A DNA stretch of 64,000 bases from Alphaproteobacteria bacterium. Lineage in GTDB: Bacteria; Pseudomonadota; Alphaproteobacteria; TMED109. The notes below the pieces were generated by a model. The model was given only the letters and a program-made list of their open reading frames with translations, ran no database searches and was not told the DNA's origin. The position numbers were made by a program, and so were the translations under genes. Of the stretch, positions 1 through 64,000 are shown piece by piece. The stretch spans positions 2,225,471 to 2,289,470 of the forward strand of contig OZ244896.1 of the NCBI GenBank assembly GCA_965221495.1, given 5' to 3'. Position 1 is the stretch's first letter. The number at the start of each line of letters is the position of its first letter.

Positions 1-645
1 GACGGCGCCGGGAGCGACACGCTTCAAATTGCCGGCGACACGACCTTTCGGACCGCGACGCACCGCATTCTGGGCGACCGGATCGAGGCCGGAAGCTACG
101 CCGCTGCTGCGGTCATCACCGGCGGGCGGCTGAAACTGCTGGGAGCCCCCACCGACACCATGGCCGCCACCGTCGATGTACTGCGAGCAGTGGGCGCGGA
201 GGTCACCGCCACGCCGGGCGGATTGACGGTGGCAGGCACAGGCACCCTTGCACCGGCCGACGTCGAGACCGGGGTTCATCCGGCATTCCCGACCGACATG
301 CAAGCCCAGCTGATGGCGGTGCTGACGCTCGCAGCCGGACGTTCACGGATCGTTGAAACCATCTTCGAGAACCGCTACATGCACGTGTCCGAGCTGGCAC
401 GGATGGGGGCCCGCATCACGGTGCGGGGGCGAATCGCCGACATCGTGGGCGTCCGCCGGCTGCGGGCGGCTCCCGTCATGGCCACCGACCTCCGCGCCTC
501 TCTGTCCCTGGTGGTTGCTGCCCTGGCTGCTGAAGGCGAAACCATGATTGGGCGCGTTTATCATCTGGACCGTGGCTACAGTCGCCTGGAAGCCAAGTTG
601 CGCGCGGTGGGGGCGGCCATCGAGCGGATAACGGAGGACGACTGA
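1..645 (+). CDS. murA: UDP-N-acetylglucosamine 1-carboxyvinyltransferase, C-terminal part (5' end lies outside the window)
   Basis: Frame 1 is open from nt 1. The translation ([17 protein letters not shown] ... [13 protein letters not shown] ... [15 protein letters not shown] ... [23 protein letters not shown] ... HLDRGY) matches the MurA C-terminal domain as I recall it. Confidence 0.9.
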
Positions 646-648
646 CAC

Positions 649-1098
649 GTGGCCGAGAAGCAAGCGGAAACAGTCGAGCTCCTGCGCCTTCGGGCCGCCG
701 ATGAGGCGTCGGTCGAGGTCCTGTCCGAGTGCCTCTTTGAGGCCGTGGTGCTACCGGCCGGCATGCAGTTCGATCGGACGGCAGGCCGCTTTGTCATGGC
801 GTTTGAACGGTTTACCTGGGAAGCATCCGGAGGGGACGACAGCCGTCTTTTGCAGGTGCCGTGCAGGCTGGTTGTCGACCATGTCACGCGCGTGGCCCAG
901 ACCGGGCTTGGCGCATCTGCCCGGGAACGCATCTTCAGCGTGTCCTCGCTGACGTACGAGGCGGGAACGCTCCTGGTCGTGTTGGCGGAAGGAGCGGCGA
1001 TCCGGCTTGACGTGGCCAAGATCGCGTGTCACCTCGAAGATCTCGGGCCGGGACGGCCACCGCCTGTCGTACCCGGGCACCGGCACGGTCTCGCATGA
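649..1098 (+). CDS. DUF2948-family protein (conserved alphaproteobacterial protein between murA and hisG)
   Basis: 149-aa ORF with a GTG start, tightly packed between murA and hisG (ATGA overlap with hisG). Family assignment comes from remembered synteny and sequence character. Confidence 0.7.
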   Translation: MAEKQAETVELLRLRAADEASVEVLSECLFEAVVLPAGMQFDRTAGRFVMAFERFTWEASGGDDSRLLQVPCRLVVDHVTRVAQTGLGASARERIFSVSSLTYEAGTLLVVLAEGAAIRLDVAKIACHLEDLGPGRPPPVVPGHRHGLA

Positions 1099-1769
1099 CC
1101 CGCGAACGCACCGACGAGATCGTGCTGGCGGTCCCGCGCGGTCGTATCGCAAGCGAAGCGGGCCCGTTGCTCGCCAGGGTCGGCATCACCCCCGAGCCCG
1201 AGTTCGCGGATCCCAAATCCCGGCGCCTGGCCTTCCGTACGAACGTGGACGGGCTCTCGCTGATCCGCGTCCGGAGCTTTGATGCAGCGACCTTTGTCGC
1301 GTTCGGCGGTGCCGACCTCGGCGTGGTCGGGTTCGACGTACTGCTCGAGTTCGACTACGACGATCTCTATCTCCCGATTGACCTCGGGATCGGGCGCTGC
1401 CGGTTGGCCGTGGCCGAACCCGCCGAACTCGCCTCCCAGGACGACCCCCACCGCTGGAGCCACGTCCGGATCGCGACCAAGTACCCGGCGACGACGCGCC
1501 GCCACTTCGCGGCCCGCGGCGTCCAGGCCGAGTGCGTCAAGCTCAACGGCGCGCTGGAGCTGGCCCCCAAGCTCGGCATCTGCCGCCGAATCGTGGACCT
1601 GGTCGATACGGGATCCACACTGCGGGCGAACGGACTGGTGGAAATGGAGACGATCGCGGACATCTCGTCGAGGCTGGCTGTCAACCGGACGGCCATGAAG
1701 CTGCGCCCGCGCTTGCTGAGCGCGCTTGTGGACCGGTTTCGGGCTGCGGTTGATGGCGCTGCGGATTGA
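1095..1769 (+). CDS. hisG: ATP phosphoribosyltransferase, short form
   Basis: MTRERTDEIVLAVPRGRI ... RIATKYP ... VDLVDTGSTLRANGL is typical HisG. The ATG at 1095 overlaps the upstream stop, so the longer ORF-track start at 1026 was not used. Confidence 0.92.
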   Translation: MTRERTDEIVLAVPRGRIASEAGPLLARVGITPEPEFADPKSRRLAFRTNVDGLSLIRVRSFDAATFVAFGGADLGVVGFDVLLEFDYDDLYLPIDLGIGRCRLAVAEPAELASQDDPHRWSHVRIATKYPATTRRHFAARGVQAECVKLNGALELAPKLGICRRIVDLVDTGSTLRANGLVEMETIADISSRLAVNRTAMKLRPRLLSALVDRFRAAVDGAAD

Positions 1770-3045
1770 CGCCCGCGGCGGCGAGTTTGACGCGGCCCTT
1801 GCGCCGCTCATGGCGGCGCGAAGTGCGAACGACGAGGCCGTGGCCAGCGCCGTCCGCGACATTATCGGCGCGGTCCGCGAACGCGGCGATGTGGCTGTCA
1901 TGGATTTCACGCGGCAATTCGACCGGTTCGCGATCGACGCCGAAGCGATTCGCGTCGGCCCCGATGCGCTCAAGACGGCCCGTGCCAACTGCGACCCGGA
2001 AGCCCTGCATGCGCTGACATTTGCCGCGGAACGGATTCGCGACTACCACGCCCGGCAGCTTCCCTCCGACATGTCCTATCGCGATGCCGAGGGGGTCACG
2101 CTTGGCGAAACGTGGACGCCGGTCAGGGCTGTAGGCCTGTATGTCCCGGGCGGCACGGCAAGTTATCCGAGTTCCGTGCTCATGAATGCCATTCCGGCCA
2201 AGGTCGCCGGCGTGCCGCGCCTGGCGGCGGTCATCCCCCACCCCGAGGGAGACGTGCAGCCTCTCGTGTTGGCTGCAGCCCAACTCGCGGGCATTGACGA
2301 GATCTACCGTGTCGGCGGCGCCCAGGCCGTGGCCGCCCTTGCCTACGGCACCGACGCGATCAAGCCCGTGGACAAGATCGTGGGGCCAGGCAACGCCTAC
2401 GTCGCCGAGGCCAAGCGCCAGGTATTCGGAACCGTCGGAATCGATCTGATCGCGGGTCCGAGCGAGATTCTGGTGGTAACCGACGCCGCCAGCGACCCGG
2501 ACTGGATCGCGCTGGATCTTCTGTCGCAGGCCGAGCACGACCCGGCCGCGCAAGCGGTGCTTGTCACGGACGACGAGGCGACCGCCACGGCCGTGGAGAG
2601 CGCGGTGGAACGGCGGCTGGCCGCGCTGCCGCGCCAGGCCATTGCGGGTGCGAGCTGGCGTGATTTCGGTGCGGTCGTCTTGGTGGCGTCGCTGGATGAC
2701 GCGCCCGCGGTGGTCAACCGCCTGGCACCTGAACATGTGGAACTCGCAATCGCCGATCCGGAAGCCATGCTGCCGCGGATTCAGACGGCGGGTGCAGTGT
2801 TTCTCGGCCGCTACACGCCCGAAGCCGTCGGCGATTACGTGGCCGGGCCCAGTCACGTCCTCCCGACTTCCCGCAGCGCGCGATTTTCTTCGGGGCTGAC
2901 GGTTCGCGACTTTATTCGCCGGACGTCCGTCGTTGGTTGCAGCGCCGACGGCCTCGCCGCCATCGGCCCCGCAGCGTCCGCACTGGCGGCGGCCGAGGGA
3001 CTGGACGCCCACCGCCTCTCCATCGATGTCCGACTCGGGCGCTGA
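1753..3045 (+). CDS. hisD: Histidinol dehydrogenase
   Basis: GLYVPGGTASYPSSVLMNAIPAKVAGV, IDLIAGPSEILV, SQAEHD and APEHVEL are HisD hallmarks. Start chosen at ATG 1753 (MALRIDARG). Confidence 0.95.
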   Translation: MALRIDARGGEFDAALAPLMAARSANDEAVASAVRDIIGAVRERGDVAVMDFTRQFDRFAIDAEAIRVGPDALKTARANCDPEALHALTFAAERIRDYHARQLPSDMSYRDAEGVTLGETWTPVRAVGLYVPGGTASYPSSVLMNAIPAKVAGVPRLAAVIPHPEGDVQPLVLAAAQLAGIDEIYRVGGAQAVAALAYGTDAIKPVDKIVGPGNAYVAEAKRQVFGTVGIDLIAGPSEILVVTDAASDPDWIALDLLSQAEHDPAAQAVLVTDDEATATAVESAVERRLAALPRQAIAGASWRDFGAVVLVASLDDAPAVVNRLAPEHVELAIADPEAMLPRIQTAGAVFLGRYTPEAVGDYVAGPSHVLPTSRSARFSSGLTVRDFIRRTSVVGCSADGLAAIGPAASALAAAEGLDAHRLSIDVRLGR

Positions 3046-3571
3046 AACCCAATGCCCGAACCGCCTCGTCGAGGTGGTACTGCAGGACACCGGGGGCGCG
3101 CAGGATCCCCCCGAGATCGCCCGCGAGCGGCAACTGGCGATCCAGAACTTGCTGGAATCCAACCGCTTCGCCCCGGTCGGTGCCGGACCCGGCCCGTATG
3201 CGGCCGTGGTGACACTTCAGGGTGAGCGGATGCTCTTCAACGTCAGCCCGCTGGAGACCGGGGCAAGCTCATTTCGGGTCGCCGTCCCGGTCGGCGATCT
3301 CACGCCGTTGGTGCGGGACTACCACGCCATTTGCCAGAGCTACTACCGTGCCCTGCAGCGTGCGTCGGTCACCAGGATTGAAGCCATCGACATGGGAAGA
3401 AGGGCCCTCCACGACGAGGGCGCGAGCCTGATGGCCGCGTGCCTGGAGGGCCGGGTGGGGACCGATTTCGACACCGCCCGCCGTCTCTTCACGCTTCTTG
3501 CCGTAATGCAGATGCGCAGCGACTCGCGGTTGGCGCCCGGCCGGCTATCGCCGGATCCGTCGACCCGCTAA
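3026..3571 (+). CDS. UPF0262-family protein
   Basis: 181-aa ORF starting MSDSGAE. The stretch RLVEVVLQD ... ERQLAIQNLLESNRF ... DYHAICQSYY resembles the UPF0262 family that follows hisD in alphaproteobacteria. Confidence 0.72.
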   Translation: MSDSGAETQCPNRLVEVVLQDTGGAQDPPEIARERQLAIQNLLESNRFAPVGAGPGPYAAVVTLQGERMLFNVSPLETGASSFRVAVPVGDLTPLVRDYHAICQSYYRALQRASVTRIEAIDMGRRALHDEGASLMAACLEGRVGTDFDTARRLFTLLAVMQMRSDSRLAPGRLSPDPSTR

Positions 3572-3728
3572 ACCCTTTCCCGCCACCTGCCGCGCGCCCG
3601 CCAGACCTTGAGATCGGCCCGCGGATCGGCGCGCCGGAGCCGAGCCAGCCATCACGGCACACCCGGTCAGCTTGACCGGAGGCGTCCCTCTCCCCATGGT
3701 ACGCTCCCCATTCAGCCAGGGAGGCACA

Positions 3729-3947
3729 ATGGAAAAAGAAGAATTCATGGAGTTTTTCGGAACGGTTACCGAGATCCTCCCCAACGCGATGTTCCGCGTC
3801 ACGCTCGATAACGAGCACAAGGTTCTGGCGCATACGTCCGGTCGGATGCGGAAGAATCGAATTCGCGTGCTGGCCGGCGACAAGGTCACGGTCGAGATGA
3901 CCCCCTACGATCTCACGAAGGGCCGGATTACGTACCGGCACAAGTAA
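3729..3947 (+). CDS. infA: Translation initiation factor IF-1
   Basis: 72 aa: [72 protein letters not shown]. Confidence 0.96.
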
Positions 3948-4002
3948 GCCCGTCGTCAAGGCGCCTGCGCGCGGTCCGGGCCACCACGAGGCGGAAACGT
4001 TC

Positions 4003-4578
4003 TTGGCAGATTTCGTGCTTGCGTCGCGCTCGCCCGCGCGCGCGACGCTGCTTCAGCAGATCGGTCGTGCACCCGACGTGGTTGCTCCCGTGCACATCGA
4101 CGAAACACCCGCGGCCGGGGAGCCGCCAAAGGCCTACGCACTGCGCATGGCGCAGGACAAAATGCGCGCGGCGGCAGCGGCACATCCCGGCGCCTGGATT
4201 CTGGTGGGTGACACGGTCGTGGCCTGCGGGCGGCGAATTCTTGGCGCCACCGCCGATCTTGAGACAGCCCGCCGGCACCTCGGCATGCTTTCGGGGCGCA
4301 GCCACCGAGTCTGGGGCGCTGTCCGGGTCCGAACTCCCGGCGGCGGCGAGACCGGGCGGCTGGTCTGCACCCGGGTCTGCTTCCGGAGACTGGATACCAG
4401 CGAGATTGAGAACTACCTCGCCTCCAACGAATGGAAGAACAGGGCCGGGGCCTATGCCATCCAGGGTCGCGCTGCGATCTTCGTGCGCAGACTCAGCGGA
4501 TCGTTCGAAAACGTCGTGGGACTGCCGCTGACCGAGGCGGAGATGGTGCTTCGCGGGCTCGGAATGCCTCTCAGATGA
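4003..4578 (+). CDS. maf: Maf-like nucleoside triphosphate pyrophosphatase
   Basis: LASRSPAR..LL, GDTVV, AGAYAIQG and NVVGLP motifs. TTG start at 4003. Confidence 0.85.
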   Translation: MADFVLASRSPARATLLQQIGRAPDVVAPVHIDETPAAGEPPKAYALRMAQDKMRAAAAAHPGAWILVGDTVVACGRRILGATADLETARRHLGMLSGRSHRVWGAVRVRTPGGGETGRLVCTRVCFRRLDTSEIENYLASNEWKNRAGAYAIQGRAAIFVRRLSGSFENVVGLPLTEAEMVLRGLGMPLR

Positions 4579-4787
4579 CACCCCCTAAGGAAGATCACGT
4601 GGACGGGCACGTCCCGCCTGCGGCTGCTCAGGATCCACCCGCCCTGCGGGAAAGCTGCCCCGTATGCCGGAGGCCTCCCGTTGCGGAACACCACCCGTTT
4701 TGCAGCCTCCGCTGCCGGCAAGTCGACCTGTATCGATGGCTTGGGGGCGAATATGCCATCCCCGCCCAACCGGACGCCGACGACTGA
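4575..4787 (+). CDS. yacG: DNA gyrase inhibitor YacG (zinc finger)
   Basis: CPVCRRP...PFCSLRCRQVDLYRWL is the YacG zinc-ribbon pattern. The ATG overlaps the maf stop (ATGA). Confidence 0.8.
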   Translation: MTPPKEDHVDGHVPPAAAQDPPALRESCPVCRRPPVAEHHPFCSLRCRQVDLYRWLGGEYAIPAQPDADD

Positions 4788-4840
4788 CGGCCCCTGACGA
4801 TCTGGACAGCACCCCTGCTCATCCCGTATACGGGCGGCAC

Positions 4841-4916
4841 GCCCAGGTAGCTCAGTTGGTAGAGCACGCGACTGAAAATCGCGGTGTCGGTGGTTCAATT
4901 CCGCCCCTGGGCACCA
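4841..4916 (+). tRNA. tRNA-Phe (anticodon GAA), CCA encoded
   Basis: GCCCAGG/CCTGGGC acceptor stem, GCTC/GAGC D stem, CGCGA/TCGCG anticodon stem with loop CTGAAAA, GGTGG-TTCAATT-CCGCC T arm, then ACCA. Confidence 0.95.
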
Positions 4917-5428
4917 ACTTCTGTTCTTCGTAGATCCTTTGAAGTCCGGATCAATCATCCATTCATCTGGATGGTTGCATCGAACCGATCACCCATCGGC
5001 AGTACTCGCATCCAGGGATGGAGGCTTCGGGGCCGAGAAGGTTCGAATCCCCGCAAGGAGATGTCGGAGTTCAGGGGCGCACCCCCTTGGCGCCGATGAG
5101 CGCCCCATCCGGACTGGATGGCCCGCACGGGGCGTGCATCATTCTCGGCAAAGCGCCAACCAAACCCGCAGGACAGGCGAAGGCACGGGGCAGAAGCGGC
5201 GCGCGGCCGGTTGAAAGCGCTGATCGAGCAGGCCCCGGCCGGCCTGGTCGATTGCACCTTCCTTGTGCTCTCCGCGAACCAACCTGCCGCCCGCAGTGAT
5301 CTGGTCGCCGACACCAACAGCATCCCGTTTGGCGCTCCACTGTGACGGCGTCACTTAAATGACCCTTATCTGCAGTGTGATACAATGATGTGGACTTCAA
5401 TGCATGCGATATTTTGAAGGCAAACCCA

Positions 5429-5665
5429 ATGGCGCAACTAACTGTGCGAAAGATCAGTGACGAACTGGTCGGCGCGCTCAAACAGCGAGCGGCATCCAAC
5501 AGACGCTCCGCTGAGGCTGAGCATCGGGAAATACTTCGCGCAGCACTTCTTGGCAATGAAGCCGATTTTGCTGCAAGGGCGGCTGCACTGCGTCGTCGTT
5601 TGCGGTCATCGATTGACAGCACCGAAGTGATCCGTGCAGGCCGCGAGCGGGACGGAGCGGCGTGA
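5429..5665 (+). CDS. Type II antitoxin, FitA/VapB-like (ribbon-helix-helix)
   Basis: MAQLTVRKISDELVGALKQRAASNRRSAEAEHREILR is the classic RHH antitoxin N-terminus. The stop overlaps the start of the PIN gene, and local GC is lower. Confidence 0.7.
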   Translation: MAQLTVRKISDELVGALKQRAASNRRSAEAEHREILRAALLGNEADFAARAAALRRRLRSSIDSTEVIRAGRERDGAA

Positions 5666-6096
5666 CCGGCCGTGTCGTAGATGCGAGCGTGGTCGTGAAA
5701 TGGCTGGTGAGCGAGGACTATTCCGACGAAGCCGCCGGACTTCTGGATAGCAGCAAGACACTGGCCGCTCCCGCGCTGGTATTCGCCGAGGTCGCCCATG
5801 CCCTATGGGCCATGCGCCGGCGCGGTAACATCGGAATGGACGATCTGGGCATCGCCGCCGAAACCTTGCTGAAAGCGCCGCTTTCGATCCCGTTTACCAT
5901 GCCGCAACTCACCCCCGGGGCAGCACGTTTGGCGTTAGACCTCGATCACACGGTGTATGAATGCTTCTATCTGGCGCTCGCCATCCAGACACAATATCCG
6001 TTGGTGACCGCCGACCAACGTTTTCGCGACAAGGTGAACGGCCATCCCTATCTCTCGGGTCAGGTTGTGCATCTTTCTGAGGCCGCCTTGCACTGA
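5662..6096 (+). CDS. vapC: PIN-domain toxin (VapC family)
   Basis: 144 aa. It has an N-terminal VVDASVVVKWL (first acidic residue), AEVAHAL (Glu) and LVTADQRF (Asp). A GTGA overlap links it to the antitoxin gene. Confidence 0.8.
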   Translation: MTGRVVDASVVVKWLVSEDYSDEAAGLLDSSKTLAAPALVFAEVAHALWAMRRRGNIGMDDLGIAAETLLKAPLSIPFTMPQLTPGAARLALDLDHTVYECFYLALAIQTQYPLVTADQRFRDKVNGHPYLSGQVVHLSEAALH

Positions 6097-6708
6097 TCAG
6101 AGGCATAGCCGTCACCACCTCTTTGTTGTTCGGCACCCCTGCCTTCTGCGAGCGTGCCGGAGAAGGCATAGACCTCAGTTCGGAACTCCTGGCATCCAGT
6201 TGTGCTCGGGTGCGACCACCTGCCGACGAGCGGCCTGTCGCTCGCGAACTTTGCCGCCAACCGGTCCGACGCGGCGAATCAGGAGGGTCAGCCTTGGTGC
6301 ACTTGAACCCGGACCGCTGACTGATGCTCACCCATCCGACGTTGCCGTCGCGTGAGCTCGCGTGTCAGGTGTTGCTGCGCCTTTCCACATGAAGTACCAG
6401 CGCCATTCCACGTACGGGCGGATCGTGCTCACCCGGACGTCGCCGCCCAACTCGCGTGCCGTCGCGACCGCCCCGCACCGGAACCCGTCTTGGTTCCGGT
6501 CCCGCTGGAGCGAATGGGCTACCGGTTGGGCCGCGATTTCGGCCTTGCGCACAATGTGTCCTTCCCTGCCCGACCGAGGAAGCGGCCCGCACCACGGGGA
6601 TTGCAAGGTATTCCGTGAATGCAGGCGGATTTACGCTGGGCCCGTATAATCGGGGTGTAGTCGCTTGTCGACCGGTGTTTCCGGCAGATCCTTGAGCCTG
6701 GGAGTCCC

Positions 6709-7236
6709 ATGGCCATGCATTCGTCCCTGTTCCCGTCTCCCCGGCACGACCACGACGCATGTATCGCGGCCGGCCTTGCGCGGGCGGAAGAGATCTGCAG
6801 GGGCAGGAAGGAACAACTGACCGAGAACCGGCGACAGGTTCTGGAACTCCTTCTCTCGGAGCACCGTCTGGCCGGAGCCTACGACATCCTCAAGCGGTTC
6901 AAGTGGAAGGGTCGAAAGCCGGCGCCTGTGCAGATCTACCGGGCACTTTCCTTCCTTGAGACCATGGGTCTGGTGCACCGAATTGCCAGTCGAAACGCCT
7001 ACGTGGCCTGCAGCAACCAAAGCGAGGGGCACGGCACAGTATTGCTGGTGTGCTCCCAATGCGGCTTGGTTGCCGAACCCGGTGCAGCAGCAGTCCGTCG
7101 CACCGTGTCGCAACTGGCCGACACGTCAGGCTTTGAGGTCCAGACCCACACTCTAGAAGTGATCGGCCGGTGCCCCGACTGCGTTACCGAGGCCGACAAC
7201 CAGGCGGGGCAAAAGGGCGACGCCCGGCTGGAGTGA
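6709..7236 (+). CDS. zur: Fur-family regulator, most likely Zur (zinc uptake regulator)
   Basis: Winged-helix segment (RRQVLELLL ... AYDILK ... IYRALSFLETMGLVHRI) plus two CxxC pairs (CSQCG, CPDC). It sits next to zinc-uptake operons. Confidence 0.78.
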   Translation: MAMHSSLFPSPRHDHDACIAAGLARAEEICRGRKEQLTENRRQVLELLLSEHRLAGAYDILKRFKWKGRKPAPVQIYRALSFLETMGLVHRIASRNAYVACSNQSEGHGTVLLVCSQCGLVAEPGAAAVRRTVSQLADTSGFEVQTHTLEVIGRCPDCVTEADNQAGQKGDARLE

Positions 7237-7319
7237 GAGTGAGCGGGCCGTGATGGCACACCTGCATCGCCGTGCCAACGGCTGCCCACCCGAATGACCG
7301 GGCTGAGCAGTACCTCTGA

Positions 7320-7871
7320 TCAGTAGGGTTCGATGCGCATCGCCTGAATGCTGTACCCGGCATCACCGACCTCGTGGTTGTACGCCTGCGTGGTCATGAC
7401 CCCGGTGACCCAGATTGGCCTAAACGCCTCCGTCATCGGATACGCCTCATCGGTCGTCACGTGCACAATCTGGTTTGCAGGCGGTGGCGGCACGTGAATG
7501 CAGGCGCCGTAGTACGGGACAAGCAGAAACTCCGAAATCGCCAAGTGGTCGAAATCGAGCGGGACGATGTAGCCGGGAATGCGGATTCGCTCCCCGTCAA
7601 GCTCAGCGACGACCGGTGCGGAACGGGCGGATTCGCGGTAGGCCTCAAGCAGGGCCATGGCCTGGTCGCTGTCGTCGGACAGGTCCTGCAGCGCCTCGTC
7701 CTCAAATGCCTCGAAAACCGTGAGCGGATCCCAGCCAACAGGGATGAGGTCGTCCCAGTTGAGTTCGCGTGCCCCGTCCTGTGCCCCCCAGGCGAAGCTG
7801 GCCGAAGTTAGCAGGGCAACCGATACGGCTGCAGCCAGTGTCACGATGGTGCGTGATCGCCGTTCCGGCAT
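7320..7871 (-). CDS. DUF3299-family secreted protein (ZrgD-like position)
   Basis: 183 aa with a signal peptide (TIVTLAAAVSVALLTSASFAWG). IPGYIVPLD ... FLLVPYYGACIHVPPPPANQIV is the DUF3299 signature as I recall it. The ORF-track extension to 8297 overlaps the permease gene and was rejected. Confidence 0.75.
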   Translation of the reverse strand: MPERRSRTIVTLAAAVSVALLTSASFAWGAQDGARELNWDDLIPVGWDPLTVFEAFEDEALQDLSDDSDQAMALLEAYRESARSAPVVAELDGERIRIPGYIVPLDFDHLAISEFLLVPYYGACIHVPPPPANQIVHVTTDEAYPMTEAFRPIWVTGVMTTQAYNHEVGDAGYSIQAMRIEPY

Positions 7872-7873
7872 GG

Positions 7874-9133
7874 TCACATCCTCATTGAAAGGCCGTCGGC
7901 AAGCGACAGCCGATAGGCCCGAATTGCGGGAACGGCGCCGGCCGCGGTGCCAACCAGGACGACAGCCGCAATGATTCGCCATTCCATGGTTCCAAGTATG
8001 GCAAGCGGCAGGTCCAGACCAAATTCGCGGGCGACGATTGGCCGGCCGACCAGCAACGCAACGTAGAGCAGTGCCACTCCCGCAACCGCCCCGGACAGGG
8101 CAAGCACCAGGGCCTCGCTCATGAACAGCGCGAAGACGTGCAGGGGGCGCGCTCCGACCGACCGGAGCACTGCCATTTCCCGCCTCCTCGCTTCGAGACT
8201 CGAGAGGATGACGGTCAGCATTCCGAGGATTCCTGTCACCACGACCATGGCCGACACGAAGCGCAGCAGGTTCTCTGCGACCCGCATCATGTCCCAAAGT
8301 TCCTGCAGGGCCACCCCGGGAATAATGGCGAGAACCGGCTCTTCCCTGTAGTTGTTGATCCTTCTCTGGACGTCGAAGATGGCGATCTTGCTGTCGAGGC
8401 CTACGAGGAAGGCGGTGATGGATCGCGGGGTGAGGTCCATGCTGCGGGCCTGATCGGCCGTGATCTCCATTCCCGGCATCGGAACCCCGGCACCCCAGTC
8501 GATATGCATGGCAGTGAAGCCCTCGATGCTCACGTGGACCGTGCGGTCGACCGGCGTGCCGGTGGGAGCAAGGATTCCGGCCACGCGGAACGGCTTGTCG
8601 TCATGGTCCAGAAAGCTCACGGCGCCCGTACCGTGGGAGACGATGATCTCATCACCGAGCGCATAGCCGAGCCGTCGGGCGACCTCCGCCCCAACGACAG
8701 CATCGAAGACGTCCTCAAACGGCCCGCCGGCAGAGAACCGGAGCGACTGGGTCCGGGCGTACCGGTAGTGCGTGAAATACCCCGGCGACGTGCCCATGAC
8801 CCGAAAGCCGCGATGGGAGTCTCCAAGCAAGATCGGCACTGTCCAGCGGACCCGGGGGAAGCTCCCGATGTCCTGGTAGGTTTCCCACGAAATGTTGTTC
8901 GTGGCGTTCCCCACCCGGAAAACCGAGTAGAGAAGCAACTGTATCGCGCCACTGCGGGCCCCGACGATCAGATCGGTGCCGGAGATGGTATTGGCGAAGG
9001 CGCCCCGGGCGTCGCCGCGAACCTTCTCGACTCCCAGCAGCATGGCCACGCTGACCGCGATCGCAACGAGCGTTAATCCCGCTGTCAGCCGGCGGCTCAA
9101 CAGGCTGCGAATCGCAAGTCGGACAATCGCCAT
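7874..9133 (-). CDS. ABC transporter permease, FtsX/MacB-type (ZrgC-like)
   Basis: 419 aa. It has an N-terminal TM helix, a large periplasmic domain and a C-terminal FtsX-like 3-TM bundle (REMAVLRSVGARP...). Confidence 0.85.
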   Translation of the reverse strand: MAIVRLAIRSLLSRRLTAGLTLVAIAVSVAMLLGVEKVRGDARGAFANTISGTDLIVGARSGAIQLLLYSVFRVGNATNNISWETYQDIGSFPRVRWTVPILLGDSHRGFRVMGTSPGYFTHYRYARTQSLRFSAGGPFEDVFDAVVGAEVARRLGYALGDEIIVSHGTGAVSFLDHDDKPFRVAGILAPTGTPVDRTVHVSIEGFTAMHIDWGAGVPMPGMEITADQARSMDLTPRSITAFLVGLDSKIAIFDVQRRINNYREEPVLAIIPGVALQELWDMMRVAENLLRFVSAMVVVTGILGMLTVILSSLEARRREMAVLRSVGARPLHVFALFMSEALVLALSGAVAGVALLYVALLVGRPIVAREFGLDLPLAILGTMEWRIIAAVVLVGTAAGAVPAIRAYRLSLADGLSMRM

Positions 9134-9478
9134 GGGGCAGGTTAACCCGGCGAATTCATCGGTTCAGAGCCGGACCTGAAAGTTCGGACCCTAGGGTCGA
9201 CGCCCCCTTTGCGGAGGGCGGCCCCAGAGCCAAAGACACATCCAGCGCCACCTGAACGTGCCTCCAAGGGGCCTGGCGCGGATCTCTTCGCCAGTGGCAG
9301 GTCTGGTGCATGCATGGCCAGGATTCCGGTCCGGCTGGCGCCGATGGTAGTCCCTCGGCAAGGTCCCCGAGGCATGAACAGTGGAAACGCGTCAAGCCCG
9401 CGGTCGGGAACCCGCCCCACAGACGTTGGGGGGTCGCGATTCATCGCTCCCGGTTGCCGGATCGTCTCGCATGCCGGG

Positions 9479-10165
9479 TCATCCCCGAACCAGATCGGGA
9501 AGCGAAATCCGGCGGTCAAAGGGAGGGCTCAAGCGCACATCGTGACTTGCGAACAGGAGGGACGCTCCGGCATCGCTGCACTGTTCGAACAGAACGTCGA
9601 GGAACCGCTGGCGTGCGCCCTCGTCCAATGCGGAGGTCGGCTCGTCGGCCATGATCAGTTCCGGCGTGCCAATCAGCGCCCGCGCGATGGCCACACGCTG
9701 CTGCTGACCGATGCTGAGTTCGGTCACAGGCCGCGCCCGCAGTTCGGGGGCGTCAAGGCCAAGGCGGCCGAGAAGACGCCGAGCGTCGGCTTCGGGTGAG
9801 CCCGACCGCTCCGTCGCCCGCTCGTTTCGACGTGGCGAAAAGCGGCAAGGCAATGTGACGTTGTCCGCCATCGACAGGTACGGCACGAGATTGAACATCT
9901 GGAACACAAAGCCGATGTGGTCGGCGCGGAACTGGTCGCGCCTCGGCGCCGACATCTGTGACAGCTCTGCTTGAAGGATCCGTACGGTTCCCGTCTGCGG
10001 GCGCACGACCCCGGCCAAGAGGCTGAAGAGCGTGCTCTTCCCGCTCCCGCTTGGGCCTTCGATGAACACCCGTTCTCCAGCAGCAATCTGCATGGAGGCG
10101 ATGTTGAGAATGTCGCGTTGACCCTGCCTCCAAGCAAATCGAATCCGGTCAAGGTGAACGAGCAT
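9479..10165 (-). CDS. ABC transporter ATP-binding protein (ZrgB-like)
   Basis: Walker A GPSGSGKST, signature LSIGQQQRVAIARAL, Walker B LIMADEPTSALD. Start chosen at MLVHLDR (ATG 10165). Confidence 0.88.
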   Translation of the reverse strand: MLVHLDRIRFAWRQGQRDILNIASMQIAAGERVFIEGPSGSGKSTLFSLLAGVVRPQTGTVRILQAELSQMSAPRRDQFRADHIGFVFQMFNLVPYLSMADNVTLPCRFSPRRNERATERSGSPEADARRLLGRLGLDAPELRARPVTELSIGQQQRVAIARALIGTPELIMADEPTSALDEGARQRFLDVLFEQCSDAGASLLFASHDVRLSPPFDRRISLPDLVRG

Positions 10166-10413
10166 CTCAGGCCCAGTGCTCCCGCGCGCCATGGGTGGTC
10201 GCACTCAAGCGCCTGAAACCCAAATCCCGCAAGACTTGCAGAGGCCGGGCTGCCGCGTGCAGCCGTCGTTGTCGGCCTCGCGGCTATTCAATTCCGCCGG
10301 TGAAGCAATGCAGTCAGTCGTCGCCAGCGTAATCGTCAATGCGGGCCCACCTGTCTGGATGACCCAATCATCGGGGCGTCAGAAACGCAAATTCAGAAGC
10401 TGAAATGCCGGCG

Positions 10414-11061
10414 TCAGGGCGTGAGATGCACGACATTCGACCCCTCGTGCAGGGCACCCGCCAGCTGCGCGGTCGGCGTAACCACCCGCACGTCAAGTTC
10501 CTCGACATCATGCAAATGCTCAAGTACGCGAGTCTCAATCCTCTCAAGCTGATCCGGCTGTCCACAACGAAACTGATAGGTTGCGTGCAGTTCGGAATGC
10601 TCTTCTTCGCCGGCATGGGCATCGGGTTCTTCGTGGTCATGCGCGGTCGCCCGGTCTTCGTGGTGATCGTCCTCGTGCGCGACATGGTCGTCTTCATGGT
10701 CATGCGCGATCGCGGAGATGTCGGCTGTGGCGTCCACCAGGTCGCAGTTCGCCTCCGGTGCGAGCATGAAGCGGGCTGCTCCGTCCCTGAGCGGTTCCAG
10801 CGCCTGTTCCACCGCCTCGCGCTCGGCGCGATTCTTGGGAGCATGCTCGAATCCGACGACATTCACCCCGGGCAGACGAAGCTCGATGAGCACTGTCTCG
10901 CCTTCGACGACCACATCAAGCGTTCCATGACCGTGGGCATGGGCTTCATGCTCACGGTGCTCATGATCTGCCGCCCATGTCGCAGAGACGAGGACAGCCG
11001 GCACCAGAATCGTCCCCGAGAACATCCGGTACCTGGATGCCGAATTCCGAACGGTTGCCAC
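10414..11061 (-). CDS. DUF2796-family periplasmic metal-binding protein with a His/Asp/Glu-rich loop (ZrgA-like)
   Basis: Signal peptide, then HEHREHEAHAHGHG and a central HDHEDDHVAHEDDHHEDRATAHDHEEPDAHAGEEEH stretch. GTG start at 11061 is preceded by GGGAGG at a 7-nt spacing. Confidence 0.72.
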   Translation of the reverse strand: MATVRNSASRYRMFSGTILVPAVLVSATWAADHEHREHEAHAHGHGTLDVVVEGETVLIELRLPGVNVVGFEHAPKNRAEREAVEQALEPLRDGAARFMLAPEANCDLVDATADISAIAHDHEDDHVAHEDDHHEDRATAHDHEEPDAHAGEEEHSELHATYQFRCGQPDQLERIETRVLEHLHDVEELDVRVVTPTAQLAGALHEGSNVVHLTP

Positions 11062-11119
11062 TCCACACCCTCCCAGCAGCTCGCGTTCACGCGTCGGCTA
11101 ACATGAACAATCGGCGTCG

Positions 11120-11133
11120 AATGATATAGCATT
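11120..11133. promoter_or_regulatory. Candidate Zur operator (near-palindrome AATGATATAGCATT) upstream of the ZrgA-like gene
   Basis: 12 of 14 positions are self-complementary. It is AT-rich in a GC-rich genome and lies 59 nt upstream of the GTG at 11061. It resembles the AATGTTATAACATT-type Zur box known from proteobacteria (from memory). Confidence 0.4.
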
Positions 11134-11357
11134 GCCTTGGGCAGACGGTATCCTGTTTGCCATGCCGCAATTCCCGAGGGGAACGAGCACGGCCGAGTAG
11201 GTTGCGCCGCCTAGCCTCACAGGTTTCATGAGCAGCGGGTAGCGACGACCCGACCAAGGTGCGCGACCGGCGCCAGCTATGCATGGGAGCGACGGTAGAA
11301 TGTCGATCATGCAAGGGGTAATCAAAACCCTGATCAGACTCTTGAGACCGGTATTGA

Positions 11358-11374
11358 TACAATGTAACATTGTA
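11358..11374. promoter_or_regulatory. Perfect 17-bp palindrome TACAATGTAACATTGTA, candidate Zur box in the divergent zrgA / znuC intergenic region
   Basis: Read directly: TACAATGT-A-ACATTGTA is perfectly self-complementary. It sits in a locally AT-rich segment between two zinc-uptake operons. Confidence 0.6.
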
Positions 11375-11563
11375 GCTCAGGCTCTGGTGCGAGGGTTGCG
11401 TGATTAGAGGTTGCAAAACCGTGCAGTCCAAGCCGCTTGCGAGCACGCAGCAGCACTCCTCGCCGACATTCGACAGCGAGGCACCCGGCCCAACGCGTCG
11501 CGGAAGCGCGAATCTTCTTGACCGGCACCCTTGCACGCGGGGCGCGCCCGGGCAGCTGCCAGC

Positions 11564-11698
11564 ATGAGACTGGGGCGCAATGCCGCGCGAAGGATGGTTC
11601 TCGTCGGTGTCGGTCCGCGTCTGCTTGTTGCGGCCCTGATTTTGCTGGGACTTTGGGCTGGACTGATTTGGGTAACCTCCACGCCGGGGAGCCTATGA
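11564..11698 (+). CDS. Possible 44-aa membrane micro-ORF translationally coupled to the ZnuC-like gene
   Basis: ATG 11564 encodes MRLGRNAARRMVLVGVGPRLLVAALILLGLWAGLIWVTSTPGSL. Its TGA (11696-11698) overlaps the ATG of the ATPase gene (11695). It is hydrophobic and helix-like, but third-position GC is only moderate. Confidence 0.2.
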   Translation: MRLGRNAARRMVLVGVGPRLLVAALILLGLWAGLIWVTSTPGSL

Positions 11699-12438
11699 CC
11701 TACGCTGTTGCGTTCCAGGAGTTGACCTTGGGATACGGTCGGTATCCGGCGGTGCGGCGGGTCGACGGGGAGGTTGCCGACGGAAGCTTGACGGCCATTG
11801 TGGGTCCCAACGGCGCAGGCAAATCGACATTGCTGAAGGGGGTGATCGGCGACCTGCGTCCACTCGCGGGGCGTCTTGACTTCGGAACCTGCACGCGAAA
11901 CGACATCGCTTACCTGCCGCAGCAATCGGACATCGACCGGTCGTTCCCAATCGCGGTTGTCGATCTGGTAGCGATGGGCCTCTGGAACGAAATCGGCGGG
12001 TTCTCAGGACTGCGTGCCGCACATCGTGTGCAAGTCGAAGATGCCATTTCTGCAGTTGGCCTCACAGGATTTGAGTCCCGGACCATCGGATCGATTTCGA
12101 GCGGGCAGTTGCAGCGCGCGTTATTCGCGCGGCTCTTGCTTCAGAACGCCAAGCTCGTGCTGCTCGACGAACCCTTTACGGCCATCGACACCAAGACAAT
12201 GGCGGACCTTTTGGGTGTGGTGCAGCGCTGGCACGGCGAAGGGCGCACCGTCATCACCGTTCTTCATGATCTGGAGACCGTCCGCACCTATTTTCCGGAC
12301 ACGCTGATTTTGGCCCGGGATCTCGTGGCTCACGGGCCCACGTCACAGGTACTCACAGCAGCAAACCAGTTCCGTGCCCGTCAGATGTGTGAAGCCTGTG
12401 CCGGCCCGCTCCACGACTGCGGAAGAGATGCTTCGTAG
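11695..12438 (+). CDS. Metal (zinc/manganese-type) ABC transporter ATP-binding protein, ZnuC/AztA-like
   Basis: GPNGAGKSTLLK, SSGQLQRALFARLL, LVLLDEPFTAID. It is the first gene of an ATPase-permease-SBP operon. Confidence 0.88.
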   Translation: MTYAVAFQELTLGYGRYPAVRRVDGEVADGSLTAIVGPNGAGKSTLLKGVIGDLRPLAGRLDFGTCTRNDIAYLPQQSDIDRSFPIAVVDLVAMGLWNEIGGFSGLRAAHRVQVEDAISAVGLTGFESRTIGSISSGQLQRALFARLLLQNAKLVLLDEPFTAIDTKTMADLLGVVQRWHGEGRTVITVLHDLETVRTYFPDTLILARDLVAHGPTSQVLTAANQFRARQMCEACAGPLHDCGRDAS

Positions 12439-13304
12439 TGTGGGAAGCCTTGATTCAGCCGTTTGCCGAATTCGGCTTCATGCGCCGCGCCATGCTGGGC
12501 TGCATTGCAATTTCCCTGGGCTCGACGCCGGTCGGGGTGTTTCTGATGCTGCGCCGGATGAGTCTGACCGGCGATGCAATGGCGCACGCCATTCTGCCCG
12601 GTGCAGCAGTCGGTTATCTCGTAGCAGGGCTCTCGCTCGGCGCCATGACGGTTGGCGGTCTGCTGGCCGGTATGGCAGTAGCATTGCTGTCAGGCTTCGT
12701 CACCCGCGTGACAGCGCTACGCGAGGATGCCAGCCTTGCGGCCTTCTATCTGATTTCACTGTCGCTGGGTGTGCTGATCGTGTCCACCCGAGGCAGCAAT
12801 GTCGACCTGATGCACGTGCTGTTTGGCACCGTGCTCGCGCTCGACAACTCGGCGCTGGTACTGCTGTGCAGCATCACGAGCCTTACCCTTGTGGCTCTCG
12901 CGATTCTCTTCCGCCCGCTGGTCATCGAGTGTGCAGACCCTCAGTTCTTGCGCACGGTGAGTGGGCTCAGCGCAGCAACCCATTTCACGTTTCTCGCGCT
13001 CGTGGTCATGAATCTGGTCAGTGGATTTCATGCACTTGGCACGCTGATGGCCGTTGGAATCATGATCGTCCCGGCCGCCGCCGCGCGGTTCTGGGCTGTC
13101 AATGTCGGGGGACTGATCCTTGCCGCGGTCGCAATCGCGATCCTGTCGAGCGGCTGCGGTCTCCTCATCTCTTTCCATTTCGGCCTGCCATCAGGGCCGG
13201 CGATCATCCTCGTGGCCGGCCTCGCCTACGCACTTTCTCTGATCTTCGGGCCATTGGGCAGTTTAGTTGCGCCTGTCTTGCCGCCACGCCACGTTGAAAC
13301 CTAA
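12438..13304 (+). CDS. Metal ABC transporter permease, ZnuB/AztB-like
   Basis: 288 aa and polytopic. FMRRAMLGCIAISLGSTPVGVFLMLRRMSLTGDAMAHAILPGAA is typical of the ABC-3 (ZnuB/TroCD) family. Confidence 0.88.
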   Translation: MWEALIQPFAEFGFMRRAMLGCIAISLGSTPVGVFLMLRRMSLTGDAMAHAILPGAAVGYLVAGLSLGAMTVGGLLAGMAVALLSGFVTRVTALREDASLAAFYLISLSLGVLIVSTRGSNVDLMHVLFGTVLALDNSALVLLCSITSLTLVALAILFRPLVIECADPQFLRTVSGLSAATHFTFLALVVMNLVSGFHALGTLMAVGIMIVPAAAARFWAVNVGGLILAAVAIAILSSGCGLLISFHFGLPSGPAIILVAGLAYALSLIFGPLGSLVAPVLPPRHVET

Positions 13305-13316
13305 TTGGACACGTCG

Positions 13317-14228
13317 ATGCTCAACCGCAGAACCTTTCTGACGTACGCATCTGCGCTGATTGGCCTTTCGCTATCTCCGGCGACACCGGCCTGGTCCAAC
13401 AACCCCATTCCGGTTGTTGCCACCTTCTCGATACTGGGCGATATGGTCAAACGCATCGGCGGAGACCACGTCGCCGTCACTACGCTTGTGGGGCCCGAGG
13501 GTGACGCCCATGTCTACCAACCAATTCCGGAAGATGCCCGTGCCATAAGCGAGGCTGCCATCCTCGTCTTCAACGGCCTCGCATTCGAGGGTTGGCTCGA
13601 CCGGCTGGTCGAGGCGTCGAACTTTGGCGGCCGCCGCGTAGTGGCAACCGACGGGATCAAGCCTCTGGCGTTCGAGGATGACCACCACCACGACCACAGC
13701 GCCTTTGACCCGCATGCGTGGCAAGACCTGGCCAACGCGTTGATCTACGTGGACAACATCACGAACGCTCTGGCATTGGCCGATCCTGCAAACGCGTCCG
13801 CCTATCGACGGAACGGGGCGGCGTATGCAGCCGAAATCCAGGCTCTGGATAGCGAGATCCGCAGGATCGCCACGGCCTTGCCTGACGACCGACGCACGGT
13901 CGTAACCGCCCACGACGCTTTCGGGTATTTCTCCGAAGCCTACGGTCTTCAATTTGTCGCCCCCACCGGTGTCAGCACTGAGAGCGAGGCCTCCGCTGCC
14001 GAAGTCGCTGCACTGATTCGCCAGATTCGCGAAGAGGGAATCAGCGCCGTCTTTATCGAGTCCATCACCGACTCGCGCCTGCTTGAACAGATTGCCAACG
14101 AGACCGGAGCTTCCATCGGTGGGACGCTCTACTCCGATGCGCTTTCCGGTCCTGACGGCCCCGCTTCGACCTATCTCGGCATGATGCGATACAACGCCAC
14201 GACGCTTGCGCAGGCGCTTTCACCTTAA
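13317..14228 (+). CDS. Cluster A-I metal substrate-binding protein, ZnuA/AztC-like, with a short His-rich loop
   Basis: ATFSILGDMV, GDAHVYQP, EDDHHHDHSAFDPHAWQD, TAHDAFGYF. The N-terminus MLNRRTFLTYAS looks like a twin-arginine signal. Confidence 0.88.
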   Translation: MLNRRTFLTYASALIGLSLSPATPAWSNNPIPVVATFSILGDMVKRIGGDHVAVTTLVGPEGDAHVYQPIPEDARAISEAAILVFNGLAFEGWLDRLVEASNFGGRRVVATDGIKPLAFEDDHHHDHSAFDPHAWQDLANALIYVDNITNALALADPANASAYRRNGAAYAAEIQALDSEIRRIATALPDDRRTVVTAHDAFGYFSEAYGLQFVAPTGVSTESEASAAEVAALIRQIREEGISAVFIESITDSRLLEQIANETGASIGGTLYSDALSGPDGPASTYLGMMRYNATTLAQALSP

Positions 14229-14500
14229 TGGGCCGATGAATGAGCGTTCGCCCGCGGGGGACGCCACAACCCACAGCGCCGCCTGTGATCCGAAGCATTG
14301 GCTTGAGGGTTACAAACGCACTAGTCCAGATCGAACCCCGTTTCGGGTTGCTGGATTCGGTTTCGGCCAACGGTTGGCCGGCTGCCAACGCGCCGATTCT
14401 GTTCTCTAGTCGGGCCGACTGAGACAACCACCAAAAGGCCCGTTCGCAGGGCAAGGCGCACGTCTTGGAAAAAACCGTCGAATTTGGCGAAGTTTCGGGT

Positions 14501-14522
14501 TAACGTGCAATTTTATTACGTT
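14501..14522. promoter_or_regulatory. Weak candidate operator (AACGT-N11-ACGTT in an AT-rich patch) just upstream of the COG0523 gene
   Basis: TAACGTGCAATTTTATTACGTT lies 13 nt before ATG 14535. Only the outer 5 nt on each side are complementary. It shares the TAACGT/ACGTTA element with the 18.4-kb site. Confidence 0.25.
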
Positions 14523-14534
14523 CAGGATTGCGAG

Positions 14535-15878
14535 ATGACCCAGCAGATCCCTGTAACCGTGCTGACCGGGTTTCTGGGCAGCGGCAAAACCACGTTACTT
14601 AACCGCATTCTGACCGAAAACCACGGTCAGCGTATCGCGGTGATTGAGAACGAGTTTGGCGAGATCGGCGTTGATCAAGACCTCGTAATCAACGCCGACG
14701 AAGAAATCTTCGAGATGAACAACGGCTGCATTTGCTGCACCGTGCGGGGCGACCTGATCCGGATCTTGGGCAATCTGGTCAAGCGGCGCGACAAGTTCGA
14801 CCGGATCCTGGTCGAGACGACCGGCCTGGCGGACCCGGGCCCGGTCGCGCAAACGTTCTTCGTCGACGATGACACCCGCGAGTCCTTCGAACTGGACGGT
14901 GTTGTCACCCTGGTCGATGCGAAACACGCCGAGTTACACCTCGACGACAGCGAAGAGGCCACGTCGCAGATTGCCTTCGCGGACGTGATCCTGATCAACA
15001 AGATCGACCTGGTGGATTCCGCAACACTCGACGCCCTCGAGCGGAGACTCCGAGCGATGAATGCGATGGCCCGAATCAAGCGGGTCCAGATGGCCGATAC
15101 GCCCATGGAACAAGTGCTTGATGTCGGCGGATTCGATCTCAACCGCGCCCTCGAACTCAAGCCAAGCTTCCTTGAGCCCGAATACCCCTTCGAGTGGGGT
15201 GGCGTGCTGCGACTTGACCGCAGCGCAACGTTCAGGCTCCAGAACGGCCCCGACCCCGTGATGGCGGCGGTTGTGGAGCCCATCGGGGAGGCCACAACCG
15301 AAGCACTAATGGAGGCCGCGGAACGCATCTATACCCGGTTCTCTGCTCCTCATGAACTGCTGCGGCCAGGCGCTGCGATGTCTCCGGGCGAAACCCTCTG
15401 GATGCTGGAGCTTACGGGCGCTGATCAATATGAGTATGCGGTCCACATTGAACAGCCCGGTCTCTATGCGCTGTTTACCGAACACACGCCGGAGGAATTT
15501 GGCGCTGGGTTCTTCGATGCCGCCGACGCCGAGGTGCCTCTGGCCGCGGAGCATTTCTTCAACCCCGAACACACACACGATGACACCGTCGGTTCGATCG
15601 CATTGGAGGTCGATGGCGAAATCGACGGCACCGCACTGACTTCCTGGCTGAGCCGGCTGCTGCAGACCCAAGGCCCCGATATCTTCCGCATGAAGGGTAT
15701 TGTGGCAATCAAGGGAGAAGACCAGCGGTTTGTGTTTCAGGGCGTGCACATGCTGTTCGACGGTCAGCCCGGCGACGCCTGGGGCGACCAGCCCCGGTCA
15801 AGCCGGTTGGTCTTCATTGGCCGAAATCTCGATGAAGCAGCGCTGGAACAGGGGTTGCGCGGTTGCAGGGTGCAATGA
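14535..15878 (+). CDS. COG0523-family metallochaperone GTPase (CobW/ZigA/YeiR-like), long form
   Basis: [12 protein letters not shown] (Walker A), [11 protein letters not shown] (CxCC), [14 protein letters not shown], and a C-terminal CobW_C-like [23 protein letters not shown]. At 447 aa it has an unusually long linker between the domains. Confidence 0.88.
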
Positions 15879-16144
15879 TCATGGTCACCGCAGTGCTGGC
15901 GGACCGTGCGGGTCGAGACCTGCAGTCAGGCCACCAGCTCGGGCAGCCCGCCCGACGAACGTTCGCGTTGCAACCTCGCGCAACGCTCCCCCGTGGCACA
16001 GTTGACGTTCCCAGGGAAAAAGCGGTTCCCACGACTGCCCTCTGATGAACCTTGCTTTCGGTGACCTAACGGCTTCTTCTTGTCCAATACCATGATCCGC
16101 TGCGGCCGCCGAATAGTCGTGAATCGGCGCTGCAGTGTCGGGCA

Positions 16145-17191
16145 ATGACGGAGTTTCAACTTAATAGCTGGCCGGTCGAGGCCCCCCTGACGGGTGTCGG
16201 GGTCGAGCAGAGCGGGCGATACGCAGCGTTCGCAGGAGGGGATGGTTGCGTCCGCACTGTCGCCCTTCTTGATCAAGAGCCGTCGCTTTCCGTCTGGTCA
16301 TTGACCCAGGGCGCCGTGCTCGAGCTGGCCCCTGATTGCCTCAAACAGGGATTTCTGTGCGGGACTGACGACAGCGCGGTCTACCAGGTCCACGCCAAGA
16401 CCGGACCTCAGGAGTTGGCGCAAGGCACCCGCTCGTGGCCTGATCAACTTGCCGCACACGCCTGTGGCCTGCGGGCTCTCTCGGATGGTCCCGCAGTTCG
16501 CCTATTGGACGCCAAGGGCCAACTGGTCCGCCTGCTCGGAGAGCATCCGAGCACCGTTGCCGGACTGGAATTCGACAACACCGGCCGGCGCCTTGCTGTC
16601 TCGCACTACAACGGGGTCAGCATCTGGAGCCTGGACGGACATCGCGAAGAGCCCCAGCGCCTATTCCACCGGGGCTCGCACCTCGAAGTCAGCTGGAGCA
16701 AGAACGAACGCTTCGTGGTCACCGCAACCCAAGAGAAAACGGTGCACGCGTGGGACCTCGTTTCAGGAGCAGACGCCAGTCTTGGGCCGTGCATCAACAA
16801 GGTGAAAGCCCTGACCTGGAGCGCCGACGGCGCATGGTTGCTTGCCTCAGGAGGCGATACCGTGAGCGCCTGGTCGTTCTCGGGTGGCCGCCTGCCAGCG
16901 GCCGCTCCGCGCATGCTGGGCCGCTACAGCGATCAACTGGTCAGTGAAGTTTGTGCCAATCCGGGCTTCGCATTGGCAGCCGCCGGATACAACGATGGCG
17001 GCCTGGAACTGGTGAGTTTGGCGGCGCGGCCACGAAGACAAAGTCTCGTGGCCGCGCCAAGCAAGCCGATTACCGGTCTTGCCTGGTCGCCCGAGGGAGA
17101 TTGTCTGGTGGGCGGCGACGCAGGCGGGCAAGTGTTCGCATACCGTTTCGATACCGAACAGTTGGCCCGCCTGGCCGCCCACACCACCTAG
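16145..17191 (+). CDS. WD40/beta-propeller repeat protein, no signal peptide
   Basis: Repeated units end in W-S/W-D-like dipeptides (VSIWSLDG, VHAWDLVSG, VSAWSFSGG, VFAYRFD), with G-x-V-x-x-L/V-x-F/W-S-x-D-G patterns. Confidence 0.7.
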   Translation: MTEFQLNSWPVEAPLTGVGVEQSGRYAAFAGGDGCVRTVALLDQEPSLSVWSLTQGAVLELAPDCLKQGFLCGTDDSAVYQVHAKTGPQELAQGTRSWPDQLAAHACGLRALSDGPAVRLLDAKGQLVRLLGEHPSTVAGLEFDNTGRRLAVSHYNGVSIWSLDGHREEPQRLFHRGSHLEVSWSKNERFVVTATQEKTVHAWDLVSGADASLGPCINKVKALTWSADGAWLLASGGDTVSAWSFSGGRLPAAAPRMLGRYSDQLVSEVCANPGFALAAAGYNDGGLELVSLAARPRRQSLVAAPSKPITGLAWSPEGDCLVGGDAGGQVFAYRFDTEQLARLAAHTT

Positions 17192-17194
17192 ACG

Positions 17195-18370
17195 TTAGAC
17201 GACCGCAATCGGGTTACCCGGTGAGCCTGTGGCCCCCTTGATCGGCAGCGTCGAGAAAATAAAGGCGAACTTGTAGACGCCATCAGCTGCCAGGTGGTCG
17301 AGGCGCACATTCTCAAGAATGTGGATGCCGTTCTTCGGCAAGAAGATCTGGTGCACCGGGAACGCGAGGTTCGGGTCCGGATTGGGCACGCACTCAATCG
17401 CCCAGCAGTCAGCAGCGCCAACGGAAACCCCTTTGGCCGCAAGCCACTCCGCTGCACCAACTCCGATTCCGGGTTCGCCGGAATTGAAGCGAGCGTTGTC
17501 CTTCATCCACAACTCTTCGCCCCAGCCCGTGCGCCACATCACCGCAGCGCCTTCCGTGATGTCATCCTCGCTCATGCCTTGGCGTTCCAGGCAGGCCTGC
17601 AGGTCGCTGACCGTGATCTCTTCACCCTTGTCCAGCATGCGCCCCTTCAGGGCTTTGACGTCGAACATGATCCCGCGACAGAAAAACGGCTTGACGTGCT
17701 CCATGCCGAGCTTCTGCAATCCGTACGGACCGGTTGTGGATCCCTGCTCGTTGTCGTTGTTGTGCAGGTCCGTGGTGGTGAAACCGTTGTAGAACACCTC
17801 TTGGGACAGATCCCCTGCTTCACCGAGGCGTGCGCCGATGTGGGCAAGTCCGTCAAACTGCGTGCCCACCTGACCGATCTCTGTGGTCAGAATTTCGTCG
17901 TGCCAGATGACCTGGTTCTTGCCGAATGCGCCTCCGGTCGGGGCGCCCGGGATGCGCAACGCGAACACCCGCTGCCCGAACAACGGCATGCCGTACTCGT
18001 AAACCCGACCCAGGCTGTACACCTTGCCGGTCTTGATCAGGCTTGCCGCATCAAGGGCCACCTCGGGAGTCATGTGGTTGGTCGCACCGGTCTGGTCGCC
18101 CTCGCCCCAACGGGACGGCCACCATTTCCCGGCGACTGGTGTTCCTTCGATGTTTCCTTCGGCGGCGTGTGCAGGTTTGACGAGATCAAGCTCGTGCATC
18201 ACTTCATTGCCGATAGCCCCGACGGCGGCTGCACCCGTGGCGACTGTCGCAGTCTTGATGAAATCACGGCGCGACTGTGACGACATTGCATCGTCAGTCT
18301 GGGCCTCAGCGGGACCATCCGTAGCCATTTCCTGGTCAACGGACTGGTCTACGTTGGCTTTTTCAACCAT
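17195..18370 (-). CDS. Cyclase/kynurenine-formamidase-family (PF04199-like) protein with a TAT signal
   Basis: SRRDFIKTATVATGAAAVG is a twin-arginine signal. The core reads WWPSRWGEGDQTGATNHMT ... VGTQFDGLAHIG. Start chosen at MVEKAN (ATG 18370), which is preceded by AAGGAGG. Confidence 0.78.
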   Translation of the reverse strand: MVEKANVDQSVDQEMATDGPAEAQTDDAMSSQSRRDFIKTATVATGAAAVGAIGNEVMHELDLVKPAHAAEGNIEGTPVAGKWWPSRWGEGDQTGATNHMTPEVALDAASLIKTGKVYSLGRVYEYGMPLFGQRVFALRIPGAPTGGAFGKNQVIWHDEILTTEIGQVGTQFDGLAHIGARLGEAGDLSQEVFYNGFTTTDLHNNDNEQGSTTGPYGLQKLGMEHVKPFFCRGIMFDVKALKGRMLDKGEEITVSDLQACLERQGMSEDDITEGAAVMWRTGWGEELWMKDNARFNSGEPGIGVGAAEWLAAKGVSVGAADCWAIECVPNPDPNLAFPVHQIFLPKNGIHILENVRLDHLAADGVYKFAFIFSTLPIKGATGSPGNPIAVV

Positions 18371-18407
18371 TGTGCATCCTCCTTGGCGTGGTTTTCGCAA
18401 CGCACGA

Positions 18408-18453
18408 ATACGTTATAGCATAACTAGACTGCTTAGGTATAACGTTTCGTACC
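18408..18453. promoter_or_regulatory. AT-rich inverted-repeat cluster upstream of the cyclase-family gene (GTTATAGCATAAC, plus ATACGTTATA ... TATAACGTTT)
   Basis: GTTAT-AGC-ATAAC (18412-18424) is a 5-3-5 palindrome. ATACGTTATA (18408-18417) and TATAACGTTT (18438-18447) are 9/10 complementary. The cluster lies 38-83 nt upstream of the start codon. Confidence 0.35.
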
Positions 18454-18719
18454 GCTGAAGGAAGCGGCTTTGCCTGGGAACTGGCCTGACGCATTGAGAG
18501 GCCACGACCAAACCAGCTGATCGACGGTGGGCGGAGCAAGTTCGGTGGTGCTGAGTGCGGCAAGGTCGCACGGTCGCCCGAGGGTCCGGGCCCGCCTCCG
18601 GAGTGGCGCTTCCGCGCACCCTTACCCACCGGCCCGAAGCTCGCCGAGGGCCCTCGAACGATCACATATCGCCTGACCGATGTCGCCGTAACGCAGCGCC
18701 TGCGAATGGCACCGCGGAA

Positions 18720-19769
18720 TTAGACCGGTATTGACGGATCCTGGGCGGCCCGGGCTTGCCGGGCAGCACGCGCTTCGCTCAAGCGCTGAAAATGAGGCAG
18801 ATCGCGGCGAAGGCTGTGCTCAATGGCGCCACGGTCGAGGTTGGAAGTGATGAACAGCAGGTGTGAACGATCAACCTCAATGTTCGGCACCCGCTGCGGA
18901 GGCTGGTAGACATGCTGGACACCATTGAGAATGACGGGTCCGTCCACGCCCTTGATCTTGACCGCCCCCTTGGTCCGGTACATGACGTCCCCGTTGGATT
19001 CGGTGCCTGCATTCAGCCAACCGTGCAGGGCTTCCCATTCAAACGGATGTGAAACTTCGATGGAAAATCCGTGCAGTCCGTTCGCAAGGTTGTCTCGACT
19101 GGCATAGTGCGACGACGCTAGCCAACTGCCCAGATCCCCGTTCAGCAATCGTGTTTCCAGGCCCGCCCCGGTTAGTGCGTCCGCCAGACAGGGCTGGTCG
19201 GAGGACACCAGTTCGGCGCCGGGATTCAATCCCTGCAACTGCGTGCGGGCTTCCGGAGCGGCAAGCGACGCCGGGTCCAGCACGATACGGTCCGCCACAG
19301 CAAGTTGCTTGAAGCCAAATTGCGACGTTGCCAGTGTCTGCAAACCATCTCGGGCTATGACTGCCACCACGCTGTCGAGGCGAAAGTAGTCCGTGACCAA
19401 GGCATTGTTCAGCAGCGTTTGCATGACCGGAGCCGGATCCGAGTCGGCCAGGGTTTCGATCAGCACATGATCGAATTCAACTTCCCCTTGTGTCCGGCGG
19501 GCGAACAGCTGGCGCAGGCTGCTGACCAGCCCTGAACGCGCGACGCAACACAGACATCCGACCGCGTGCGGCACCATCTGCCCCGCAATGCGTTCAATCG
19601 ACGCAACTGGGAACTCTGGTCCGACGGTTTCGTTGCTGATCACCGCCCAGTTAGCGCCACCCTTGGCGAGCAAGCGCTCGATGACTTCGGTGCGGGCACG
19701 GGCATCAGACCCGCACACCACGACCGCGGGGAACTTCGCTCGAGCGGTTTCCGGGACAAAACTCAGCAT
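18720..19769 (-). CDS. COG0523-like protein with degenerate nucleotide-binding motifs (putative pseudo-GTPase)
   Basis: It aligns by eye with the 14535 paralog. Walker A is replaced by [27 protein letters not shown] by ETLADSDP, and NKIDL by ADRIVL. The CxCC motif is kept (GCLCCVARSGL), as is the CobW_C-like tail (MYRTKGAVKIKGVDGPVILNGVQHVY). Confidence 0.75.
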   Translation of the reverse strand: MLSFVPETARAKFPAVVVCGSDARARTEVIERLLAKGGANWAVISNETVGPEFPVASIERIAGQMVPHAVGCLCCVARSGLVSSLRQLFARRTQGEVEFDHVLIETLADSDPAPVMQTLLNNALVTDYFRLDSVVAVIARDGLQTLATSQFGFKQLAVADRIVLDPASLAAPEARTQLQGLNPGAELVSSDQPCLADALTGAGLETRLLNGDLGSWLASSHYASRDNLANGLHGFSIEVSHPFEWEALHGWLNAGTESNGDVMYRTKGAVKIKGVDGPVILNGVQHVYQPPQRVPNIEVDRSHLLFITSNLDRGAIEHSLRRDLPHFQRLSEARAARQARAAQDPSIPV

Positions 19770-20112
19770 GGTGAATCAAGTCTTGCAAAGGCCTGCACAA
19801 GGTTCAAGGTCAAGCGTTTCGGCACCTTCGCTCGCACGGGTGGTCACACAGGTCGCCGCACCGGGCCCGGCCGGCGCGGCCCGCATCTTTCCGGGTTCCG
19901 CGTCGTGATCATCGCGGAAGTAGGCCGCCCCGCAGGCAACTGAGGTCGAGATTGCGGGTAGTGCGCGCCGGCATCCGACTGCGCGCGACGTTAGCCGTGG
20001 CAACGGCGAGTGGAGCACGCGGCGAAGAGCCTGTGGATTGCGCCAGCGCCATTTGCGAAACAGGCCGGTTCCCAAGGCGCTCCGCACGGGTGAAACGCGC
20101 GTTTACCTGCTG

Positions 20113-20889
20113 TCAGCGGCGACGGGTCCTCCGCCCCACCCAGTTGGCGAGGCCGGTGCCGACAAGCACCACCAACAGAATCGCCGTGATGTCAACGATA
20201 GTCACACCAGCGGACCCGAACAGCCGCCCCGAATGCAGGTCAAGCAACACGCGACTGACCGGGAGACCGCCGCCACGGAACGCAGCGAGTTGCAAATCCT
20301 GTACGGCTTTCGGCGGTTCAGCGCGTTCCGACCAGATTGCATCGACCTGAAGCTCGTTCCAGGTCAGGAGCTCCGAGTCGCCTACAAAGCGCCCCGAGGG
20401 AGCCTGGATGGCCACACGGCCATCCGGTGTCCCGCCAATCCGACGGATAGCGCCGGGGAGAAATTCGACTCCCACGCGCTCCACCAGTTCGCCATCCGGT
20501 GTGACCAAGGCCAGCGCGGTCGAAGTCGCAAGCAACACCAAGGAATCGATCTCGACCGCGCCGACTGGCTCTCCCGACATCGTGGACACCCTTCGGCCGT
20601 GCAGGTACGCCGCCCCGTCGATCCAGCTGGCCCATGCCTCCCCCACGCGGTAATGGACAGGGGGCGCAACCGGTCGCAGCCCGTACCAGTCGGCCAACCA
20701 GGAATACGTGATTCTGGTGCGGTCGAGGCCAAGGCTCTGGCTGTGATTCAGCAAGACCCCCGTTAATGCCAGGATCGCCAGAAGCACCGACACAGCGAGG
20801 CCAATGCGCCGGTGCCAGAGGCGTACCGTCGCCGGCCATTGGCGCCGGCGCGCACGAATGGACGTACGCGCGGTTTCAGGGGAGGGCAT
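20113..20889 (-). CDS. PepSY-associated TM-helix family membrane protein
   Basis: LWHRRIGLAVSVLLAILALTGVLLNH at the N-terminus and DLHSGRLFGSAGVTIVDITAILLVVLVGTGL at the C-terminus. Start chosen at MPSPET (20889). Confidence 0.7.
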   Translation of the reverse strand: MPSPETARTSIRARRRQWPATVRLWHRRIGLAVSVLLAILALTGVLLNHSQSLGLDRTRITYSWLADWYGLRPVAPPVHYRVGEAWASWIDGAAYLHGRRVSTMSGEPVGAVEIDSLVLLATSTALALVTPDGELVERVGVEFLPGAIRRIGGTPDGRVAIQAPSGRFVGDSELLTWNELQVDAIWSERAEPPKAVQDLQLAAFRGGGLPVSRVLLDLHSGRLFGSAGVTIVDITAILLVVLVGTGLANWVGRRTRRR

Positions 20890-21442
20890 CAGCCGGGGTC
20901 TGGGTATCGAGAAAGAGCGCCAGCGCGGCCAGGCGCGTGATGGACGAAACGGACAAGGTGGCTCCGGCAATACCGTCAATGGGACCCGTCAGCCGTCGAT
21001 TTTCGCTCAGCCGAAGATTCCGGAACTGATCCGTGAAAAACGGGTAGCGGACTTCCCAGCCGTGGGACTCCCGGTAAATCAGGATGCGCACATCGACGAG
21101 CTGACCGTTAGCCACAATGAAGCCGGCGGTAATCGGCTCGTATTTCCCGATTTCCTCGAGAATCCAGACCGTGCGACCGGCGTTCCGCCAATACTTTAGG
21201 CGCAGACCTCCGTAACGGTGCCCAAGAATCGTCGTGATCTCCTCTTGCAACTTGCCTCGGAGCCACAGGTTGCGACTCGCGGGCGGGTCACCGTCGAACG
21301 CCTCCGACACAAAATCGACAGGCGCCAGATAGACGTCCTCAGCGTGCGCGAAGCCGGCCAGCGGGCCGGCCAACACCGCAAGGAGCAGGCAGCCCACGCC
21401 GATTCGGGTGAACGATCGGCGCCGGAGCCCGCCCTGCGGCAT
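20876..21442 (-). CDS. Secreted FMN-binding-domain (FMN_bind) protein
   Basis: Signal peptide (IGVGCLLLAVLAGPLAGFAHA) and a flavinylation-type motif IDGIAGATLSVSSI. Confidence 0.68.
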   Translation of the reverse strand: MPQGGLRRRSFTRIGVGCLLLAVLAGPLAGFAHAEDVYLAPVDFVSEAFDGDPPASRNLWLRGKLQEEITTILGHRYGGLRLKYWRNAGRTVWILEEIGKYEPITAGFIVANGQLVDVRILIYRESHGWEVRYPFFTDQFRNLRLSENRRLTGPIDGIAGATLSVSSITRLAALALFLDTQTPADALP

Positions 21443-21452
21443 TGGCCTCGGA

Positions 21453-22742
21453 TCAGAACTGATAACCAACGCCAAAATTGAAGATCTTGTCGCTTGCCTT
21501 CCCGGGAGCATCAAGACTTTCGTAGTCTGCCTTGAGCACCGCGTTGGGGTGCAGCCAATAGTTCAATCCCACGACATACTGGCTGACTTCGGTGTCCGCA
21601 CTGTTGCCGGCATTGTTGTCGTAGGTCGAGTACCGTCCGAAGAGACCCACCGAACTCTGGCCTTCCAGCGCCATCCGTACCGAAGGTTCCACATACCAGC
21701 CAGTCTGCGAATCGCGGCCAATCGCTTCAGCGTCGGAACCGTCGATCGACCACGCCGCATAGAGAGCACGGAGCCCCAGCGACAGGGCGTTGCTCAACGG
21801 TCGGTTGATATCGGCATGGGCGACCCACAGCATCGCTGAGGCATCGTCCGTCGCGGAATCGCCCTGTGTCAGATCCGACTGATACTGAATTGTTCCGGCG
21901 AGTTCGATTCCGGGCATGCCCGTGTAACGAATCCGGGTCGTAAACGCCGGGCTGTCCAGCTCCGAGTTTGCGACTTTCTGCCGGCCGTCGCGCGGCTTGA
22001 AGCTGGTCGCAATCCCGTCGTCGTTCAACGCCCGAATCTTGGTGCCTCCAAGCCCCCCGTGCACGAGCGCGTCGACCTGGACGCCGCCCGCTGTGGTCAT
22101 GGTCCCGCCAAAGCCTCCTTCCCACCAAGTCGTGGGAATGATGTTTTTCTCAACAGGGTTGCGTTCAACACCATAGAACGTCGGCGGCTCGTGCACTTCA
22201 TTGAGGATTCCTACGGGAATCAGCACCACCCCAGCGCGGCCCGTGAGCGTGTCGCTCAAGTCATGCTCGATGTATGCCTGCTCTAGTTCGACCTCGCCCG
22301 GTTTGCCCTCGCCAGCCAGCGAATGCTCGAGTTCGAACTCCGAAAACATGCGTGTGGTGGCATTGAAATCGTGGCCGAAAAAGAGGACGTAGCGATGGAA
22401 ATCGAGCATGTCCTTCTTGCCCTCGACCCCACTGTTGAAGTGCAACTCTCCGTAGCCGCCCACCGATGTGCGCTCCCACCACCCGACTTTGGGTGCCTGG
22501 GCGTCCATGGAATCGGCCACCGCTTCGATCGCCTGGCTGGTCTCCACATCCCGGGTTTCGTTCTCAGCGACTCTCTGCTTCAGGGCGTCGATCTCTTGCT
22601 GCTGGTTCTGAATGATCTGCCACATGTCTTCCGGAGAAGGCAGTTCCTGGCCGAGAGCCGAGCCAATCGACATCGGAACGACCGCTGCGACGAACAGGGC
22701 GATCTTTCGAAACCTGCCGACTGGAAAGAACGGTTTGAGCAT
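21453..22742 (-). CDS. Outer-membrane porin-like beta-barrel protein with an N-terminal coiled-coil segment
   Basis: Signal peptide, QIIQNQQQEIDALKQRVAENE, alternating beta-strand pattern and a C-terminal FNFGVGYQF (terminal aromatic). AGGAG precedes ATG 22742. Confidence 0.75.
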   Translation of the reverse strand: MLKPFFPVGRFRKIALFVAAVVPMSIGSALGQELPSPEDMWQIIQNQQQEIDALKQRVAENETRDVETSQAIEAVADSMDAQAPKVGWWERTSVGGYGELHFNSGVEGKKDMLDFHRYVLFFGHDFNATTRMFSEFELEHSLAGEGKPGEVELEQAYIEHDLSDTLTGRAGVVLIPVGILNEVHEPPTFYGVERNPVEKNIIPTTWWEGGFGGTMTTAGGVQVDALVHGGLGGTKIRALNDDGIATSFKPRDGRQKVANSELDSPAFTTRIRYTGMPGIELAGTIQYQSDLTQGDSATDDASAMLWVAHADINRPLSNALSLGLRALYAAWSIDGSDAEAIGRDSQTGWYVEPSVRMALEGQSSVGLFGRYSTYDNNAGNSADTEVSQYVVGLNYWLHPNAVLKADYESLDAPGKASDKIFNFGVGYQF

Positions 22743-22762
22743 CGTGGGACTCCTAATTGCAA

Positions 22763-22824
22763 ATGCGAACTATTCGCATATTTGTCAGAATGCATGATCA
22801 TAAACGCGAATGCAAATCATTCGC
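22763..22824. promoter_or_regulatory. Operator-like region with two inverted repeats (ATGCGAA-CTA-TTCGCAT and GCGAATG-CAAAT-CATTCGC) upstream of the porin operon
   Basis: Both repeats are perfect (22763-22779 and 22806-22824), in an AT-rich leader 21-80 nt upstream of the porin start. The AATGC(A/G)A unit occurs three times. Confidence 0.4.
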
Positions 22825-23056
22825 ACATAATCGGGAAGTGTCTTTATCCGGCTAGGGAGCGGCCTGCCCGGCAACGATGCCCGTCGGTAGCACCGTGCGA
22901 CTCCAACCTCGGGAGCCCATTACGTCGCAGACCGATGCACCCGACCCAGGATCTCTCCTGCCCGCAGTAGCGGTTTCACGTTACCTCCGCATGACGTCCG
23001 TCAGGCAGGCGTGCTAAGGTCTATTTTGGAGTTGGACGCTTGCGTCCACCGCCAGT

Positions 23057-23360
23057 GCCGCCGTAGCTCAGTGGTAGAGCACACCCTTGGTAAGTACTTG
23101 CCTGCCCGGTGCGAAATCGCCGGGACTGAACCGCTCAAATTCGGGGAACGCTGCAGGCTGTGAAGCCGATGCCAATCCCGAGCCAAGCCTGCCTTTCCGG
23201 GCAGGAAGGTGTAGAGGCCAGACGGGCGGGACCCCCTAGGGGTCAAGGGATGGTCCGGACCACCAAACGCTGACAGCCCGCGCAGGAGCTGCCAGCGGCC
23301 GCGAAAGCGGCAGTGGTGCGAAGGGTGGGGTCGAGTGTTCAATTCACTCCGGCGGCACCA
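23057..23360 (+). tRNA. tRNA-Thr (anticodon GGU) interrupted by a group I intron; exons 23057-23091 and 23321-23360, CCA encoded
   Basis: The exons join into a canonical cloverleaf: acceptor GCCGCCG/CGGCGGC, D arm GCTC-AGTGGTA-GAGC, anticodon stem CACCC/GGGTG with loop TT-GGT-AA, T arm GAGTG-TTCAATT-CACTC, then ACCA. Confidence 0.85.
23092..23320 (+). ncRNA. Group I self-splicing intron (compact bacterial tRNA-intron type, IC3-like), 229 nt, no ORF
   Basis: The 5' exon ends in U (U36) and the intron ends in G (23320). Candidate IGS G23100-C-C pairs with G34-G35-U36, including a G.U wobble. Core strings TCAAATTCGGGGAA (23135-48), CGAGCCAAGC (23179-88), GGAAGGTGTAGAGGCCAGACGG (23204-) and CCAAACGCTG (23263-) closely match the Azoarcus tRNA-Ile intron core as I remember it. 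There is a P2 hairpin CCCGG/CCGGG and a GNRA hairpin GCCGC-GAAA-GCGGC. Confidence 0.85.
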
Positions 23361-23403
23361 TGATCCAGTGACGCTTCGGCGACCCGTTTCTGGGAGTGCG
23401 CGC

Positions 23404-24447
23404 GTGCCCGGACAAGACGTCCCGTTTGAAACCCAGATCAACAAGCTGTGGGGCCACATTCGCGGGCTGCACGTGCTCCATCTCATTCGCACAGGCGCTG
23501 ACCTTGGCTGGTTCCGGCAGCTCGCCGACGCCGGGCCTGAGGGTTTGACGCCGGAAGACCTCGCTGCCCCGCAGGGCCTGCACCTTCCCTATGTCAGAAT
23601 CTGGTGGAAGACCGCTATTGCATGGGAGCTTCTGGATCTCCTGCCTGATGGCAGGGCCCGCCTCGCACCGCACTTCGATTCGATCCTCGCGCGGCCCGGT
23701 GACCCGCGCTATCTCCTGCCCTACGTGATCGCCACCCTCGACCATTTCCAGCCCGATCTCGAAAGCCATGCAGGCGCAATGGCCAACGGTGCCACGCGGA
23801 CCTTCCAGGAGCATGGACACGCGTTTGCGGAGGCGATCGGCGACACCACCGCCGGCTTGCATGCGCTGATGGCGAGCCGGCTCCTGCCGGCGATCGAAGA
23901 AGTCCGGGGCGCCCTCGAAAACGGCGGCACGTTTCTCGATTACGGGTGCGGCGTGGGCGGTCTCGTGATCCGGGTCGCCAAGGCGTTTTCTGACGCCCGT
24001 TGTGCCGGCGTCGACATTCACAGCGAGGGCCTCGCGCAGGCGCGAGAGGCCGTGTCCGCTGCCGGACTTGACCCCCGCGTCACGATTCACGATGGCAACG
24101 ACTGGCGCGGTGACACCGCAAGCATCGACGTCATCGCAATGGTCGAGGTTCTGCACGAGATCCCCGAAACGGTACGCGGCGCGGCCCTTCAGGAGTGCCG
24201 GCGCCTCCTTCGGTCCGACGGACGCCTGGTGATTCTTGACGAAACGTTTCCCGAGGACAGCGATCTCCGCGCGCCCGAAGCTGCCCTCGCCGTCCAGACC
24301 CAGTTTAACGAAATGACCTGGGGCAACGTCGTGCCGACTGCGAAGGAACAGGAACAACTCGCAGCCGACGCCGGTCTCGCGATTCTTGACCGCAGCACCA
24401 TTGGTGGGATCTTTACCCAACTTATTCTGGCTCCGCTCGGAGAGTGA
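23404..24447 (+). CDS. Class I SAM-dependent methyltransferase with an N-terminal winged-helix/dimerisation-like domain (start uncertain: GTG 23368 or 23404)
   Basis: FLDYGCGVGGLVIRVA (motif I), DVIAMVEVLHEI and GRLVILDE. The ORF-track ATG at 23335 lies inside the tRNA 3' exon, so it was rejected. Confidence 0.72.
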   Translation: MPGQDVPFETQINKLWGHIRGLHVLHLIRTGADLGWFRQLADAGPEGLTPEDLAAPQGLHLPYVRIWWKTAIAWELLDLLPDGRARLAPHFDSILARPGDPRYLLPYVIATLDHFQPDLESHAGAMANGATRTFQEHGHAFAEAIGDTTAGLHALMASRLLPAIEEVRGALENGGTFLDYGCGVGGLVIRVAKAFSDARCAGVDIHSEGLAQAREAVSAAGLDPRVTIHDGNDWRGDTASIDVIAMVEVLHEIPETVRGAALQECRRLLRSDGRLVILDETFPEDSDLRAPEAALAVQTQFNEMTWGNVVPTAKEQEQLAADAGLAILDRSTIGGIFTQLILAPLGE

Positions 24448-24449
24448 GC

Positions 24450-25223
24450 ATGGACATTCAGGACAAGGTCGTCGCGGTCACGGGCGGCGGCAGCGGGATC
24501 GGCCGTGCGTTGGCGCTCGAAGCGCATCGGCGCGGTGCCCGCACCGTGGTGGTGGGCGACATCAACGAGGACGCCGCCAAGGCCTGCGGCACCGCCTGCG
24601 GCGGTCGCGGTTGGGCGATGGATGCCGGCGACGACGCGTCAGTAGCCGGGTTCATTGCGGCTGCGGAAGCGTTTGCCGGACCGATCGACCTGTACTGCTC
24701 CAACGCCGGCATCCACCGCGCGGGCGGCGTCGAGACGTCCCTGGACGACTGGCAGGCTTGCTGGGACGTCAACGTGATGAGCCACACGTATGCGGCACGA
24801 CAGTTGGCACCGGGCTTGGCCGAACGCGGGGGCTGGTTCCTGATCACCGTTTCCGCGGCCGGGCTCCTGTCGCAGATCGGATCCGCGACGTATGCGACGA
24901 CCAAACACGCTGCGCTCGGGTTCGCCGAATGGCTCTCGATTGCCTGGGGTGATCGCGGCCTCGGGGTATCGGCACTGTGTCCGCAGGCCGTGCGCACGGA
25001 CATGATCGCGGGCCTCGACGACGGCGGGGTCGCGGGTCTCGACGGAATCCTTGAGCCCGAGGCCGTGGCCAGTGCCGCATTCGACGGGATCGCCGCGGGC
25101 AGTTTCCTGATCTTGCCGCACCCGAGCGTGGCCGAGTACGTGCAGCGCAAGGCGTCCGACCCCGATCGCTGGCTTCGCGGCATGCGCCGGTTGCAGGAAC
25201 GCTTCGGCGACGCCGCGTTGTGA
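24450..25223 (+). CDS. Short-chain dehydrogenase/reductase (SDR)
   Basis: TGGGSGIGRA (TGxxxGxG), NAG and YATTKHA (YxxxK). Confidence 0.88.
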   Translation: MDIQDKVVAVTGGGSGIGRALALEAHRRGARTVVVGDINEDAAKACGTACGGRGWAMDAGDDASVAGFIAAAEAFAGPIDLYCSNAGIHRAGGVETSLDDWQACWDVNVMSHTYAARQLAPGLAERGGWFLITVSAAGLLSQIGSATYATTKHAALGFAEWLSIAWGDRGLGVSALCPQAVRTDMIAGLDDGGVAGLDGILEPEAVASAAFDGIAAGSFLILPHPSVAEYVQRKASDPDRWLRGMRRLQERFGDAAL

Positions 25224-26467
25224 ATCGAGATCGCCGCATCCGGCTTAACCGCCGCGCGCTTCTCGGAGGGGCGGCGGCGGGAACACTCGCTCCCGGCGCC
25301 GCGCTCGCGGCGCGTGCCGGCGCGGGGGCGCCCGACTGGATGCTCGTCCCGGGACGCGTGTTTCGCGAGTACGGCACGCCAGCCCCGCAAGAGACGGACG
25401 TGGGCCGCGAGATCCTTCAGCCGTATGAAGACGTGTCCCCGGGCGCCGGCGTGGCGATGACGCCGCTCGAAGATCTTGAGGGGACGATCACACCCAACGG
25501 GCTGCACTTCGAGCGGAGCCACAACGGCGTACCCGCCATCGACCCCCTGCAGCACGAACTCCTGATCCACGGCGAAGTCGAACGCGACCTGCTCTTCGCC
25601 CCGACCGATCTTCTCCGATACCCGATGGAGACCAGGACTCTTTTCATTGAATGCGCGGGGAACAGTTTCTTCAACTCCAATGCCTTTCCGCTGGCTGTGG
25701 ACGAATCGTGCGGCATGATTCACGGCTTGGTCTCGACCGCGGAGTGGACCGGCGTCCCGTTGTCGCTCCTCCTCGGCGAAGCCAACCCCCGCAGGGGCGC
25801 CCGTTGGCTGGTCGCCGAAGGCGCCGATGCGAACGCCATGAGCCGCAGCCTGCCGATGGAAAAGGCGTTGGACGACGTCCTAGTGGCGCTGTACCAGAAC
25901 GGGGAGCGGATTCGGCCGGAACAGGGCTATCCGATGCGGCTGGTCGTGCCGGGCTGGGAGGGCAACCTCAATATCAAGTGGCTGCGCCGCATCAAGGTGG
26001 TCGAAGCGCCCCTGTACACCCGGGACGAGACCTCCAAGTACAGTGACCTCATGCCCGGCGGACGGGCCCTGAAATTTACCTTCCCCATGGATGTCAAATC
26101 GGTCATCGTCCGGCCCAGCGGGGGACAGACCCTCGTCCCCGGCTTTCAGCACATTTCCGGATTGGCCTGGTCCGGGCATGGCCCCATCCGGACGGTTGAG
26201 GTATCCACCGACGGCGGAGCGTCGTGGCAGCCGGCGGCACTCGATGGGCGGCCTCCGGACCGGGCGCCCGTCCGGTTCCGGCTGAACTGGAACTGGGACG
26301 GAAGCCCGACCACGATTCTGTCGCGGGCGGCCGACCGGGCCGGCAACCGGCAAGAACTCCGCTCGGAATGGTCATCGCAGTATGCCCACGGCCACCTCTA
26401 TCACTGCAACGCCATTCAGAGTTGGCAGATCAGCAGCGATGGCAGCGTGACCAACATCTACCTCTGA
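25220..26467 (+). CDS. Sulfite-oxidase-family molybdopterin subunit (SorA/SoxC-like), TAT-exported
   Basis: NRRALLGGAAAG is a TAT signal. Other motifs are TPNGLHFERSHNGVP, the Mo-ligand Cys context FIECAGNS, GYPMRLVVPGWEGNLNIKWLRRI and a C-terminal dimerisation domain. Confidence 0.85.
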   Translation: MNRDRRIRLNRRALLGGAAAGTLAPGAALAARAGAGAPDWMLVPGRVFREYGTPAPQETDVGREILQPYEDVSPGAGVAMTPLEDLEGTITPNGLHFERSHNGVPAIDPLQHELLIHGEVERDLLFAPTDLLRYPMETRTLFIECAGNSFFNSNAFPLAVDESCGMIHGLVSTAEWTGVPLSLLLGEANPRRGARWLVAEGADANAMSRSLPMEKALDDVLVALYQNGERIRPEQGYPMRLVVPGWEGNLNIKWLRRIKVVEAPLYTRDETSKYSDLMPGGRALKFTFPMDVKSVIVRPSGGQTLVPGFQHISGLAWSGHGPIRTVEVSTDGGASWQPAALDGRPPDRAPVRFRLNWNWDGSPTTILSRAADRAGNRQELRSEWSSQYAHGHLYHCNAIQSWQISSDGSVTNIYL

Positions 26468-26492
26468 CCCGCCCCGTCCCTACCCTGCACCT

Positions 26493-29400
26493 GTGACCCG
26501 ACCTCACGCCGCACTGCTGCTGGTGCTGTCCTGCAGCTGGTCGCTGCCAGCGCTGGGCGACCAACCGCCGACCTCGCCAAATCTCGGACGCGAAGCCCCT
26601 GAGGAAATCGTCCGGCAGATGGACATTTCGATCGGCCCGGACGGGGCGACCCTGCCCCCCGGTTCCGGCTCGGTCGCGGAGGGTGAAGCGGTGTACCAGG
26701 CGCAGTGCATCGCCTGCCACGGCGCCGAGGGCGGCGGTGGCGACGCCGACATGCTCACAGGCGGTGTGGGCACGCTCGGTACCGCACAGCCGGTGAAGAC
26801 CGTTGGATCCTACTGGCCCTACGCGACGACCCTTTTCGACTACATCCGGCGCTCCATGCCCCACAACGCGCCGCTGTCGCTGACGGATGACGAAACCTAT
26901 GCGGTCACAGCGTATCTGCTGTGGACCAATCAGATTGTGGGTCAGGATGTCGTGCTGGATGCGGAGACGCTTCGGGCCGTGCAAATGCCGAACCGGAAGG
27001 GTTTTGTGGACGCGTGGGGACCACCATGGAAGCGCGTCTGGCACACGTCGGGGCTGAGTGTTTTGGCGGTGGCGCTTCTGATCGGGGCCGTCATCGCCTC
27101 TCTCGCGTTCGCAGACCCGCTCACCCGCAGGCCGCGGCTCTACCGCACCGTCCGGGTCGGGCTGCTCGCAGCGACGCTGATCGGGCTCGGCGGCTGGTTT
27201 GGCGTGCAGCCCGGCCTGCAGGAGATTGCCAACGCCGCTGCGACCGCCACGGCGGCCGGTGATTGGCGGCCGCTTCTGGGCATTCCCGCACTTGTCCTGA
27301 TCACGGTGTTTGCTCTGGTCGCGCTCGTGCTCTGGGGACGCGGCGCCTTCTGCGGCTGGCTTTGCCCGTTCGGGGCGCTCCAGGATTTCCTGTACCGGAT
27401 CGCCCGCCTGCTGGGCATTCCCCGCTACGAACCGCCGGGGCGGGTCCACCACACACTGCGGTTCGTGAAGTACGCGGTCCTCGCAGGCATCGTGTTTGTC
27501 GCCGTGTTCACGCCCGCCATGCTCGGCCCGGTCCTGGCGGCGGAGCCGTTTTCCACGGCGATCAATCATGCCTTTCTGCGTCCATGGCCGTATGTCGCAT
27601 GGGCGGTGGTCTGCCTGGGCATTGCGCTGTTCACCGAACGCGCGTTCTGTCGGTACCTGTGCCCGTTTGGTGCAGGCCTCGCGATTGGCGGGCGACTGCG
27701 GATGCTGAACTGGTTGCGGCGGCACCGTGCATGCGGCACCACCTGCACCAACTGTGAGCCGATCTGTCCCACTCGCGCCATCCGCACCGACGGCACGATC
27801 GATCATTCGGAATGCATCCAGTGCCTCCGGTGCCAGGAAGCGTATTTCGATTCCGCCTTTTGCCCCGCAGCCAAACCGCCCAAGAGGCAATCACGCACTG
27901 CCGGACAGGCAGCCGCGGCCGTCTTGGTGGCCGGACTTGGTCTGATAGCCGTCGATCAGGCCTCCGCCGACATGTACGACCCGCTGTCCACCCGACTCAC
28001 GCCCGGCGTCGTAGCCAAAACCTTTCCCGGGGCTGCGAGCGTGGAGGCGCCGGCCGGAGACCCTCCGGCGGCGGCAGTTGTGGACGGCGATGCTGTGCAG
28101 GGCTGGCTGTTTTCGACCTTCGAGACGGTCAACCCTCGCGGATATTCGGGCGAACCGTTTGATATCATTGTTGGTCTCGATCGCGCAGGACGCATCACTG
28201 GGTCCGCCGTGCTGGAGCTCCACGAACCCATGGTCGGGCCCAGCCTGATCCCCCAGACGAAGCTCGAAGACCTGTTCGAGGGGCTTCGGAACCTCGACGT
28301 GCGGAGGCCTGTGCGCTTTTCCGGGCGCGGTGTGGACGGCGTTCGCGGCGCGACCATCAGTGCGACCCTCACCTACAACGCGATCGTCCTCTCCGCCCGC
28401 AAGATGGCACGGATGCAGGGGCTGCTGGGTGACGAGGAAAACAGCGGCCCGTTCCACCTTGACCTCGACCGTTTCGAGTCGCGTGACTGGCAGGCGCTTC
28501 TCGACTGGGGCGGGGTGGTTGGCGGCCGCTTCACGGCCTCGGACCTCGGCCTTGCAGCCGCCGACGACGCTGGCGACGCAGGTGAGCCGGTGCTCTCCCT
28601 GTACGCGGCACTGGCGACGCCCGCCGAGGTCGGACGCAACCTATTCGGCGGCCAATGGTTCAATCACCACGTCTCGCAAATCGGCTACGGCGACCAGCTC
28701 CTTGCCATCCTGGGCGCCGGCAGCATCTCTTGGCGCGGCAACGCGTTCCGGAGATCCGGCCAATACGACCGCATTCGCCTGATCCAGGGTGAGCAGTCCT
28801 TCCAATTCACCAAATCGGAGGCGCTGACGGCCACTGCGGTGCGGACCGAGGGTCGCCCCCTGTTCTCCGAAACCGGCCTGTTCCGGATCCCGCGCGAGTG
28901 GAAGTTCAACCCCCTGGAGCCGTGGACGCTGGCACTCAATGTTCCCGAGAACGCCGGCGGAGGGGCTGTAGCGATTGAGTATCGGCTGCCGCAGGAACTC
29001 ATCGGCGGCGATCCGATAGCCCTCGAAGACGCCGGACTGCGGCCTCTCCAGACCTCCTACCTCGGACTCGTCCGCACCAGCGCACTCTCAGGCTGGCAAC
29101 GGGTTTGGGCGGAACACGACGAAGCCATCATGGGCCTGGTCGGGCTGCTGGCCGTCCTGACAGTGCTCGTCGCCTGGCCCCAGGTCATTTCACGCAATCG
29201 GCGTGTCCATCTTTGGGTCCGGCTCGGATTTCTCGCAATCGTCATCGGCTGGCTCGGCTGGGGCGCGAACGCCCAACTGACGATCGTCAACGTGCTGACG
29301 TATGGCCAGGCCGTATTCACCGGTGGCTGGATCAGCTTCCTCTACGAGCCTCTCATTGTCATCATTGCGGTCTACACACTGGTCTCGCTGTTCATGCTCG

Positions 29401-29987
29401 GCCGCGGCGTGTTTTGCGGCTGGCTCTGCCCCTTCGGCGCATTGCAGGAACTCCTGGCCCGGCTGGCGCGTACGCTGCGGCTGCCGACGCTGACGCTCGG
29501 AGACACCGTCAACGAGCGGCTGTGGGCGCTGAAATACGTCGTGCTGGCGGCACTCGTGGGCAGTGCCGTGACGCAGGGCATGGGCAGCACGCAGGCACTG
29601 GCAGAAGTCGAGCCGTTCAAGACCGCCATTACGCTGCGTTTCGACCGCAGTTTGCCGTACGTCGCCTATGCGGGCGCACTGCTGGCGGTGGGCCTGTTCG
29701 TGGAGCGGTTCTACTGCCGTTTTCTGTGCCCTCTCGGCGCGGCAGTGGCTGTCATCGGCAAGCTGCGCATCTTCGGCAACCTGGTGCGCCGGGCGGAATG
29801 CGGGAACCCGTGCCGGCTGTGCGAACGCGCCTGCCCGGTCCAGGCCATTCCGGCGAGCGGCGCCATCAACATGAACGAATGCTTCCAGTGCCTAGACTGC
29901 CAGGTCGAGTATCACGACGACCAGCGCTGCCCGCCGCTCGCGCAGCTCCGCCGCTCGCTCACGCCGAGTGTTTCCGCGTCTGGCTAG
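26493..29987 (+). CDS. 1164-aa fusion: secreted mono-haem cytochrome c, a NapH/NosR-type membrane FeS module, a NosR-type FMN-binding periplasmic domain, and a second NosR membrane/polyferredoxin module
   Basis: N-terminus has a signal peptide plus CIACHG ... RRSMP. Module A: FCGWLCPFGALQDF, FCRYLCPFGAG, CGTTCTNCEPICPTRAI, CIQCLRCQ. The FMN_bind-like region reads GYSGEPFDIIVGLDRAGRITG ... VDGVRGATISAT. Module B: FCGWLCPFGALQEL, YCRFLCPLGAA, CGNPCRLCERACPVQAI, CFQCLDCQ. Confidence 0.8.
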   Translation: MTRPHAALLLVLSCSWSLPALGDQPPTSPNLGREAPEEIVRQMDISIGPDGATLPPGSGSVAEGEAVYQAQCIACHGAEGGGGDADMLTGGVGTLGTAQPVKTVGSYWPYATTLFDYIRRSMPHNAPLSLTDDETYAVTAYLLWTNQIVGQDVVLDAETLRAVQMPNRKGFVDAWGPPWKRVWHTSGLSVLAVALLIGAVIASLAFADPLTRRPRLYRTVRVGLLAATLIGLGGWFGVQPGLQEIANAAATATAAGDWRPLLGIPALVLITVFALVALVLWGRGAFCGWLCPFGALQDFLYRIARLLGIPRYEPPGRVHHTLRFVKYAVLAGIVFVAVFTPAMLGPVLAAEPFSTAINHAFLRPWPYVAWAVVCLGIALFTERAFCRYLCPFGAGLAIGGRLRMLNWLRRHRACGTTCTNCEPICPTRAIRTDGTIDHSECIQCLRCQEAYFDSAFCPAAKPPKRQSRTAGQAAAAVLVAGLGLIAVDQASADMYDPLSTRLTPGVVAKTFPGAASVEAPAGDPPAAAVVDGDAVQGWLFSTFETVNPRGYSGEPFDIIVGLDRAGRITGSAVLELHEPMVGPSLIPQTKLEDLFEGLRNLDVRRPVRFSGRGVDGVRGATISATLTYNAIVLSARKMARMQGLLGDEENSGPFHLDLDRFESRDWQALLDWGGVVGGRFTASDLGLAAADDAGDAGEPVLSLYAALATPAEVGRNLFGGQWFNHHVSQIGYGDQLLAILGAGSISWRGNAFRRSGQYDRIRLIQGEQSFQFTKSEALTATAVRTEGRPLFSETGLFRIPREWKFNPLEPWTLALNVPENAGGGAVAIEYRLPQELIGGDPIALEDAGLRPLQTSYLGLVRTSALSGWQRVWAEHDEAIMGLVGLLAVLTVLVAWPQVISRNRRVHLWVRLGFLAIVIGWLGWGANAQLTIVNVLTYGQAVFTGGWISFLYEPLIVIIAVYTLVSLFMLGRGVFCGWLCPFGALQELLARLARTLRLPTLTLGDTVNERLWALKYVVLAALVGSAVTQGMGSTQALAEVEPFKTAITLRFDRSLPYVAYAGALLAVGLFVERFYCRFLCPLGAAVAVIGKLRIFGNLVRRAECGNPCRLCERACPVQAIPASGAINMNECFQCLDCQVEYHDDQRCPPLAQLRRSLTPSVSASG

Positions 29988-30190
29988 ACGCCTCGGCGAA
30001 CCGGCTTGAAGTTGGCGAGGGATGGCGAACCTTCTATATTCCGCCCTCACGAGAGGAAGGGCCCTCCCAGACTTCGTGGCGTAAGCAGCGGAGTATTTGC
30101 GTTGTTGTGCGGCCGGCAGTGGATGTCGGTCAGACTCCGTTATTTGGACCCGGCCTCGCATTTTGGATGCTGAACGGGAGGAAATACCTA

Positions 30191-31915
30191 ATGCATCTTC
30201 TTTCGAAACTGACGATGGCCGCGGTCGGCGCCGCTGTAAGCCTTGGGCTTGCGACGTCCGCATTCGCGCAGGGCATCGACATTCTTGCGGCTCCTAAGCA
30301 GCAACCGAACTACGTGTCGGATGACATGCTCATGAACGCCGACAAGGACCCGATGAACTGGCTCCACTACGGCCGCGACTACGAAAGCACCCGGTACGCG
30401 CTGCAGACAGCGATCAACCAGGACAACGCCAAGGATCTCGAGGCGGAGTGGTACCTGTCGTTCGGAACTCTTGAGGGGCAGGACAGCCAGGCAGTCGCCG
30501 TTGGCGGTACGGTCTACGTCACGACCTCGTTCAACCGGGTTATCGCTGCTGACGGCCAGACCGGTGTCATCAAGTGGAAGTACGAGCACGAGCTGCCGGC
30601 CGACGTTTATCCGCAGCTCTGCTGCGACGTCGTAAACCGCGGCGTTGCTCCCTACAAGGACAACGTCTACCTCGCCACGCTCGACGCTCACCTTGTCGCG
30701 CTTGACAACGCCACCGGCGATGTCGTTTTCGACAAGACGGTTGGCGACTACACGTACGCCGAAACGTTCACCGTCATGCCGATGGCCTTGCAGGGCAAGA
30801 TCATCATCGGCACCGCGGGTGCCGAGTATGGTGTCCGTGGCTGGGTCCGCGCCCTTGACGCAGAGAACGGCGACACCGTCTGGAACACCTACACCATCCC
30901 GGCCGAAGGCGAGCCCAACAACGACACGTGGGCCGGTGAATCGTGGAAGTACGGTGGCGGATCCGCATGGATTACCGGTTCGTACGACAAGGACCTGCAC
31001 CTGCTGTACTGGCCTGTCGGCAACCCGGGTCCGGACTTCGACCGGCACGTGCGTCTGGGTGACAACCTGTACTCGAACTCGACGATCGTCCTTGACCCTG
31101 ACACGGGCGCGATCAAGTTCTGGTTCCAGTACACGCCGAACGACCCGTATGACTACGACGGTGTCAACGAGGTCATCCTGGCCGACATCGACGGCAAGAA
31201 GGTCTGGCTCCACGGTGACCGCAACGGCCACCTCTACTCCATCGACCGGACCAACGGTAAGTGCAACTGGGTAGTCCCGCTCGGCCGCATCAACTGGACC
31301 CCCGGGTTCAAGGACAACTGCCGTCCCATCATGGCTTGGGAAGAAGGCGGCGATCCGATGATGGACGTGGTCTACGACCGGCGCACCAACGACATTGCTC
31401 CGTCGCTCGACGGCGGCAAGGAGTGGCACCCGATGGCCTACTCCCCGCGGGTGAACATGGTCTACGTGCCGACCTACAACTTCTCCATGGATCTCCAGGC
31501 GAAGAAGATGGAATGGCGTCGTGGCGAATGGTACCTGGGTGCCAAGGTCCTCACGTTCAACAAGGGCAACGGCGCCGTCAAGGCGTACGACGCGTCCACA
31601 GGTGACCTGACCTGGATTCGCCCCCACAGCACGCCCGCGACGGGCGGCATGATGGCGACCGCCGGGGGCCTGGTTTTCTACGGTGACGCCGAGGGCTTCT
31701 TCCACGCAGTCCGCGACGACACGGGTGAGCAACTCTGGTCCTTCAACGTTGGAACCGGCGTGCACGGCAACCCGACCTCCTACACGGTCGGTGGCAAGCA
31801 GTACGTCACCATCGTGGTCGGCGCTGGCGGTGGCGGCATCTGGCCGCTTACGTTCGGCGAGTGGCTCCAGAACCACACCAAGGGCGGCGGCTTGTTCGCC
31901 TTTGGCATCGACTGA
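30191..31915 (+). CDS. PQQ-dependent alcohol/methanol dehydrogenase with the lanthanide-type Asp (XoxF/PedH-like)
   Basis: Signal peptide, a vicinal Cys pair (QLCCDVVNRG), W-motif propeller repeats, and DPYDYDGVNE. In Ca-dependent MxaF the corresponding residue is Ala (DYAG); Asp marks Ln-dependent enzymes. GGGAGG precedes ATG 30191, and the ORF-track extension back to 29105 was rejected. Confidence 0.88.
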   Translation: MHLLSKLTMAAVGAAVSLGLATSAFAQGIDILAAPKQQPNYVSDDMLMNADKDPMNWLHYGRDYESTRYALQTAINQDNAKDLEAEWYLSFGTLEGQDSQAVAVGGTVYVTTSFNRVIAADGQTGVIKWKYEHELPADVYPQLCCDVVNRGVAPYKDNVYLATLDAHLVALDNATGDVVFDKTVGDYTYAETFTVMPMALQGKIIIGTAGAEYGVRGWVRALDAENGDTVWNTYTIPAEGEPNNDTWAGESWKYGGGSAWITGSYDKDLHLLYWPVGNPGPDFDRHVRLGDNLYSNSTIVLDPDTGAIKFWFQYTPNDPYDYDGVNEVILADIDGKKVWLHGDRNGHLYSIDRTNGKCNWVVPLGRINWTPGFKDNCRPIMAWEEGGDPMMDVVYDRRTNDIAPSLDGGKEWHPMAYSPRVNMVYVPTYNFSMDLQAKKMEWRRGEWYLGAKVLTFNKGNGAVKAYDASTGDLTWIRPHSTPATGGMMATAGGLVFYGDAEGFFHAVRDDTGEQLWSFNVGTGVHGNPTSYTVGGKQYVTIVVGAGGGGIWPLTFGEWLQNHTKGGGLFAFGID

Positions 31916-31944
31916 GTAGGTTCGCTTAGCCCTACTTTGTTTCG

Positions 31945-31980
31945 GGGGAAGGCGGCTCGTCCGCCTTCCCCTTTTTCTTC
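31945..31980 (+). terminator. Rho-independent terminator after the PQQ dehydrogenase gene
   Basis: An 11-bp perfect stem GGGGAAGGCGG / CCGCCTTCCCC with loop CTCGT, followed by TTTTTCTT. Confidence 0.72.
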
Positions 31981-32031
31981 CCATTTTGCATTGCACTGGA
32001 CCGCCCAATTCCCCTTTCGGAGTCGACCCCT

Positions 32032-32856
32032 GTGAAACTTATTTCCACCTGCGCCGCTGCGTTTGCTTTCGTGTTGGCAGCATCGGCGAGCAGCATGGCC
32101 GAAGACGCGCTCGACAAGATCGAACAGCGCGGCGTCTTCACGATTTGCGCGGACCCCTACAATTGGCCGCACAGTTCGTCCTCGGACTATCCCCGCGGCT
32201 TCGACGTGGAGATCTTCTCGCAGATCGCAGCCAACCAGGGCTGGCGTGTCGAGATGTACTGGTCCAATACAGGCACGCGCGGCGGGCTTGGCCGGGCGCT
32301 GCGGAATTCGATTTCCAAGGGACGGTGCCAGGTGTTCACCGGGATCGCGATCGATCCCGATTCGATCGACGAGATCGGCGAAAAGGACCTGACCTTTTCA
32401 GCACCATACCTCGGCCTCGCCTACGTCCCCGTCGTCGACCCGCAGCTTTCCGGGCTGGCCTCTCTGGCAGAGATTGCCGAACAGACGGAAATCGGCGTTG
32501 CGATGTCAACAGTGATGGACGGGTACCTGATCGACAACGGGATCGAACGGGAGCTTTATCTCGGCAACCGGCGGGCGCTGGATGGACTCCGCAACGGAGA
32601 AACCAAGGCCGTCATGATCTGGGCACCGGCGCTGGCCATTGAAAATCGACGCCACAAGGATTCAAAATTTGCGCTGGTGGAAGCTTTCGAGCCAATTCAG
32701 GGCCTGCGCTGGAACATCGGCGCTGCAATTCCCCGGGCCGAGACCCGGTTGCTTGAACTGGTAAACGCCGAGTTGCGCACGATGCTTGATGACGGAACCA
32801 TCGAGGCAATTGTGTCCGAATATCAAATTCCTTTTTTCCCGCCCTTCCCGGACTGA
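32032..32856 (+). CDS. Quinoprotein-dehydrogenase-associated periplasmic binding protein (XoxJ/MxaJ-like, SBP family 3)
   Basis: Signal peptide, then GVFTICADPYNWPHSS ... GFDVEI .... Position next to the PQQ dehydrogenase supports the call. GTG start at 32032. Confidence 0.72.
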   Translation: MKLISTCAAAFAFVLAASASSMAEDALDKIEQRGVFTICADPYNWPHSSSSDYPRGFDVEIFSQIAANQGWRVEMYWSNTGTRGGLGRALRNSISKGRCQVFTGIAIDPDSIDEIGEKDLTFSAPYLGLAYVPVVDPQLSGLASLAEIAEQTEIGVAMSTVMDGYLIDNGIERELYLGNRRALDGLRNGETKAVMIWAPALAIENRRHKDSKFALVEAFEPIQGLRWNIGAAIPRAETRLLELVNAELRTMLDDGTIEAIVSEYQIPFFPPFPD

Positions 32857-32882
32857 CCACCGCAGCATTTCAGGACTCCACC

Positions 32883-33353
32883 ATGGACCTTCATCTAATT
32901 CGCCGTCTGTCAACCGTCATTGCCACCGCAGCGGTTCTCACAATACTGTCCGCGCCACACGGAATTGCCGCCGAGGATCTGGGATACGGAGGCGAGGACG
33001 ACATCGAAAATCCGTTTGAGGGCGACCCTGCGGCAATCGAGCACGGCAAGGAACGGTACGGCGCGCGCTGCGCATTCTGTCACGGCAGCCGAGGAATTGG
33101 AGCCAAAGGCCCTTGCCTCAGTTGCAACAAATTCAAAAAGGGCGGGGGAAGAAACCTCGATATCTATTCGGTGATTGCCGGCGGGTTGACGATCAACGGT
33201 CGTCCGACCCAAATGGGGGGATTCTCGCGCACGCTTTCGGATGAAGACATCTGGGCGATCATCGCCTATTTGCGCTACGAGTACGAGAGCCGGCGGTCAG
33301 CCGGTGAGTTCGAAGAGGGCTACAACCCCGTCGCTGCCGAAGCCGGCCGCTGA
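32883..33353 (+). CDS. Secreted mono-haem c-type cytochrome (XoxG/cytochrome cL-like role plausible)
   Basis: Signal peptide, CAFCHG haem motif and a downstream Met region (RPTQMGGF). Confidence 0.72.
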   Translation: MDLHLIRRLSTVIATAAVLTILSAPHGIAAEDLGYGGEDDIENPFEGDPAAIEHGKERYGARCAFCHGSRGIGAKGPCLSCNKFKKGGGRNLDIYSVIAGGLTINGRPTQMGGFSRTLSDEDIWAIIAYLRYEYESRRSAGEFEEGYNPVAAEAGR

Positions 33354-33395
33354 AGCGGCCGCACCTGGCCGCGAGAGAACCTTACCTCGCGTCGA

Positions 33396-34196
33396 TCACG
33401 GCGTTGCACCGGACCCGCCGTCGGGCAGATGGGGGCGGATTTGGCTTTCAGTCGCGGAGCCGGGTGCTGTGGTGTCAGCGGCCGCGAACGCGGGTTCCGA
33501 TCCCGTGCGGTTCTGCAGCGCCACCGGCAAACCGATTTCCCGCAATAGCTTCTGCTGGATGGCCGCGGCAAAGTCCCGGTAGTCGTCGGCCACCATCAGA
33601 AACGAGCCCACGCCGCCAATGACGCTGTGCTCAAAATAATTGTCGAGAAACGGCTCCTCGTTCACAATTGCAAGACCATTGACGGTCACACCCTGCTCGA
33701 TCGCCAGATCACGAAGGGTCATCGGGTGCACCCCGTTATTGGCCCGCCCGTCGCCTGACACATCGATCACCCGCCTGTTGCTTTCAATGCCGTTGCTCTC
33801 GAGCTCCTGCATGGCGAATGCGATCGCTCCCGCGATTGATGTCTGACCTCCAGGAATGGCCCGGGGCGCGCTTCGCAGCAGGCGCGAGTACGCCGCGGCA
33901 TCGGCTGTGCTCCGGATAATCTGCCAATCCGTTACCGACGCCTGCTCCCGATTGTCGGACCATTGCACGACCGTCACAGCCAAACCGCCCGGACCCATCG
34001 CACCAATGGCGTCAAGCACCGCCGGGTGCCGGAATGCAGCTGCAATGCCGCCCATCTGCAGGCGATATTCCCTTTCATCGACACTCGATGACACATCAAT
34101 CGCAATAATCAGTTCCATGTCCACGGATTCAGCCGCGACCGGGAATCCCGCAGTTTGCAGGACACCCACGCACAGAAGTGTCGGCCAAAATTTCAT
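33396..34196 (-). CDS. DUF1194-family secreted vWA-like protein with a MIDAS motif
   Basis: Signal peptide MKFWPTLLCVGVLQTAGFPVAA, IAIDVSSSVD (DxSxS), VIDVSGDGRANNG and VTVNGLAI. Confidence 0.75.
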   Translation of the reverse strand: MKFWPTLLCVGVLQTAGFPVAAESVDMELIIAIDVSSSVDEREYRLQMGGIAAAFRHPAVLDAIGAMGPGGLAVTVVQWSDNREQASVTDWQIIRSTADAAAYSRLLRSAPRAIPGGQTSIAGAIAFAMQELESNGIESNRRVIDVSGDGRANNGVHPMTLRDLAIEQGVTVNGLAIVNEEPFLDNYFEHSVIGGVGSFLMVADDYRDFAAAIQQKLLREIGLPVALQNRTGSEPAFAAADTTAPGSATESQIRPHLPDGGSGATP

Positions 34197-35596
34197 CGGG
34201 ACACCGGTTCGTCCGGGTGCAATGCCGCCAGCGCCCATGCCGCCGCCGCACGGACATTCTCCGACGGATCGTCCAGGGAGGCCCGCAGGGCATCGACCGC
34301 ATGGTCGGCGCCCACACTTCCCAGCGCTTCAGCCGCCAGCGCCCGGACCTGTGAATCGGAAGCCGAAAGATAGGAAAGGATGTGGGGCGCTGTCGCTGAC
34401 GCAGTTGGACCAAGCTCGATCACCGCCTGGAGAACACCGGTCAGAAGAAGGGGGTCACCGTACTCCAGCACCACGGCAAGTTCGGAAACCGCGTCGGCAC
34501 CCATATTTCGAATCGCCTGTACAACTGCCCAGGACACATTCTCGTCCGGATCGGCCAACGCCGATACCAGGTCCGGCGTAATTTCCGGTCCCACTCCCGG
34601 CCCCATCAGACCAAGAGCGTCGGCCGCCGCTCGGCGGATCCGCGCTTCGGTATCACGCAGGAGCGGCGCCACCTGCTCTGCCCCGGACACACCCGCATCG
34701 CCGAGATCCGCATACCCCTTGACCGCCTCGTAGCGCACCACGGGCTCAGGGTCGGACACGGCTTCGCGAAATACCTGGAGCGCAGCTTCCACGATGGCCC
34801 GACGAAGAGACGGATAGCCCCGCATCCGTTCCGCCGATGTCATTGCCTTCGGCCAGACCTCCTCCTGAGGATCGGTGAGCCATCCTGTCTCCCCAGGCCA
34901 GTCCCTGTCACCCGCAATCCGGCGGATGCAGAGCACTGCTGCGGCTCGCAGCTCCGGGTTCGGATTCCGGGCAAGCGGGGTGACGCGGGGAACCGCAACC
35001 CCGGCTCGCGCTCCATGTGCGGCCAGCGCTTTCAAAGCGTTGAATTGCTTCTCTAGGCTGGGATCGTCGAGCACCTGCATCAAGGCGGCCACCGCCACCG
35101 GCCCCATCTTGCCGAGGGTCGACGCGGCAGAAGCACGAACGGCAGGTTCGGGATCGTCCAGAAGTTGGATCAGAGCGGGCGTCGCCACGGCTGCCTTCAG
35201 CCCAAAGCTCTCCATGGCGCCGGCAGCGGCCCAGCGAATGTCCGGGTGCGAATCGTCAAGAAGTTCAACCAGGGCCGTAATCGTGCGGTGGGCCTGGCCG
35301 CTGATCCGTTCGAGCGCGCGGATCGCCTGAATCCGTACCGCTAGATCCGGATCCCGCAACGCAGCCACGATCAGTGCATCAATGGCGGTGTTCGCATTCG
35401 ATCCGAGTGCACCCAACTGGACGGCGGAATGGGCGCGCTCATCGGTATCAGGACTTTGGAGTTCCTCGATCAGCCGCGCGACGTCGTCAAGCGATGCCGC
35501 CTTGGCAGAAACTGAAAGCACCAGTCCGCTCAACAGCGGCAGCAGGCTCCGACCTGCGCGACGCAGAACACATTCGACAGCACCCATGACGGTCAT
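34193..35596 (-). CDS. Secreted HEAT-repeat (PBS-lyase-type) protein
   Basis: Signal-like N-terminus (LLPLLSGLVLSVSAKA). Many repeats follow the pattern D.D..VR..A..ALG.....A...L...L.D (for example DPDLAVRIQAIRALE, DSHPDIRWAAAGAM, DPEPAVRASAASTLG, DPSENVRAAAAWALA). Confidence 0.75.
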   Translation of the reverse strand: MTVMGAVECVLRRAGRSLLPLLSGLVLSVSAKAASLDDVARLIEELQSPDTDERAHSAVQLGALGSNANTAIDALIVAALRDPDLAVRIQAIRALERISGQAHRTITALVELLDDSHPDIRWAAAGAMESFGLKAAVATPALIQLLDDPEPAVRASAASTLGKMGPVAVAALMQVLDDPSLEKQFNALKALAAHGARAGVAVPRVTPLARNPNPELRAAAVLCIRRIAGDRDWPGETGWLTDPQEEVWPKAMTSAERMRGYPSLRRAIVEAALQVFREAVSDPEPVVRYEAVKGYADLGDAGVSGAEQVAPLLRDTEARIRRAAADALGLMGPGVGPEITPDLVSALADPDENVSWAVVQAIRNMGADAVSELAVVLEYGDPLLLTGVLQAVIELGPTASATAPHILSYLSASDSQVRALAAEALGSVGADHAVDALRASLDDPSENVRAAAAWALAALHPDEPVSR

Positions 35597-35817
35597 GCTC
35601 TCATCTCGACGGTGACACCATCGATTGCCGTCCGTATGTCGCTGCAGCTGATCCGCCCTGTATCAAGGCAACTTCCGATAATGCGCCGGAATTGACGCGC
35701 ATCGTGGAGTGCGCTTCTCAGGTGCTCGGGCGACGCCCGGGTAATCGGGTGCATTATCGGCTGGTCCAAACGAACATTTGCCCCTGCTCCTGGCAAGGAA
35801 TCATCCGGTCGCATCAA
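35593..35817 (-). CDS. Hypothetical small protein (74 aa or shorter) whose stop overlaps the HEAT-repeat gene start
   Basis: ATGA overlap at 35593-35596. No recognisable motif. The codons I checked have moderately high third-position GC. Confidence 0.25.
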   Translation of the reverse strand: MMRPDDSLPGAGANVRLDQPIMHPITRASPEHLRSALHDARQFRRIIGSCLDTGRISCSDIRTAIDGVTVEMRA

Positions 35818-36064
35818 GGGGCGAGGCCTGCTCCATGCGCCCTGGATCCGTGCTGAATCGATCCGAACCGACGGCCAGACTCACAGCCAACCGGCTGTTC
35901 CGAGTATGAGTCCGGCCCGAGGAGGATAAGGCTCTGGCAGCACATTCCGCCACGAACGCTTCTCCTCGTGGGGGTTGCGCCCCGTCCGGAAGCCCGGTAT
36001 CGAAAGACCGAGTGTCCGGTGCCGGACTTGGACACCTGCGCCCCGTACCCGGAAACATGTCCTC

Positions 36065-36895
36065 ATGGCACCTGTGTCGCATCCTGCCCCACCTGCCCTC
36101 GCCGACTGCACCATCGAAACCCGAGGCCGCGTCGCGCTGCTCGCGTTTGACCGGGACGATGTCCGCAACGCTCTGACCGGTACCCAGATCGTTGACGACC
36201 TCTTGGCCGTCACCGACTGGATCAATCGGTCGCGCAGTATCTCCGTGTTGGTGCTCACCGGCAACGGTAGCGCGTTCTCGGCTGGCGGCAATATCAAGGA
36301 CATGCAGGCGCGCACGAGCAACTTTTCCGGGCCGGTTCAGGACATCGAACACGCGTATCGATACGGAATTCAGCGCATGCCGCGGGCGGTCGCGGAACTC
36401 GACATCCCTGTGATCGCTGCAGTCAATGGAGCCGCCATCGGTGCCGGGTGCGACCTGGCCTGCATGTGCGACCTTCGGATCGGCGGTGAAGCCGCGCGGT
36501 TCGCAGAAAGCTTTGTCAACCTCGGGATCATCCCCGGGGACGGCGGCGCCTGGTTCCTGCCCCGTGCCGTCGGGATGCAACGTGCCGCCGAACTCTCGTT
36601 TACCGGACGGATGGTACGGGCTGATGAAGCCCGCACGATCGGCCTTCTGCTCGAAGTGGTTCCAGACGCCACGCTACGCGACCGGGCGCTGGAACTTGCC
36701 ACCGAGATAGCGTCCAAGCCGCCACTCGCCGTGCGCTACGCAAAGCGCTTGCTGCGGATGGCCCAGTCGATGCCGCTCGACCAGTTCCTCGACACGTGTG
36801 CCGTCTATCAGGGCGTATCCCACCAGACGGCCGACCACCAGGAGGCCCTGACCGCGTTTTTCGAGAAACGATCGGGAACCTACCGCGACGAGTAA
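36065..36895 (+). CDS. Enoyl-CoA hydratase/isomerase (crotonase) family protein
   Basis: VLVLTGNGSAFSAGGNIKDM, IAAVNGAAIGAGCDLACMCDLRI and SFVNLGIIPGDGG. Confidence 0.88.
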   Translation: MAPVSHPAPPALADCTIETRGRVALLAFDRDDVRNALTGTQIVDDLLAVTDWINRSRSISVLVLTGNGSAFSAGGNIKDMQARTSNFSGPVQDIEHAYRYGIQRMPRAVAELDIPVIAAVNGAAIGAGCDLACMCDLRIGGEAARFAESFVNLGIIPGDGGAWFLPRAVGMQRAAELSFTGRMVRADEARTIGLLLEVVPDATLRDRALELATEIASKPPLAVRYAKRLLRMAQSMPLDQFLDTCAVYQGVSHQTADHQEALTAFFEKRSGTYRDE

Positions 36896-36906
36896 CGCCC
36901 GTGCGG

Positions 36907-36979
36907 TGGGCCCGGCAGGACTCGAACCTGCAACCTAACCGTTATGAGCGGTCAGCTCTAACCATTGAGCTACGGGCCC
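36907..36979 (-). tRNA. tRNA with CAU anticodon (elongator Met, or Ile2 if lysidine-modified); CCA not fully encoded
   Basis: The reverse complement reads GGGCCCGTAGCTCAATGGTTAGAGCTGACCGCTCATAACGGTTAGGTTGCAGGTTCGAGTCCTGCCGGGCCCA. G1-C72 is paired and there is no GGG/CCC anticodon stem, so it is not an initiator. Confidence 0.85.
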
Positions 36980-36991
36980 AGCACAGTTGGT

Positions 36992-38851
36992 TCAGCGGCC
37001 GTCAAGGAACCCTTCGAGCTTCTCACGGCGAGACGGGTGCCGCAGCTTGCGAAGGGCCTTGGCCTCGATCTGCCGAATCCGCTCGCGCGTCACATTGAAC
37101 TGCTTGCCGACTTCCTCCAGTGTGTGGTCGGTTTGGGTGCCAATGCCGAAACGCATCCGGATCACGCGGTCTTCGCGCGGAGTCAGCGACGACAACGCCC
37201 AGGACACCTGCTCGCCAAGCTGGGTGCGGACAACCTCCTCGTCGGGCATCATTGCGTTTTCGTCAGCAATGAACTCGCCGTAGTTGGTGTCCTCGTCCTC
37301 TCCCACCTGCTTGTCGAGGCTGATCGGCTCCTTGGAAATCTTCATCACGCGGCTGACTTTCTCGAGCGGCATTCCGAGTTTTTCCGCGATCTCTTCCGGC
37401 GACGCCTCATGACCGCTCTCGTGCAGGATCTGACGCTGGGTGCGAATGATCTTGTTGATGGTCTCGATCATGTGGACCGGAATCCGGATGGTCCTCGCCT
37501 GGTCTGCGATGGATCGCGTAATCGCCTGTCGAATCCACCACGTTGCATAGGTCGAAAACTTGTAGCCCAATCGGTACTCGAATTTCTCGACGGCCTTCAT
37601 CAGGCCGATATTCCCCTCCTGCATCAGATCCGGAAACTGCAGGCCGCGGTTGGTGTATTTCTTCGCAATTGACACCACCAGCCGCAGGTTGGCGGCAATC
37701 ATCTCGCCCTTGGCCTGTTCCGATTCCTGCTCAGCGCGATGCACGCGGCCAACGATCGTCCGGAATTCCTGAGGAACCAGCTGGCTCTGTTCGGCCACCT
37801 TGCGGATCGCGTCACAACAGATGTGCAGCCGGTCCTCGGCCGGGTCGGCCACCTCGGAAGCTTCACGCCCGGCCAGTTCCGCGAACTGGGCGACGTGCAA
37901 CTCATTGGCGGAATACTGGCGGAGGAACACCGAAAGCGTGACGCCGCTTTTTTCCATCAACCCCCGGAGTTTTCCTTCTGCCCGCGTGAGCTTGCGATTC
38001 CAGATGTAGAGCTCATCGGCAAGTTCGCGGGTCCGGGCCGGCGTCAGGAAAAATTCACTCAGCAGAGCCACAGACCGGGTGCGTGCCCGGCGGTATCGGA
38101 TTTCCGTGGTCTTCGGAAGGGGCTTGCCCTCGACCGCGTACCGAATCCGCCGCGCATGCAGCTTGCGCAGCCTTTCCCCGAGGGCGCCCAACTCGTCGAG
38201 CAGTGCCATCACCACCGGGCGTACAGTCCTCTCCATGGAGGCCACCGATTGCTTGGCCCCGCCTGTCGTCGGGGTCGGCTTGCCATCCTTCGTCGAGGGC
38301 GCGGCCGGGGACGCGCGATTGGACATGAGCGCATGCGTCGCTTCGAGATCAATGATCTCGCGGAATGGCACTTCGTTGTCCTCGATCTGTTTGTGCCACT
38401 CGATCACGCGGTCGAGGGTGCGCGGACTTTCGATCAAGGCGTCAACTGCTTTCCGGCGGCCAATCTCCATCCGCTTGGCGATGGCGATTTCGCCTTCCCG
38501 TGTCAGCAGGTCGATCCCGTTCATGTCGCGCAGGTACATGCGAACCGGGTCGTCCGTCCGGCCTGTCATGTCGTTTGCAGCCGGTGCCGTCCGCGGCAAC
38601 GGGCCAACCGCACCGCCAGACACAGGTTCGGCCTGGTTCCGGGGCACCTCGTTCGGCTGGAGTACGCGAATCGAACTGGCAGCAAAGTAGCCGTGGATCT
38701 TGTCGAGATTTTCGACAAACTCGGCCGGCACGGCCTCGGCAATCTCCTCCGTGCTGACCCAACCGCGTGCCTGCGATTTCTCGATCAGGGCACGAACTGC
38801 CTTCATTCCCGCGTCCCGCGCGTCCGCTGTGCTGGTGTTGGCTTCACTCAT
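36992..38851 (-). CDS. rpoD: RNA polymerase sigma factor RpoD (sigma-70)
   Basis: Regions 1.1 to 4 are all recognisable: [80 protein letters not shown] and [28 protein letters not shown]. The start at 38851 forms an ATGA overlap with the dnaG stop; an alternative start is at 38869. Confidence 0.95.
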
Positions 38852-40695
38852 GAGTGTGACGGGCTCCACGGAATCGCGTCAGATGGTGGCGGGGCCGCAT
38901 CACCCGGATTGGATGACGTCGGCGGATCGGTGCGTTGCACCCATTCGAGTTGCAGTTCGACGGCGGCCTCCCAACCTGTTTGCGCGAATTCGAGGCCGCA
39001 ATCGGGCCGCGCAAACGGCTCCACCAGGCGGTGGTCCCAACGGTCAGACGACACACCCCCGTCAAGCACGTCGCCCAAACCATGGCTGTCCAGCCACGGA
39101 CGGACGCTTTCGGGGTCAAAGGGATCGCTGCGCGCATGTCTATGTAGGAGTTCAGTGCGCACTTCGTCAAGACCTGGCAGGGCACGAAACGGAATTCCGG
39201 CGAACCGCTCCTCCACCCGGTCGATCAGCCCCGGTACGCAGATAATGGCCTGGATAATCGCCCGTTCACGATGCGCAGCCCCCTGAGTCTGGGGTCGGTC
39301 ACGATGACGTTCGGCAACCAGCCGGTCGCGGCCACGGGCAGCGAACGGTTGGCGCACTCCGCCACCCCGGGGCCAGCTACGACGTGACCCCGCCACGGAA
39401 CGCGCCTCACCCGACTCCAGGGTTCCCTGGCACGTGTCCTGATAACGCCGGGAAAACTCGTCGTGGTACGCATTCCGCACCGTCCGATCCTCGATCGTCT
39501 GCACGATCCGCTTCAGCCGTTCCTGAAAGTGCGCCTTTCGCTCCGGCGTGTCCAACGACTCCCGTTCGTATTCGGTCTGCCAGGCGAGGTCGACCAGATG
39601 CTGTGCCTCGTCGCTCAACGCCTCAAGCGCCTCCGGGCCCTGATCACGTACGAACGAATCCGGATCGCTTCCTGGTGGAAGGAACAGAAAACGAAGCGAC
39701 CGGCCCTGACCCAGCAACGGCAGCACGTTCTCCATCGCACGGACGGCAGCAGCCCGCCCGGCGTCATCGCCATCCATGCAAACCGTGGGTTCATCGTGGA
39801 GACGCCAAGCCATGCGGACCTGGTCGGGAGTCAGCGCTGTCCCGAGCGGGGCCACTGCTGCGCCCACGCCGTGAGCGGCGAGGGCGATCACGTCCATGTA
39901 CCCCTCGACGATGTAGAGCACCCGGGCCGACGGCGCGGCCTCGCGGGCACGGTGCAGGTTGTAGAGCGTACGGCCCTTGCTGAAGACGACCGATTCTCTC
40001 GAGTTCAGATACTTGGCGCGCGCGTTCGAATCGAGAGCACGGCCGCCGAATGCAACCAGGTTGCCGAGGTGGTCCGCGATCGGAAACGTGACGCGATGGC
40101 GAAAGAACGGGTACGTCCTCCCCTGATCGTCGCGCGCGAGCAAGCCGGCATCGATCTGGGTATCCAGCGCAATGCCCGCCGCGCGCAGACGCTGGGGCAG
40201 GTCGCCTCCTCGGTTCGGGGCAAAACCAAGCTCGAACTGCGACATGTGCGAATCGCGCACGCCGCGCCCCTGCAGGTAGGCGCGCGCGCGGGCACCACCC
40301 TCGGCCGCAAGCTCCGAGCGGAAGTAGTCGTGGGCGGCCGTCAATGCGTCGCGCACCTGCGCCATGCGACGCGCACGCCCGGGGTCGACCCGGGCACCGG
40401 TCCGGGGCACTTCCATGCCGGCAAGAGGTGCCACCTTGCGCACCGCATCAAGAAATCCGAGGTTCTCGGTCCTCATGACGAAATGGACCGCGGTCCCCGA
40501 CGCCTTGCAGCCAAAGCAGTGAAAGAAGCCCTTGGTCTCGTCCACGTTGAAGGACGGCGTCTTTTCCTCGTGAAACGGACAAAGCCCACGATACCGGCCT
40601 GACCCTGCCGGCTTCAGCCGCACCTTCTGGCTGATGATGTTCACAATGGGCGCGCGCGCCTTCAACTCCTCGAGAAACTGCTCCGGTAGTCTCAC
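38848..40695 (-). CDS. dnaG: DNA primase
   Basis: Zinc ribbon [13 protein letters not shown] ... [10 protein letters not shown], and a TOPRIM region [12 protein letters not shown] ... [12 protein letters not shown]. Confidence 0.95.
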
Positions 40696-40706
40696 TGGCT
40701 AACGGA

Positions 40707-41168
40707 TCAGGTTTCGAGCCGGCGGCGCGCTTCACGCCGGGCGCGGGCGAGGTCTTCGTCGGTGCTACAGATCTTGCGGAGTTCTGCCATCGTCCGGCCA
40801 AGATCGCGGATCGAACATGCCTTCGCCGCGGTGACCGCTTGCTCCACTGCCTGCGCCACCTCGGCATCGCCCATCGGTTCGGGAAGGTATTCGGCGAGCA
40901 CCGCGCGTTCGGCCCGCCGTAACTCCCTTACCTTGGCGCTCTCGACGCGGTTCGATGCGGTTGCCTGGTCACAATGGCCGCAAAGACGACGAATCAGGTC
41001 CTGAATGGCATTGTCGTCCAGACCCGCCTCCCCGTCCGGGACATCCGCCTCGGCATCGGCGAGCGCGGCAAGCACGAGGCGCAGCGTCGACGCCCGCACA
41101 CTGTCATGGGCCCGCACCGCCGCTTTCAGGTCGGCCTGCAACCGCCCACGGACATCATCTTGCTGCAT
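40707..41168 (-). CDS. GatB/YqeY-domain protein
   Basis: 153 aa. RGRLQADLKAAVRAHDSVRASTLRLVLAAL is typical of YqeY, and it holds the conserved position upstream of dnaG. Confidence 0.78.
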   Translation of the reverse strand: MQQDDVRGRLQADLKAAVRAHDSVRASTLRLVLAALADAEADVPDGEAGLDDNAIQDLIRRLCGHCDQATASNRVESAKVRELRRAERAVLAEYLPEPMGDAEVAQAVEQAVTAAKACSIRDLGRTMAELRKICSTDEDLARARREARRRLET

Positions 41169-41326
41169 GTTGAAGGGCCCGGCCCGGTCGCGACTGCAAC
41201 CGGAAATTATACAGCGACTCGCCGAAGAGCGGCGCGCGGGGGGAGCGACGGCCCGCATCTTGCATTTTCCGGGGCCGCTCGTAGTTTCTAGCCAATCCCG
41301 GAGTGTCCGGGGCATCCAGGAAATCG

Positions 41327-42502
41327 ATGACCCAACCCGGATCTCCCTCTCGAGTTCCTGGACGCACGGACTCGGGCATTCTGGTGCTTGCCGACGGTAC
41401 CGTATTCCGGGGCCGCGGGTGGGGCAGAATCGGCCAGGCCGTTGGCGAGGTGTGTTTCAACACCTCGATGTCGGGATACCAGGAAGTGATGACCGACCCG
41501 AGCTACGCGGGCCAGATCATCACGTTTACGTTCCCGCACATCGGCATTGTCGGGTGCAATGCCGACGATCATGAAGCCTCGCGACCGGCCGCTCGAGGCG
41601 CCATCTTTCGCACCCACCCGACCGCGCCGTCCAACTGGCGAAGCGAGCAGTCTCTGCCTGCTTGGCTGGAGACGGAAGGCATCGTCGGGTTGTCAGGCGT
41701 CGATACCCGTGCCCTGACCCTTCGAATCCGTGCCGGCGGTGCGCCGGCCGGTGTCATCGCCCACCACCCCGCTGGAACCTTCGACATCGAAAGCCTGATG
41801 GCGGAAGCCGCGGCGTGGTCAGGCCTCGCCGGCATGGATCTGGCCAAGGACGTCACGTGTCGTGAGCCGTACCAATGGTCAGAGGGGTTGTGGCCGGGGC
41901 TCGGACGCCGACCCGCCACAACGCGCGATGCTATCCCTATCGTTGCGATCGACTACGGCGTCAAACGCAACATCCTTCGGCTCCTTGTCGACCGCGGCCT
42001 CTCGCCCACTGTGGTTCCGGCCACGGAATCGGCCGAGGCCATCCTTGCGCGGCGGCCGGCAGGGATCTTTCTCTCGAACGGCCCCGGCGACCCGGCCGCC
42101 ACCGCCCGTTATGCCGTCCCGCACATTCGCAAGCTGATCGATTCCGGCCTCCCGGTTTTCGGAATCTGTCTTGGCCACCAGCTCCTCGCTCGGGCACTGG
42201 GCGCCCGAACCGAGAAAATGCACCAGGGGCACCGGGGCGCCAACCAGCCCGTGCTGGACCGGGCCACCGGCAAGGTCGAAATCACCAGCCAGAATCATGG
42301 TTTCGTGGTGTGTCGCGACGACCTGCCGGAAACCCTGGACGAAACCCACACGTCCCTGTTCGACCAATCGGTCGAAGGCATCCGACTCCGCGGGCGGCCG
42401 GTGTCCGGTGTCCAGTACCACCCCGAGGCATCGCCCGGTCCCCGCGATTCGGCATACCTGTTCGACCGCTTCCGGTCCCAGATCACCGACGGAGGGCGAT
42501 GA
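41327..42502 (+). CDS. carA: Carbamoyl-phosphate synthase small (glutaminase) subunit
   Basis: [13 protein letters not shown] ... [43 protein letters not shown] (catalytic Cys) and [10 protein letters not shown]. Confidence 0.92.
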
Positions 42503-45500
42503 TGCCGCGGCGCACCGACATCGAATCGATCCTGGTGGTCGGCGCCGGCCCGATCGTGATCGGCCAGGCGTGCGAATTCGACTACTCGGGGTCGCAGGCT
42601 TGCAAGGTGCTGCGGGAAGAGGGCTACCGCGTCATCCTCGTCAACTCGAACCCGGCCACGATCATGACGGATCCGGAACTTGCTCACGTCACGTACGTGG
42701 AGCCAACGGTTCCCGACACGGTACGTCAGGTTATCGCGCGCGAGAAGCCGGATGCGCTGCTCCCGACCATGGGCGGACAAACCGCCCTCAATGTTGCCCT
42801 CGCCCTGACCAGGGACGGCACCCTTGAACGCCACGGAACGGAGCTCATCGGCGCCTCCATTGAGGCCATCCAGCGCGCCGAGGACCGCCAACAGTTCCGT
42901 GCCACGATGCAGTCGATCGGTCTGGAAACCCCGGAGAGCGCGACCGCAGGGACGCTGGCGGAAGCCGAAGAGATCGTCGAGCGCATTGGCCTGCCCGCGG
43001 TCGTGCGACCCTCCTTCACGCTGGGCGGCGCGGGTGGCGGCATCGGCCGCACGGCAGACGAATTCCGCTCGATCGTAGAGGGAGGACTGGATCTCTCGCC
43101 GGTCACGCAAGTGCTGGTCGAGGAGTCCGTGATCGGCTGGAAAGAATTCGAAATGGAGGTGATCCGCGACCGGGCGGACAACGCGATCGTCGTCTGCTCG
43201 ATCGAGAATGTGGATCCCATGGGGGTGCACACCGGTGACAGCATCACGGTCGCGCCGGCCCTGACCCTCACCGACAAGGAGTATCAGACGCTTCGCGACG
43301 CCTCGATCGCGGTCCTTCGGGCGATTGGCGTCGAGACGGGCGGGTCCAACGTCCAGTTCGCGATCAATCCGGACGACGGGCGCATCGTCGTGATCGAAAT
43401 GAACCCGCGCGTGTCACGCTCGAGCGCACTGGCGTCAAAGGCGACCGGTTTTCCCATCGCCAAAGTCGCAGCCCGCCTGGCTGTGGGATACACCCTTGAC
43501 GAGATTGCAAACGACGTCACGGGCACCACGCCTGCCTCATTCGAGCCGGTCATCGACTATGTCGTGACGAAGGTCCCGCGCTTTACGTTCGAGAAATTCC
43601 CCGGTTCGGACCCCGGGCTCACGACATCCATGAAGTCGGTCGGTGAGGCCATGGCAATCGGACGCAGTTTTGCCGAATCGATGCAGAAGGCGTTGCGGTC
43701 CCTGGAAATGGGCTTCACCGGTTTCGACCCGGTCGACATTCCGAAGCGTTCCGGTAAACCGGACCACGAGGCGTTGCTCGCCCTTTTGGCGCAGCCGACA
43801 CCGCGGCGTGTGCTGCTCATTGCGCAGGCCCTGCGCGAGGGCCTGACCCTTGAAGACGTGCATGCCGCCACCCGGATCGACCCGTGGTTTCTCGCCCGCA
43901 TCAAGGACATCGTCCACGCCGAGAAGGCGCTTGCCGACACCGGCGCACCGGCGACCGCGCAGGATTTCCTGCACCTCAAGTCACTCGGATTTGCGGACGC
44001 GCAGATCGCGCGCGTAACCGGGCAGTGTGAATCCACCATTGCCGCCAAGCGGCGAGCGCTCGGCGTTCGCCCGATTTTTCACCGGGTGGATACCTGCGCG
44101 GGCGAGTTTGCAGCGACGACACCGTACTTCTACGCCAGTTACGAGGAAGGCGCCTCCGAGTCCGACGAAGCATCGGCGAGCAGCCGGCGCAAGGTTGCGA
44201 TCCTGGGCGGCGGCCCGAACCGGATCGGTCAAGGAATCGAGTTCGATTACTGCTGTGTGCACGCTGCCCTTGCGCTGAGCGACGCCGGCCTCGAAACGAT
44301 CATGATCAACTGCAACCCTGAAACGGTGTCGACCGATTACGACACATCCGACCGCCTGTATTTCGAGCCGCTCACGGGCGAAGATGTCGTCGAGATCATC
44401 GAGGCCGAACGGTCCAGCGGCGAGTTCGTCGGGTGCATCGTGCAGTTTGGCGGCCAGACCCCGCTGCGCCTGGCAAAGGCGCTTGCGGAGGCCGACATCC
44501 CGATCATCGGAACACCGCCCGATGCGATCGACCTGGCCGAAGATCGCGACCGGTTCAGCAGGCTCCTTCTGGAGCTCGGCATGCGCCAGCCGGAGAACGG
44601 CTCGTGCCGCACACCCGATGAAGCGGTCGAGATCGCCAATCGAATCGGTTATCCGGTCATGGTGCGCCCGTCCTACGTCCTGGGCGGAAGTGCGATGGAG
44701 GTGGTGCACGACCAGCCATCCCTCGTGGACTATGTAAGCCGCGCCGTCCGGCGGCACGGAAGCGGCGACCCCATCCTCATCGATGCCTTTCTCCCGTCCG
44801 CAATCGAAGTCGATGTGGACGCCCTTTCCGACGGAACCACGGTTACGATCGGCGGGGTCATGGAGCATGTCGAGGAGGCGGGAATTCATTCCGGCGATTC
44901 CGCCTGCTCGCTTCCCCCTCACTCGCTGCCGGAACCCGTGATTGCAAGCATTGAGGAGCAAACCGGACGCCTCGCACTGGCGCTTGGCGTGGTCGGTCTG
45001 ATGAATGTGCAATTCGCCGTCACCCGCGCGAGTTCCGAGCGACCCAGCGAGGTGTACGTGCTGGAAGCGAATCCGCGCGCCAGCCGAACCGTGCCGTTCG
45101 TGGCCAAGTCGACCGGCAACCCGCTCGCAAGGATGGCCTCCCTGGTGATGGCCACCGGCCGGAAGATCGCCGACTTCGACCTTCATCCGTGGCGAAGCGG
45201 TCATATTGCAGTCAAGGAAGCCGTGTTTCCGTTTCGCCGGTTTCCGGGAGCCGACACCCTCCTTGGCCCTGAAATGAAATCGACCGGCGAGGTCATGGGG
45301 ATTGACCACTCGTTCGCGAAGGCGTTCGCCAAAGCGCAGGTCGGGGCCGGCACCGCACTGCCCACAGGCGGCAACCTGTTTCTCTCGGTGCGCGATGTCG
45401 ACAAGGAAGCGTTTGTGCCCGTATGCAAGGCCTTTGTGCGCTACGGGTTCCGGCTTCTGGGCACGGCGGGCACCGCGCGGTACATGCGCAATCACGGAAT

Positions 45501-45762
45501 TGAGGTGGAACCGGTGAAGAAGTACTACGAAGGCAGCCCGAACGTGGTGGACGCCATCCGGAGCGGCGATGTGGACATGTTGTTCAACACCACAGAGGGG
45601 GCACAGTCGATCGCTGACAGCCTGTCGATGCGGCGCGAGGCACTGAACGCGGGCATCCCCTGCTTCACCACGCTTGCAGGAAGCCTGGCCGTCGTCGACG
45701 CCATCGACGCGATGCGATCGGCCTCTCTTGACGTGACCCCGTTGCAGTCTTACTTGGGCTGA
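42499..45762 (+). CDS. carB: Carbamoyl-phosphate synthase large subunit
   Basis: [48 protein letters not shown], a duplicated ATP-grasp halves pattern and an MGS-like C-terminus. The ATG overlaps the carA stop. Confidence 0.97.
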
Positions 45763-45815
45763 CGTCCCCCGACCGTTCCGCTCCCGGCTACGGACCCTGA
45801 CGCAGGAAGCACGCG

Positions 45816-46292
45816 ATGCCGAAAGTTCCCATGACCGAGGACGGGTACCGCACCCTTCGGCAGGAGCTCGACCGCCTGAAGAATGCCGAACGGCCGGCCG
45901 TCATTGCCGCCGTAGCGGAGGCGCGGGCCCATGGCGACCTCTCGGAAAATGCCGAATACCACGCCGCGAAGGAGAAACAGGGGCGCATCGAGTCGCGGAT
46001 CGCCACCCTGACCGAACGGCTCAGCATGGCAGAGGTGATCCGTTCGGAAGAGCTCTCGGGAGATGAGGTGCGGTTTGGCGCCTGGGTCACGATCCGGGAC
46101 GTCACCGACGGGGTCGAGGACACGTACCAGATTGTCGGCAGCGACGAAGCCAATCTGGACCTCGACCAGATTTCGCTCGAATCGCCGATCGCCAAGGCGC
46201 TGCTCGGCAAGCGCAAGGGCATGGCCGTCCAGGTCGAAACCCCGGGCGGCCAGCGGAACTACACGGTCACCGAGGTGACCTATCGCCGGTGA
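45816..46292 (+). CDS. greA: Transcription elongation factor GreA
   Basis: MTEDGYRTLRQELDRLKN.ERP ... GDLSENAEYHAAKE; 158 aa. Confidence 0.95.
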   Translation: MPKVPMTEDGYRTLRQELDRLKNAERPAVIAAVAEARAHGDLSENAEYHAAKEKQGRIESRIATLTERLSMAEVIRSEELSGDEVRFGAWVTIRDVTDGVEDTYQIVGSDEANLDLDQISLESPIAKALLGKRKGMAVQVETPGGQRNYTVTEVTYRR

Positions 46293-46302
46293 GTCAACGA
46301 CC

Positions 46303-47253
46303 ATGAGCCGGGTCCGTGACTGTCCCGTCCTCATCATCGGTTCGGGGCCGGCCGGCTGGACTGCCGCAATTTACGCCGCACGGGCAGCGTTATCGCCTGT
46401 CGTCATTCGCGGCCTCCAACCCGGCGGCCAGCTGACGATCACGACCGATGTCGAGAACTACCCCGGCTTTGCCGATGTCGTGCAGGGCCCCTGGCTGATG
46501 GAACAGATGGAGGCCCAGGCCCGCGCAGTGGGCGTGGAAGTTGTCGACGACATCGTGACCCAGGTGGACCTTGGGTCGCGGCCGTTCACCTGTACCGGCG
46601 AGACCGGCGCGGCGTACCGCGGCCAAGCGGTCATCCTTGCCACAGGCGCGACGGCGCGATGGCTGGGCCTGCCTTCCGAACAACGGTACCGGGGGCACGG
46701 CGTATCCGCATGCGCAACATGCGACGGATTCTTCTTTCGGGGCAAGGAGGTGGCCGTTGTCGGCGGCGGGAATACAGCCGTCGAGGAAGCGCTGTTCCTG
46801 ACCAAGTTCGCGTCCAAGGTCACGCTGGTGCACCGGCGCGACAAGCTGCGCGCGGAACGCATCCTGCAGGACCGCCTGATGGCGGAATCCCGGGTGACCA
46901 TCGCCTGGAACAGCGTGGTCGATGAAGTCCTGGGCGATTCGGACGGCCAGACAGTCGCCGGTGTCCGGCTGCGGTCAACCGACGGGTCCGGTGTCCGGGA
47001 CCTCGAGGTCGATGGCGTGTTCATTGCGATCGGGCACGATCCCAATACGGACCTCGTGCGCGGGCAGGTTGAAACCGACTCCGATGGTTACATCCAGGCC
47101 CGCCCCGGCAGCACCGCAACCAGCGTGCCCGGTTTCTTTGCCGCCGGCGATGTCCAGGACAAGATCTTCCGGCAGGCGGTCACGGCTGCAGGCCAAGGGT
47201 GTATGGCGGCCCTGGAAGCCGAGCGTTTCCTGGTCGAAAGCCCCGCCGGATAG
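46303..47253 (+). CDS. trxB: Thioredoxin-disulfide reductase
   Basis: IIGSGPAGWTAAIYAAR, redox-active CATCDG, VVGGGNTAVEEALFLT and FAAGDVQD. Confidence 0.95.
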   Translation: MSRVRDCPVLIIGSGPAGWTAAIYAARAALSPVVIRGLQPGGQLTITTDVENYPGFADVVQGPWLMEQMEAQARAVGVEVVDDIVTQVDLGSRPFTCTGETGAAYRGQAVILATGATARWLGLPSEQRYRGHGVSACATCDGFFFRGKEVAVVGGGNTAVEEALFLTKFASKVTLVHRRDKLRAERILQDRLMAESRVTIAWNSVVDEVLGDSDGQTVAGVRLRSTDGSGVRDLEVDGVFIAIGHDPNTDLVRGQVETDSDGYIQARPGSTATSVPGFFAAGDVQDKIFRQAVTAAGQGCMAALEAERFLVESPAG

Positions 47254-47260
47254 CCTTCAC

Positions 47261-48169
47261 GTGACCGAGCCTCCGCACCTCGACTGGGACCGGCTCCGGA
47301 TCTTCCGAGTTGTGGCCGATGCCGGCTCGTTCACTCGGGCAGGCGACACGCTCCGCCTGTCGCAGGGCGCCATCAGCCGACAGATCCGCTCTCTTGAGGA
47401 CAGCCTTGGCGTCACCCTGTTCCAGCGCCATGCACGCGGCCTGGTGCTGACCGAGCAGGGCAAGATTCTCCGGCGCACAGCGCGCGACGTCTTCGACCGC
47501 ATTTCCCGCATGGAGGCGCAGCTCGACCACAACCGGGAGCGCCCCAGAGGGCCACTCCGGGTGACCACGACCGTCGGATTCGGCTCGGTCTGGCTACCCT
47601 CGCAGATCAACGAATTTCTCGACCGGTACCCGGAAATCAACCTGTCCCTGCTGATCGACGACTCGGAAGTGGACGTTCATCTCCTCAAGGCAGACGTGGC
47701 CATTCGCATGGCGCCCCCGCGCCATCCGAATCTGATTCAGCGGCACCTCTTCACCGGGCACATCGCGATTTACGCAGCACCAGCGTATCTGCGGCGTTTC
47801 GGGACGCCGCAAACGCTTGAAGATCTGCTGGAACACCGGATCGTGGCCTACGGCGAGCAGGTCGCAGTTCCGTTTCCGGACGTGAACTGGCTCAGCGATG
47901 CCCTGCGCGAACTCGATCCGCACTTCGAGCCCGCGTTCACGTTGAACAATCTTGTCGGCATCGTGCGATCGGTGGAATGGGGCGCCGGTATCGCCGCATT
48001 GCCGACCCTTCTGGTTCACCAGATGGGCAGCTGCGAACACATTATGCGGGACATCGAAGGGCCGCCGATCGAAGCCTACTTCGTGTACCCCGAGGTCCTC
48101 CGCAATACGCTCCGGATCAACGTGTTCAGGGACTTTCTGCTGGAGAAGATCAGGGAGATCCGCCTCTAG
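47261..48169 (+). CDS. LysR-family transcriptional regulator
   Basis: LRIFRVVADAGSFTRAGDTLRLSQGAISRQIRSLEDSLGVTLFQRH is an HTH followed by a LysR substrate domain. GTG start at 47261. Confidence 0.85.
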   Translation: MTEPPHLDWDRLRIFRVVADAGSFTRAGDTLRLSQGAISRQIRSLEDSLGVTLFQRHARGLVLTEQGKILRRTARDVFDRISRMEAQLDHNRERPRGPLRVTTTVGFGSVWLPSQINEFLDRYPEINLSLLIDDSEVDVHLLKADVAIRMAPPRHPNLIQRHLFTGHIAIYAAPAYLRRFGTPQTLEDLLEHRIVAYGEQVAVPFPDVNWLSDALRELDPHFEPAFTLNNLVGIVRSVEWGAGIAALPTLLVHQMGSCEHIMRDIEGPPIEAYFVYPEVLRNTLRINVFRDFLLEKIREIRL

Positions 48170-48221
48170 CCCGACCGGCACAAGGCGCCGGCAGTGGGCG
48201 TCAAGATCCGGGCCCGCCCCC

Positions 48222-49190
48222 CTACTTGTACAATGTGGGGTCCGTGTTGCCGGCGTAGAGCGCCGCCACCCACTCCCCGTAACCGTTGAACAGCTGGGTC
48301 GGAATCCGCCGTCCGGTCCCGATGTCCTCTTCGGTGGCCTGGCTCCAGCGCGGGTGATCGACCTTCGGGTTCACGTTTGCCCAGAACCCGTACTCGCTCC
48401 GATTCACTTCTTCCCAGAACGTCAACGGGCGTTCCGCCGAGAAGGTGAACTGCACAATCGACTTGACTGACTTGAATCCGTACTTCCAGGGCACCGCCAG
48501 CCGCAGGGGCGACCCGTTCTGACGGGGCAGGGGCTTTCCGTACAGGCCCGTCACCATGAATGCGAGGTCATGGGTTGCCTCCTCCATGGTGAGGCCTTCG
48601 GTGTACGGCCAGGGGTAGTGGGTCTGGAGCTGCCCGCGGGCGGTGTCGGGGTCGAGAAACGTCTTCATGACCAGATATTTGGCATTGCCGGTCGGATTGG
48701 CGAAGCGAACCAGTTCCCGAAGCGGAAAGCCCGACCACGGGACCACCATCGACCACGCTTCCACACACCGGAGCCGGTACACCCGTTCCTCGAGCGGCAT
48801 CTGCCTGAGCAGGTCGTCGATCGCAATCGTCTGCGGCGATTCCACCTCGCCATCGATGCGAACCTCCCATGGCCGGATCTTGAGCGCCTGGGCTGCCTTC
48901 CAGATCTTCTTGCTGGTTCCGAACTCGTAGAAGTTGTTGTGCCGGGTCGCGGTTTCCTCCGCTGTCAGTTCCCGGCCCTCGCCCGCGAGATAGTCCGGAT
49001 TGCGCGCAACGGGATACAGCCCCGTACTCGGGTCATCTTCCGTGCCCGCCCCGAACGCCAGTCCGGGGGCCGCAGCGGCGATGCCGCCGGCAGCGAGGCC
49101 CTGCACGATCCGGCGGCGGTTGAGGAAAATAGGTTCCGGGGTGACGGCGCTTTCGGGAAGTTCCCAGCCCCGTGGACGGTGAATTGCCAT
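48222..49190 (-). CDS. msrP: Protein-methionine-sulfoxide reductase catalytic subunit MsrP (YedY)
   Basis: TAT signal (NRRRIVQGLAAGGIAAAAPG), NNFYEFGT, YRLRCVEAWSMVVPWSGFPL and LAVPWKYGFKSVKSIV. Confidence 0.9.
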   Translation of the reverse strand: MAIHRPRGWELPESAVTPEPIFLNRRRIVQGLAAGGIAAAAPGLAFGAGTEDDPSTGLYPVARNPDYLAGEGRELTAEETATRHNNFYEFGTSKKIWKAAQALKIRPWEVRIDGEVESPQTIAIDDLLRQMPLEERVYRLRCVEAWSMVVPWSGFPLRELVRFANPTGNAKYLVMKTFLDPDTARGQLQTHYPWPYTEGLTMEEATHDLAFMVTGLYGKPLPRQNGSPLRLAVPWKYGFKSVKSIVQFTFSAERPLTFWEEVNRSEYGFWANVNPKVDHPRWSQATEEDIGTGRRIPTQLFNGYGEWVAALYAGNTDPTLYK

Positions 49191-49217
49191 CTCGTTCTCC
49201 GGTTCTGGCCGCCCGAC

Positions 49218-51281
49218 TCAGGCGGCGCGAAGCCAAACTGCAGTGTCGTGGAAGGCGGCGCCACCATCCGGCGGGCCGGCGTCCGCCCCCACCAAGGTGT
49301 TGATTCCCCGCCCTTCGACAAAGGCGTGCCCGGGCCAGATTCCCTCGATCACGACGACCCCGGACTGGAGGCCGGCGAAAGACTTTGCATGGACGAGCAC
49401 ATCGCCCCGCCGATTGCCGAGCCGCACCGGATCGCCGTCGCGAATCCCGAGCGCTGCGAGATCATCCGGATGAATGCGCGCCGAGGGGCGGGTTTCCTGC
49501 GTCTGCGAGGTCGGCGTCTCGGTAAAGGACGTATTGAGAAAGTTGTGGGCGGGGGCCGTGACCAGCCGGAACGGGTGTTCCGCGTCACTCTCCTCGATGT
49601 TGGCGAGGTGATCCGGAAGGGGCGGCATGACTTGATGGTCTGCACCTATCGTGTTCCAGGCCGGAGCAAACCGGAATTTCCCGTCCGGAAACCCGAAACC
49701 AGTCTCGAAATGGGCGTGGCTAAAGTCGGGCTGAACGTCGATCCACCGGTTCGATTCAAGGTTTTGCAGCGTGCCGTGACCCGATGCCCGGAGCGTTGCA
49801 TCGATGATCGCGCGCTCGGTCATGGAGAAGCCGGCATGCTCCGCACCGAGACGGTGCGCGAGGTCACAGATGACACGGTGGTTGGCCCGCGCCTCGCCCC
49901 GGGGCTCAATCAGTTTCGGGCCGAGCATGACATGCTGGTGCCCGCCGCCCTGGTACAGGTCGTCGTGCTCAAGGAACGTCGTGGCCGGCAGCACCACATC
50001 CGCATAGCGGACGGTTTCCGTGGGAAACTGTTCGTGCACGCACACAAACAGGTCATCCCGTGCAAACCCTGCATGCACCTTCGCGAGTTCAGGCGCCACA
50101 TCCGCGGGATTGGTGTTCTGAATCAGCATCGCCGTCACCGGCGGCCCGTCACCGATGTCGATCGGGTCATTCACGAGAACCGGACCGATTCGCGACATGT
50201 CGAGTGAGCGGATGTTCGGGTCGCGAACATCCAGTCCCTCGATCAAGGTCTTGTCCCAGTGGTAGACGTCGCGGTTGGAATAGAACGCACCTCCACCCCG
50301 GTGCTGCCATTTGCCGCCCACCGTGGCGACCGAGACCGCCGCGTGCACGTTGGCGGCTCCGTTCCGGGACCGTGAGAACCCGTACCCGATTCGCATATAG
50401 GTGCGGTCAGTCGTGCCGATCAAACGGGCAAAGGATTCGATCTCGGCCTCCGACAGACCGGTGATGCGGGACGCCCAGGCCGGCGTCCGGCTGGCGAGAT
50501 GCGCCTCCAGACGGTCCGGGCAGTCGCTGAACCGTGCGAGAAAGTCACGGTCTGCATGGCCGTCGCGGAACATGACGTGCATGATCGCGCAGGCCAGAGC
50601 GCCGTCAGTGCCCGGGCGGAGACAGAGATGGAGATCCGCGACCTGCGCGGTGCGGGTTCGATAGGGGTCCACCACCGCGAGCTTGGCACCGCGAGTCTTC
50701 CGCGCCCGCTGCACGTGGGTCATCACGTTGACTTGTGTGGAGGCCGGGTTTCCGCCCCAGGCAATGATCAGGTCTGATTCGGCCATCTCGCGAGGGTCGG
50801 GCCCGCGCAGCGCACCCGTGCCCGCCAGCCAGCCGGAATCGACCAGAGTTGTGCAGATTGTGGTCTTCTGGCCGGAGTACCCCATCGCGTGGCGAAGGCG
50901 GTTGATTCCGTCCCGTTGCACCAGGCCCATGGTTCCGGCGTAGTAGTACGGCCAGACCGTCTCCGCGCCGTGCCGCTCGGCCTGCTCCTGGAACCGCTCG
51001 GCCACCAGGTCGAGCGCATCGTCCCAGCCGATTTCCTTGAACTGATGGGTGCCCTTGGGGCCGGTGCGAAGCAGGGGCTGCAAAATGCGGTCCGGGTGAT
51101 GGACGCGTTCCGCATAGCGCGCGACCTTGGCACACACCACACCCGAGGTGTACGTGTTGTCCCGCGCTCCGTGAATCCGGCCCACGTCCCCGTCCTCAAG
51201 CAGTTCCACCTCGAGAGCGCACGTACTAGGGCAATCGTGCGGACAGGTGGAGAACCCCTTGCCCGAAACGAATCCATCCAT
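49218..51281 (-). CDS. Cytoplasmic molybdopterin (bis-MGD, MopB-family) oxidoreductase of unknown substrate
   Basis: N-terminal FeS motif STCPHDCPSTCAL ... VCAK, MopB core (IAWGGNPASTQVN, VVDPYRT, LRPGTDGAL) and a C-terminal beta-barrel (HPDDLAALGIRDGDPVRL). No TAT signal. Start is at ATG 51281, and the ORF-track extension to 52520 was rejected. Confidence 0.85.
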   Translation of the reverse strand: MDGFVSGKGFSTCPHDCPSTCALEVELLEDGDVGRIHGARDNTYTSGVVCAKVARYAERVHHPDRILQPLLRTGPKGTHQFKEIGWDDALDLVAERFQEQAERHGAETVWPYYYAGTMGLVQRDGINRLRHAMGYSGQKTTICTTLVDSGWLAGTGALRGPDPREMAESDLIIAWGGNPASTQVNVMTHVQRARKTRGAKLAVVDPYRTRTAQVADLHLCLRPGTDGALACAIMHVMFRDGHADRDFLARFSDCPDRLEAHLASRTPAWASRITGLSEAEIESFARLIGTTDRTYMRIGYGFSRSRNGAANVHAAVSVATVGGKWQHRGGGAFYSNRDVYHWDKTLIEGLDVRDPNIRSLDMSRIGPVLVNDPIDIGDGPPVTAMLIQNTNPADVAPELAKVHAGFARDDLFVCVHEQFPTETVRYADVVLPATTFLEHDDLYQGGGHQHVMLGPKLIEPRGEARANHRVICDLAHRLGAEHAGFSMTERAIIDATLRASGHGTLQNLESNRWIDVQPDFSHAHFETGFGFPDGKFRFAPAWNTIGADHQVMPPLPDHLANIEESDAEHPFRLVTAPAHNFLNTSFTETPTSQTQETRPSARIHPDDLAALGIRDGDPVRLGNRRGDVLVHAKSFAGLQSGVVVIEGIWPGHAFVEGRGINTLVGADAGPPDGGAAFHDTAVWLRAA

Positions 51282-51704
51282 GGCCTGCTGCCCCTTAAGT
51301 CCCTGTTTTCCCCCTTTGGGTATAGGGGAACTCCGCGTCGGCGTCCACGTTCGGGATTGACGCATCAGACTTGCCTCGCACCGCCATTGGATTCCACCAA
51401 CGTCCGCGGCTTCAGCGGATTCGCAGCCTGCGGCCGCCTGTCCATGGCTGCAGGTCGAGGCCAACCCGGTCACCGCTGATCCCCGACCCACGCCGGTTTC
51501 CCGGCAGGCACGCAAAGGGACCTGTGCCGTGGCAATGCGATCGCACAGGATCGGCATGCGAAGGCCGGTGCAGAACGGCCGCAAGCCCACCCTCCAACCG
51601 GGAGCCGATCTCCGCCTGCGGCCGGACACGCGAACGGTGCACGGCTGCAGACGGCCGATCGTGGCTATAGTCGAGGCGACCGGAGCCGGTGTTTCTGACA
51701 GGTC

Positions 51705-54635
51705 ATGGCCGTTTTTCCCGCAACCGAAGCCCGAGCCCGTCCCGGACTTGAAGCCCGCCTCAGAAACGCGGTGGACGGCGAGGTGCTGTTCGACGCCTTC
51801 AGCCGCGGGCGTTATGCCACCGACGCCTCCATCTATCAGATCACGCCCATCGGCGTGGTCATCCCGCGCCGTGCCAGCGACATTGAAGCCACGCTGGCGA
51901 TCGCACGCGACGAGGGGGTGCCGGTGCTCCCTCGCGGAGGGGGCACCTCGCAGTGCGGCCAGACCGTCGGCCCGGCCCTGGTGGTCGACACCACCAAGCA
52001 TCTCAACCGCGTGCTCTCGGTCGACCCGGTTGCGCGGCGCGCGGTCGTCGAACCGGGAGTCGTGCTCGACTCGCTGAATGACCGACTGAAGTCGCACGGG
52101 CTGTGGTTCCCGGTGGACATCTCGACCGGCAACCGGGCCACCCTCGGAGGCATGGCCGGCAACAACAGCTGCGGCGCACGCTCGATTCGCTACGGCAACA
52201 TGGTCCACAACGTGCACGCCATTGATGCCGTGCTCGCCTCGGGAGCCACGTACCGATTTGCTCCGGTTCCGGGCAACCTCGGCAGCTTCCGGGCCCCTTC
52301 CGGGTACATGGACCTCGTGCAGCGGGTACGCGCGATCGGTGCCCGCGAGACCGACGAAATCACCGCCCGGTTTCCCGACCTGCTGCGACGGGTCGGCGGC
52401 TACAACATCGATTCGATCGCAGCCACCGGCCACAACATGGCCGACCTGCTGGTCGGATCGGAGGGGACGCTCGCCTTCTTCACCCGGATCGAGATCGATC
52501 TCCAGCCCGTCCCGCCCCACAAGGCCCTTGGCATCTGCCGGTTTGCCTCGCTCCGTGAAGCGATGGAAGCCACCAAGCCAATCGTGAGCCTCGGCCCATC
52601 GGCGGTCGAGCTGGCCGATCGCAACCTGATCGATCTTGCGCGAACGGTGCCTCTCTACCGCGGGACCGTCGAGACCTTAATCGAGGGCTCACCCGGCGCC
52701 GTGTTGCTGGTCGAATTCGCCGAGGACACGGCCCACGACACCCGCCAGCGCCTTGCGCAACTAGCCACCATGCTCGGTGACCATGGCCATCCCGGTTCGG
52801 TCACGCCGGTGGTCGAACCCGGCGCCCAGGCTGCAGTGTGGGAGATGCGCAAGGCCGGCCTGAACATCGTCATGTCGATGAAGGGTGACCACAAGCCTGT
52901 CTCCTTCGTCGAGGACTGCGCCGTCGCGCTCGATGACCTGCCCGCGTATACGGATCGGCTGAGCGCCGTATTCCAGAAGCACGGGACGCACGGCACCTGG
53001 TACGCCCACGCGTCGGTGGGCTGCCTTCACGTACGTCCAATTCTCAATATGAAAAGCGCGGACGGCGTCCGGGCCATGCGGGCAATCGCGGAGGAAGCGT
53101 TCGAGCTGGTGCGTGCCTACAAGGGCTCACACTCGGGCGAGCACGGCGACGGCATTGTCCGTTCCGAACATCACACGGCCATGTTCGGCGCGCGCATGGT
53201 GCGGGCGTTCGAAGACATCAAGACGTGCTTTGATCCTGACGCACTGCTCAATCCCGGCAAGATCGTCCGCCCCTACCGGATGGATGACCGCGCATTGCTT
53301 CGCTACCCGCCGGACTACAACCCGGTGCCGATTGCACCCGTGCTCGACTGGTCCGAATGGGGGACCGGCAGCGGCGGTTTCCTCAGTGCGGTGGAGATGT
53401 GCAACAACAACGGCGCCTGCCGGAAGGCTCGCGGAGGCGTGATGTGTCCATCGTTCCGCGCGACCGGCGACGAACAGCACGTCACGCGGGGGCGGGCGAA
53501 CAGCCTGCGGCTTGCCCTGACGGGACAGCTGGGTCCGGACGCCGTGGCCAGCGACGCGATGCGCGACTCCATGGCCCTCTGCATCGGCTGCAAGGGCTGC
53601 AAGCGCGAATGCCCGACCGGTGTCGACATGGCCCGCATGAAGATCGAGGTCCAGCATCAGCGCGTCGGCCTCCACGGCTTCGGCATGCGGGACCGCGCGG
53701 TCGGTTGGCTGCCCCGGTACGCGCCCGCCGCCGCGCGCCTGCGCAAGATCGTCAACCTCCGGAACCGCTCCGGGTTTCTGCGGTGGACCAGCGAGACCTT
53801 GCTCGGGGTTGCTTCCCGCCGGGCCTTGCCCGAGTGGCACCGGCAGCCGTTCGTCGAGACACCGCAGCCGGAAGGCGACGGCCCAGACATCGTCGTGCTG
53901 CCCGACACGTTTTCCACCTGGTTTGAACCCGGGATCCTGCGGTCCGCCCTCGCCGTGTTGCGGGCCGCGGGCTACAGGGTGTCGGTCGCCCGCGCCGCGC
54001 CGGACGATCCGGCAAGAGAACGCCCCCTGTGCTGCGGCCGGACCTTCCTCTCGGTCGGAGCGGTCAGGGAAGCCCGCGCCGAAGCTGAGCGGACTCTCCG
54101 GGCGCTGGAACCGTACCTGGAGCGCGGGGTTCCGGTGGTCGGGCTCGAGCCGTCATGCCTGTTCACCCTGCGTGACGAGTGGACGGTGCTGGTCCCCGGG
54201 GAGCGGGCGACGATGGCTGCAAATGTGGCGGTGACATTTGAGGATCTTCTCGCGAATGGGCCCGCCAGCAAGACCCTGAGCCTTGGCCCGATCAAAAGCC
54301 GCGCCGCGTTCCTTCATCACCACTGCCACCAGAAGGCGTTCAGCGCCACCTCGGGAACGACCGAAGTCTTGTCGTGGATACCGGAACTCGATGTCACGCC
54401 CATCGAGTCAACCTGCTGCGGCATGGCCGGAGCGTTTGGTTACCAGGCTGAAACCTACGATCTATCGATGCGGATCGGAGGCCTGGACCTCTTTCCGGCA
54501 CTCGAGTCCGCGCCGCAGAACGCGCTCGTGATTGCAAACGGGACCAGCTGTCGTCAGCAGATCGCCCATGGGACGAACCGCCGCGCGCTTCACGTGTCAC
54601 AGGTCCTCGCAGACTCCCTCGCGGCATGCCAGTGA
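51705..54635 (+). CDS. FAD-binding (GlcD-like) and FeS/CCG-domain (GlcF-like) fusion oxidase, YdiJ-like
   Basis: FAD-binding PCMH domain (PRGGGTSQCGQ), a VAO-type cap, 2x[4Fe-4S]-like CxxCxxC (CIGCKGCKRECP) and C-terminal CCG repeats (SCCGMAG). 976 aa. Confidence 0.88.
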   Translation: MAVFPATEARARPGLEARLRNAVDGEVLFDAFSRGRYATDASIYQITPIGVVIPRRASDIEATLAIARDEGVPVLPRGGGTSQCGQTVGPALVVDTTKHLNRVLSVDPVARRAVVEPGVVLDSLNDRLKSHGLWFPVDISTGNRATLGGMAGNNSCGARSIRYGNMVHNVHAIDAVLASGATYRFAPVPGNLGSFRAPSGYMDLVQRVRAIGARETDEITARFPDLLRRVGGYNIDSIAATGHNMADLLVGSEGTLAFFTRIEIDLQPVPPHKALGICRFASLREAMEATKPIVSLGPSAVELADRNLIDLARTVPLYRGTVETLIEGSPGAVLLVEFAEDTAHDTRQRLAQLATMLGDHGHPGSVTPVVEPGAQAAVWEMRKAGLNIVMSMKGDHKPVSFVEDCAVALDDLPAYTDRLSAVFQKHGTHGTWYAHASVGCLHVRPILNMKSADGVRAMRAIAEEAFELVRAYKGSHSGEHGDGIVRSEHHTAMFGARMVRAFEDIKTCFDPDALLNPGKIVRPYRMDDRALLRYPPDYNPVPIAPVLDWSEWGTGSGGFLSAVEMCNNNGACRKARGGVMCPSFRATGDEQHVTRGRANSLRLALTGQLGPDAVASDAMRDSMALCIGCKGCKRECPTGVDMARMKIEVQHQRVGLHGFGMRDRAVGWLPRYAPAAARLRKIVNLRNRSGFLRWTSETLLGVASRRALPEWHRQPFVETPQPEGDGPDIVVLPDTFSTWFEPGILRSALAVLRAAGYRVSVARAAPDDPARERPLCCGRTFLSVGAVREARAEAERTLRALEPYLERGVPVVGLEPSCLFTLRDEWTVLVPGERATMAANVAVTFEDLLANGPASKTLSLGPIKSRAAFLHHHCHQKAFSATSGTTEVLSWIPELDVTPIESTCCGMAGAFGYQAETYDLSMRIGGLDLFPALESAPQNALVIANGTSCRQQIAHGTNRRALHVSQVLADSLAACQ

Positions 54636-54856
54636 CCGGCACGCGCAGGTCCGGGTCCAGCCATGTGGCGGAATCGCGCTTCGATGGCAACATTGGCGCC
54701 CGAACGGACCTGATCGCCACAGCCGGGGCGGTGCAATGACAGGGCAGCGCCGAAAGCCTCCGCAAATCGGAGGGGCAACAGGGACCCCGCCAGCCCTTCG
54801 CCGCGCGCGTCATCCGCCACAGTTCCAACCAGACCCTAGCGACAGAGGCGCAACAC

Positions 54857-55192
54857 ATGGCAGCCGTATCCGGATATCACGCACACATCTATTACGACGA
54901 CCAGAGCCGAGCCGCCGCCGCAGCGGTGCGGGAAGAGATTGCCAGCCGCTTCAACGTCCGGCTTGGCCGATGGCGCGACGATCCTGTGGGCCCCCACCCC
55001 CAGTCCATGTACCAGGTGGCGTTTGCCGTGGAGGAGTTCGGCCCGATCGTGCAGTGGCTGATGCTGCATCGGCGCGGCTTGACAGTCCTGGTACACCCCG
55101 AAACCGGGGATGCTGCCGGGGACCATGGCGAACGGTCCCTCTGGATGGGACAGAAACTCTCTCTCCGGTTCGAGGTCTTTCAAAAGACCTGA
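54857..55192 (+). CDS. DOPA 4,5-dioxygenase-family (PF08883-like) small protein
   Basis: GYHAHIYYD ... VGPHP..MYQV.F ... LVHP matches that family as I recall it; 111 aa. Confidence 0.65.
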   Translation: MAAVSGYHAHIYYDDQSRAAAAAVREEIASRFNVRLGRWRDDPVGPHPQSMYQVAFAVEEFGPIVQWLMLHRRGLTVLVHPETGDAAGDHGERSLWMGQKLSLRFEVFQKT

Positions 55193-55258
55193 CGCGCTCG
55201 CAACGCGACGCGTGCCGACGGGGACGGCCGCCTCTGGCCGGGACCCGAAGGCGTTCGA

Positions 55259-55879
55259 TCAGGCTGGGTTCAGCACAAAATTGTACGTTCCGGAAAGGCC
55301 CGCATAATTCTTCGACACACTCAGAAGGAGATCGGGCCGGTAAAGCGCGTCCTGCGCGTTCAGTTCCTCCTCTTCGGGAAAATAGACCTGCGTGGTCAGG
55401 GTCTGCAGCCCCTCTGCGTGGATCCGAACATGGATGTGGGGAGTCCGTACAAACCCCCGGCCGTACGCTCCGGGTTTCAGCGTCTTGAACCGGAACCGCC
55501 CATCGGCATCCGTATGGACCATGCCTCGGAGGTCAAAGCTCTTGGTGTCGTAGACCCCGTTCGGGTCCGCCTGCCACACGTCCAGCGTTGCACCGGCAAT
55601 CGGCTGGCACGCGGTATTCAGGACCAGACCCTGTACTGTGAGCGCATCACCCTCCATCCCCTCGACAACAAAATCGTCGCGGTCTGGCGCGCCCGGCACG
55701 TGAAACGGACCTGCTGTCTGCGCCGGCGTTCGCTCGGCCCGGCCATCCACACACACCTCGCCCGCCTGCACAATCGACGGGATCCACGGCAGTACCGAGG
55801 CGCCGGCGACGCCCGCACTTCCGCGCGCAAGAAAGCGCCGCCGATTGAGGCCGGATCGAGGAACAACCTTCGTTCGCAT
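55259..55879 (-). CDS. Intradiol ring-cleavage dioxygenase-family protein with a TAT signal
   Basis: NRRRFLARGSAGVAGA is a TAT signal. Core motifs are TAGPFH, LDVWQADPNGVY, GRFRFKTLKPGAY and RTPHIHVR. Confidence 0.8.
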   Translation of the reverse strand: MRTKVVPRSGLNRRRFLARGSAGVAGASVLPWIPSIVQAGEVCVDGRAERTPAQTAGPFHVPGAPDRDDFVVEGMEGDALTVQGLVLNTACQPIAGATLDVWQADPNGVYDTKSFDLRGMVHTDADGRFRFKTLKPGAYGRGFVRTPHIHVRIHAEGLQTLTTQVYFPEEEELNAQDALYRPDLLLSVSKNYAGLSGTYNFVLNPA

Positions 55880-56015
55880 GTCGTCAACGCCGCACCGAGA
55901 TGCGCGCCTCCTGATCAGTACACATCGCGCAACGAATGACTATACATCGTGGTCGAACCGACCGCGCCGGGCGGTGCCATCTGGCTTCCGTCCCAGGGCG
56001 GTGTTCTGGAGCACC

Positions 56016-57056
56016 ATGATCATGTCACTGCGACACCGATTTCATCCTTGCCGGGCCGCCTGCGGGGCCTTGCTGTTCAGCTGCCTGGCGTCGCTGGTTG
56101 CAGGCTCGGCCTGGGCGGATCCGGAACGCTGGAAATACGCCTGGCCCAACACCGACTTCACGAGCCATTCCGTGGATCTGCAATCCATCCGTTCGGGCGG
56201 TCCACCGCGTGACGGGATTCCTTCGATCGACGAACCCGCGTTCGTTCCTGTGTCGGAAATCGCCAACCTCGCGCCCGGCGATCCGGTCATCAGCGTGGAC
56301 TTCGCAGGCGACGCGCGGGCGTATCCCCTCCGCGTACTCATGTGGCACGAGATCGTGAACGATGTGGTTGGCGACGTACCGGTGGCCGTGACCTATTGCC
56401 CGCTCTGCAATGCCGCACTCGTCTTCGATCGCCGCCTCGGCGACCAGCTTCTCGAATTTGGCACGACAGGCAACCTGCGGCATTCGGATCTGATCATGTA
56501 CGACCGGCAGACCGAAAGCTGGTGGCAGCAGTACACTGGCGAAGCGATCGTCGGGGAACTGACCGGACAATCGCTGGATCTTCTGGCATCGCGCCTGACC
56601 TCCTGGGACGCGTTCCGCCTGGCTCACCCGGATGGTCTGGTTCTCGTGCCCAACGACCCGAGGGCGCGCCGCTACGGGGTGAATCCCTACGTCGGCTACG
56701 ACACCCGGCCGGCCCCGTTCCGTTTCGATGGCGAGCTGCCGGAGGGCATTGCTCCCATGGAGCGCGTCGTTGCAGTAGGAAACCGGGCGTGGAGCTTTGC
56801 GTACCTTCGCGCCGTGCGAACCGTTGATACGGGCGACTTCATCGTCACCTGGAACCCGGGGCAGTCGTCGGCCCTTGACGTAGGCATGATTGCGGAGGGG
56901 CGGGACGTTGGAAGCGTCACCGTGCGGACGAAGGGCAATCCTCCGGAAGACGTGCCGCACCACGTGACATTCGCCTTTGTTTTTCATGCATTTCAGCCCG
57001 ATGCCGAAATACTGACGGGCAGCCAGTTTCAGCGCGGTGAAGGGGATGATGTATGA
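56016..57056 (+). CDS. DUF3179-family secreted protein
   Basis: Signal peptide, DGIPSIDEP.F, AYPLRVLMWHEIVND, VAVTYCPLCN and FGTTGNLRHSDLIMYDRQTESWWQQ. Confidence 0.75.
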   Translation: MIMSLRHRFHPCRAACGALLFSCLASLVAGSAWADPERWKYAWPNTDFTSHSVDLQSIRSGGPPRDGIPSIDEPAFVPVSEIANLAPGDPVISVDFAGDARAYPLRVLMWHEIVNDVVGDVPVAVTYCPLCNAALVFDRRLGDQLLEFGTTGNLRHSDLIMYDRQTESWWQQYTGEAIVGELTGQSLDLLASRLTSWDAFRLAHPDGLVLVPNDPRARRYGVNPYVGYDTRPAPFRFDGELPEGIAPMERVVAVGNRAWSFAYLRAVRTVDTGDFIVTWNPGQSSALDVGMIAEGRDVGSVTVRTKGNPPEDVPHHVTFAFVFHAFQPDAEILTGSQFQRGEGDDV

Positions 57057-57104
57057 TTGGTGGCTGGTTGCTGGCAGTCGGCACCGGGGAGGAAACTCGT
57101 CACC

Positions 57105-57629
57105 ATGCGTATTTTCGGATTACCACTGGCGCTCGTCGTCATTCTGGCCTCAGCCAGCCACGTGCTGGCCGGTGCGGAACGCATCACGTTCCCGCCGAAT
57201 TACAAGTCGGATTTCGTGTATTTCTTTACGTCCGACCGCTTTGACAACAATCAGGTCCGCGACCTCTACGCCAACCTTTCCGCATTGGAGAGCGCCAAGG
57301 ACGGTGCCCCACTGGATCATGGTTCGCAGTTCGTGATGGAGGTCTATGGGGCGGTTGTCGATGACGCCGGCGAACCGGTGCTTGACGAAAACGGGCGCAT
57401 GCAAAAAGCCGACTTCAAAGCCATTGCAGTCATGGAAAAGCAACCCGGTTGGGGCGAGAGCTATCCGGAAGACATCCGCAATGGCGACTGGGAGTACGGG
57501 TTCTTCAATACTGACGGCACCCTCAAGGCGGACACCGACACGCGTCCCTGCATGGAGTGTCATCTTCCGTTCGCCGAAGACGACTACGTGATTTATCTGG
57601 AGGAACTCGTCGCCAAAGCGAATGAGTAA
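57105..57629 (+). CDS. Cytochrome P460 / cytochrome c'-beta family protein
   Basis: Signal peptide and a C-terminal CMECH haem motif. Size and layout fit PF16694. Confidence 0.72.
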   Translation: MRIFGLPLALVVILASASHVLAGAERITFPPNYKSDFVYFFTSDRFDNNQVRDLYANLSALESAKDGAPLDHGSQFVMEVYGAVVDDAGEPVLDENGRMQKADFKAIAVMEKQPGWGESYPEDIRNGDWEYGFFNTDGTLKADTDTRPCMECHLPFAEDDYVIYLEELVAKANE

Positions 57630-58074
57630 CCTTCGGGCGGCCCTCCTCGGCTGTGTTCTGGCGCTGGGCGTCGGGACTGCAACGGCCGCGGAGGAGCCTG
57701 TATTCACGGAACGCTTCTCGTCGGTCGCAATTCGAGGCACCGATCCGGTCGCCTACTTCCTGGAGGGGCGGCCGGTTGCCGGCAGCCGGGAGTTCACTGT
57801 TGACTGGCAGGGCGCGACCTGGCGCTTCAGCAGTCAGGAAAACCGCGACGCCTTCCGCGCCGAACCGGAGCGCTACGCGCCGCAGTACGGCGGGTATTGC
57901 GCCTGGGCAGTCGCGAACGGATACACGGCGTCGACCGATCCCGAAGCCTGGTCACTTGTCGATGGCAAGCTGTACCTGAACTACAGCCTGTCCGTCCGGG
58001 CGCGGTGGGCCGAGGATATTCCGGGGAACATCCAGCGCGGAGACGAGAACTGGCCCGGTGTTCTCGATCGATGA
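57622..58074 (+). CDS. YHS-domain-containing secreted protein
   Basis: Signal peptide, IRGTDPVAYF, F.S.ENRDAF...PERYAPQYGGYCAWAV and DGKLYLNYS. Confidence 0.75.
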   Translation: MSNLRAALLGCVLALGVGTATAAEEPVFTERFSSVAIRGTDPVAYFLEGRPVAGSREFTVDWQGATWRFSSQENRDAFRAEPERYAPQYGGYCAWAVANGYTASTDPEAWSLVDGKLYLNYSLSVRARWAEDIPGNIQRGDENWPGVLDR

Positions 58075-58817
58075 CCGAGCTGCGGTGGATCGGATTCCGG
58101 TGACCGTCCCTTCGGCTGCCTATTGAGCCGGGGTCATCGCGCAACCACGGATCGAATCATCACACCCGGCCGGTCGCGCGCTGGCCGGAATTCCACCTGG
58201 CAACGCCCCCCGCTCCGGCATCGGTCGGCAAATTCCCGCAGGGCTTGTCGTCCGGCAGCCACCTTTTCTGCAATCCAGTCGCGTTCTTTTCGCGCTAGAG
58301 CGGCTTTCGTGCGGGTTGAGCCATAGAGCCAGCGTGGCAGAAGAAATTAGCGCAGAGACATTAATTGATTGTCTGTTCAACAAAAACTGCACGAAATCCT
58401 CGCGCCGTTCCAAATAACCCCAAGCCTTCAAGCGACCGTTCGGAGAAGAGCTCAGAACAAATACTGCCTCCGGTCCGACGCGCTCACAAATCGTTTTCCT
58501 GTAGCGTCAAGGCTGAGAAATAGCCTCTTGGTTTGCCGACCGACAACATGTATTCCACCAGATCATGCAGCCAAGGCAAGACTCAAATTTCGCCGACCGC
58601 TTCCACGACCTCCTCAATGAACTGCCGGAAGGCGGCGTCAAAGATCTATTCCCGCAACCTCCGGCACGAGCCCGCTGGTTGTTGATAACTAGAACAGGTG
58701 TTCAGGGTTGCTCGAACATCACATACCGCACACTTGCGCCGAAGCGGCCACCACAGAAGGGCTTTCCGTGATGCAGCCAAATGCGGTAGGATCCTTCAAG
58801 ACAGGCGTCGACACGAG

Positions 58818-60386
58818 ATGAGCCATCCGAATAGAGAGTTCTGGCTTCATTTGTTGAAGCTGCCCGAACACGCCAAGAAACAGCGCCTGTGGAATGGATA
58901 CCTCGCTTGGAAACTCCCTGAGGAGACAAAACAAGAGCTTGGTATCGTGAACTGTCCGACACTCACCGAAGACGAAAAGCATCATATTGCAGGTATCGCC
59001 ACCGATAGTTCTGGCCTTCCCCGATATGAGCAAGGGGACCAAACCGTTCCATATATGAATTTCGCAGACGAGGAATTCAGCGCCGACTTCTCCTTTGCTG
59101 GACTGATCTTTGTCCAAGCCAACTTCAATGGTGCAACTTTCGATGCTTCTGAGACGTCTGACGGCATCAATTTCCAAAAAGCAACTTTCGTCGAGTCCGT
59201 AAATTTTAGCAGTGCGCAGTTTCTAGGTTCAACAGACTTCAACGAAGCGGTTTTCCGATGCCGAACCAGATTCGACGGCTCAAGGTTTCGAAACACGGTG
59301 TACTTCAATTGCGCGGCATTTTGTGGTGATGTGGTATTCAACAACTCGACTTTTGGGGGCGCAGCGTATTTTCAGGGCGCAAAATTTTCGTACACCGATA
59401 GATGCCTAGGAGAGCAATTGGTGCAATCGGGCGGTGTGGGATTTAAGTTTTGCAAATTTAGGTTGAGTGCTGATTTCAAGAAGGCGCGATTTGAGGCTAA
59501 CGCCTTTTTCGATCGCGCTAACTTCCGCGACTCCACATATTTCGTTGAGACAGTTTTCGCAAATCAGGCATCGTTTTTGGGCTCAAATTTCGCAGCCGAG
59601 GCGAGTTTTTCTGATTCGAGATTCAAGAACGCCGCGACCTTTCATGATGCCCATTTCCATGCAACAACGTCGTTCCGGAGGGCTCAATTCCATCGTCCGC
59701 CAGGATATTTCCAAACGCGTGTTCACGAGGATACGGATTTCAGCGAAGTGGATTGGAGCGAGGCGGAGCGCAGATACACCCTCATCCCTTCGATAGGAGA
59801 GCGCAAGTCAGAAGACCAAAATCAACTGGCATCGCGCCTTTACCCGGACACGCACCCTCCATTGACCTCAACCTTTATCGATAGAGATCGGGAAATCGAT
59901 CACGCCATCCGAGCTTGGGAACGTCTTGCAGTCATAATGAATGGGATTGGAAACCACGCTGAGGAGCACAAGTTTTTCCGATTCGCCATGCGTGCTCGAC
60001 GGTTTAGGAGCCAATCAAGGCTGTTTAAGCTGGCTAACTGGTTATTTGAGGTGTTGGCTGCGTATGGCTGGAGCGTTAGGCGATCGCTCGGATTCTGGTC
60101 TGCTGTTTGGCTTTTGCCGAGTTTGCTATTCGCATGTCGCGCTCATGCGTTGTCGGATGTTGGATGGTGGCCTCTTGTCCTGCAAAGCATGGCCGTCAGC
60201 TTCTCCAATGCTCACGCCTTCCTTGGGCTGGGCTCGCAAGGCGGATATTTGAGAGAAGCCAGGGAGGGCCTGTTGGATACGATTCCGTGTCTGCTCACAG
60301 TGACAGGCACCTTTCAGGCCGTTTTCGGTCCGATTCTGCTGTTCCTCCTGTTATTAACCTTACGGAACCGTTTTCGCATCCGCTGA
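58818..60386 (+). CDS. Pentapeptide-repeat protein with a C-terminal multi-pass membrane domain
   Basis: About 250 aa of A(D/N)(L/F)xx-type repeats (ANFNGATFDAS, ATFVESVNFSSAQFLGSTDFNEAVFRCRTRFDGSRFRNTVYFNCAAFCGDVVFNNSTFGGAAYFQGAKF ...). Three hydrophobic segments follow (WLFEVLAAYGW ... FWSAVWLLPSLLFA; WWPLVLQSMAVSF; LLTVTGTFQAVFGPILLFLLLLTL). Confidence 0.75.
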   Translation: MSHPNREFWLHLLKLPEHAKKQRLWNGYLAWKLPEETKQELGIVNCPTLTEDEKHHIAGIATDSSGLPRYEQGDQTVPYMNFADEEFSADFSFAGLIFVQANFNGATFDASETSDGINFQKATFVESVNFSSAQFLGSTDFNEAVFRCRTRFDGSRFRNTVYFNCAAFCGDVVFNNSTFGGAAYFQGAKFSYTDRCLGEQLVQSGGVGFKFCKFRLSADFKKARFEANAFFDRANFRDSTYFVETVFANQASFLGSNFAAEASFSDSRFKNAATFHDAHFHATTSFRRAQFHRPPGYFQTRVHEDTDFSEVDWSEAERRYTLIPSIGERKSEDQNQLASRLYPDTHPPLTSTFIDRDREIDHAIRAWERLAVIMNGIGNHAEEHKFFRFAMRARRFRSQSRLFKLANWLFEVLAAYGWSVRRSLGFWSAVWLLPSLLFACRAHALSDVGWWPLVLQSMAVSFSNAHAFLGLGSQGGYLREAREGLLDTIPCLLTVTGTFQAVFGPILLFLLLLTLRNRFRIR

Positions 60387-60960
60387 ATACGCTGGCAATT
60401 GCTAACCTTGCGGCGAAGCGGAGCCTTCGCCCCCTTAACCTCCCATCAAGAATATCCTTCAGCGTCCCGTGAGGCGGGTCCAACGCCGGGGCCATCAATG
60501 ATTTCGGGCGCGATGAACAGAGAGTTGCCGGGCGACCAGAGTTCGAGGCTTTCGGCATGTTCCTCGAAATAGTCCGGATAGGTCGTCACCCGGAATGTCT
60601 CATGCATGCCGGTTTGCAGAGTCACCGGGCACTCCACCGCACCGATCACCGCCGCATCCGCCAGACACTGCCCCTCAGGCCGCCGATCCGCAGCCCTGCG
60701 GCCCGGTTTAGGAAATCGGAATTTGATCCAAGCCAAGCGTCGAGAGGCGCACCGTGATCGAGGACTTCAAGGTGCCTACCGATTGAGACAGGTGATCCAC
60801 CGGTTTGGTAAACGGCCTGCACCCTGAGGTGCTCCCGTGTCGCGACATAGCCGAGGTTCGGTCGAGCCCTTGGTGCGATACCGACGTACAAACCGAGAAG
60901 GAAACCACGACAGAGGATATCGCGAACCGCCTACACGTTATGTCTCGCCTGAAGCCCTAC

Positions 60961-63900
60961 CTATGCACCACCTGCTAATTTCTCCAACTCCTGACGGAGC
61001 CCCGGGTCGAATGGCACCCCAACGGCGGCCTCCGCCGCTAGGGTGAGGCAAGCCGCAAACAGTTCGCCTTCAAGCTCGCTACCGAGCGCTTCCAAGACGG
61101 GTGGAGTGGTCGTTGCAGGCGCACGCAATCGAAAACGCTGCTTCTGAAGAATGCGGTTCCAGCGCGCCATTAGCCAAGGCTTAAGGCTCGGCAGCACGAA
61201 TGGTTTGAAGTCAGATTGAGCGATCCATGTCAACAGACGTATGCCTGCGAGCAAAATCAGATCCGGTGACGGAACCGCTCCCTTAACCAAACGTCCGAGA
61301 ATAATCGCTACTTCATTATCAAGATCAATACCACCAGGAGATCCAGCATCCCAACTGTCGAACAACGAGATCCCGGGATGGGACAGGCCCAATTCCTGCC
61401 TAAGAGCATCGCGCAACTGCTCAAGACCAACTGCACGTTCATCAAGCATCGATCGGATGCCGTAAGCAAGGATCGCGTTCCGAGCAAACTGGTCTGTAGC
61501 AGGATCGTACGGGCCATTGAGGGGCAAACTAGGAAAGATCACCCTCTCGGGATTAAGGACGCTGAATGATTGACGAATATTCGTCGAGTTTACAGAGCAA
61601 TAAGTTGCCGATTGCAAATATTTCAGCAGGTAGGACGAAAAACCAACAGCGTTTTGCTCAGAAATCATTGCACCAATAACGTAAGTTCGAAACCAATGTT
61701 CGGAATATGGGATATGACCTTGCGCACCAAATTTCTCGACAACTTCCCGAACACCCGTGTTGAAACCATTTACTAGTTCGATCTCTGCCAGCATGTACCA
61801 ACCGAAGTCAATGTGACCAAGAGGGTGCTGTTCAATCGCAGGCGCTGGCTCTGGGTTACTACATGCTCCGGGAAGAATTGTGATCGGCTTGCCTTCGATC
61901 TGGGGACACTCCCCCTCGACCATCGCCTTCAACCACAAGATCGCGTGTCTGACCAGTCGGTGACAGTGAGCCGCCTGCAAATTCGAATCAGCGCCAAACT
62001 TAGCTAGGCCCAGCATCGCATCTTTCATCAACACTATTGCTTCACGAAGGTTTCCTACCTGGAAGCTCGCCACGGCCGCGTCCGCGCGAAGTCCGACGTC
62101 TATTGCACCAAGATCAGCTGCATTGAGTGTCGTCGAGGCTGAGGCTCCGCGAAGAAACCATTGACGAGCTACCTCCCACTCTCCACATTCTGCCGCGCAA
62201 ACAGCTGCTTCACGTACCACGAACACGCCATCAACAGCGCCAAACTTCGACATTTGAGAGACGGCGTCACGGAAGCAGTCGAGAGCTTCCGAGCCCCGCC
62301 CAATACGCTGGTAAAGTTTCGCAAGCGCCCGCACCAGAACCGCTTCGCGACCAAACCTGCCTGCGGCGTTACCGAGAACATCAATCGCACGAGCTGAATC
62401 GTTGAGTTGCTCATGGAGAATCATTGCGACGGCCACATGGCACTGGATGCTCAGACTAGCCAAGTCCCACGACTCTGCTTGTTGACCCATCTTTGTGTAG
62501 CTTTCGATCGCAGCAGCTGCATCAAAGTCAGGTCGGCGAGCCCGCGACGTCCATGGATAGTGAACCAAAAGGAAATATTCTTGGGAATTAGTATTAATAG
62601 GAGTCAAAAGATCAGTCCGTTCGTCGTCATCCAGCCGAGACAAGTCGTCAAAAATAGTCTCGAGACGTTTCACACAGTCCAAACCAGCAATGCCGATGTT
62701 GAACATCACTGCTCCCAACGGAAACTGAGGATCAGGCATAGCAACTGTAGCTCGCTCTGAGTTTGCGAAGTGACGGAAACGAGACAGCAAACTCACCCAG
62801 TCGGAGAGATGACGCGCGACACCGAGATTGTTGAGAGAAACGCCGAGCGCCGCACCCTCGAAGTCCGCCCGATCTAAGTCATTAGGCATGGCATCTATCT
62901 CGGAAAACAGGGCACCTGCTACTCTATCGGCATCATCAGATTCCTCTCCCTTTATGAGTAGCTTCAACTGCATGAGGCGAAGCATTACAGAGGTAGGCAG
63001 GTTCGCCGGATAGATCGGCCTAGTTGAGTCAAGATAAGGAAAAATTACGACGTGCTTCGCTATGTATCTAAGCGTCTTTTCATCGGCTGAATTTATCGCC
63101 TTGGCTAGCTCTACAAGAACATCCTGTGACGCTCCGAAAAGGCCATGATGTAGGATGGGGTCGATATCGGACACACTAATCGTTTTGCGGGCGGTTAAGG
63201 CTGTTGCAAATTCGCGGTGGACTAGGCGCTGCCGTGTTGTCGTCAGCATGTTTTGCGCGACACCACGCATGAGAGGCGAGAGGCGATAGCGATCTGACTT
63301 TGTTGGCTCCAGCCAACGGTCCGCTAACTCATCGAAACATTCACCTGCACGCTCGATTGAGGGTTGGACTGTTCCAACTGCGACACCGAGAGATCGTTCG
63401 AATGGTGCAATGGCGAGACTCAATCGATAAAGGAGTTCTCGTGTCGGTTCAGAGAGGGTGTTTCTCAGTTTGTTTCTCGCCGCACGAAACTCATCTTCTA
63501 AGTCGGCATTAGTGAGTCCTCCTACGATTAGACGATCAATTTCGAAGTTTGGCCAGTCGCGTGCTGCCATGCCGGCAACAAAAACATAGGTCAATTGCGG
63601 ATGACCGCCTCCACAAGCCAGATGAGCAACGTGACCCCAAACGCTTGGGTCTCCGTTGTGATCTCTGATCAGCTCGTGGGTTTCTTCCAGAGTGAAGTGG
63701 GGTGATTTGACGATACTACTAGAATCGGTGGCGAGCGCGTTCAGAAGCGTTGCCGAGGGTCGGCGATTGCTTGTGACGATGATCCGCATATCGCGTCGTT
63801 TTGCACCTCCAACAACTTCGCCGAGCGAAGTTTGCACCGATGGTTCCGCTAGACAATTGATATCCTCCAACATGAGCGTCGCGGGGCCTAATTCAGCTAA

Positions 63901-64000
63901 AAGAATGAAGACCTGTTTGAGACGTTTCTGAGTTTCTGAGACGTCGGCATCCCGTAGGTCGACCCAGAAGCAAGGACCAGCAAAAGTGCCGGCGACGCAC
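60961..64000 (-). CDS. Large STAND/NB-ARC-like NTPase with a long alpha-helical (TPR-like) C-terminal region; N-terminus (Walker A and any effector domain) lies outside the window
   Basis: The reading frame stays open upstream of the listed ATG (63873) to the window edge (… FWVDLRDADVSETQKRLKQVFILLAELGPATLMLEDIN …). It has a Walker-B-like LMLEDI, RIIVTSNRR (sensor-like) and ACGGGHPQLTYVF (GLPL-like). More than 700 aa of helical repeats follow. Confidence 0.68.
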   Translation of the reverse strand, partial: CVAGTFAGPCFWVDLRDADVSETQKRLKQVFILLAELGPATLMLEDINCLAEPSVQTSLGEVVGGAKRRDMRIIVTSNRRPSATLLNALATDSSSIVKSPHFTLEETHELIRDHNGDPSVWGHVAHLACGGGHPQLTYVFVAGMAARDWPNFEIDRLIVGGLTNADLEDEFRAARNKLRNTLSEPTRELLYRLSLAIAPFERSLGVAVGTVQPSIERAGECFDELADRWLEPTKSDRYRLSPLMRGVAQNMLTTTRQRLVHREFATALTARKTISVSDIDPILHHGLFGASQDVLVELAKAINSADEKTLRYIAKHVVIFPYLDSTRPIYPANLPTSVMLRLMQLKLLIKGEESDDADRVAGALFSEIDAMPNDLDRADFEGAALGVSLNNLGVARHLSDWVSLLSRFRHFANSERATVAMPDPQFPLGAVMFNIGIAGLDCVKRLETIFDDLSRLDDDERTDLLTPINTNSQEYFLLVHYPWTSRARRPDFDAAAAIESYTKMGQQAESWDLASLSIQCHVAVAMILHEQLNDSARAIDVLGNAAGRFGREAVLVRALAKLYQRIGRGSEALDCFRDAVSQMSKFGAVDGVFVVREAAVCAAECGEWEVARQWFLRGASASTTLNAADLGAIDVGLRADAAVASFQVGNLREAIVLMKDAMLGLAKFGADSNLQAAHCHRLVRHAILWLKAMVEGECPQIEGKPITILPGACSNPEPAPAIEQHPLGHIDFGWYMLAEIELVNGFNTGVREVVEKFGAQGHIPYSEHWFRTYVIGAMISEQNAVGFSSYLLKYLQSATYCSVNSTNIRQSFSVLNPERVIFPSLPLNGPYDPATDQFARNAILAYGIRSMLDERAVGLEQLRDALRQELGLSHPGISLFDSWDAGSPGGIDLDNEVAIILGRLVKGAVPSPDLILLAGIRLLTWIAQSDFKPFVLPSLKPWLMARWNRILQKQRFRLRAPATTTPPVLEALGSELEGELFAACLTLAAEAAVGVPFDPGLRQELEKLAGGA

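Follow-up and report, generated by a model that had tools for sequence, protein, structure and literature searches.

The window, i.e., the whole 64,000-nucleotide stretch of alphaproteobacterial DNA analysed in this work, contains a locus that, as judged from its sequence and those of its relatives, is very probably a functional tRNA-Thr(GGU) gene with a spliced, 229-nt group I intron of subgroup IC3 between U36 and A37. When introns are allowed, ARAGORN calls at this locus a tRNA-Thr(ggt) labelled i(36,229), i.e., a 229-nt insert (23092-23320) at loop position 36, and the joined exons (Table 1) yield a perfect 75-nt tRNA-Thr(GGU) cloverleaf with the anticodon loop UU-GGU-AA. An earlier sequence-only reading of this DNA had placed the exons, the 229-nt insert, and the U36/A37 site exactly where the sequence and the ARAGORN call put them, and the perfect cloverleaf that it had drawn, with the same anticodon loop, was also returned by ARAGORN from the joined exons. 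Run by default, without introns, the same program missed the split gene and reported only a tRNA-Phe and a tRNA-Met in the window. The splice boundary is formally ambiguous by up to two bases, with AA following GGT and AA opening exon 2, and it was set after the U and after the terminal G since this is the sole solution that obeys the group I rule. The predicted exon junction of the spliced tRNA reads ...CCCUUGGU/AAGGG...

The split gene lies between a porin gene and a methyltransferase gene. An identical locus is present on an independent ENA metagenome contig, where no gene has been called over it, and the ORFs overlapping the locus, whether on the plus or the minus strand, have no Pfam match. 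A promoter/terminator consensus scan of positions 22700-23500 found nothing, the consensus being uninformative for an alphaproteobacterium. In 14 high-GC3 ORFs of the window, the Thr codons are ACC (47.9%), ACG (39.0%), ACA (7.7%), and ACT (5.5%). This agrees with the previous proposal that ACC is the main Thr codon (48%), and a tRNA-Thr(GGU) would read about 53% of the Thr codons (ACC plus ACT/ACU). No intact tRNA-Thr gene is found within the 64-kb window or in any of the 118 homologous loci fetched as described below. Judging from typical bacterial tRNA sets, this gene would be the sole tRNA-Thr(GGU) copy of the genome, and translation would then depend on its splicing.

Table 1. Positions of the split tRNA-Thr(GGU) gene, of its intron elements, and of other genes of the window.
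Feature	Position	Strand	Description
tRNA-Phe	4841-4916		default ARAGORN call
Porin gene	21453-22742	-	neighbour of the split gene
tRNA-Thr(GGU) exon 1	23057..23091	+	GCCGCCGTAGCTCAGTGGTAGAGCACACCCTTGGT; acceptor 5' strand, D arm, anticodon-stem 5' strand, loop through U36
P1	23089-23093 / 23098-23102	+	GGUAA/UUGCC, loop GUAC; exon G34-G35-U36 plus intron A1-A2
P2 hairpin	23105..23124	+	CCCGGUG/CGCCGGG, loop CGAAAU (GAAA-type); 7/7 pairs changed on both sides
P3 5' strand	23131..23136	+	CCGCUC, partner 23224-23229
J3/4 (AAAU), P4, J4/5 (AAC), P5-P5a, J5/4 (CAA)	23137..23181	+	from the Rfam and Arg(CCU)-model alignments
P4	23141-23146 / 23176-23181	+	UCGGGG/UCCCGA; 99% paired
P5-P5a	23150-23172	+	GUGA loop, internal loop UGCA/GAU
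P6-P6a	23182..23210	+	P6 GC/GU; P6a CCUGCCU-UUCC-GGGCAGG
J6/7 (GUAGA), P7 5' strand, J7/3 (GAC)	23211..23223	+	GGCCA = 23216-23220
P7	23216-23220 / 23251-23255	+	GGCCA/UGGUC; 99.4% paired
P3 3' strand	23224..23229	+	GGGCGG; closes the P3/P7 pseudoknot
P8	23231..23243	+	5-bp hairpin ACCCC-CUA-GGGGU; outer three pairs covary
J8/7 and P7 3' strand	23244..23255	+	CAAGGGA and UGGUC
P9 domain	23259..23317	+	P9 ACCAC/GUGGU; P9a CGCUG...CAGCG with inner hairpin; P9b
P9b	23298-23311	+	GCCGC-GAAA-GCGGC
Omega G	23320	+	terminal guanosine, 3' splice site next; 93/93 introns end in G, then AAGGG
tRNA-Thr(GGU) exon 2	23321..23360	+	AAGGGTGGGGTCGAGTGTTCAATTCACTCCGGCGGCACCA; A37 onward, anticodon-stem 3' strand, variable loop, T arm, acceptor 3' strand, discriminator A, CCA (encoded)
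Methyltransferase gene	23404-24447		neighbour of the split gene
tRNA-Met	36905-36979		default ARAGORN call

The helix model of the window intron was drawn from the Rfam alignment together with a single-sequence fold (-146.1 kcal/mol, z = -3.1) that recovered the tRNA arms, P1, P2, P3, P4-P5, P6, P8, and P9. The 5' splice site follows U23091, which forms in P1 a wobble pair with G23100 flanked by G-C pairs. The exon-guide pairing comprises only 3 bp, those of G34-G35-U36 with the guide G23100-C-C, which had been pointed out beforehand, wobble included, and is indeed present. Across the homologues, the U·G pair of P1 is kept in 92 out of 93 sequences, the two G-C pairs in all 93, and the A-U pair in 91. 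That the insert is preceded by a U and has G as its last nucleotide, as had been observed, holds in the window and extends, as U-1·G and terminal G, to 92-93 of the 93 homologues. The nucleotides UU at 23098-23099 are paired with A1-A2 of the intron in the precursor and could afterwards base-pair with the initial AA of the 3' exon; a P10 helix in which this UU, together with C23097, pairs with the AAG of the 3' exon is plausible from the sequence. The guanosine-binding site is expected in P7. The intron has no P5abc, it carries GAAA loops in L2 and L9b, its P8 consists of no more than a 5-bp hairpin, and P5 has an internal loop that is not an 11-nt receptor.

The terminal GNRA hairpin announced by the sequence-only reading corresponds to the GAAA hairpin P9b. 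The four core strings that it had quoted are all present, but three of them had been assigned to the wrong helices: CGAGCCAAGC, labelled P6/P3', is in fact P4'/P6; GGAAGGTGTAGAGGCCAGACGG, labelled P8-P7, comprises P6'-J6/7-P7-J7/3-P3'; and CAAACGCTG, labelled P7', belongs to the P9 junction, and the true P7' is UGGUC (Table 1).

Homologues were searched in one genome per species with a pattern formed by CCTTGGT, then GAGCCAAGC, and then AAGGTGYAGAG, separated by variable gaps; the species of the window is absent from the representative genomes scanned. The scan yielded 118 loci, and 103 of them carry the same split tRNA-Thr(GGU) gene: in 92 loci, ARAGORN recognised a tRNA-Thr(GGU) whose intron occupies the same site, and manual inspection added seven complete and four truncated genes. 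The other 15 loci contain tRNA-Leu(UAA) introns, which mostly come from cyanobacteria, and one host whose anticodon is CAU. The isotypes given by ARAGORN are unreliable for introns at other loop positions, e.g., a plasmid Leu(UAA) gene was called 'Stop(tta)'. In the 93 sequences mapped by ARAGORN, i.e., the 92 loci and the window, the intron measures 193-293 nt. The carriers are nearly all Alphaproteobacteria, belonging to Hyphomicrobiaceae, Rhodoplanes and other Xanthobacteraceae, Acetobacteraceae, Rhodobacterales, SAR116, Micavibrio, and Rhodospirillales, and the cultured ones include Roseicella frigidaeris DB1506, Roseicella sp. DB1501, Siccirubricoccus sp. G192, Paracraurococcus ruber JCM 9931, Pseudaestuariivita rosea H15, and Alkalilacustris brevis. 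Sequence records of carrier genomes include OZ241893.1, OZ220701.1, OZ244069.1, and NZ_JAHREN010000001.1.

The 93 precursors were aligned with MAFFT, without fitting the alignment to any structure, and the helix model of the window was projected onto it. The tRNA stems, including the anticodon stem and all those to which exon 1 contributes, are canonical in 93/93 sequences and show compensatory changes, while G1-C72 and C2-G71 are invariant, indicating that selection acts on the gene as a tRNA. The intron domains P3-P8 and P4-P6 with their P3/P7 pseudoknot are also conserved, and compensatory changes occur in the core helices, P3, P4, and P7 included. Such changes were observed in P2, P3, P5, P6a, P7, P8, P9, and P9b, and the sequences of P2, P5, P6a, P8, P9, and P9b vary freely while the pairing is kept. 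In P3, 100% of the cells are paired, each of the five pairs is canonical in 93/93 sequences with CG, GC, UA, and UG all represented, and four of the five pairs are compensatory. One P5 pair is CG in 56 sequences and GC in 34, and two pairs of P7 alternate, one between CG (67) and UA (26) and another among AU (82), GC (7), and UA (3). P6 is invariant and P6a is compensatory in 6/7 pairs; in P9 and P9b, all five pairs of each helix are compensatory, and a U-A pair of P9a in the window is C-G in its relatives.

The model was also confronted with shuffled alignments using 35 diverse sequences. Paired cells amounted to 91.1% versus 77.6% (sd 0.5) in the shuffles, pairs changed on both sides to 46/68 versus 30.7, and the covariation score to 0.360 versus 0.138, with slid controls not exceeding 0.089. 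None of the 500 shuffles reached the observed value of paired cells, double changes, or covariation. The motifs CCTTGGT, GAGCCAAGC, and AAGGTGYAGAG are invariant by construction, and those columns carry no evidential weight; CAAAUUCGGGGAA, AAGGGAU (AAGGGA in J8/7), and GGUCC lie outside the search pattern and yet are nearly invariant.

The assignment to group I introns does not come from the Rfam cut-off. At the gathering threshold, Rfam reported only the two ordinary tRNAs in the whole window and did not report RF00028. In a 501-nt search, RF00028 aligned with the intron end to end from P1 to P7' with 24.4 bits and E = 3.7e-4, so that the significant match anticipated by the sequence-only reading is obtained only in part, its score falling below the cut-off of 50. 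The score varies among relatives: the family member L138 (SAR116, AT-richer) reaches 60.6 bits, above the cut-off, and the cyanobacterial tRNA-Leu(UAA) intron L182 reaches 61 bits, but the proteobacterial tRNA-Leu(UAA) intron of plasmid pCTX-M3 scores only 36.8 bits, also below the cut-off. Since the latter belongs to a long-known type, the shortfall of the window reflects the Rfam model rather than the sequence, and sub-threshold scores are normal for GC-rich bacterial members. According to the preprint of K. P. Williams, bacterial sequences were absent from the Rfam seed (bioRxiv 2020, 10.1101/2020.01.27.920355). The weak matches of this region to Plastid-ycf2, YrlA, pRNA, and mir-9198 were far under their cut-offs; the T arm of the tRNA or GC-rich hairpins account for them, and they were discarded.

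A model was also derived from another host family. By replacing CCTTGGT with CTCCT in a metagenome scan, we obtained 62 tRNA-Arg(CCU) genes split at 36/37, and a covariance model was built from 20 of their intron cores only (P3 to P7'). It matched the window at 23129-23257 with 93.4 bits and E = 3.5e-20, its sole match in the 64 kb, although the Arg(CCU) set had been chosen with two motifs that are also present in the window. The cloverleaf, the core covariation, and this match bear out the view that the insert is a compact, ORF-less, Azoarcus-like IC3 group I intron. The Arg(CCU) introns share with that of the window the insertion site 36/37 after a U, the 3' exon starting with AAG, the compact IC3 architecture, the GAAA loops in P2 and P9, and the bacterial class. 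They differ in the host tRNA and in the guide, which is GGG for CCU in the Arg introns and GCC for GGU in the Thr introns. The mean identity between both sets is 59% over 180 conserved columns, compared with 73% within the Thr set, and 86 of 96 Thr introns group in a nearly pure clade of their own, apart from the Arg(CCU) introns, in a rough neighbor-joining (NJ) tree without bootstrap that was read by bipartitions, midpoint rooting being misleading. An intron of this alphaproteobacterial type has reportedly been known in the tRNA-Arg(CCU) of Agrobacterium tumefaciens since 1992, and was reportedly treated again in 1999. The tRNA-Arg(CCU) intron BbgpI of Bartonella bacilliformis undergoes splicing in vivo, and it is also self-splicing in vitro (PMC7717549).

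The tRNA-Leu(UAA) introns have the same IC3 core, and those of the proteobacterial loci L122 and L209 are 72% identical to the window intron over 175-193 nt (BLAST, E = 3.7e-21), but they sit between U34 and A35, instead of between 36 and 37, and in a tRNA of different isotype. The cyanobacterial and plastid tRNA-Leu(UAA) intron is said to have been described in 1990. Burkholderia cases of tRNA-Leu(UAA) introns are recorded in tRNADB-CE (PMC2686568).

The 205-nt tRNA-Ile(CAU) intron of Azoarcus sp. BH72, which self-splices in vitro, has been solved by crystallography and cryo-EM (PMC13168695). Like the window intron, it is an anticodon-loop IC3 intron that follows the third anticodon base, uses a 3-bp exon-guide helix, and comprises P2-P9 without P5abc, but its host is the tRNA-Ile2(CAU) of a betaproteobacterium rather than a tRNA-Thr(GGU). 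The motifs AAAUUCGG, GAGCCAAGC, and AAGGUGUAGAG-C-AGACGG are probably common to both introns. In the IC3 periphery of the Azoarcus type, which lacks P5abc, the GNRA loops of P2 and P9 dock on receptors in P8 and P5, respectively, and the Azoarcus intron has canonical 11-nt receptors in P5 (for L9) and in P8 (for L2). The window intron lacks both receptors and exceeds the Azoarcus intron by 24 nt, most of them in P9a.

Up to 2021, reviews and databases name no hosts other than Leu(UAA), fMet(CAU), Ile2(CAU), and Arg(CCU), and the sequence-only reading knew of no Thr(GGU) host. This can no longer be maintained, since the preprint of Williams (10.1101/2020.01.27.920355) extends the four classical types to 21, and its seed alignment includes Rba53.Thr.5Ug, with P1 ggUA/UGcc. 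It is a computational catalogue and reports no splicing experiment. The Rba53.Thr.5Ug seed is our locus L206, from a Rhizobiales MAG (100% identity over 225 nt). It is 67% identical to the window intron and clusters with it in a pure NJ clade of 80 Thr introns. Thr.5Ug shares with the window the tRNA-Thr GGU host, the P1 GGUA.../...UGCC, the IC3 core, insertion at site 5, which follows the third base of the anticodon, U-1, and the omega G, whereas the sub-clade of the window has a minimal P8, altered L2 and P5 loops, and a longer P9a. Thus, host and site are already catalogued as Thr.5Ug, computationally and in a preprint only, and the window intron is a new and somewhat remodelled member of that type.

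This remodelling is a property of the clade of the window. The nearest introns (L203, L131, L225, L169, and L141, among others) are 84-87% identical to that of the window, and the order porin-tRNA-methyltransferase is conserved in the clade. In the syntenic members, the tRNA plus intron is 86-88% identical and the flanking genes 66-76%. This conserved synteny, with a higher identity in the RNA than in its flanks, points to vertical inheritance and to a constraint on the RNA stronger than that on the neighbouring genes. The P8 of the clade is a 15-nt hairpin, a short form found in 14 of 89 homologues, while 67 of the 75 long-P8 relatives have a CCUAAG-like motif in the 5' half of P8. In addition, L2 is CGAAAU or AGAAAU instead of GGAAAC, and the P9 region measures 64-66 nt, compared with a mean of 47 nt, and contains an extra hairpin that covaries. 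With a P8 devoid of the tetraloop-receptor motif and a non-canonical internal loop in P5, folding could be weaker or need help.

According to the established group I pathway, splicing of the tRNA-Thr(GGU) precursor would proceed as follows. The anticodon nucleotides G34-G35-U36 would pair with the intron guide G-C-C (23100-23102) to form P1, in which U36 makes a wobble pair with G23100. The active site, with the guanosine pocket in P7, would be built by the domains P3-P8 and P4-P6, which the P3/P7 pseudoknot holds together. Free guanosine would attack after U36, and the terminal G23320 would then enter the pocket. The AAG of the 3' exon may pair with the bases immediately 5' of the guide to form P10, a step probably helped by the anticodon stem, which already holds the exons together. 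Finally, U36 would attack after G23320, releasing the intron and producing the mature tRNA-Thr(GGU), the reader of ACC and ACU. We infer that the intron RNA itself catalyses these steps and that it is self-sufficient without protein.

The eroded periphery leaves room for a real group I intron which, having lost its tetraloop-receptor contacts in the clade of the window, needs a protein or RNA chaperone in the cell. The short P8 without a CCUAAG/UAUGG-type motif, the UGCA/GAU loop of P5 in place of the canonical receptor, and the CGAAAU of L2 in place of the usual GGAAAC all speak for such a dependence, and reviews quoted in PMC7717549 state that numerous group I introns depend on cofactors in vivo. 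Nevertheless, we consider it rather unlikely, since the catalytic core is complete and strongly conserved, the lost contacts may be made up for by the additional hairpin in P9a and by the conserved GAAA of L9b, and the Bartonella Arg(CCU) and Azoarcus introns self-splice in vitro (PMC7717549; PMC13168695). If this is the only tRNA-Thr(GGU) gene, the loss of receptors and the expanded P9a might also be read as making the efficiency of splicing a gate on tRNA supply, i.e., a regulatory checkpoint and not a neutral passenger, a gate that would depend on guanosine nucleotide, Mg2+, or a chaperone; we regard this as quite improbable.

The insert could also be a decayed intron that is no longer removed from a dead tRNA gene, another gene supplying tRNA-Thr(GGU). 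A second copy might exist elsewhere in the genome, beyond the 64 kb, and the Rfam score is under the cut-off, but a dead gene is very unlikely in view of the strong purifying selection on exons and intron, with compensatory changes in 93 sequences, of a locus more conserved than the neighbouring protein genes, and of the lack of an intact tRNA-Thr in the window and in all 118 loci. The same sub-threshold Rfam score, and nothing else, would favour a chance resemblance or an assembly artifact, either an insert that is structured but unrelated or two tRNA halves joined as a chimera. This is effectively refuted, since the same arrangement appears in an independent ENA assembly and in 103 genomes, the pseudoknotted core covaries, and a model from a different host family finds the intron with E = 3.5e-20.

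Split tRNA-Thr(GGU) genes such as this one have consequences for annotation. Standard tools miss such genes, as both ARAGORN without the intron option and the Rfam cut-off failed on that of the window, and tRNAscan-SE 2.0 was not designed for group I intron detection according to its own paper. Therefore, a tRNA-Thr(GGU) will apparently be missing from carrier genomes, although here it would decode about 53% of the Thr codons. The Thr introns constitute a lineage of their own, next to those of the Arg(CCU), Ile(CAU), and Leu(UAA) hosts, in agreement with the long-standing proposal that these small ribozymes have passed from one anticodon loop to another. Some members of the family, with 193-200 nt, are shorter than the 205-nt Azoarcus model, and the clade of the window provides a natural ribozyme variant without the usual receptors.

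The Thr(GGU) introns nearest to that of the window share a remodelled periphery, which is found in the window and in its relatives L203, L131, L141, L169, L225, L195, L197, L144, L171, and L237. In P8 and P5, most Thr(GGU) introns retain receptor motifs of the CCUAAG/UAUGG type. This clade has lost them; it also departs from the others in its L2 loop, and its P9a has gained an additional covarying hairpin. The clade provides a natural test case for the limits of periphery remodelling in IC3 introns. Upstream of the tRNA-Thr(GGU) gene of the window there is also a GC-rich hairpin, which may serve the region before it as a signal for processing or termination.

Sites in the window and at related loci
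Feature	Location	Remark
Clade-specific peripheral sites	window 23231-23243, 23112-23117, 23150-23172, 23264-23297	
GC-rich hairpin GGACGC-TT-GCGTCC	window 23033-23046	10 nt upstream of the tRNA-Thr(GGU) 5' end
Thr(UGU) host	L060, L118	IMG/VR viral contigs; ARAGORN call, approximate isotype
Split tRNA-Leu(UAA), L122	NC_004464.2 (plasmid pCTX-M3) 2955-3253	

A few carriers (L124, L135, L197, and L210) come from metagenome-assembled genomes (MAGs) labelled outside Alphaproteobacteria, as Bacillaceae, Chloroflexia, Bryobacterales, or Acidimicrobiia. Such labels might reflect a wide host range, but the flanks of L197 align with the alphaproteobacterial clade of the window, which suggests that mis-binning of contigs lies behind the labels. 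Several loci, among them L123, L138, L160, L191, and L224, from Magnetovibrio and SAR116 MAGs, have Thr(GGU) introns of 193-199 nt, shorter than the 205 nt of the Azoarcus intron that is the usual minimal model.

The Thr-directed pattern (CCTTGGT plus two intron-core motifs) also caught L209, an alphaproteobacterial Leu(UAA) intron, and L133 (CAIUZV010000243.1, a betaproteobacterial MAG), which has a CAU-anticodon host of the Azoarcus-like Ile2/Met type (...GACTCAT|GGCGTAAG...), because CCTTGGT is present within their P1-P2 region. Metagenomes abound in tRNA-Arg(CCU) genes split at 36/37, with at least 62 cases (62 of the 120 matches listed, L241-L360). According to the ARAGORN call, one Arg(CCU) subgroup has the 5' end TGGGGCTGT... 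and does not encode CCA; its introns are 201-394 nt long.

The host-agnostic IC3 core pattern matched more than 120 IMG/VR viral contigs. Among the matches listed (L002-L121), the core often lies within tRNA gene clusters, some introns are as short as 162-187 nt, and ARAGORN, whose isotypes are approximate here, pointed beyond Leu(UAA) to numerous other hosts, among them Arg(UCU), Pro(UGG), Lys(CUU/UUU), Met(CAU), and Thr(UGU); it gave no tRNA call at 38 of these loci.

In resistance plasmids of Enterobacteria, Acinetobacter, Aeromonas, and Vibrio, a 213-nt group I intron interrupts a tRNA-Leu(UAA) gene directly behind U34, and this split gene appears in 1280 PLSDB records in total. In the pCTX-M3 record, the only one from which the context was taken, it adjoins an AAA-ATPase gene and aac(3)-IId; the PLSDB table, which leaves out RNA genes, has no feature at this site. 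The L122 plasmid intron scores 36.8 bits against RF00028, below the cut-off, and is ~77% identical to the window intron over 127 nt.

What the first reader, a model, noticed from the sequence alone, without database searches (positions are those of the whole stretch)
26493..29987. Single 1164-aa polypeptide fusing a periplasmic cytochrome c, an extra NapH/NosR-type membrane FeS module and a complete NosR
Canonical NosR/NirI, as I know it, has one periplasmic FMN-binding domain, one 5-6-TM module with two CX3CP motifs and one cytoplasmic polyferredoxin tail.

Here the membrane/FeS module is present twice, with clearly paralogous sequence:
- GRGAFCGWLCPFGALQDF versus GRGVFCGWLCPFGALQEL
- FCRYLCPFGAG versus YCRFLCPLGAA
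- CTNCEPICPTRAI...CIQCLRCQ versus CRLCERACPVQAI...CFQCLDCQ

The FMN_bind domain (VRGATISAT) lies between the two copies. A signal-peptide-bearing mono-haem cytochrome c (CIACHG) is fused at the N-terminus.

The gene sits 25 nt after a SorA-like Mo subunit that has no separate SorB cytochrome. No nosZ is in the window. This suggests a dedicated trans-membrane electron conduit for a periplasmic sulfite-oxidase-family enzyme rather than for N2O reductase. I do not recognise that arrangement as a described system.
Basis: partly seen in the sequence, partly recalled or inferred. Interest (0 to 1): 0.7.

Follow-up and report, generated by a model that had tools for sequence, protein, structure and literature searches.

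The report
SoxD cytochrome fused to doubled NosR module
A real but rare 1164-residue membrane protein arose when two neighbouring genes fused: a sulfur-enzyme cytochrome (SoxD) tied to an iron-sulfur membrane module, and a NosR-like flavoprotein. It probably wires a periplasmic SoxC-type molybdenum enzyme, and perhaps a neighbouring alcohol dehydrogenase, to the cell's electron pool.

Summary

- The upstream molybdoenzyme is SoxC-type, not SorA-type.
- The N-terminal cytochrome is a SoxD homologue, so the "missing" cytochrome partner is what is fused to the membrane module.
- The downstream lanthanide-type PQQ alcohol dehydrogenase genes, with DUF1194 and HEAT genes, are syntenic in every related locus long enough to show them.

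**Origin of the fusion**
- In a low-GC marine lineage the same locus encodes two adjacent genes: SoxD-SoxD-TM/FeS (686 aa) and NosR-like (734 aa).
- The window ORF is therefore a fusion of neighbours. Its junction is the former NosR signal peptide, with AxA|DMYDPLS kept in six of seven fused clusters.
- The two TM/FeS modules are old paralogues (40% identity), not a recent duplication.
- A third lineage independently fuses SoxD to the C-terminus of a NosR beside a SoxC gene.

**Rarity and assembly check**
- The fused form makes up 7 clusters at 90% identity, all from uncultured sources (two named: Alphaproteobacteria MAGs).
- Only two 50%-identity representatives among 1.84 billion proteins show a SoxD-to-TM layout.
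- A near-identical contig that splits the ORF carries two homopolymer insertions inside a conserved Fe-S motif.

**Verdict**
This is a NosR/NapH-type transmembrane electron conduit for a SoxCD-like enzyme. The direction of electron flow is unresolved. It is a new variant of a known kind.

The parts
25220..26467 (+). SoxC-type molybdopterin subunit (415 aa) with a twin-arginine signal (NRRALL); the likely periplasmic partner enzyme
   Evidence: TIGR04555 scores 499.7 bits against a cut-off of 420, and Pfam finds Oxidored_molyb plus Mo-co_dimer. PDB 2xts_A (SoxC) matches at E = 3e-96. The N-terminus carries a Tat motif.
26493..29987 (+). The 1164-aa fusion ORF: SoxD cytochrome - TM/FeS module 1 - relic signal peptide - NosR periplasmic domain - TM/FeS module 2
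   Evidence: Full-length orthologues at 69-82% identity exist.
26493..26558 (+). N-terminal signal peptide (aa 1-22)
   Evidence: Hydrophobic N-terminus ahead of the cytochrome domain. Assigned by inspection.
26559..27047 (+). SoxD-type mono-haem cytochrome c domain (aa 23-185); haem motif CIACH at 26706-26720
   Evidence: PDB 2xts_B (SoxD) matches at E = 2e-38 over 143 residues. It is 58-69% identical to free-standing proteins, several named SoxD by JGI. C75, H76 and M122 are invariant and C72 is at least 90% conserved in the family.
27048..27668 (+). Membrane module 1: five predicted TM helices (aa 188-206, 220-238, 261-279, 329-347, 362-386) and CX3CP motifs at aa 287 and 386
   Evidence: Hydropathy and motif scan. 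NapH model matches aa 267-451. All motif cysteines are invariant.
27720..27872 (+). Cytoplasmic ferredoxin-like domain 1 (Cys 414, 418, 421, 425, 441, 444, 447, 457)
27873..27968 (+). Junction: basic stretch, short hydrophobic stretch and AxA (QASA|DMYDPLS). This is the former signal peptide of the NosR-like gene, now TM helix 6 or an internal cleavage site
   Evidence: It aligns with the signal peptide of the separate NosR gene in L003. The n-h-c shape and AxA|DMYDPLS / DMNAPLS boundary were found in six of seven fused clusters; P0004 was not matched by the search pattern.
27969..29117 (+). Periplasmic NosR-type domain (aa 493-875) with the flavinylation motif VDGVRGAT at 28332-28355; Thr621 codon at 28353-28355
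   Evidence: It aligns with P. stutzeri NosR at IDGVSKAT. D615, G619, A620 and T621 are at least 90% conserved in 63 family members. AF2 pLDDT is mostly 80-95 here and the best PDB fold match is RnfG 7zc6_G.
29118..29777 (+). Membrane module 2: five predicted TM helices and CX3CP motifs at aa 975 and 1075
29790..29942 (+). Cytoplasmic ferredoxin-like domain 2 (Cys 1103-1146)
24444..25223 (+). Short-chain dehydrogenase (SDR), overlapping its neighbours by 4 nt on each side; syntenic in the fused and split lineages
23400..24447 (+). SAM-dependent methyltransferase. The true start is uncertain and lies downstream of the mechanical start at 23335, which overlaps a tRNA exon
30191..31915 (+). PQQ-dependent methanol/ethanol-family dehydrogenase with a signal peptide, a vicinal Cys-Cys and a DYD (lanthanide-type) motif
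   Evidence: TIGR03075 scores 553 bits against a cut-off of 480. The best PDB match is 6zcv, a quinoprotein ethanol dehydrogenase. It is 92-94% identical in the fused-lineage loci.
32032..32856 (+). XoxJ/MoxJ-like periplasmic binding protein
32883..33353 (+). XoxG/PedF-like cytochrome c
33396..34238 (-). DUF1194 (vWA-like) protein with a signal peptide; syntenic
34193..35596 (-). HEAT-repeat protein with a signal peptide; syntenic

Best explanation
**What it is**
The ORF is a genuine gene fusion (a 'Rosetta stone') of two neighbouring genes.
- The first gene encodes a SoxD-type haem c domain tethered to a NosR/NapH-type membrane module: five TM helices, two CX3CP motifs and a cytoplasmic di-cluster ferredoxin domain.
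- The second gene encodes a NosR-like protein: a periplasmic flavin (FMN) domain with the flavinylation threonine, followed by the same kind of membrane module.
- The former signal peptide of the second gene survives as the linker.

**How it most likely works (inferred)**
- The Tat-exported SoxC-type molybdoenzyme encoded 25 nt upstream exchanges electrons with the tethered SoxD haem.
- The two paralogous membrane modules act together as a built-in heterodimer. They connect the periplasmic haem and flavin with the quinone pool and/or cytoplasmic Fe-S clusters.
- The C-terminal half may do the same for the adjacent lanthanide-type PQQ dehydrogenase/XoxG system.

**Direction of electron flow**
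My leaning, and the least certain step, is that electrons from periplasmic oxidation of sulfite or a related sulfur substrate enter the membrane through module 1. That would make the complex a membrane-coupled SoxCD rather than one that reduces soluble cytochrome c.

**Shown**
The architecture, its conservation, its origin from two genes and the retention of all cofactor-binding residues.

**Inferred**
Cofactor loading, physical contact with SoxC, electron direction, substrate, and any cleavage at the junction.
For: **Identity of the parts**
- SoxD and SoxC homology.
- Homology of the N-terminal domain to free-standing SoxD cytochromes.
- NosR and NapH model hits.
- Flavinylation motif alignment and conservation.
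- RnfG-like fold of the periplasmic domain.
- Predicted topology places the haem and flavin domains in the periplasm and both ferredoxin domains in the cytoplasm.

**Origin by fusion**
- L003/L004 carry the two halves as separate genes 1 nt apart in an otherwise syntenic locus.
- Module 1 clusters with the split SoxD-TM proteins and module 2 with the split NosR.

**Link to SoxC**
- SoxC is adjacent in the fused form and in the split form.
- It is also adjacent to an independent NosR-TM-SoxD fusion that has no methanol/ethanol-type PQQ dehydrogenase in the fetched flanks.

**Selection on cofactor sites**
- Every CX3CP and ferredoxin cysteine in both modules is invariant across the family alignments.
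- Of the haem residues, C75, H76 and M122 are invariant and C72 is at least 90% conserved.

**Not an artefact**
- Seven 90%-identity clusters share the full length, on contigs up to 3.4 Mb from separate assemblies.
- The one assembly that splits the ORF does so through two homopolymer insertions in a 2x-coverage contig, inside the invariant CEPICPTRAI motif.
Against: - No cofactor, interaction or activity has been measured, and no member comes from a cultured organism.
- SUOX-family haem partners usually have positive midpoint potentials (my own knowledge), so handing electrons on to Fe-S clusters or FMN may be uphill. That favours the opposite direction.
- In characterised relatives the flow is thought to run outward: NosR to N2O reductase (PMC12052999) and NapGH to Nap.
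- NosR-like proteins nearest the C-terminal half also occur with the PQQ set and no SoxC, so that half may have nothing to do with SoxC.
- The PQQ-XoxJ-XoxG trio also occurs with neither NosR nor SoxC, so it does not need the fusion protein.
- No ApbE flavin transferase gene was found among the window ORFs scanned.
- AF2 gave no usable model of the N-terminal half or of how the halves pack.
Confidence: 0.6

Rival explanations
1. **Outward electron supply.** As proposed for NosR with N2O reductase, the modules would take electrons from quinol or a cytoplasmic donor. They would deliver them through FMN and the SoxD haem to periplasmic enzymes. That could drive the SoxC-like enzyme as a reductase of an unknown oxidised substrate. 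Alternatively it could keep the Mo and/or PQQ enzymes in an active redox state, or act as a quinol:cytochrome c bypass.
For: NosR is regarded as the electron donor for N2O reductase (PMC12052999). NapH-family proteins are quinol dehydrogenases (PMC8238504). The thermodynamic order low-potential Fe-S/FMN, then haem c, then Mo is downhill (my own knowledge). In the NosR-TM-SoxD fusions, FMN and haem sit on the same periplasmic face of one module.
Against: SoxC and the SoxD domain are about 50% identical to the oxidising SoxCD of Paracoccus. They are 59-64% identical to a stand-alone SoxC-SoxD pair, and SoxD-domain homologues are named S-disulfanyl-L-cysteine oxidoreductase SoxD by JGI. No candidate oxidant is encoded in the locus.
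Confidence: 0.28
2. **Maturation or metal-handling factor.** The NosR-type modules would serve cofactor or metal redox chemistry during assembly of the periplasmic enzymes, by analogy with the related polyferredoxin CcoG, a cupric reductase. They would not carry catalytic electron flux.
For: NosR is needed to keep N2O reductase functional. The syntenic periplasmic vWA-like DUF1194 and HEAT proteins look like assembly factors. The CcoG analogy rests on my own knowledge.
Against: A tethered SoxD domain, the normal catalytic electron partner of SoxC, argues for catalytic electron flow. Three independent architectures keep SoxD covalently joined to the module.
Confidence: 0.08
3. **Artefact.** The long ORF would be two genes joined by an assembly or sequencing error.
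For: One near-identical contig (L092) is called as 484-aa plus 671-aa genes.
Against: L092 differs from the window only by two 1-nt homopolymer insertions in a contig labelled 2x. These fall inside the invariant CEPICPTRAI motif rather than at the junction. Full-length orthologues at 69-82% identity occur in several independent assemblies. Codon-position GC is uniform across the junction.
Confidence: 0.02

Closest known systems
NosR of nos clusters (for example Pseudomonas stutzeri nosRZDFYL)
   Same: The C-terminal 670 aa match the NosR model end to end. Shared features are the periplasmic flavin domain with the conserved flavinylated Thr motif, five TM helices after the periplasmic domain, two CX3CP motifs and a cytoplasmic di-cluster ferredoxin tail.
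   Different: The score is below the equivalog cut-off, 785 against 1000. No nosZ lies nearby, whereas 61 of 78 ordinary NosR loci have one. The protein carries a whole extra paralogous module plus a cytochrome c at its N-terminus.
'NapH-like' flavinylated extracytosolic electron-transfer systems next to ExaA-type PQQ alcohol dehydrogenases (Meheust et al. 2021, PMC8238504)
   Same: A NosR/NapH-like Fer4_5 membrane protein with an extracytosolic FMN domain is encoded beside a PQQ methanol/ethanol-family dehydrogenase. That paper reports this for 172 genomes as an uncharacterised system. L087 is an example with a NosR-like protein from the group nearest the window's C-terminal half.
   Different: The main text of that paper does not mention molybdoenzymes or sulfite, and the three supplement files held gave no hits for PF00174. 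It describes no SoxD-type cytochrome fusion and no doubled module. No ApbE gene was seen in this window.
SoxCD sulfane dehydrogenase (PDB 2XTS) and stand-alone SoxCD-type sulfite dehydrogenases
   Same: The upstream protein and the N-terminal domain are clear homologues of SoxC and SoxD. The gene order, Mo subunit then cytochrome, matches the stand-alone pair in L089.
   Different: SoxD is normally a soluble periplasmic subunit. Here it is covalently tethered to a transmembrane Fe-S module. No soxYZ, soxB or soxAX genes are in the window.
NapH/MauN family (NapGH quinol dehydrogenase; MauN of methylamine dehydrogenase clusters)
   Same: Module 1 matches NapH models over the CX3CP and ferredoxin region. 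MauN is a precedent for such a protein encoded alongside a periplasmic quinoprotein dehydrogenase (my own knowledge).
   Different: Scores are far below the cut-offs, 115 against 213 bits. There are five rather than four TM helices, because the N-terminal domain is periplasmic. No NapG/MauM partner is present.
FbcH cytochrome b-c1 polyprotein of Bradyrhizobium (my own knowledge; no paper found)
   Same: Two membrane redox proteins are made from one ORF and joined by an internal signal peptide. The window junction keeps a basic n-region, a short h-region and an AxA motif in six of seven fused clusters.
   Different: Cleavage is untested here and the proteins are unrelated.

Membership tests
NosR (NCBIfam NF046105 equivalog) | Whole-protein score at or above the curated cut-off (1000 bits) | tested here: not met
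   785.5 bits over aa 505-1154.
NosR (NCBIfam NF046105 equivalog) | Periplasmic FMN-binding domain with the ApbE flavinylation threonine | tested here: met
   VDGVRGAT(621) aligns with the P. stutzeri NosR motif. D615, G619, A620 and T621 are at least 90% conserved. There is an RnfG-like fold hit. Pfam FMN_bind itself is below threshold. This is sequence-level evidence only.
NosR (NCBIfam NF046105 equivalog) | Two CX3CP motifs and two ferredoxin-type Cys clusters after the TM helices | tested here: met
   Present in both halves and invariant.
NosR (NCBIfam NF046105 equivalog) | Encoded with nosZ and required for N2O reduction | tested here: not met
   No NosZ hit in the window, L001-L006 or L085-L088, against 61 of 78 ordinary NosR loci with one. 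The functional requirement cannot be tested here.
NapH/MauN family (TIGR02163, NF007013) | Score at or above the cut-off (213 / 234 bits) | tested here: not met
   114.6 and 106.3 bits.
SoxD (cytochrome subunit of SoxCD) | Homology to the SoxD haem domain, a CxxCH motif, and a position directly downstream of soxC | tested here: met
   2xts_B at E = 2e-38. CIACH at aa 72. The SoxC-type gene ends 25 nt upstream.
SoxD (cytochrome subunit of SoxCD) | Soluble periplasmic subunit within a sox operon (soxXYZAB present) | tested here: not met
   It is fused to a 5-TM module. No other sox genes were found among the window ORFs scanned.
SoxC-type sulfite/sulfane dehydrogenase (TIGR04555), upstream gene | Score above the curated cut-off; Oxidored_molyb plus Mo-co_dimer domains; Tat signal | tested here: met
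   499.7 bits against 420. Pfam domains found. NRRALL motif present.
   117.9 bits.
Flavinylation-associated 'NapH-like' system (PMC8238504) | PF12801 membrane protein with an extracytosolic FMN-binding domain | tested here: met
Flavinylation-associated 'NapH-like' system (PMC8238504) | ApbE flavin transferase in the genome and actual covalent FMN | tested here: inconclusive
   No ApbE among the window ORFs scanned, but only 64 kb of the genome is visible. Covalent FMN cannot be tested here.
Polyprotein with an internal cleavable signal peptide (FbcH-like) | Internal n-h-c signal peptide with AxA at the domain boundary | tested here: met
   Found in six of seven fused clusters (P0004 was not matched by the search pattern). 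It is homologous to the signal peptide of the separate NosR gene.
Polyprotein with an internal cleavable signal peptide (FbcH-like) | Cleavage into two polypeptides in vivo | not testable with these tools
   Needs proteomics or N-terminal sequencing.

The most novel reading that the evidence does not exclude
The SoxC/SoxD-TM/NosR assembly would be a new type of respiratory complex. It would import electrons from periplasmic oxidation of sulfite (or a related sulfur compound) across the membrane through paired NosR-type Fe-S modules, to quinone or to a low-potential cytoplasmic acceptor. This would give NosR-family modules, for the first time, a defined donor, path and direction. In addition, the protein would be made as a polyprotein and cut at the retained internal signal peptide.
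Probability: 0.2. Interest if true: 0.8.

Novelty: new variant of a known kind. Interest (0 to 1): 0.6.

Why it matters
How NosR/NapH-type membrane Fe-S proteins move electrons, and in which direction, is still unsettled. No solved structure of a NosR-type membrane module turned up by sequence or by fold search.

Here evolution has repeatedly tied such a module covalently to SoxD. SoxD is a cytochrome with a known partner (SoxC) and known chemistry. In one lineage two paralogous modules have also been welded together.

This has three consequences:
- It names a likely physical partner for the module.
- It suggests that the modules work in pairs.
- It offers a compact two-gene system (NosR-SoxD plus SoxC) in which donor, acceptor and direction could be measured.

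It also points to a membrane-coupled form of SoxCD-type sulfur oxidation, and to crosstalk with lanthanide-type alcohol oxidation, in uncultured Alphaproteobacteria.

Tried and rejected
- **AF2, full protein.** The C-terminal half was good, but the N-terminal half had pLDDT of 30-70. The packing of the halves cannot be read.
- **AF2, N-terminal half alone with 27 sequences.** Mean pLDDT was 49, so the model is unusable.
- **Deeper full-length alignment.** MAFFT placed the split SoxD-TM proteins on module 2. Those alignments were not used for modelling.
- **Fold search against the PDB.** It gave only RnfG for the flavin domain and nothing for the membrane module.
- **PDB sequence search with the NosR half.** No hits.
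- **Genome scan.** The count of two species genomes with the fusion is therefore a lower bound.
- **P0038 context look-up.** Not on record.
- **Supplement search of PMC8238504 for PF00174 and K00114.** Nothing in the files held.
- **Literature searches.** Searches for NosR with SoxCD or PQQ, for 'NosR-like' and for fbcH found nothing relevant.
- **First NosZ probe.** I picked the wrong ORF. The search was redone with a motif and a verified NosZ.
- **ThdT/XoxF-SoxBCD tetrathionate pathway.** I considered it as an explanation for finding SoxC and PQQ genes together. It remains only a lead. The PQQ enzyme here has ordinary alcohol-dehydrogenase hallmarks, and close relatives occur without any Sox or NosR genes.
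- **Recent internal duplication of the module.** Rejected by the module tree.

Full report
**1.

Window 26493..29987 (+) is a single open frame of 1164 codons. Third-position GC is 0.71-0.86 in every 300-nt block, including the middle.

- CIACH at aa 72.
- CX3CP at aa 287, 386, 975 and 1075.
- Two ferredoxin-type cysteine groups, at aa 414-457 and 1103-1146.
- VDGVRGATISAT at aa 614-625.

The two membrane/Fe-S modules are 40% identical over 282 residues, E = 1e-62. Pfam reports Fer4_5 four times and a class I cytochrome c at aa 61-145. NCBIfam aligns the NosR model end to end with aa 505-1154 (785 bits, below the 1000-bit cut-off). It aligns the NapH models with aa 267-451.

A hydropathy scan gives the following order:
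1. A signal peptide.
2. A periplasmic cytochrome domain.
3. Five TM helices.
4. A cytoplasmic ferredoxin domain.
5. One TM helix.
6. A periplasmic domain of about 380 aa.
7. Five more TM helices.
8. A second cytoplasmic ferredoxin domain.

**2. The partner enzyme is SoxC and the cytochrome is SoxD**

The gene that ends 25 nt upstream scores 499.7 bits on the SoxC-type sulfite dehydrogenase model (cut-off 420). It scores only 118 bits on the SorA model (cut-off 600). It matches chain A of the Paracoccus SoxCD structure 2XTS at E = 3e-96 and has a twin-arginine signal.

The N-terminal cytochrome domain of the fusion matches chain B of the same structure, SoxD, at E = 2e-38. It is 58-69% identical to thousands of free-standing proteins of about 180 aa, several of which JGI names SoxD. 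One such protein sits in a stand-alone SoxC-SoxD pair (L089).

So the Mo subunit does not lack a cytochrome. Its cytochrome has been grafted onto a membrane module.

**3. The ORF is a fusion of two neighbouring genes**

Full-length orthologues (1150-1174 aa, 69-82% identity) form seven clusters at 90% identity. They lie on contigs up to 3.4 Mb. Two GTDB species genomes carry them, both uncultured Alphaproteobacteria MAGs.

In a low-GC marine metagenome lineage (L003/L004) the same locus has two genes 1 nt apart:
- A 686-aa protein with two SoxD-type domains and one TM/FeS module.
- A 734-aa NosR-like protein.

A neighbour-joining tree of the TM/FeS modules groups module 1 of the fused proteins with the split SoxD-TM proteins. 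It groups module 2 with the split NosR. The duplication is therefore older than the fusion.

The linker in the fused proteins aligns with the signal peptide of the separate NosR gene. Six of seven fused clusters keep a basic stretch, a short Ala-rich hydrophobic stretch and AxA immediately before DMYDPLS (DMNAPLS in P0007). The seventh, P0004, was not matched by the search pattern. The linker sequence itself drifts freely. This is the shape of a cleavable signal peptide. Processing into two polypeptides, as in the Bradyrhizobium FbcH polyprotein (my own knowledge), is possible but untested.

**4. It is not an assembly artefact**

Contig L092 is 99.986% identical to the window over 14.8 kb, and there the ORF is called as two genes. 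The only differences are two single-base homopolymer insertions (TT for T, CCCC for CCC). They lie inside the codons for the invariant CEPICPTRAI Fe-S motif, and the contig is labelled 2x. The error is in L092. The split it causes is not at the domain junction.

**5.

The order is syntenic in the fused-lineage loci L001, L002 and L005, and in L006 as far as its fetched 21 kb reaches:
- methyltransferase, SDR, SoxC, the fusion;
- a PQQ dehydrogenase, a XoxJ-like protein and a XoxG-like cytochrome;
- DUF1194 and a HEAT-repeat protein on the opposite strand.

Apart from the methyltransferase, the split lineage has the same order.

The PQQ enzyme passes the methanol/ethanol-family cut-off. Its best PDB match is the quinoprotein ethanol dehydrogenase 6zcv, which I recognise as lanthanide-dependent PedH (my own knowledge). 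It has the vicinal Cys-Cys and a DYD motif, which from my own knowledge marks lanthanide-dependent enzymes. It is strikingly conserved: 93% identical where the fusion is 69%.

DUF1194 and the HEAT protein both have signal peptides.

**6. The locus is built from separable modules**

- L087 has HEAT, DUF1194, a NosR-like protein and the PQQ trio, but no SoxC. That NosR-like protein falls in the group nearest module 2 in the tree.
- Relatives of the PQQ enzyme at 68-70% identity occur as a bare PQQ-XoxJ-XoxG trio.
- L085 and L086 carry a 940-aa NosR with an extra TM helix and a C-terminal SoxD domain, 55-59% identical to the window's SoxD domain. A SoxC gene 60% identical to the window's follows directly. 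No methanol/ethanol-type PQQ enzyme lies in the fetched flanks. Their TM modules form a separate clade, so this is an independent fusion.

The SoxD-to-NosR-module link has therefore arisen at least twice. The NosR-to-PQQ link exists on its own. The window combines both.

Meheust et al. 2021 noted NosR/NapH-like flavoproteins next to ExaA-type dehydrogenases in 172 genomes, as an uncharacterised system. Their main text does not mention molybdoenzymes (PMC8238504).

**7. Rarity**

An exhaustive phmmer search with the N-terminal 490 aa was run against 1.84 billion 50%-identity representatives. Only two show a contiguous SoxD-to-TM match: one stands for the fused family and one for the split family.

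Ordinary NosR loci found in the genome scan have nosZ within 10 kb in 61 of 78 cases. The window and all its relatives have none. No nosZ, other sox genes or apbE were found among the window ORFs scanned. The surroundings are chromosomal housekeeping genes such as rpoD, dnaG, carB and greA.

**8. Mechanism**

*Shown.* All cofactor-binding residues are retained. In both modules every CX3CP and ferredoxin cysteine is invariant. Haem residues C75, H76 and M122 are invariant and C72 is at least 90% conserved. The flavinylation Thr621 and its motif are at least 90% conserved across 63 NosR-family sequences. The periplasmic domain of the C-terminal half is modelled with high confidence, and its best PDB match is the FMN subunit RnfG.

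*Inferred.* The Tat-exported SoxC-like enzyme docks on the tethered SoxD haem, as in SoxCD. The haem and the FMN domain are the periplasmic ends of two paired NosR-type modules. Those modules connect to quinone and/or to the cytoplasmic Fe-S domains.

Adjacency of the two genes in one lineage and their fusion in another argue that the two membrane proteins work as a complex.

The direction of flow is open:
- Because SoxC and SoxD are close to oxidising SoxCD enzymes, I lean toward electrons entering the membrane from substrate oxidation.
- The usual positive potential of such haems, and the outward flow assumed for NosR (PMC12052999) and NapGH, support the opposite direction.
- A maturation role is a weaker third option.

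**9. Comparison and novelty**

The protein works like a NosR/NapH-type transmembrane electron-transfer protein, but it fails membership of NosR proper on score and on the nosZ context. Its N-terminal domain is a SoxD homologue but not a soluble Sox subunit.

The doubled module, the SoxD graft and the pairing with a SoxC-type enzyme were not found in the literature searched. I rate it a new variant of a known kind.

**10. Side observation**

Immediately upstream of the operon lies a tRNA-Thr(GGU) gene interrupted by a 229-nt intron (details under Noticed in passing). The standard tRNA scans had missed it.

Noticed in passing
window 23057-23360 (+); also L002 6457-6736, L005 2916-3218, L006 3256-3557, L092 166-469: A tRNA-Thr(GGU) gene is interrupted in the anticodon loop by a 229-nt intron (205-228 nt in relatives). 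Default ARAGORN and the Rfam tRNA model miss it, and ARAGORN with introns allowed finds it. Rfam group I intron hits are below threshold (24.4 and 23.5 bits against a gathering score of 50) but span the whole model. The exons are identical in four genomes, and 10 intron base pairs show compensatory changes. From memory, the core resembles the small Azoarcus-type tRNA group I introns. I do not know of one described in tRNA-Thr.
   Followed up: partly
window 23335-23400: The mechanical start of the methyltransferase ORF (GTG at 23335) overlaps the 3' exon of that tRNA. Homologues align only from residue 17-23 onward, so the real start is further downstream.
   Followed up: partly
L092 4875-4880 versus window 27765-27770: A public contig from the same population (99.986% identical, labelled 2x) has two homopolymer insertions. 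They break the fusion ORF into two gene calls, and the database protein P0008 (671 aa, starting at Met494) is a product of this error.
   Followed up: yes
window 30191-31915: The PQQ dehydrogenase is far more conserved than its neighbours: 93% identical in L002, where SoxC is 75%, the fusion 69% and the methyltransferase 57%. It is still 79% identical in the low-GC lineage. At least 120 database clusters are 67% identical or more, with names spanning Rhodospirillaceae, Burkholderiales and Planctomycetota MAGs. It carries a DYD lanthanide-type motif.
   Followed up: partly
window 48222-49190 (-) and 49218-52520 (-): A second sulfite-oxidase-fold protein (Oxidored_molyb only, 322 aa) lies next to a large molybdopterin oxidoreductase ORF (Molybdopterin, Molydop_binding, Fe4S4 domains). 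That ORF overlaps an FAD-oxidase/Fe-S ORF on the other strand at 51705-54635, so the gene boundaries there need proper calling.
   Followed up: no
window 55845-58074 (+): There is a run of DUF3179, cytochrome P460 and a YHS-domain protein. Cytochrome P460 is associated with hydroxylamine/NO chemistry (my own knowledge).
   Followed up: no
window 11437-15878 (+) and 18720-19769 (-): A ZnuABC-type metal uptake operon (ABC_tran, ABC-3, ZnuA) is followed by a CobW-family GTPase. A second CobW-family gene lies nearby and a FUR-family regulator sits at 6709-7236. Together these look like a zinc-limitation island.
   Followed up: no
L003 3248-5308 (protein P0033 and relatives): The split-lineage SoxD-TM proteins carry two tandem SoxD-type haem domains (CxxCH at aa 81 and 261), where the fused lineage has one.
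   Followed up: partly
window 60961-63873 (-): A 970-aa ORF has no Pfam match at E <= 1e-4. Next to it is a 562-aa pentapeptide-repeat protein at 58698-60386.
   Followed up: no

Follow-up and report, generated by a model that had tools for sequence, protein, structure and literature searches.

The window analysed here is a stretch of 64,000 nucleotides (G000:C1:2225471-2289470) of an alphaproteobacterial genome, at one end of which an open reading frame of the minus strand (60961..63999) reaches the window edge. A previous sequence-only reading had described this frame as truncated by the window, and in the genome sequence it indeed runs 1005 nt further to an ATG at window-equivalent position 65004 (L002 7004; G000:C1:2290474). 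It stays open beyond this codon up to L002 7049; the ATG was taken as the start since it agrees with the N-termini of aligned homologues. The complete CDS encodes an intact protein of 1347 amino acids in which profiles and an AlphaFold model (pLDDT 85) distinguish three modules, i.e. an N-terminal nuclease, a STAND NTPase and a TPR-like solenoid. A consensus scan upstream of the gene found no sigma-70 consensus promoter. Table 1 collects the features of the locus; all conservation counts refer to an alignment of 35 homologous sequences (family members).

Table 1. Features of the STAND nuclease gene and of the surrounding island; window-equivalent positions continue the numbering of the window.
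Feature	Position	Strand	Residues and basis
Low-GC inserted island, in-window part	58075..64000	.	GC profile; congener comparison
Pentapeptide-repeat membrane protein gene in the island	58818-60386	+	convergent with the STAND nuclease gene
Terminator-like hairpin	60905..60925	-	36-56 nt past the stop codon; consensus scan only
STAND nuclease CDS, in-window part	60961..64000	-	residues 336-1347 and stop codon at 60961-63
C-terminal TPR-like alpha-solenoid, putative sensor	60964..63264	-	residues 581-1347 (767 aa); model pLDDT 89, all-helical
Most conserved sensor patch	61777..61965	-	35-sequence alignment; conserved also in the Citrobacter/Enterobacter homologue P0220
Winged-helix domain	63265..63513	-	residues 498-580; DSSP of AlphaFold model, STAND structural matches
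Helical domain, ARC1-like	63514..63696	-	residues 437-497; AlphaFold model and conservation
Invariant GHPQ(L) motif in the helical domain	63592-63606	-	conservation
Nucleotide-binding domain, in-window part	63697..64000	-	whole domain residues 301-436, window-equivalent 63697-64104
Walker B (TLMLED, strand beta3)	63862-63879	-	T376-D381; sequence and AlphaFold model
Walker A (GPTGTGKS)	window-equivalent 64012-64035, 12-35 nt outside the window	-	G324-S331; sequence
Linker	outside the window	-	residues 266-300
Predicted Cap4/LmuA/DUF4297-type PD-(D/E)xK nuclease domain	window-equivalent 64210-65004, outside the window	-	residues 1-265
XRE/HTH_3 pseudogene in the island	window-equivalent 65361-65645, outside the window	-	three in-frame stops

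The island that harbours the gene measures 7.6 kb from the stop codon of a YHS-domain gene (58074) to that of soxZ (window-equivalent 65684) and holds just two intact genes, neither of them SMC-like. Its low GC content had already been noticed in the window and is borne out by the complete gene (GC 0.535, GC3 0.51 vs 0.637 for the genome). Because 60 relatives lack the gene, because the insertion site is empty in eight congeners (where the flanking genes are only ~820 bp apart) and because of this deviating composition, the gene is foreign to the genome and was horizontally acquired. The insertion displaced a soxA copy, and the STAND nuclease gene now sits among sulfur-oxidation genes. Neither integrase or other mobility genes in the island nor a tRNA gene or flanking direct repeats at its ends were found. 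The local neighbours, the pentapeptide-repeat membrane protein and the XRE pseudogene, do not belong to the known defence genes. The former was also weighed as a possible partner but dismissed since no such gene occurs at any homologue locus inspected.

The decay of the adjacent XRE-family gene, the missing promoter consensus and the lack of remaining mobility genes could suggest that the STAND nuclease gene itself is decaying after a past transfer and no longer functions in this genome. We consider this very unlikely, as the frame of 4044 nt is uninterrupted, the length of the protein matches that of its homologues (1345-1375 aa) and the family-invariant residues are all kept with the exception of a few tolerated substitutions such as N413.

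Concerning the effector, the sequence-only reading had argued that it must be located N-terminally, outside the window, or be encoded by a neighbour. The first possibility applies: according to profiles and model, residues 1-265 are a Cap4/LmuA/DUF4297-type DNA nuclease with intact catalytic residues, E46, E49, D50, Q63 and K65 being invariant in all 35 sequences. The LmuA model of PADLOC matches residues 19-195 of the 1347-aa protein (E=2.2e-9) as well as 28 of the 35 family members (best E=2.4e-16), the DUF4297 profile matches 15 and Pfam Cap4_nuclease nine of them at E<=0.01 (best 4e-5), with the 1347-aa protein itself remaining sub-threshold (E=0.13). With just the N-terminal domain as query, the sole match was a marginal one to DUF4297 (E=0.64). 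On the level of structure, Foldseek matches include LmuA (9nxx), HerA-DUF4297 (9c1m) and Avs3 (8dgc), and alignment of the catalytic motif to DUF4297 (8ziq) shows an E-D...QxK motif common to both.

Since LmuA is the best match among the defence profiles and LmuA structures are found among the fold matches, the protein might be regarded as a Lamassu-type LmuA effector that depends on an SMC-like partner (LmuB/LmuC). This is extremely improbable. The similarity is limited to the nuclease domain (the above mentioned residues 19-195), the protein possesses its own NTPase and sensor, and no SMC/LmuB gene adjoins it in the island or at most homologue loci; the SMC_N fragment at one of these loci lies 7 kb off in a dense island and is not adjacent.

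The second module is, as judged from sequence and model, a STAND NTPase composed of nucleotide-binding, helical and winged-helix domains between an N-terminal effector and a C-terminal sensor. It had been recognized that the part visible in the window starts inside this module, and the P-loop on which the earlier assignment depended is present just upstream of the window edge. In Walker A, G324, G327, G329 and K330 are invariant, and in Walker B E380 is kept in 31 and D381 in 33 of the 35 sequences. FWVDL forms strand beta2 (345-349) with D349 and R351 each kept in 32 members, RIIVTS forms strand beta4 (407-412) with T411 kept in 33, and with GGHPQL (466-471) a helix of the helical domain begins, G467-H468-P469-Q470 being invariant. 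Thus, all four motifs that had been singled out from the sequence (FWVDLRDA, LMLEDI, RIIVTSNRR and ACGGGHPQL) occupy the places expected for a STAND protein in the AlphaFold model and are conserved in the homologues. After beta4, the position of the sensor-1 arginine shows little conservation (R414 in 15/35). In the model the helices of the helical domain span residues 439-494, and the winged helix consists (by DSSP) of helices at 500-560 and a subsequent beta-hairpin at 565-575.

Among PDB structures, the residue 1-700 model matches Avs3 best (8dgc_A, 816 columns, E=3.3e-11). Further Foldseek matches, plant resistosomes among them, are MalT, CED-4 (TMt 0.57), NRC4, the STAND-TPR structure 6mfv, ZAR1, HerA-DUF4297 and LmuA. 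The upstream sequence and the Foldseek comparison, both proposed in the sequence-only reading, have in this way revealed the N-terminal nuclease and brought STAND structures to the top of the matches. Profile searches are less specific. The nSTAND3 profile matches 14 of the 35 members, with weak nSTAND3, nSTAND5 and nSTAND6 matches overall, and NCBIfam holds nothing specific for the 1347-aa protein. For NB-ARC (PF00931) there is no match to this protein at E<=1 and none to the 35 members at E<=0.01. From the previous label NB-ARC/STAND the second half can be retained for the predicted NBD-HD-WHD fold and the first, in its strict sense, has to be abandoned.

The only Pfam match above threshold is the generic AAA family PF00004 (E=5.5e-8), which extends over residues 322-420 and ends at beta4. 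Likewise, PDB sequence searches with the protein and the family profile detect only the Walker region of Cdc48, VCP and Vps4 and find neither Avs3 nor Avs4 nor LmuA, and Foldseek additionally lists FtsH, p97 and Rix7 with E values of 1e-6 to 1e-4. Taken together this could speak for a classical AAA+ mechanoenzyme (Cdc48/FtsH-like) fused to a nuclease, which would work as a ring hexamer and not as a STAND switch. However, the similarity is confined to the segment from Walker A through beta4 (residues 321-420), and a second region of homology and an arginine-finger motif are missing. The invariant GxP-type helical domain followed by a winged helix is a STAND signature that is absent from classical AAA+ proteins. 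Moreover, STAND structures rank first, CED-4 and PAB2304 superimposing with a TMt of 0.57 at 6 A vs ~0.33 at 17 A for FtsH, and Lee et al. themselves used the NTPase domain as a STAND seed. A classical AAA+ enzyme is hence hardly credible, and the assignment to the STAND NTPases is preferred.

The C-terminal module corresponds to the more than 700 residues of helical repeats without an enzymatic domain that the earlier reading had described; in the model no enzyme fold is present in this part. Its structural matches are generic TPR solenoids only and Pfam TPR matches are weak. The most conserved patch comprises C1014-H1015...H1020, the loop G1046-x-C1048-S-N1050-P-x-P1053 and W1069-Y1070...E1076. 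With the sensor alone as query, 845 clusters at 50% identity are matched; the sensor was found only together with its own Cap4-NTPase module. Several shorter sensor proteins (P0132, P0144, P0187, P0135 and P0148) were inspected as candidates for effector swapping and rejected, as they start inside the same nuclease/NTPase sequence; they look like products of 5'-truncated genes and not like new architectures.

More than 300 full-length homologues with 35-65% identity were found, which speaks against a chance open frame. In the databases members of this family are labelled as “hypothetical”, “AAA family ATPase”, “TPR protein” or even “ABC transporter ATP-binding protein”. The PADLOC models for Avs (AVAST I-V) match none of the 35 members at E<=0.01. 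Neither INPHARED phages nor IMG/VR contigs contain the family, which therefore is not phage-borne. At 7 of the 11 homologue loci inspected, an anecdotal sample without statistics, recognized defence systems occur within 10 kb. The surroundings comprise a type I R-M system with IS1595 and a resolvase, SLFN/AlbA_2 with type I R-M and HigBA, Kiwa KwaAB with an integrase, SocA_Panacea with a transposase, HEPN/MNT pairs with DUF1156, DUF4276 and PIN (the locus with the SMC_N fragment), GmrSD with SIR2_2, NERD and a resolvase and, on pSYMBR3459, AAA+DUF4276 (PARIS-like) with IS66.

These contexts also bear on the question whether the protein could be a non-immune STAND, for instance a MalT/AfsR-like transcription-type regulator, a DNA-repair factor or a mobile-element maintenance factor. 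AfsR carries an OmpR/SARP winged helix N-terminal to BTAD. In the 35 members no Pfam match to LuxR/GerE HTH or OmpR/SARP winged-helix DNA-binding domains was found, nor was a DNA-binding domain detected in any of them, which distances the family from the MalT, AfsR and LuxR-type STANDs that the sequence-only reading had named as the competing assignment. MalT is the third structural match, STAND clades with and without a role in defence are intermingled, and the gene is placed among sulfur-oxidation genes; yet the sox neighbourhood is an insertion site only and not a conserved context, the homologues reside in defence islands, and the N-terminal nuclease has retained its catalytic residues. 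A non-immune role is unlikely on this evidence, and an immune function remains the preferred reading.

The family is already catalogued. The 1347-aa protein shares 30% identity with P0220 over 1329 colinear residues (E=0) that cover nuclease, NTPase and the whole sensor, and WP_134769719.1 from Citrobacter koseri is a member of the 90% cluster of P0220; the same records come up in a reciprocal search of plasmids. In the defence-STAND census (Lee et al., Nature 657:735, 2026) WP_134769719.1 is seed 414, and by its sequence the protein described here is assigned to the family of this seed. WP_134769719.1 and its cluster from Enterobacter, Cronobacter and Pectobacterium (P0220/P0280) have 1336 residues vs 1347 here; within the NTPase the ungapped identity amounts to 35%, and GHPQL in the NTPase as well as CH..RH, PGxCSNPxP and WY.LAE in the sensor are common motifs. 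In contrast, the overall relationship is distant (30% identity) and the hosts are Enterobacterales and not a small-genome alphaproteobacterium, which means that trigger specificity may differ.

The same census describes CkAvs11 as a portal sensor from C. koseri, and WP_134769719.1 is the only C. koseri seed found there. We lean slightly towards equating the two, by species of origin only. If WP_134769719.1 is CkAvs11, and only then, the trigger of the family may be the phage portal protein. A less probable combination, though one to be reckoned with, is that WP_134769719.1 is not CkAvs11 and the 845-cluster family represents an Avs lineage with an as yet unknown trigger, the sensor of which was (unlike that of Avs7) never exchanged between effectors and the invariant Cys/His patch of which could be a metal site or a docking site for a small ligand or a host factor instead of a simple shape-matching surface.

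In summary, the gene very probably encodes an Avs-type (antiviral STAND) protein that acts against phages as a single-gene sensor. This function is suggested by the fusion of an effector typical of defence systems to a STAND module and by homologues located beside defence systems. The resemblance to Avs proteins that the earlier reading had seen is thus strengthened, Avs3 (8DGC) being the best structural match.

A putative mechanism can be outlined by analogy with SeAvs3, EcAvs4 and SeAvs7. The Cap4-bearing Avs mechanism is described in PMC13581612: SeAvs7 is an ADP-bound autoinhibited monomer that clamps its trigger, and an ATP-driven tetramer assembles the Cap4 domains. For the DUF4297 dsDNA nuclease, PMC11291478 reports activation by dimerisation. 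By analogy, the resting protein would be an ADP-bound autoinhibited monomer, the solenoid of which would clasp a phage protein made during infection. The NTPase would then swap ADP for ATP and the protein would oligomerise, probably to tetramers, in which the Cap4 domains could meet as active dimers that cut double-stranded DNA indiscriminately. Phage replication would be stopped at the expense of the infected cell.

With this gene a sulfur-oxidising alphaproteobacterium with a small genome of 2.5 Mb has gained what is very probably a complete single-gene innate-immune sensor. No new principle is revealed; the Avs type is already known. The benefit lies in annotation, as a large set of database proteins is tied to a defined Cap4-STAND-TPR family, and in the enterobacterial census member, which offers a tractable homologue compatible with E. 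coli.

Among the known systems, the terminase-sensing SeAvs3 (PDB 8DGC) shares the module order of Cap4 nuclease, STAND NTPase and TPR sensor. However, no match was found on the sequence level, the family profile misses 8DGC, and Avs3 has ~2000 residues vs 1347 here. SeAvs7, a major-capsid sensor with a Cap4 nuclease, has the same module order and a broadly similar size (its sensor residues are numbered past 1050) but differs in the spacing between Walker A and Walker B (51 vs 66 residues). Lee et al. (2026) report that Avs7 sensors are combined with over 20 effectors and also occur in Dsr1, whereas the sensor of the present family was seen solely with its own Cap4-NTPase module. Finally, the nuclease fold and the E-D...QxK motif are common to the 1347-aa protein and to LmuA (Lamassu), Cap4 (CBASS) and DUF4297 (DUF4297-HerA). 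LmuA is switched by an SMC complex, Cap4 by a cyclic nucleotide and DUF4297 by the HerA hexamer, whereas here this role would fall to a STAND NTPase that is fused to the nuclease and has a sensor of its own.

The minus-strand reading frame at 60961 to 63999 remains open where the window ends, as the sequence-only reading had noted. The window maps to G000:C1:2225471-2289470 of the source contig (window coordinate = L002 + 58000, L002 being the 20 kb around its right end), and in the genome sequence beyond it the frame of the STAND gene extends to L002 7049. With the ATG at L002 7004 as start codon, the N-terminus (METALGPPNADTARQAI...) lines up, residue by residue, with the first residues of the closest homologues, so that the recovered gene comprises 4044 nt and encodes 1347 aa. 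The cut falls at residue 336, five residues past the Walker A loop, and the P-loop anticipated upstream (G324-PTGTG-K330-S331) was found 12-35 nt outside the window.

The effector, expected to be N-terminal and outside the window or else encoded by a neighbour, is N-terminal and outside the window: the sole PADLOC match is LmuA (residues 19-195, E=2.2e-9), the Cap4-type nuclease effector of Lamassu. The LmuA profile matches 28/35 family members (best E=2.4e-16), DUF4297 15/35, nSTAND3 14/35 and Pfam Cap4_nuclease 9/35. In the query itself AAA_16, nSTAND3, Cap4_nuclease and TPR matched weakly, while generic AAA (PF00004, E=5.5e-8, residues 322-420) would speak for a classical AAA+ machine. This interpretation fails a specific test. 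In a Foldseek search of the PDB with an AlphaFold2 model of residues 1-700 (91-sequence alignment, mean pLDDT 85) the top match is terminase-bound Avs3 (8dgc_A, E=3.3e-11 over 816 aligned columns); after it rank MalT, CED-4 (TMt 0.57), NRC4, STAND-TPR 6mfv, ZAR1, HerA-DUF4297, Hachiman, LmuA and PAB2304, whereas the classical FtsH, p97 and Rix7 reach only TMt ~0.3 with rmsd ~17 A. Since STAND structures rank ahead of classical AAA+ proteins, the ATPase belongs to the STANDs; the PF00004 match reflects only the common Walker A-to-beta4 core. The earlier designation NB-ARC/STAND stands in its second half and not in its first, if NB-ARC is taken in the strict Pfam sense, and this is the only refinement; the observation is confirmed and its interpretation otherwise supported. 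A regulator-type STAND, for which the rank of MalT might be quoted, fails a specific test as well; the N-terminal domain is a nuclease. The C-terminal region had been described as helical and devoid of an enzymatic domain, and the model of residues 600-1347 (pLDDT 89, pTM 0.82) is all helical, with matches to generic TPR solenoids only (Ski3, OGT, Ctr9, LGN; E ~1e-4) and no enzyme fold in model or fold matches.

Domains of the STAND protein and features of its genomic surroundings
Feature	Position	Strand	Basis or remark
Alpha/beta nuclease core	strands 42-65 and 98-105; helical extension to about residue 265		AlphaFold2 model
Disordered linker	between nuclease and P-loop domain		AlphaFold2 model
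P-loop domain, five-stranded	residues 319-433		AlphaFold2 model
Helical bundle	residues 439-494		AlphaFold2 model
Winged helix and beta-hairpin	residues 500-575		AlphaFold2 model
Cys/His-rich patch in TPR-like sensor	window 61777-61965 (residues 1014-1076)	minus	conserved, including in the 30%-identical enterobacterial homologue
Island, 7.6 kb	window 58075-64000, on to window-equivalent 65683 (L002 75-7683)		
Pentapeptide-repeat membrane protein	58818-60386	plus	Pfam Pentapeptide_3, E=2e-27
XRE/HTH_3 antitoxin-like pseudogene	L002 7361-7645 (window-equivalent 65361-65645, outside window)	minus	HTH_3 E=6.7e-6
AAA family ATPase and DUF4276 (PARIS-like)	L015, 6205-8117		homologue locus on Paraburkholderia phenoliruptrix pSYMBR3459, immediately upstream of the family member

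Conservation was evaluated in 35 homologues that are 35-64% identical. Invariant are E46, E49, D50, Q63 and K65 of the nuclease, G324, G327, G329 and K330 of Walker A, R527, W564, E566, R574 and P577 of the winged helix, and H620; D381 is present in 33/35 and R403 in 34/35. The view that the gene is a dead relic, next to a pseudogene as it is, fails a specific test; its frame is open over all 1347 codons. The four motifs read from the sequence are real, and all of them are conserved: FWVDL forms strand beta2, TLMLED strand beta3 (Walker B) and RIIVTS strand beta4, and GGHPQL, with G467-H468-P469-Q470 invariant, starts a helix of the helical domain. In the alignment with the solved DUF4297 protein 8ziq, IRGYEYQ/IKGYLYQ, EVAEDY/EGAIED and AVQVK/AVQCK pair up, which is consistent with the PD-(D/E)xK site of DUF4297-HerA; mutation of that site abolishes both the nuclease activity and the defence (PMC11291478). 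Averaged by domain, identity to the query is 51% in the nuclease, 45% in the NBD, 51% in the helical domain, 49% in the winged helix and 39-42% in the sensor. Within the latter a Cys/His-rich patch is sharply conserved (C1014-H1015...H1020; G1046-x-C1048-S-N1050-P-x-P1053 in PGxCSNPxP; W1069-Y1070...E1076 in WY.LAE.E) and may represent a metal site or a docking site.

Full-length homologues number more than 300; nearly all have 1345-1390 aa and nearly all are unnamed. The family is present on large alpha- and betaproteobacterial plasmids; no member occurs in phage records or IMG/VR contigs. RefSeq labels include "ABC transporter ATP-binding protein", "AAA family ATPase" and "tetratricopeptide repeat protein" (NZ_CP033873.1, NZ_CP064691.1, NZ_CP116732.1), others being hypothetical; these names miss the nuclease-STAND-sensor architecture. 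A sensor-only search returned 845 clusters at 50% identity (239 with E<=1e-30). No effector swapping is seen, because the sensor starts near residue 600 in every full-length match, and the shorter matches, which start within the same nuclease or NTPase sequence, look 5'-truncated. Five such sensor-bearing proteins of 930-1170 aa (P0132, P0144, P0187, P0135, P0148) appear to be contig-edge fragments or nuclease-less decayed copies.

Eleven homologue neighbourhoods were inspected. Besides the locus in the table, which has IS66 downstream and a PDDEXK nuclease, they contain type I R-M, IS1595 and a resolvase; SLFN/AlbA_2, type I R-M and HigBA; HTH genes; HicB and a transposase; UvrD with PD-(D/E)xK nuclease and a caspase; Kiwa KwaA/KwaB and an integrase; SocA_Panacea; HEPN/MNT pairs, DUF1156, DUF4276 and PIN; or GmrSD, SIR2_2, NERD and a resolvase; for the Paraburkholderia terricola copy (L007) the one neighbour identified is an S15 peptidase gene upstream. 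The LmuA matches might suggest a Lamassu effector dependent on an SMC partner, which fails a specific test; no conserved partner gene exists across the 11 neighbourhoods. The family unit is a single gene residing in defence islands.

In the source genome (GC 0.637) the STAND gene (GC 0.535, GC3 0.51) lies in a low-GC stretch from about window 58200 to 65400, and the family is absent from 11 same-genus, 25 same-family and 24 same-class genomes. The island is flanked by a YHS-domain gene (ends window 58074) and soxZ (ends window-equivalent 65684). In 8/11 same-genus genomes these are ~820 bp apart and a dihaem SoxA is encoded between them; since nothing of soxA remains at this position here, the 7.6-kb island replaced soxA, and a 74%-identical soxA is found ~33 kb downstream (genome 2323768-2324481). 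The island carries the STAND gene, the pentapeptide-repeat gene and the XRE/HTH_3 pseudogene; neither integrase, tRNA gene nor bounding repeats were found at it. The pentapeptide-repeat gene (GC 0.506) is convergent with the STAND gene and encodes C-terminal hydrophobic segments; its product has no PADLOC or NCBIfam match. As it adjoins the STAND gene in none of the other inspected loci, it is probably co-transferred cargo and not a partner. The XRE/HTH_3 pseudogene, directly upstream of the STAND gene, has three in-frame stop codons (X at stops in the search). HTH_3/HTH_31 genes also adjoin several homologues.

Lee et al. (Nature 657:735, 2026; PMC13581612; bioRxiv 10.64898/2026.01.04.697583) distinguished 589 clades of prokaryotic STANDs, of which 198 are defence-associated, and defined Avs7-24. 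A search of their Table S1 for the GHPQL motif identified seed 414, WP_134769719.1 from Citrobacter koseri (NTPase 299-486), which aligns without gaps to query residues 303-485 (35% identity, E=3e-40). A P. terricola protein is 46% identical to this seed and colinear with the query (36% over 1343 residues). P0220 (1336 aa), one of the sensor matches, shares 96% identity with the seed, and its 90% cluster holds WP_134769719.1 with proteins from Enterobacter hormaechei, Cronobacter sakazakii and Pectobacterium brasiliense. Because the query aligns to P0220 (30% identity over 1329 residues, whole sensor and conserved patch included), the published census already covers the family. The portal sensor CkAvs11 is a C. 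koseri protein (PMC13581612), and no seed other than WP_134769719.1 is from that species, so that identity with Avs11 is plausible, with about even chances. The main value lies in an improved annotation and in the pointer to a directly testable enterobacterial homologue.

Anatomy, conservation and context of the gene are shown by the analysis; its mechanism we infer by analogy with Avs3, Avs4 and Avs7. The resting protein would be ADP-bound and autoinhibited, the solenoid would bind a phage protein, ATP-dependent oligomerisation would follow, and the Cap4 domains would cut dsDNA indiscriminately, leading to abortive infection. In Cap4-bearing SeAvs7 the monomer is ADP-bound and autoinhibited, a bilobed TPR clamps the trigger, and ATP-driven tetramerisation assembles the Cap4 domains (PMC13581612). 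Avs3 has the closest fold to residues 1-700; Avs/AVAST profiles match 0/35 family members.
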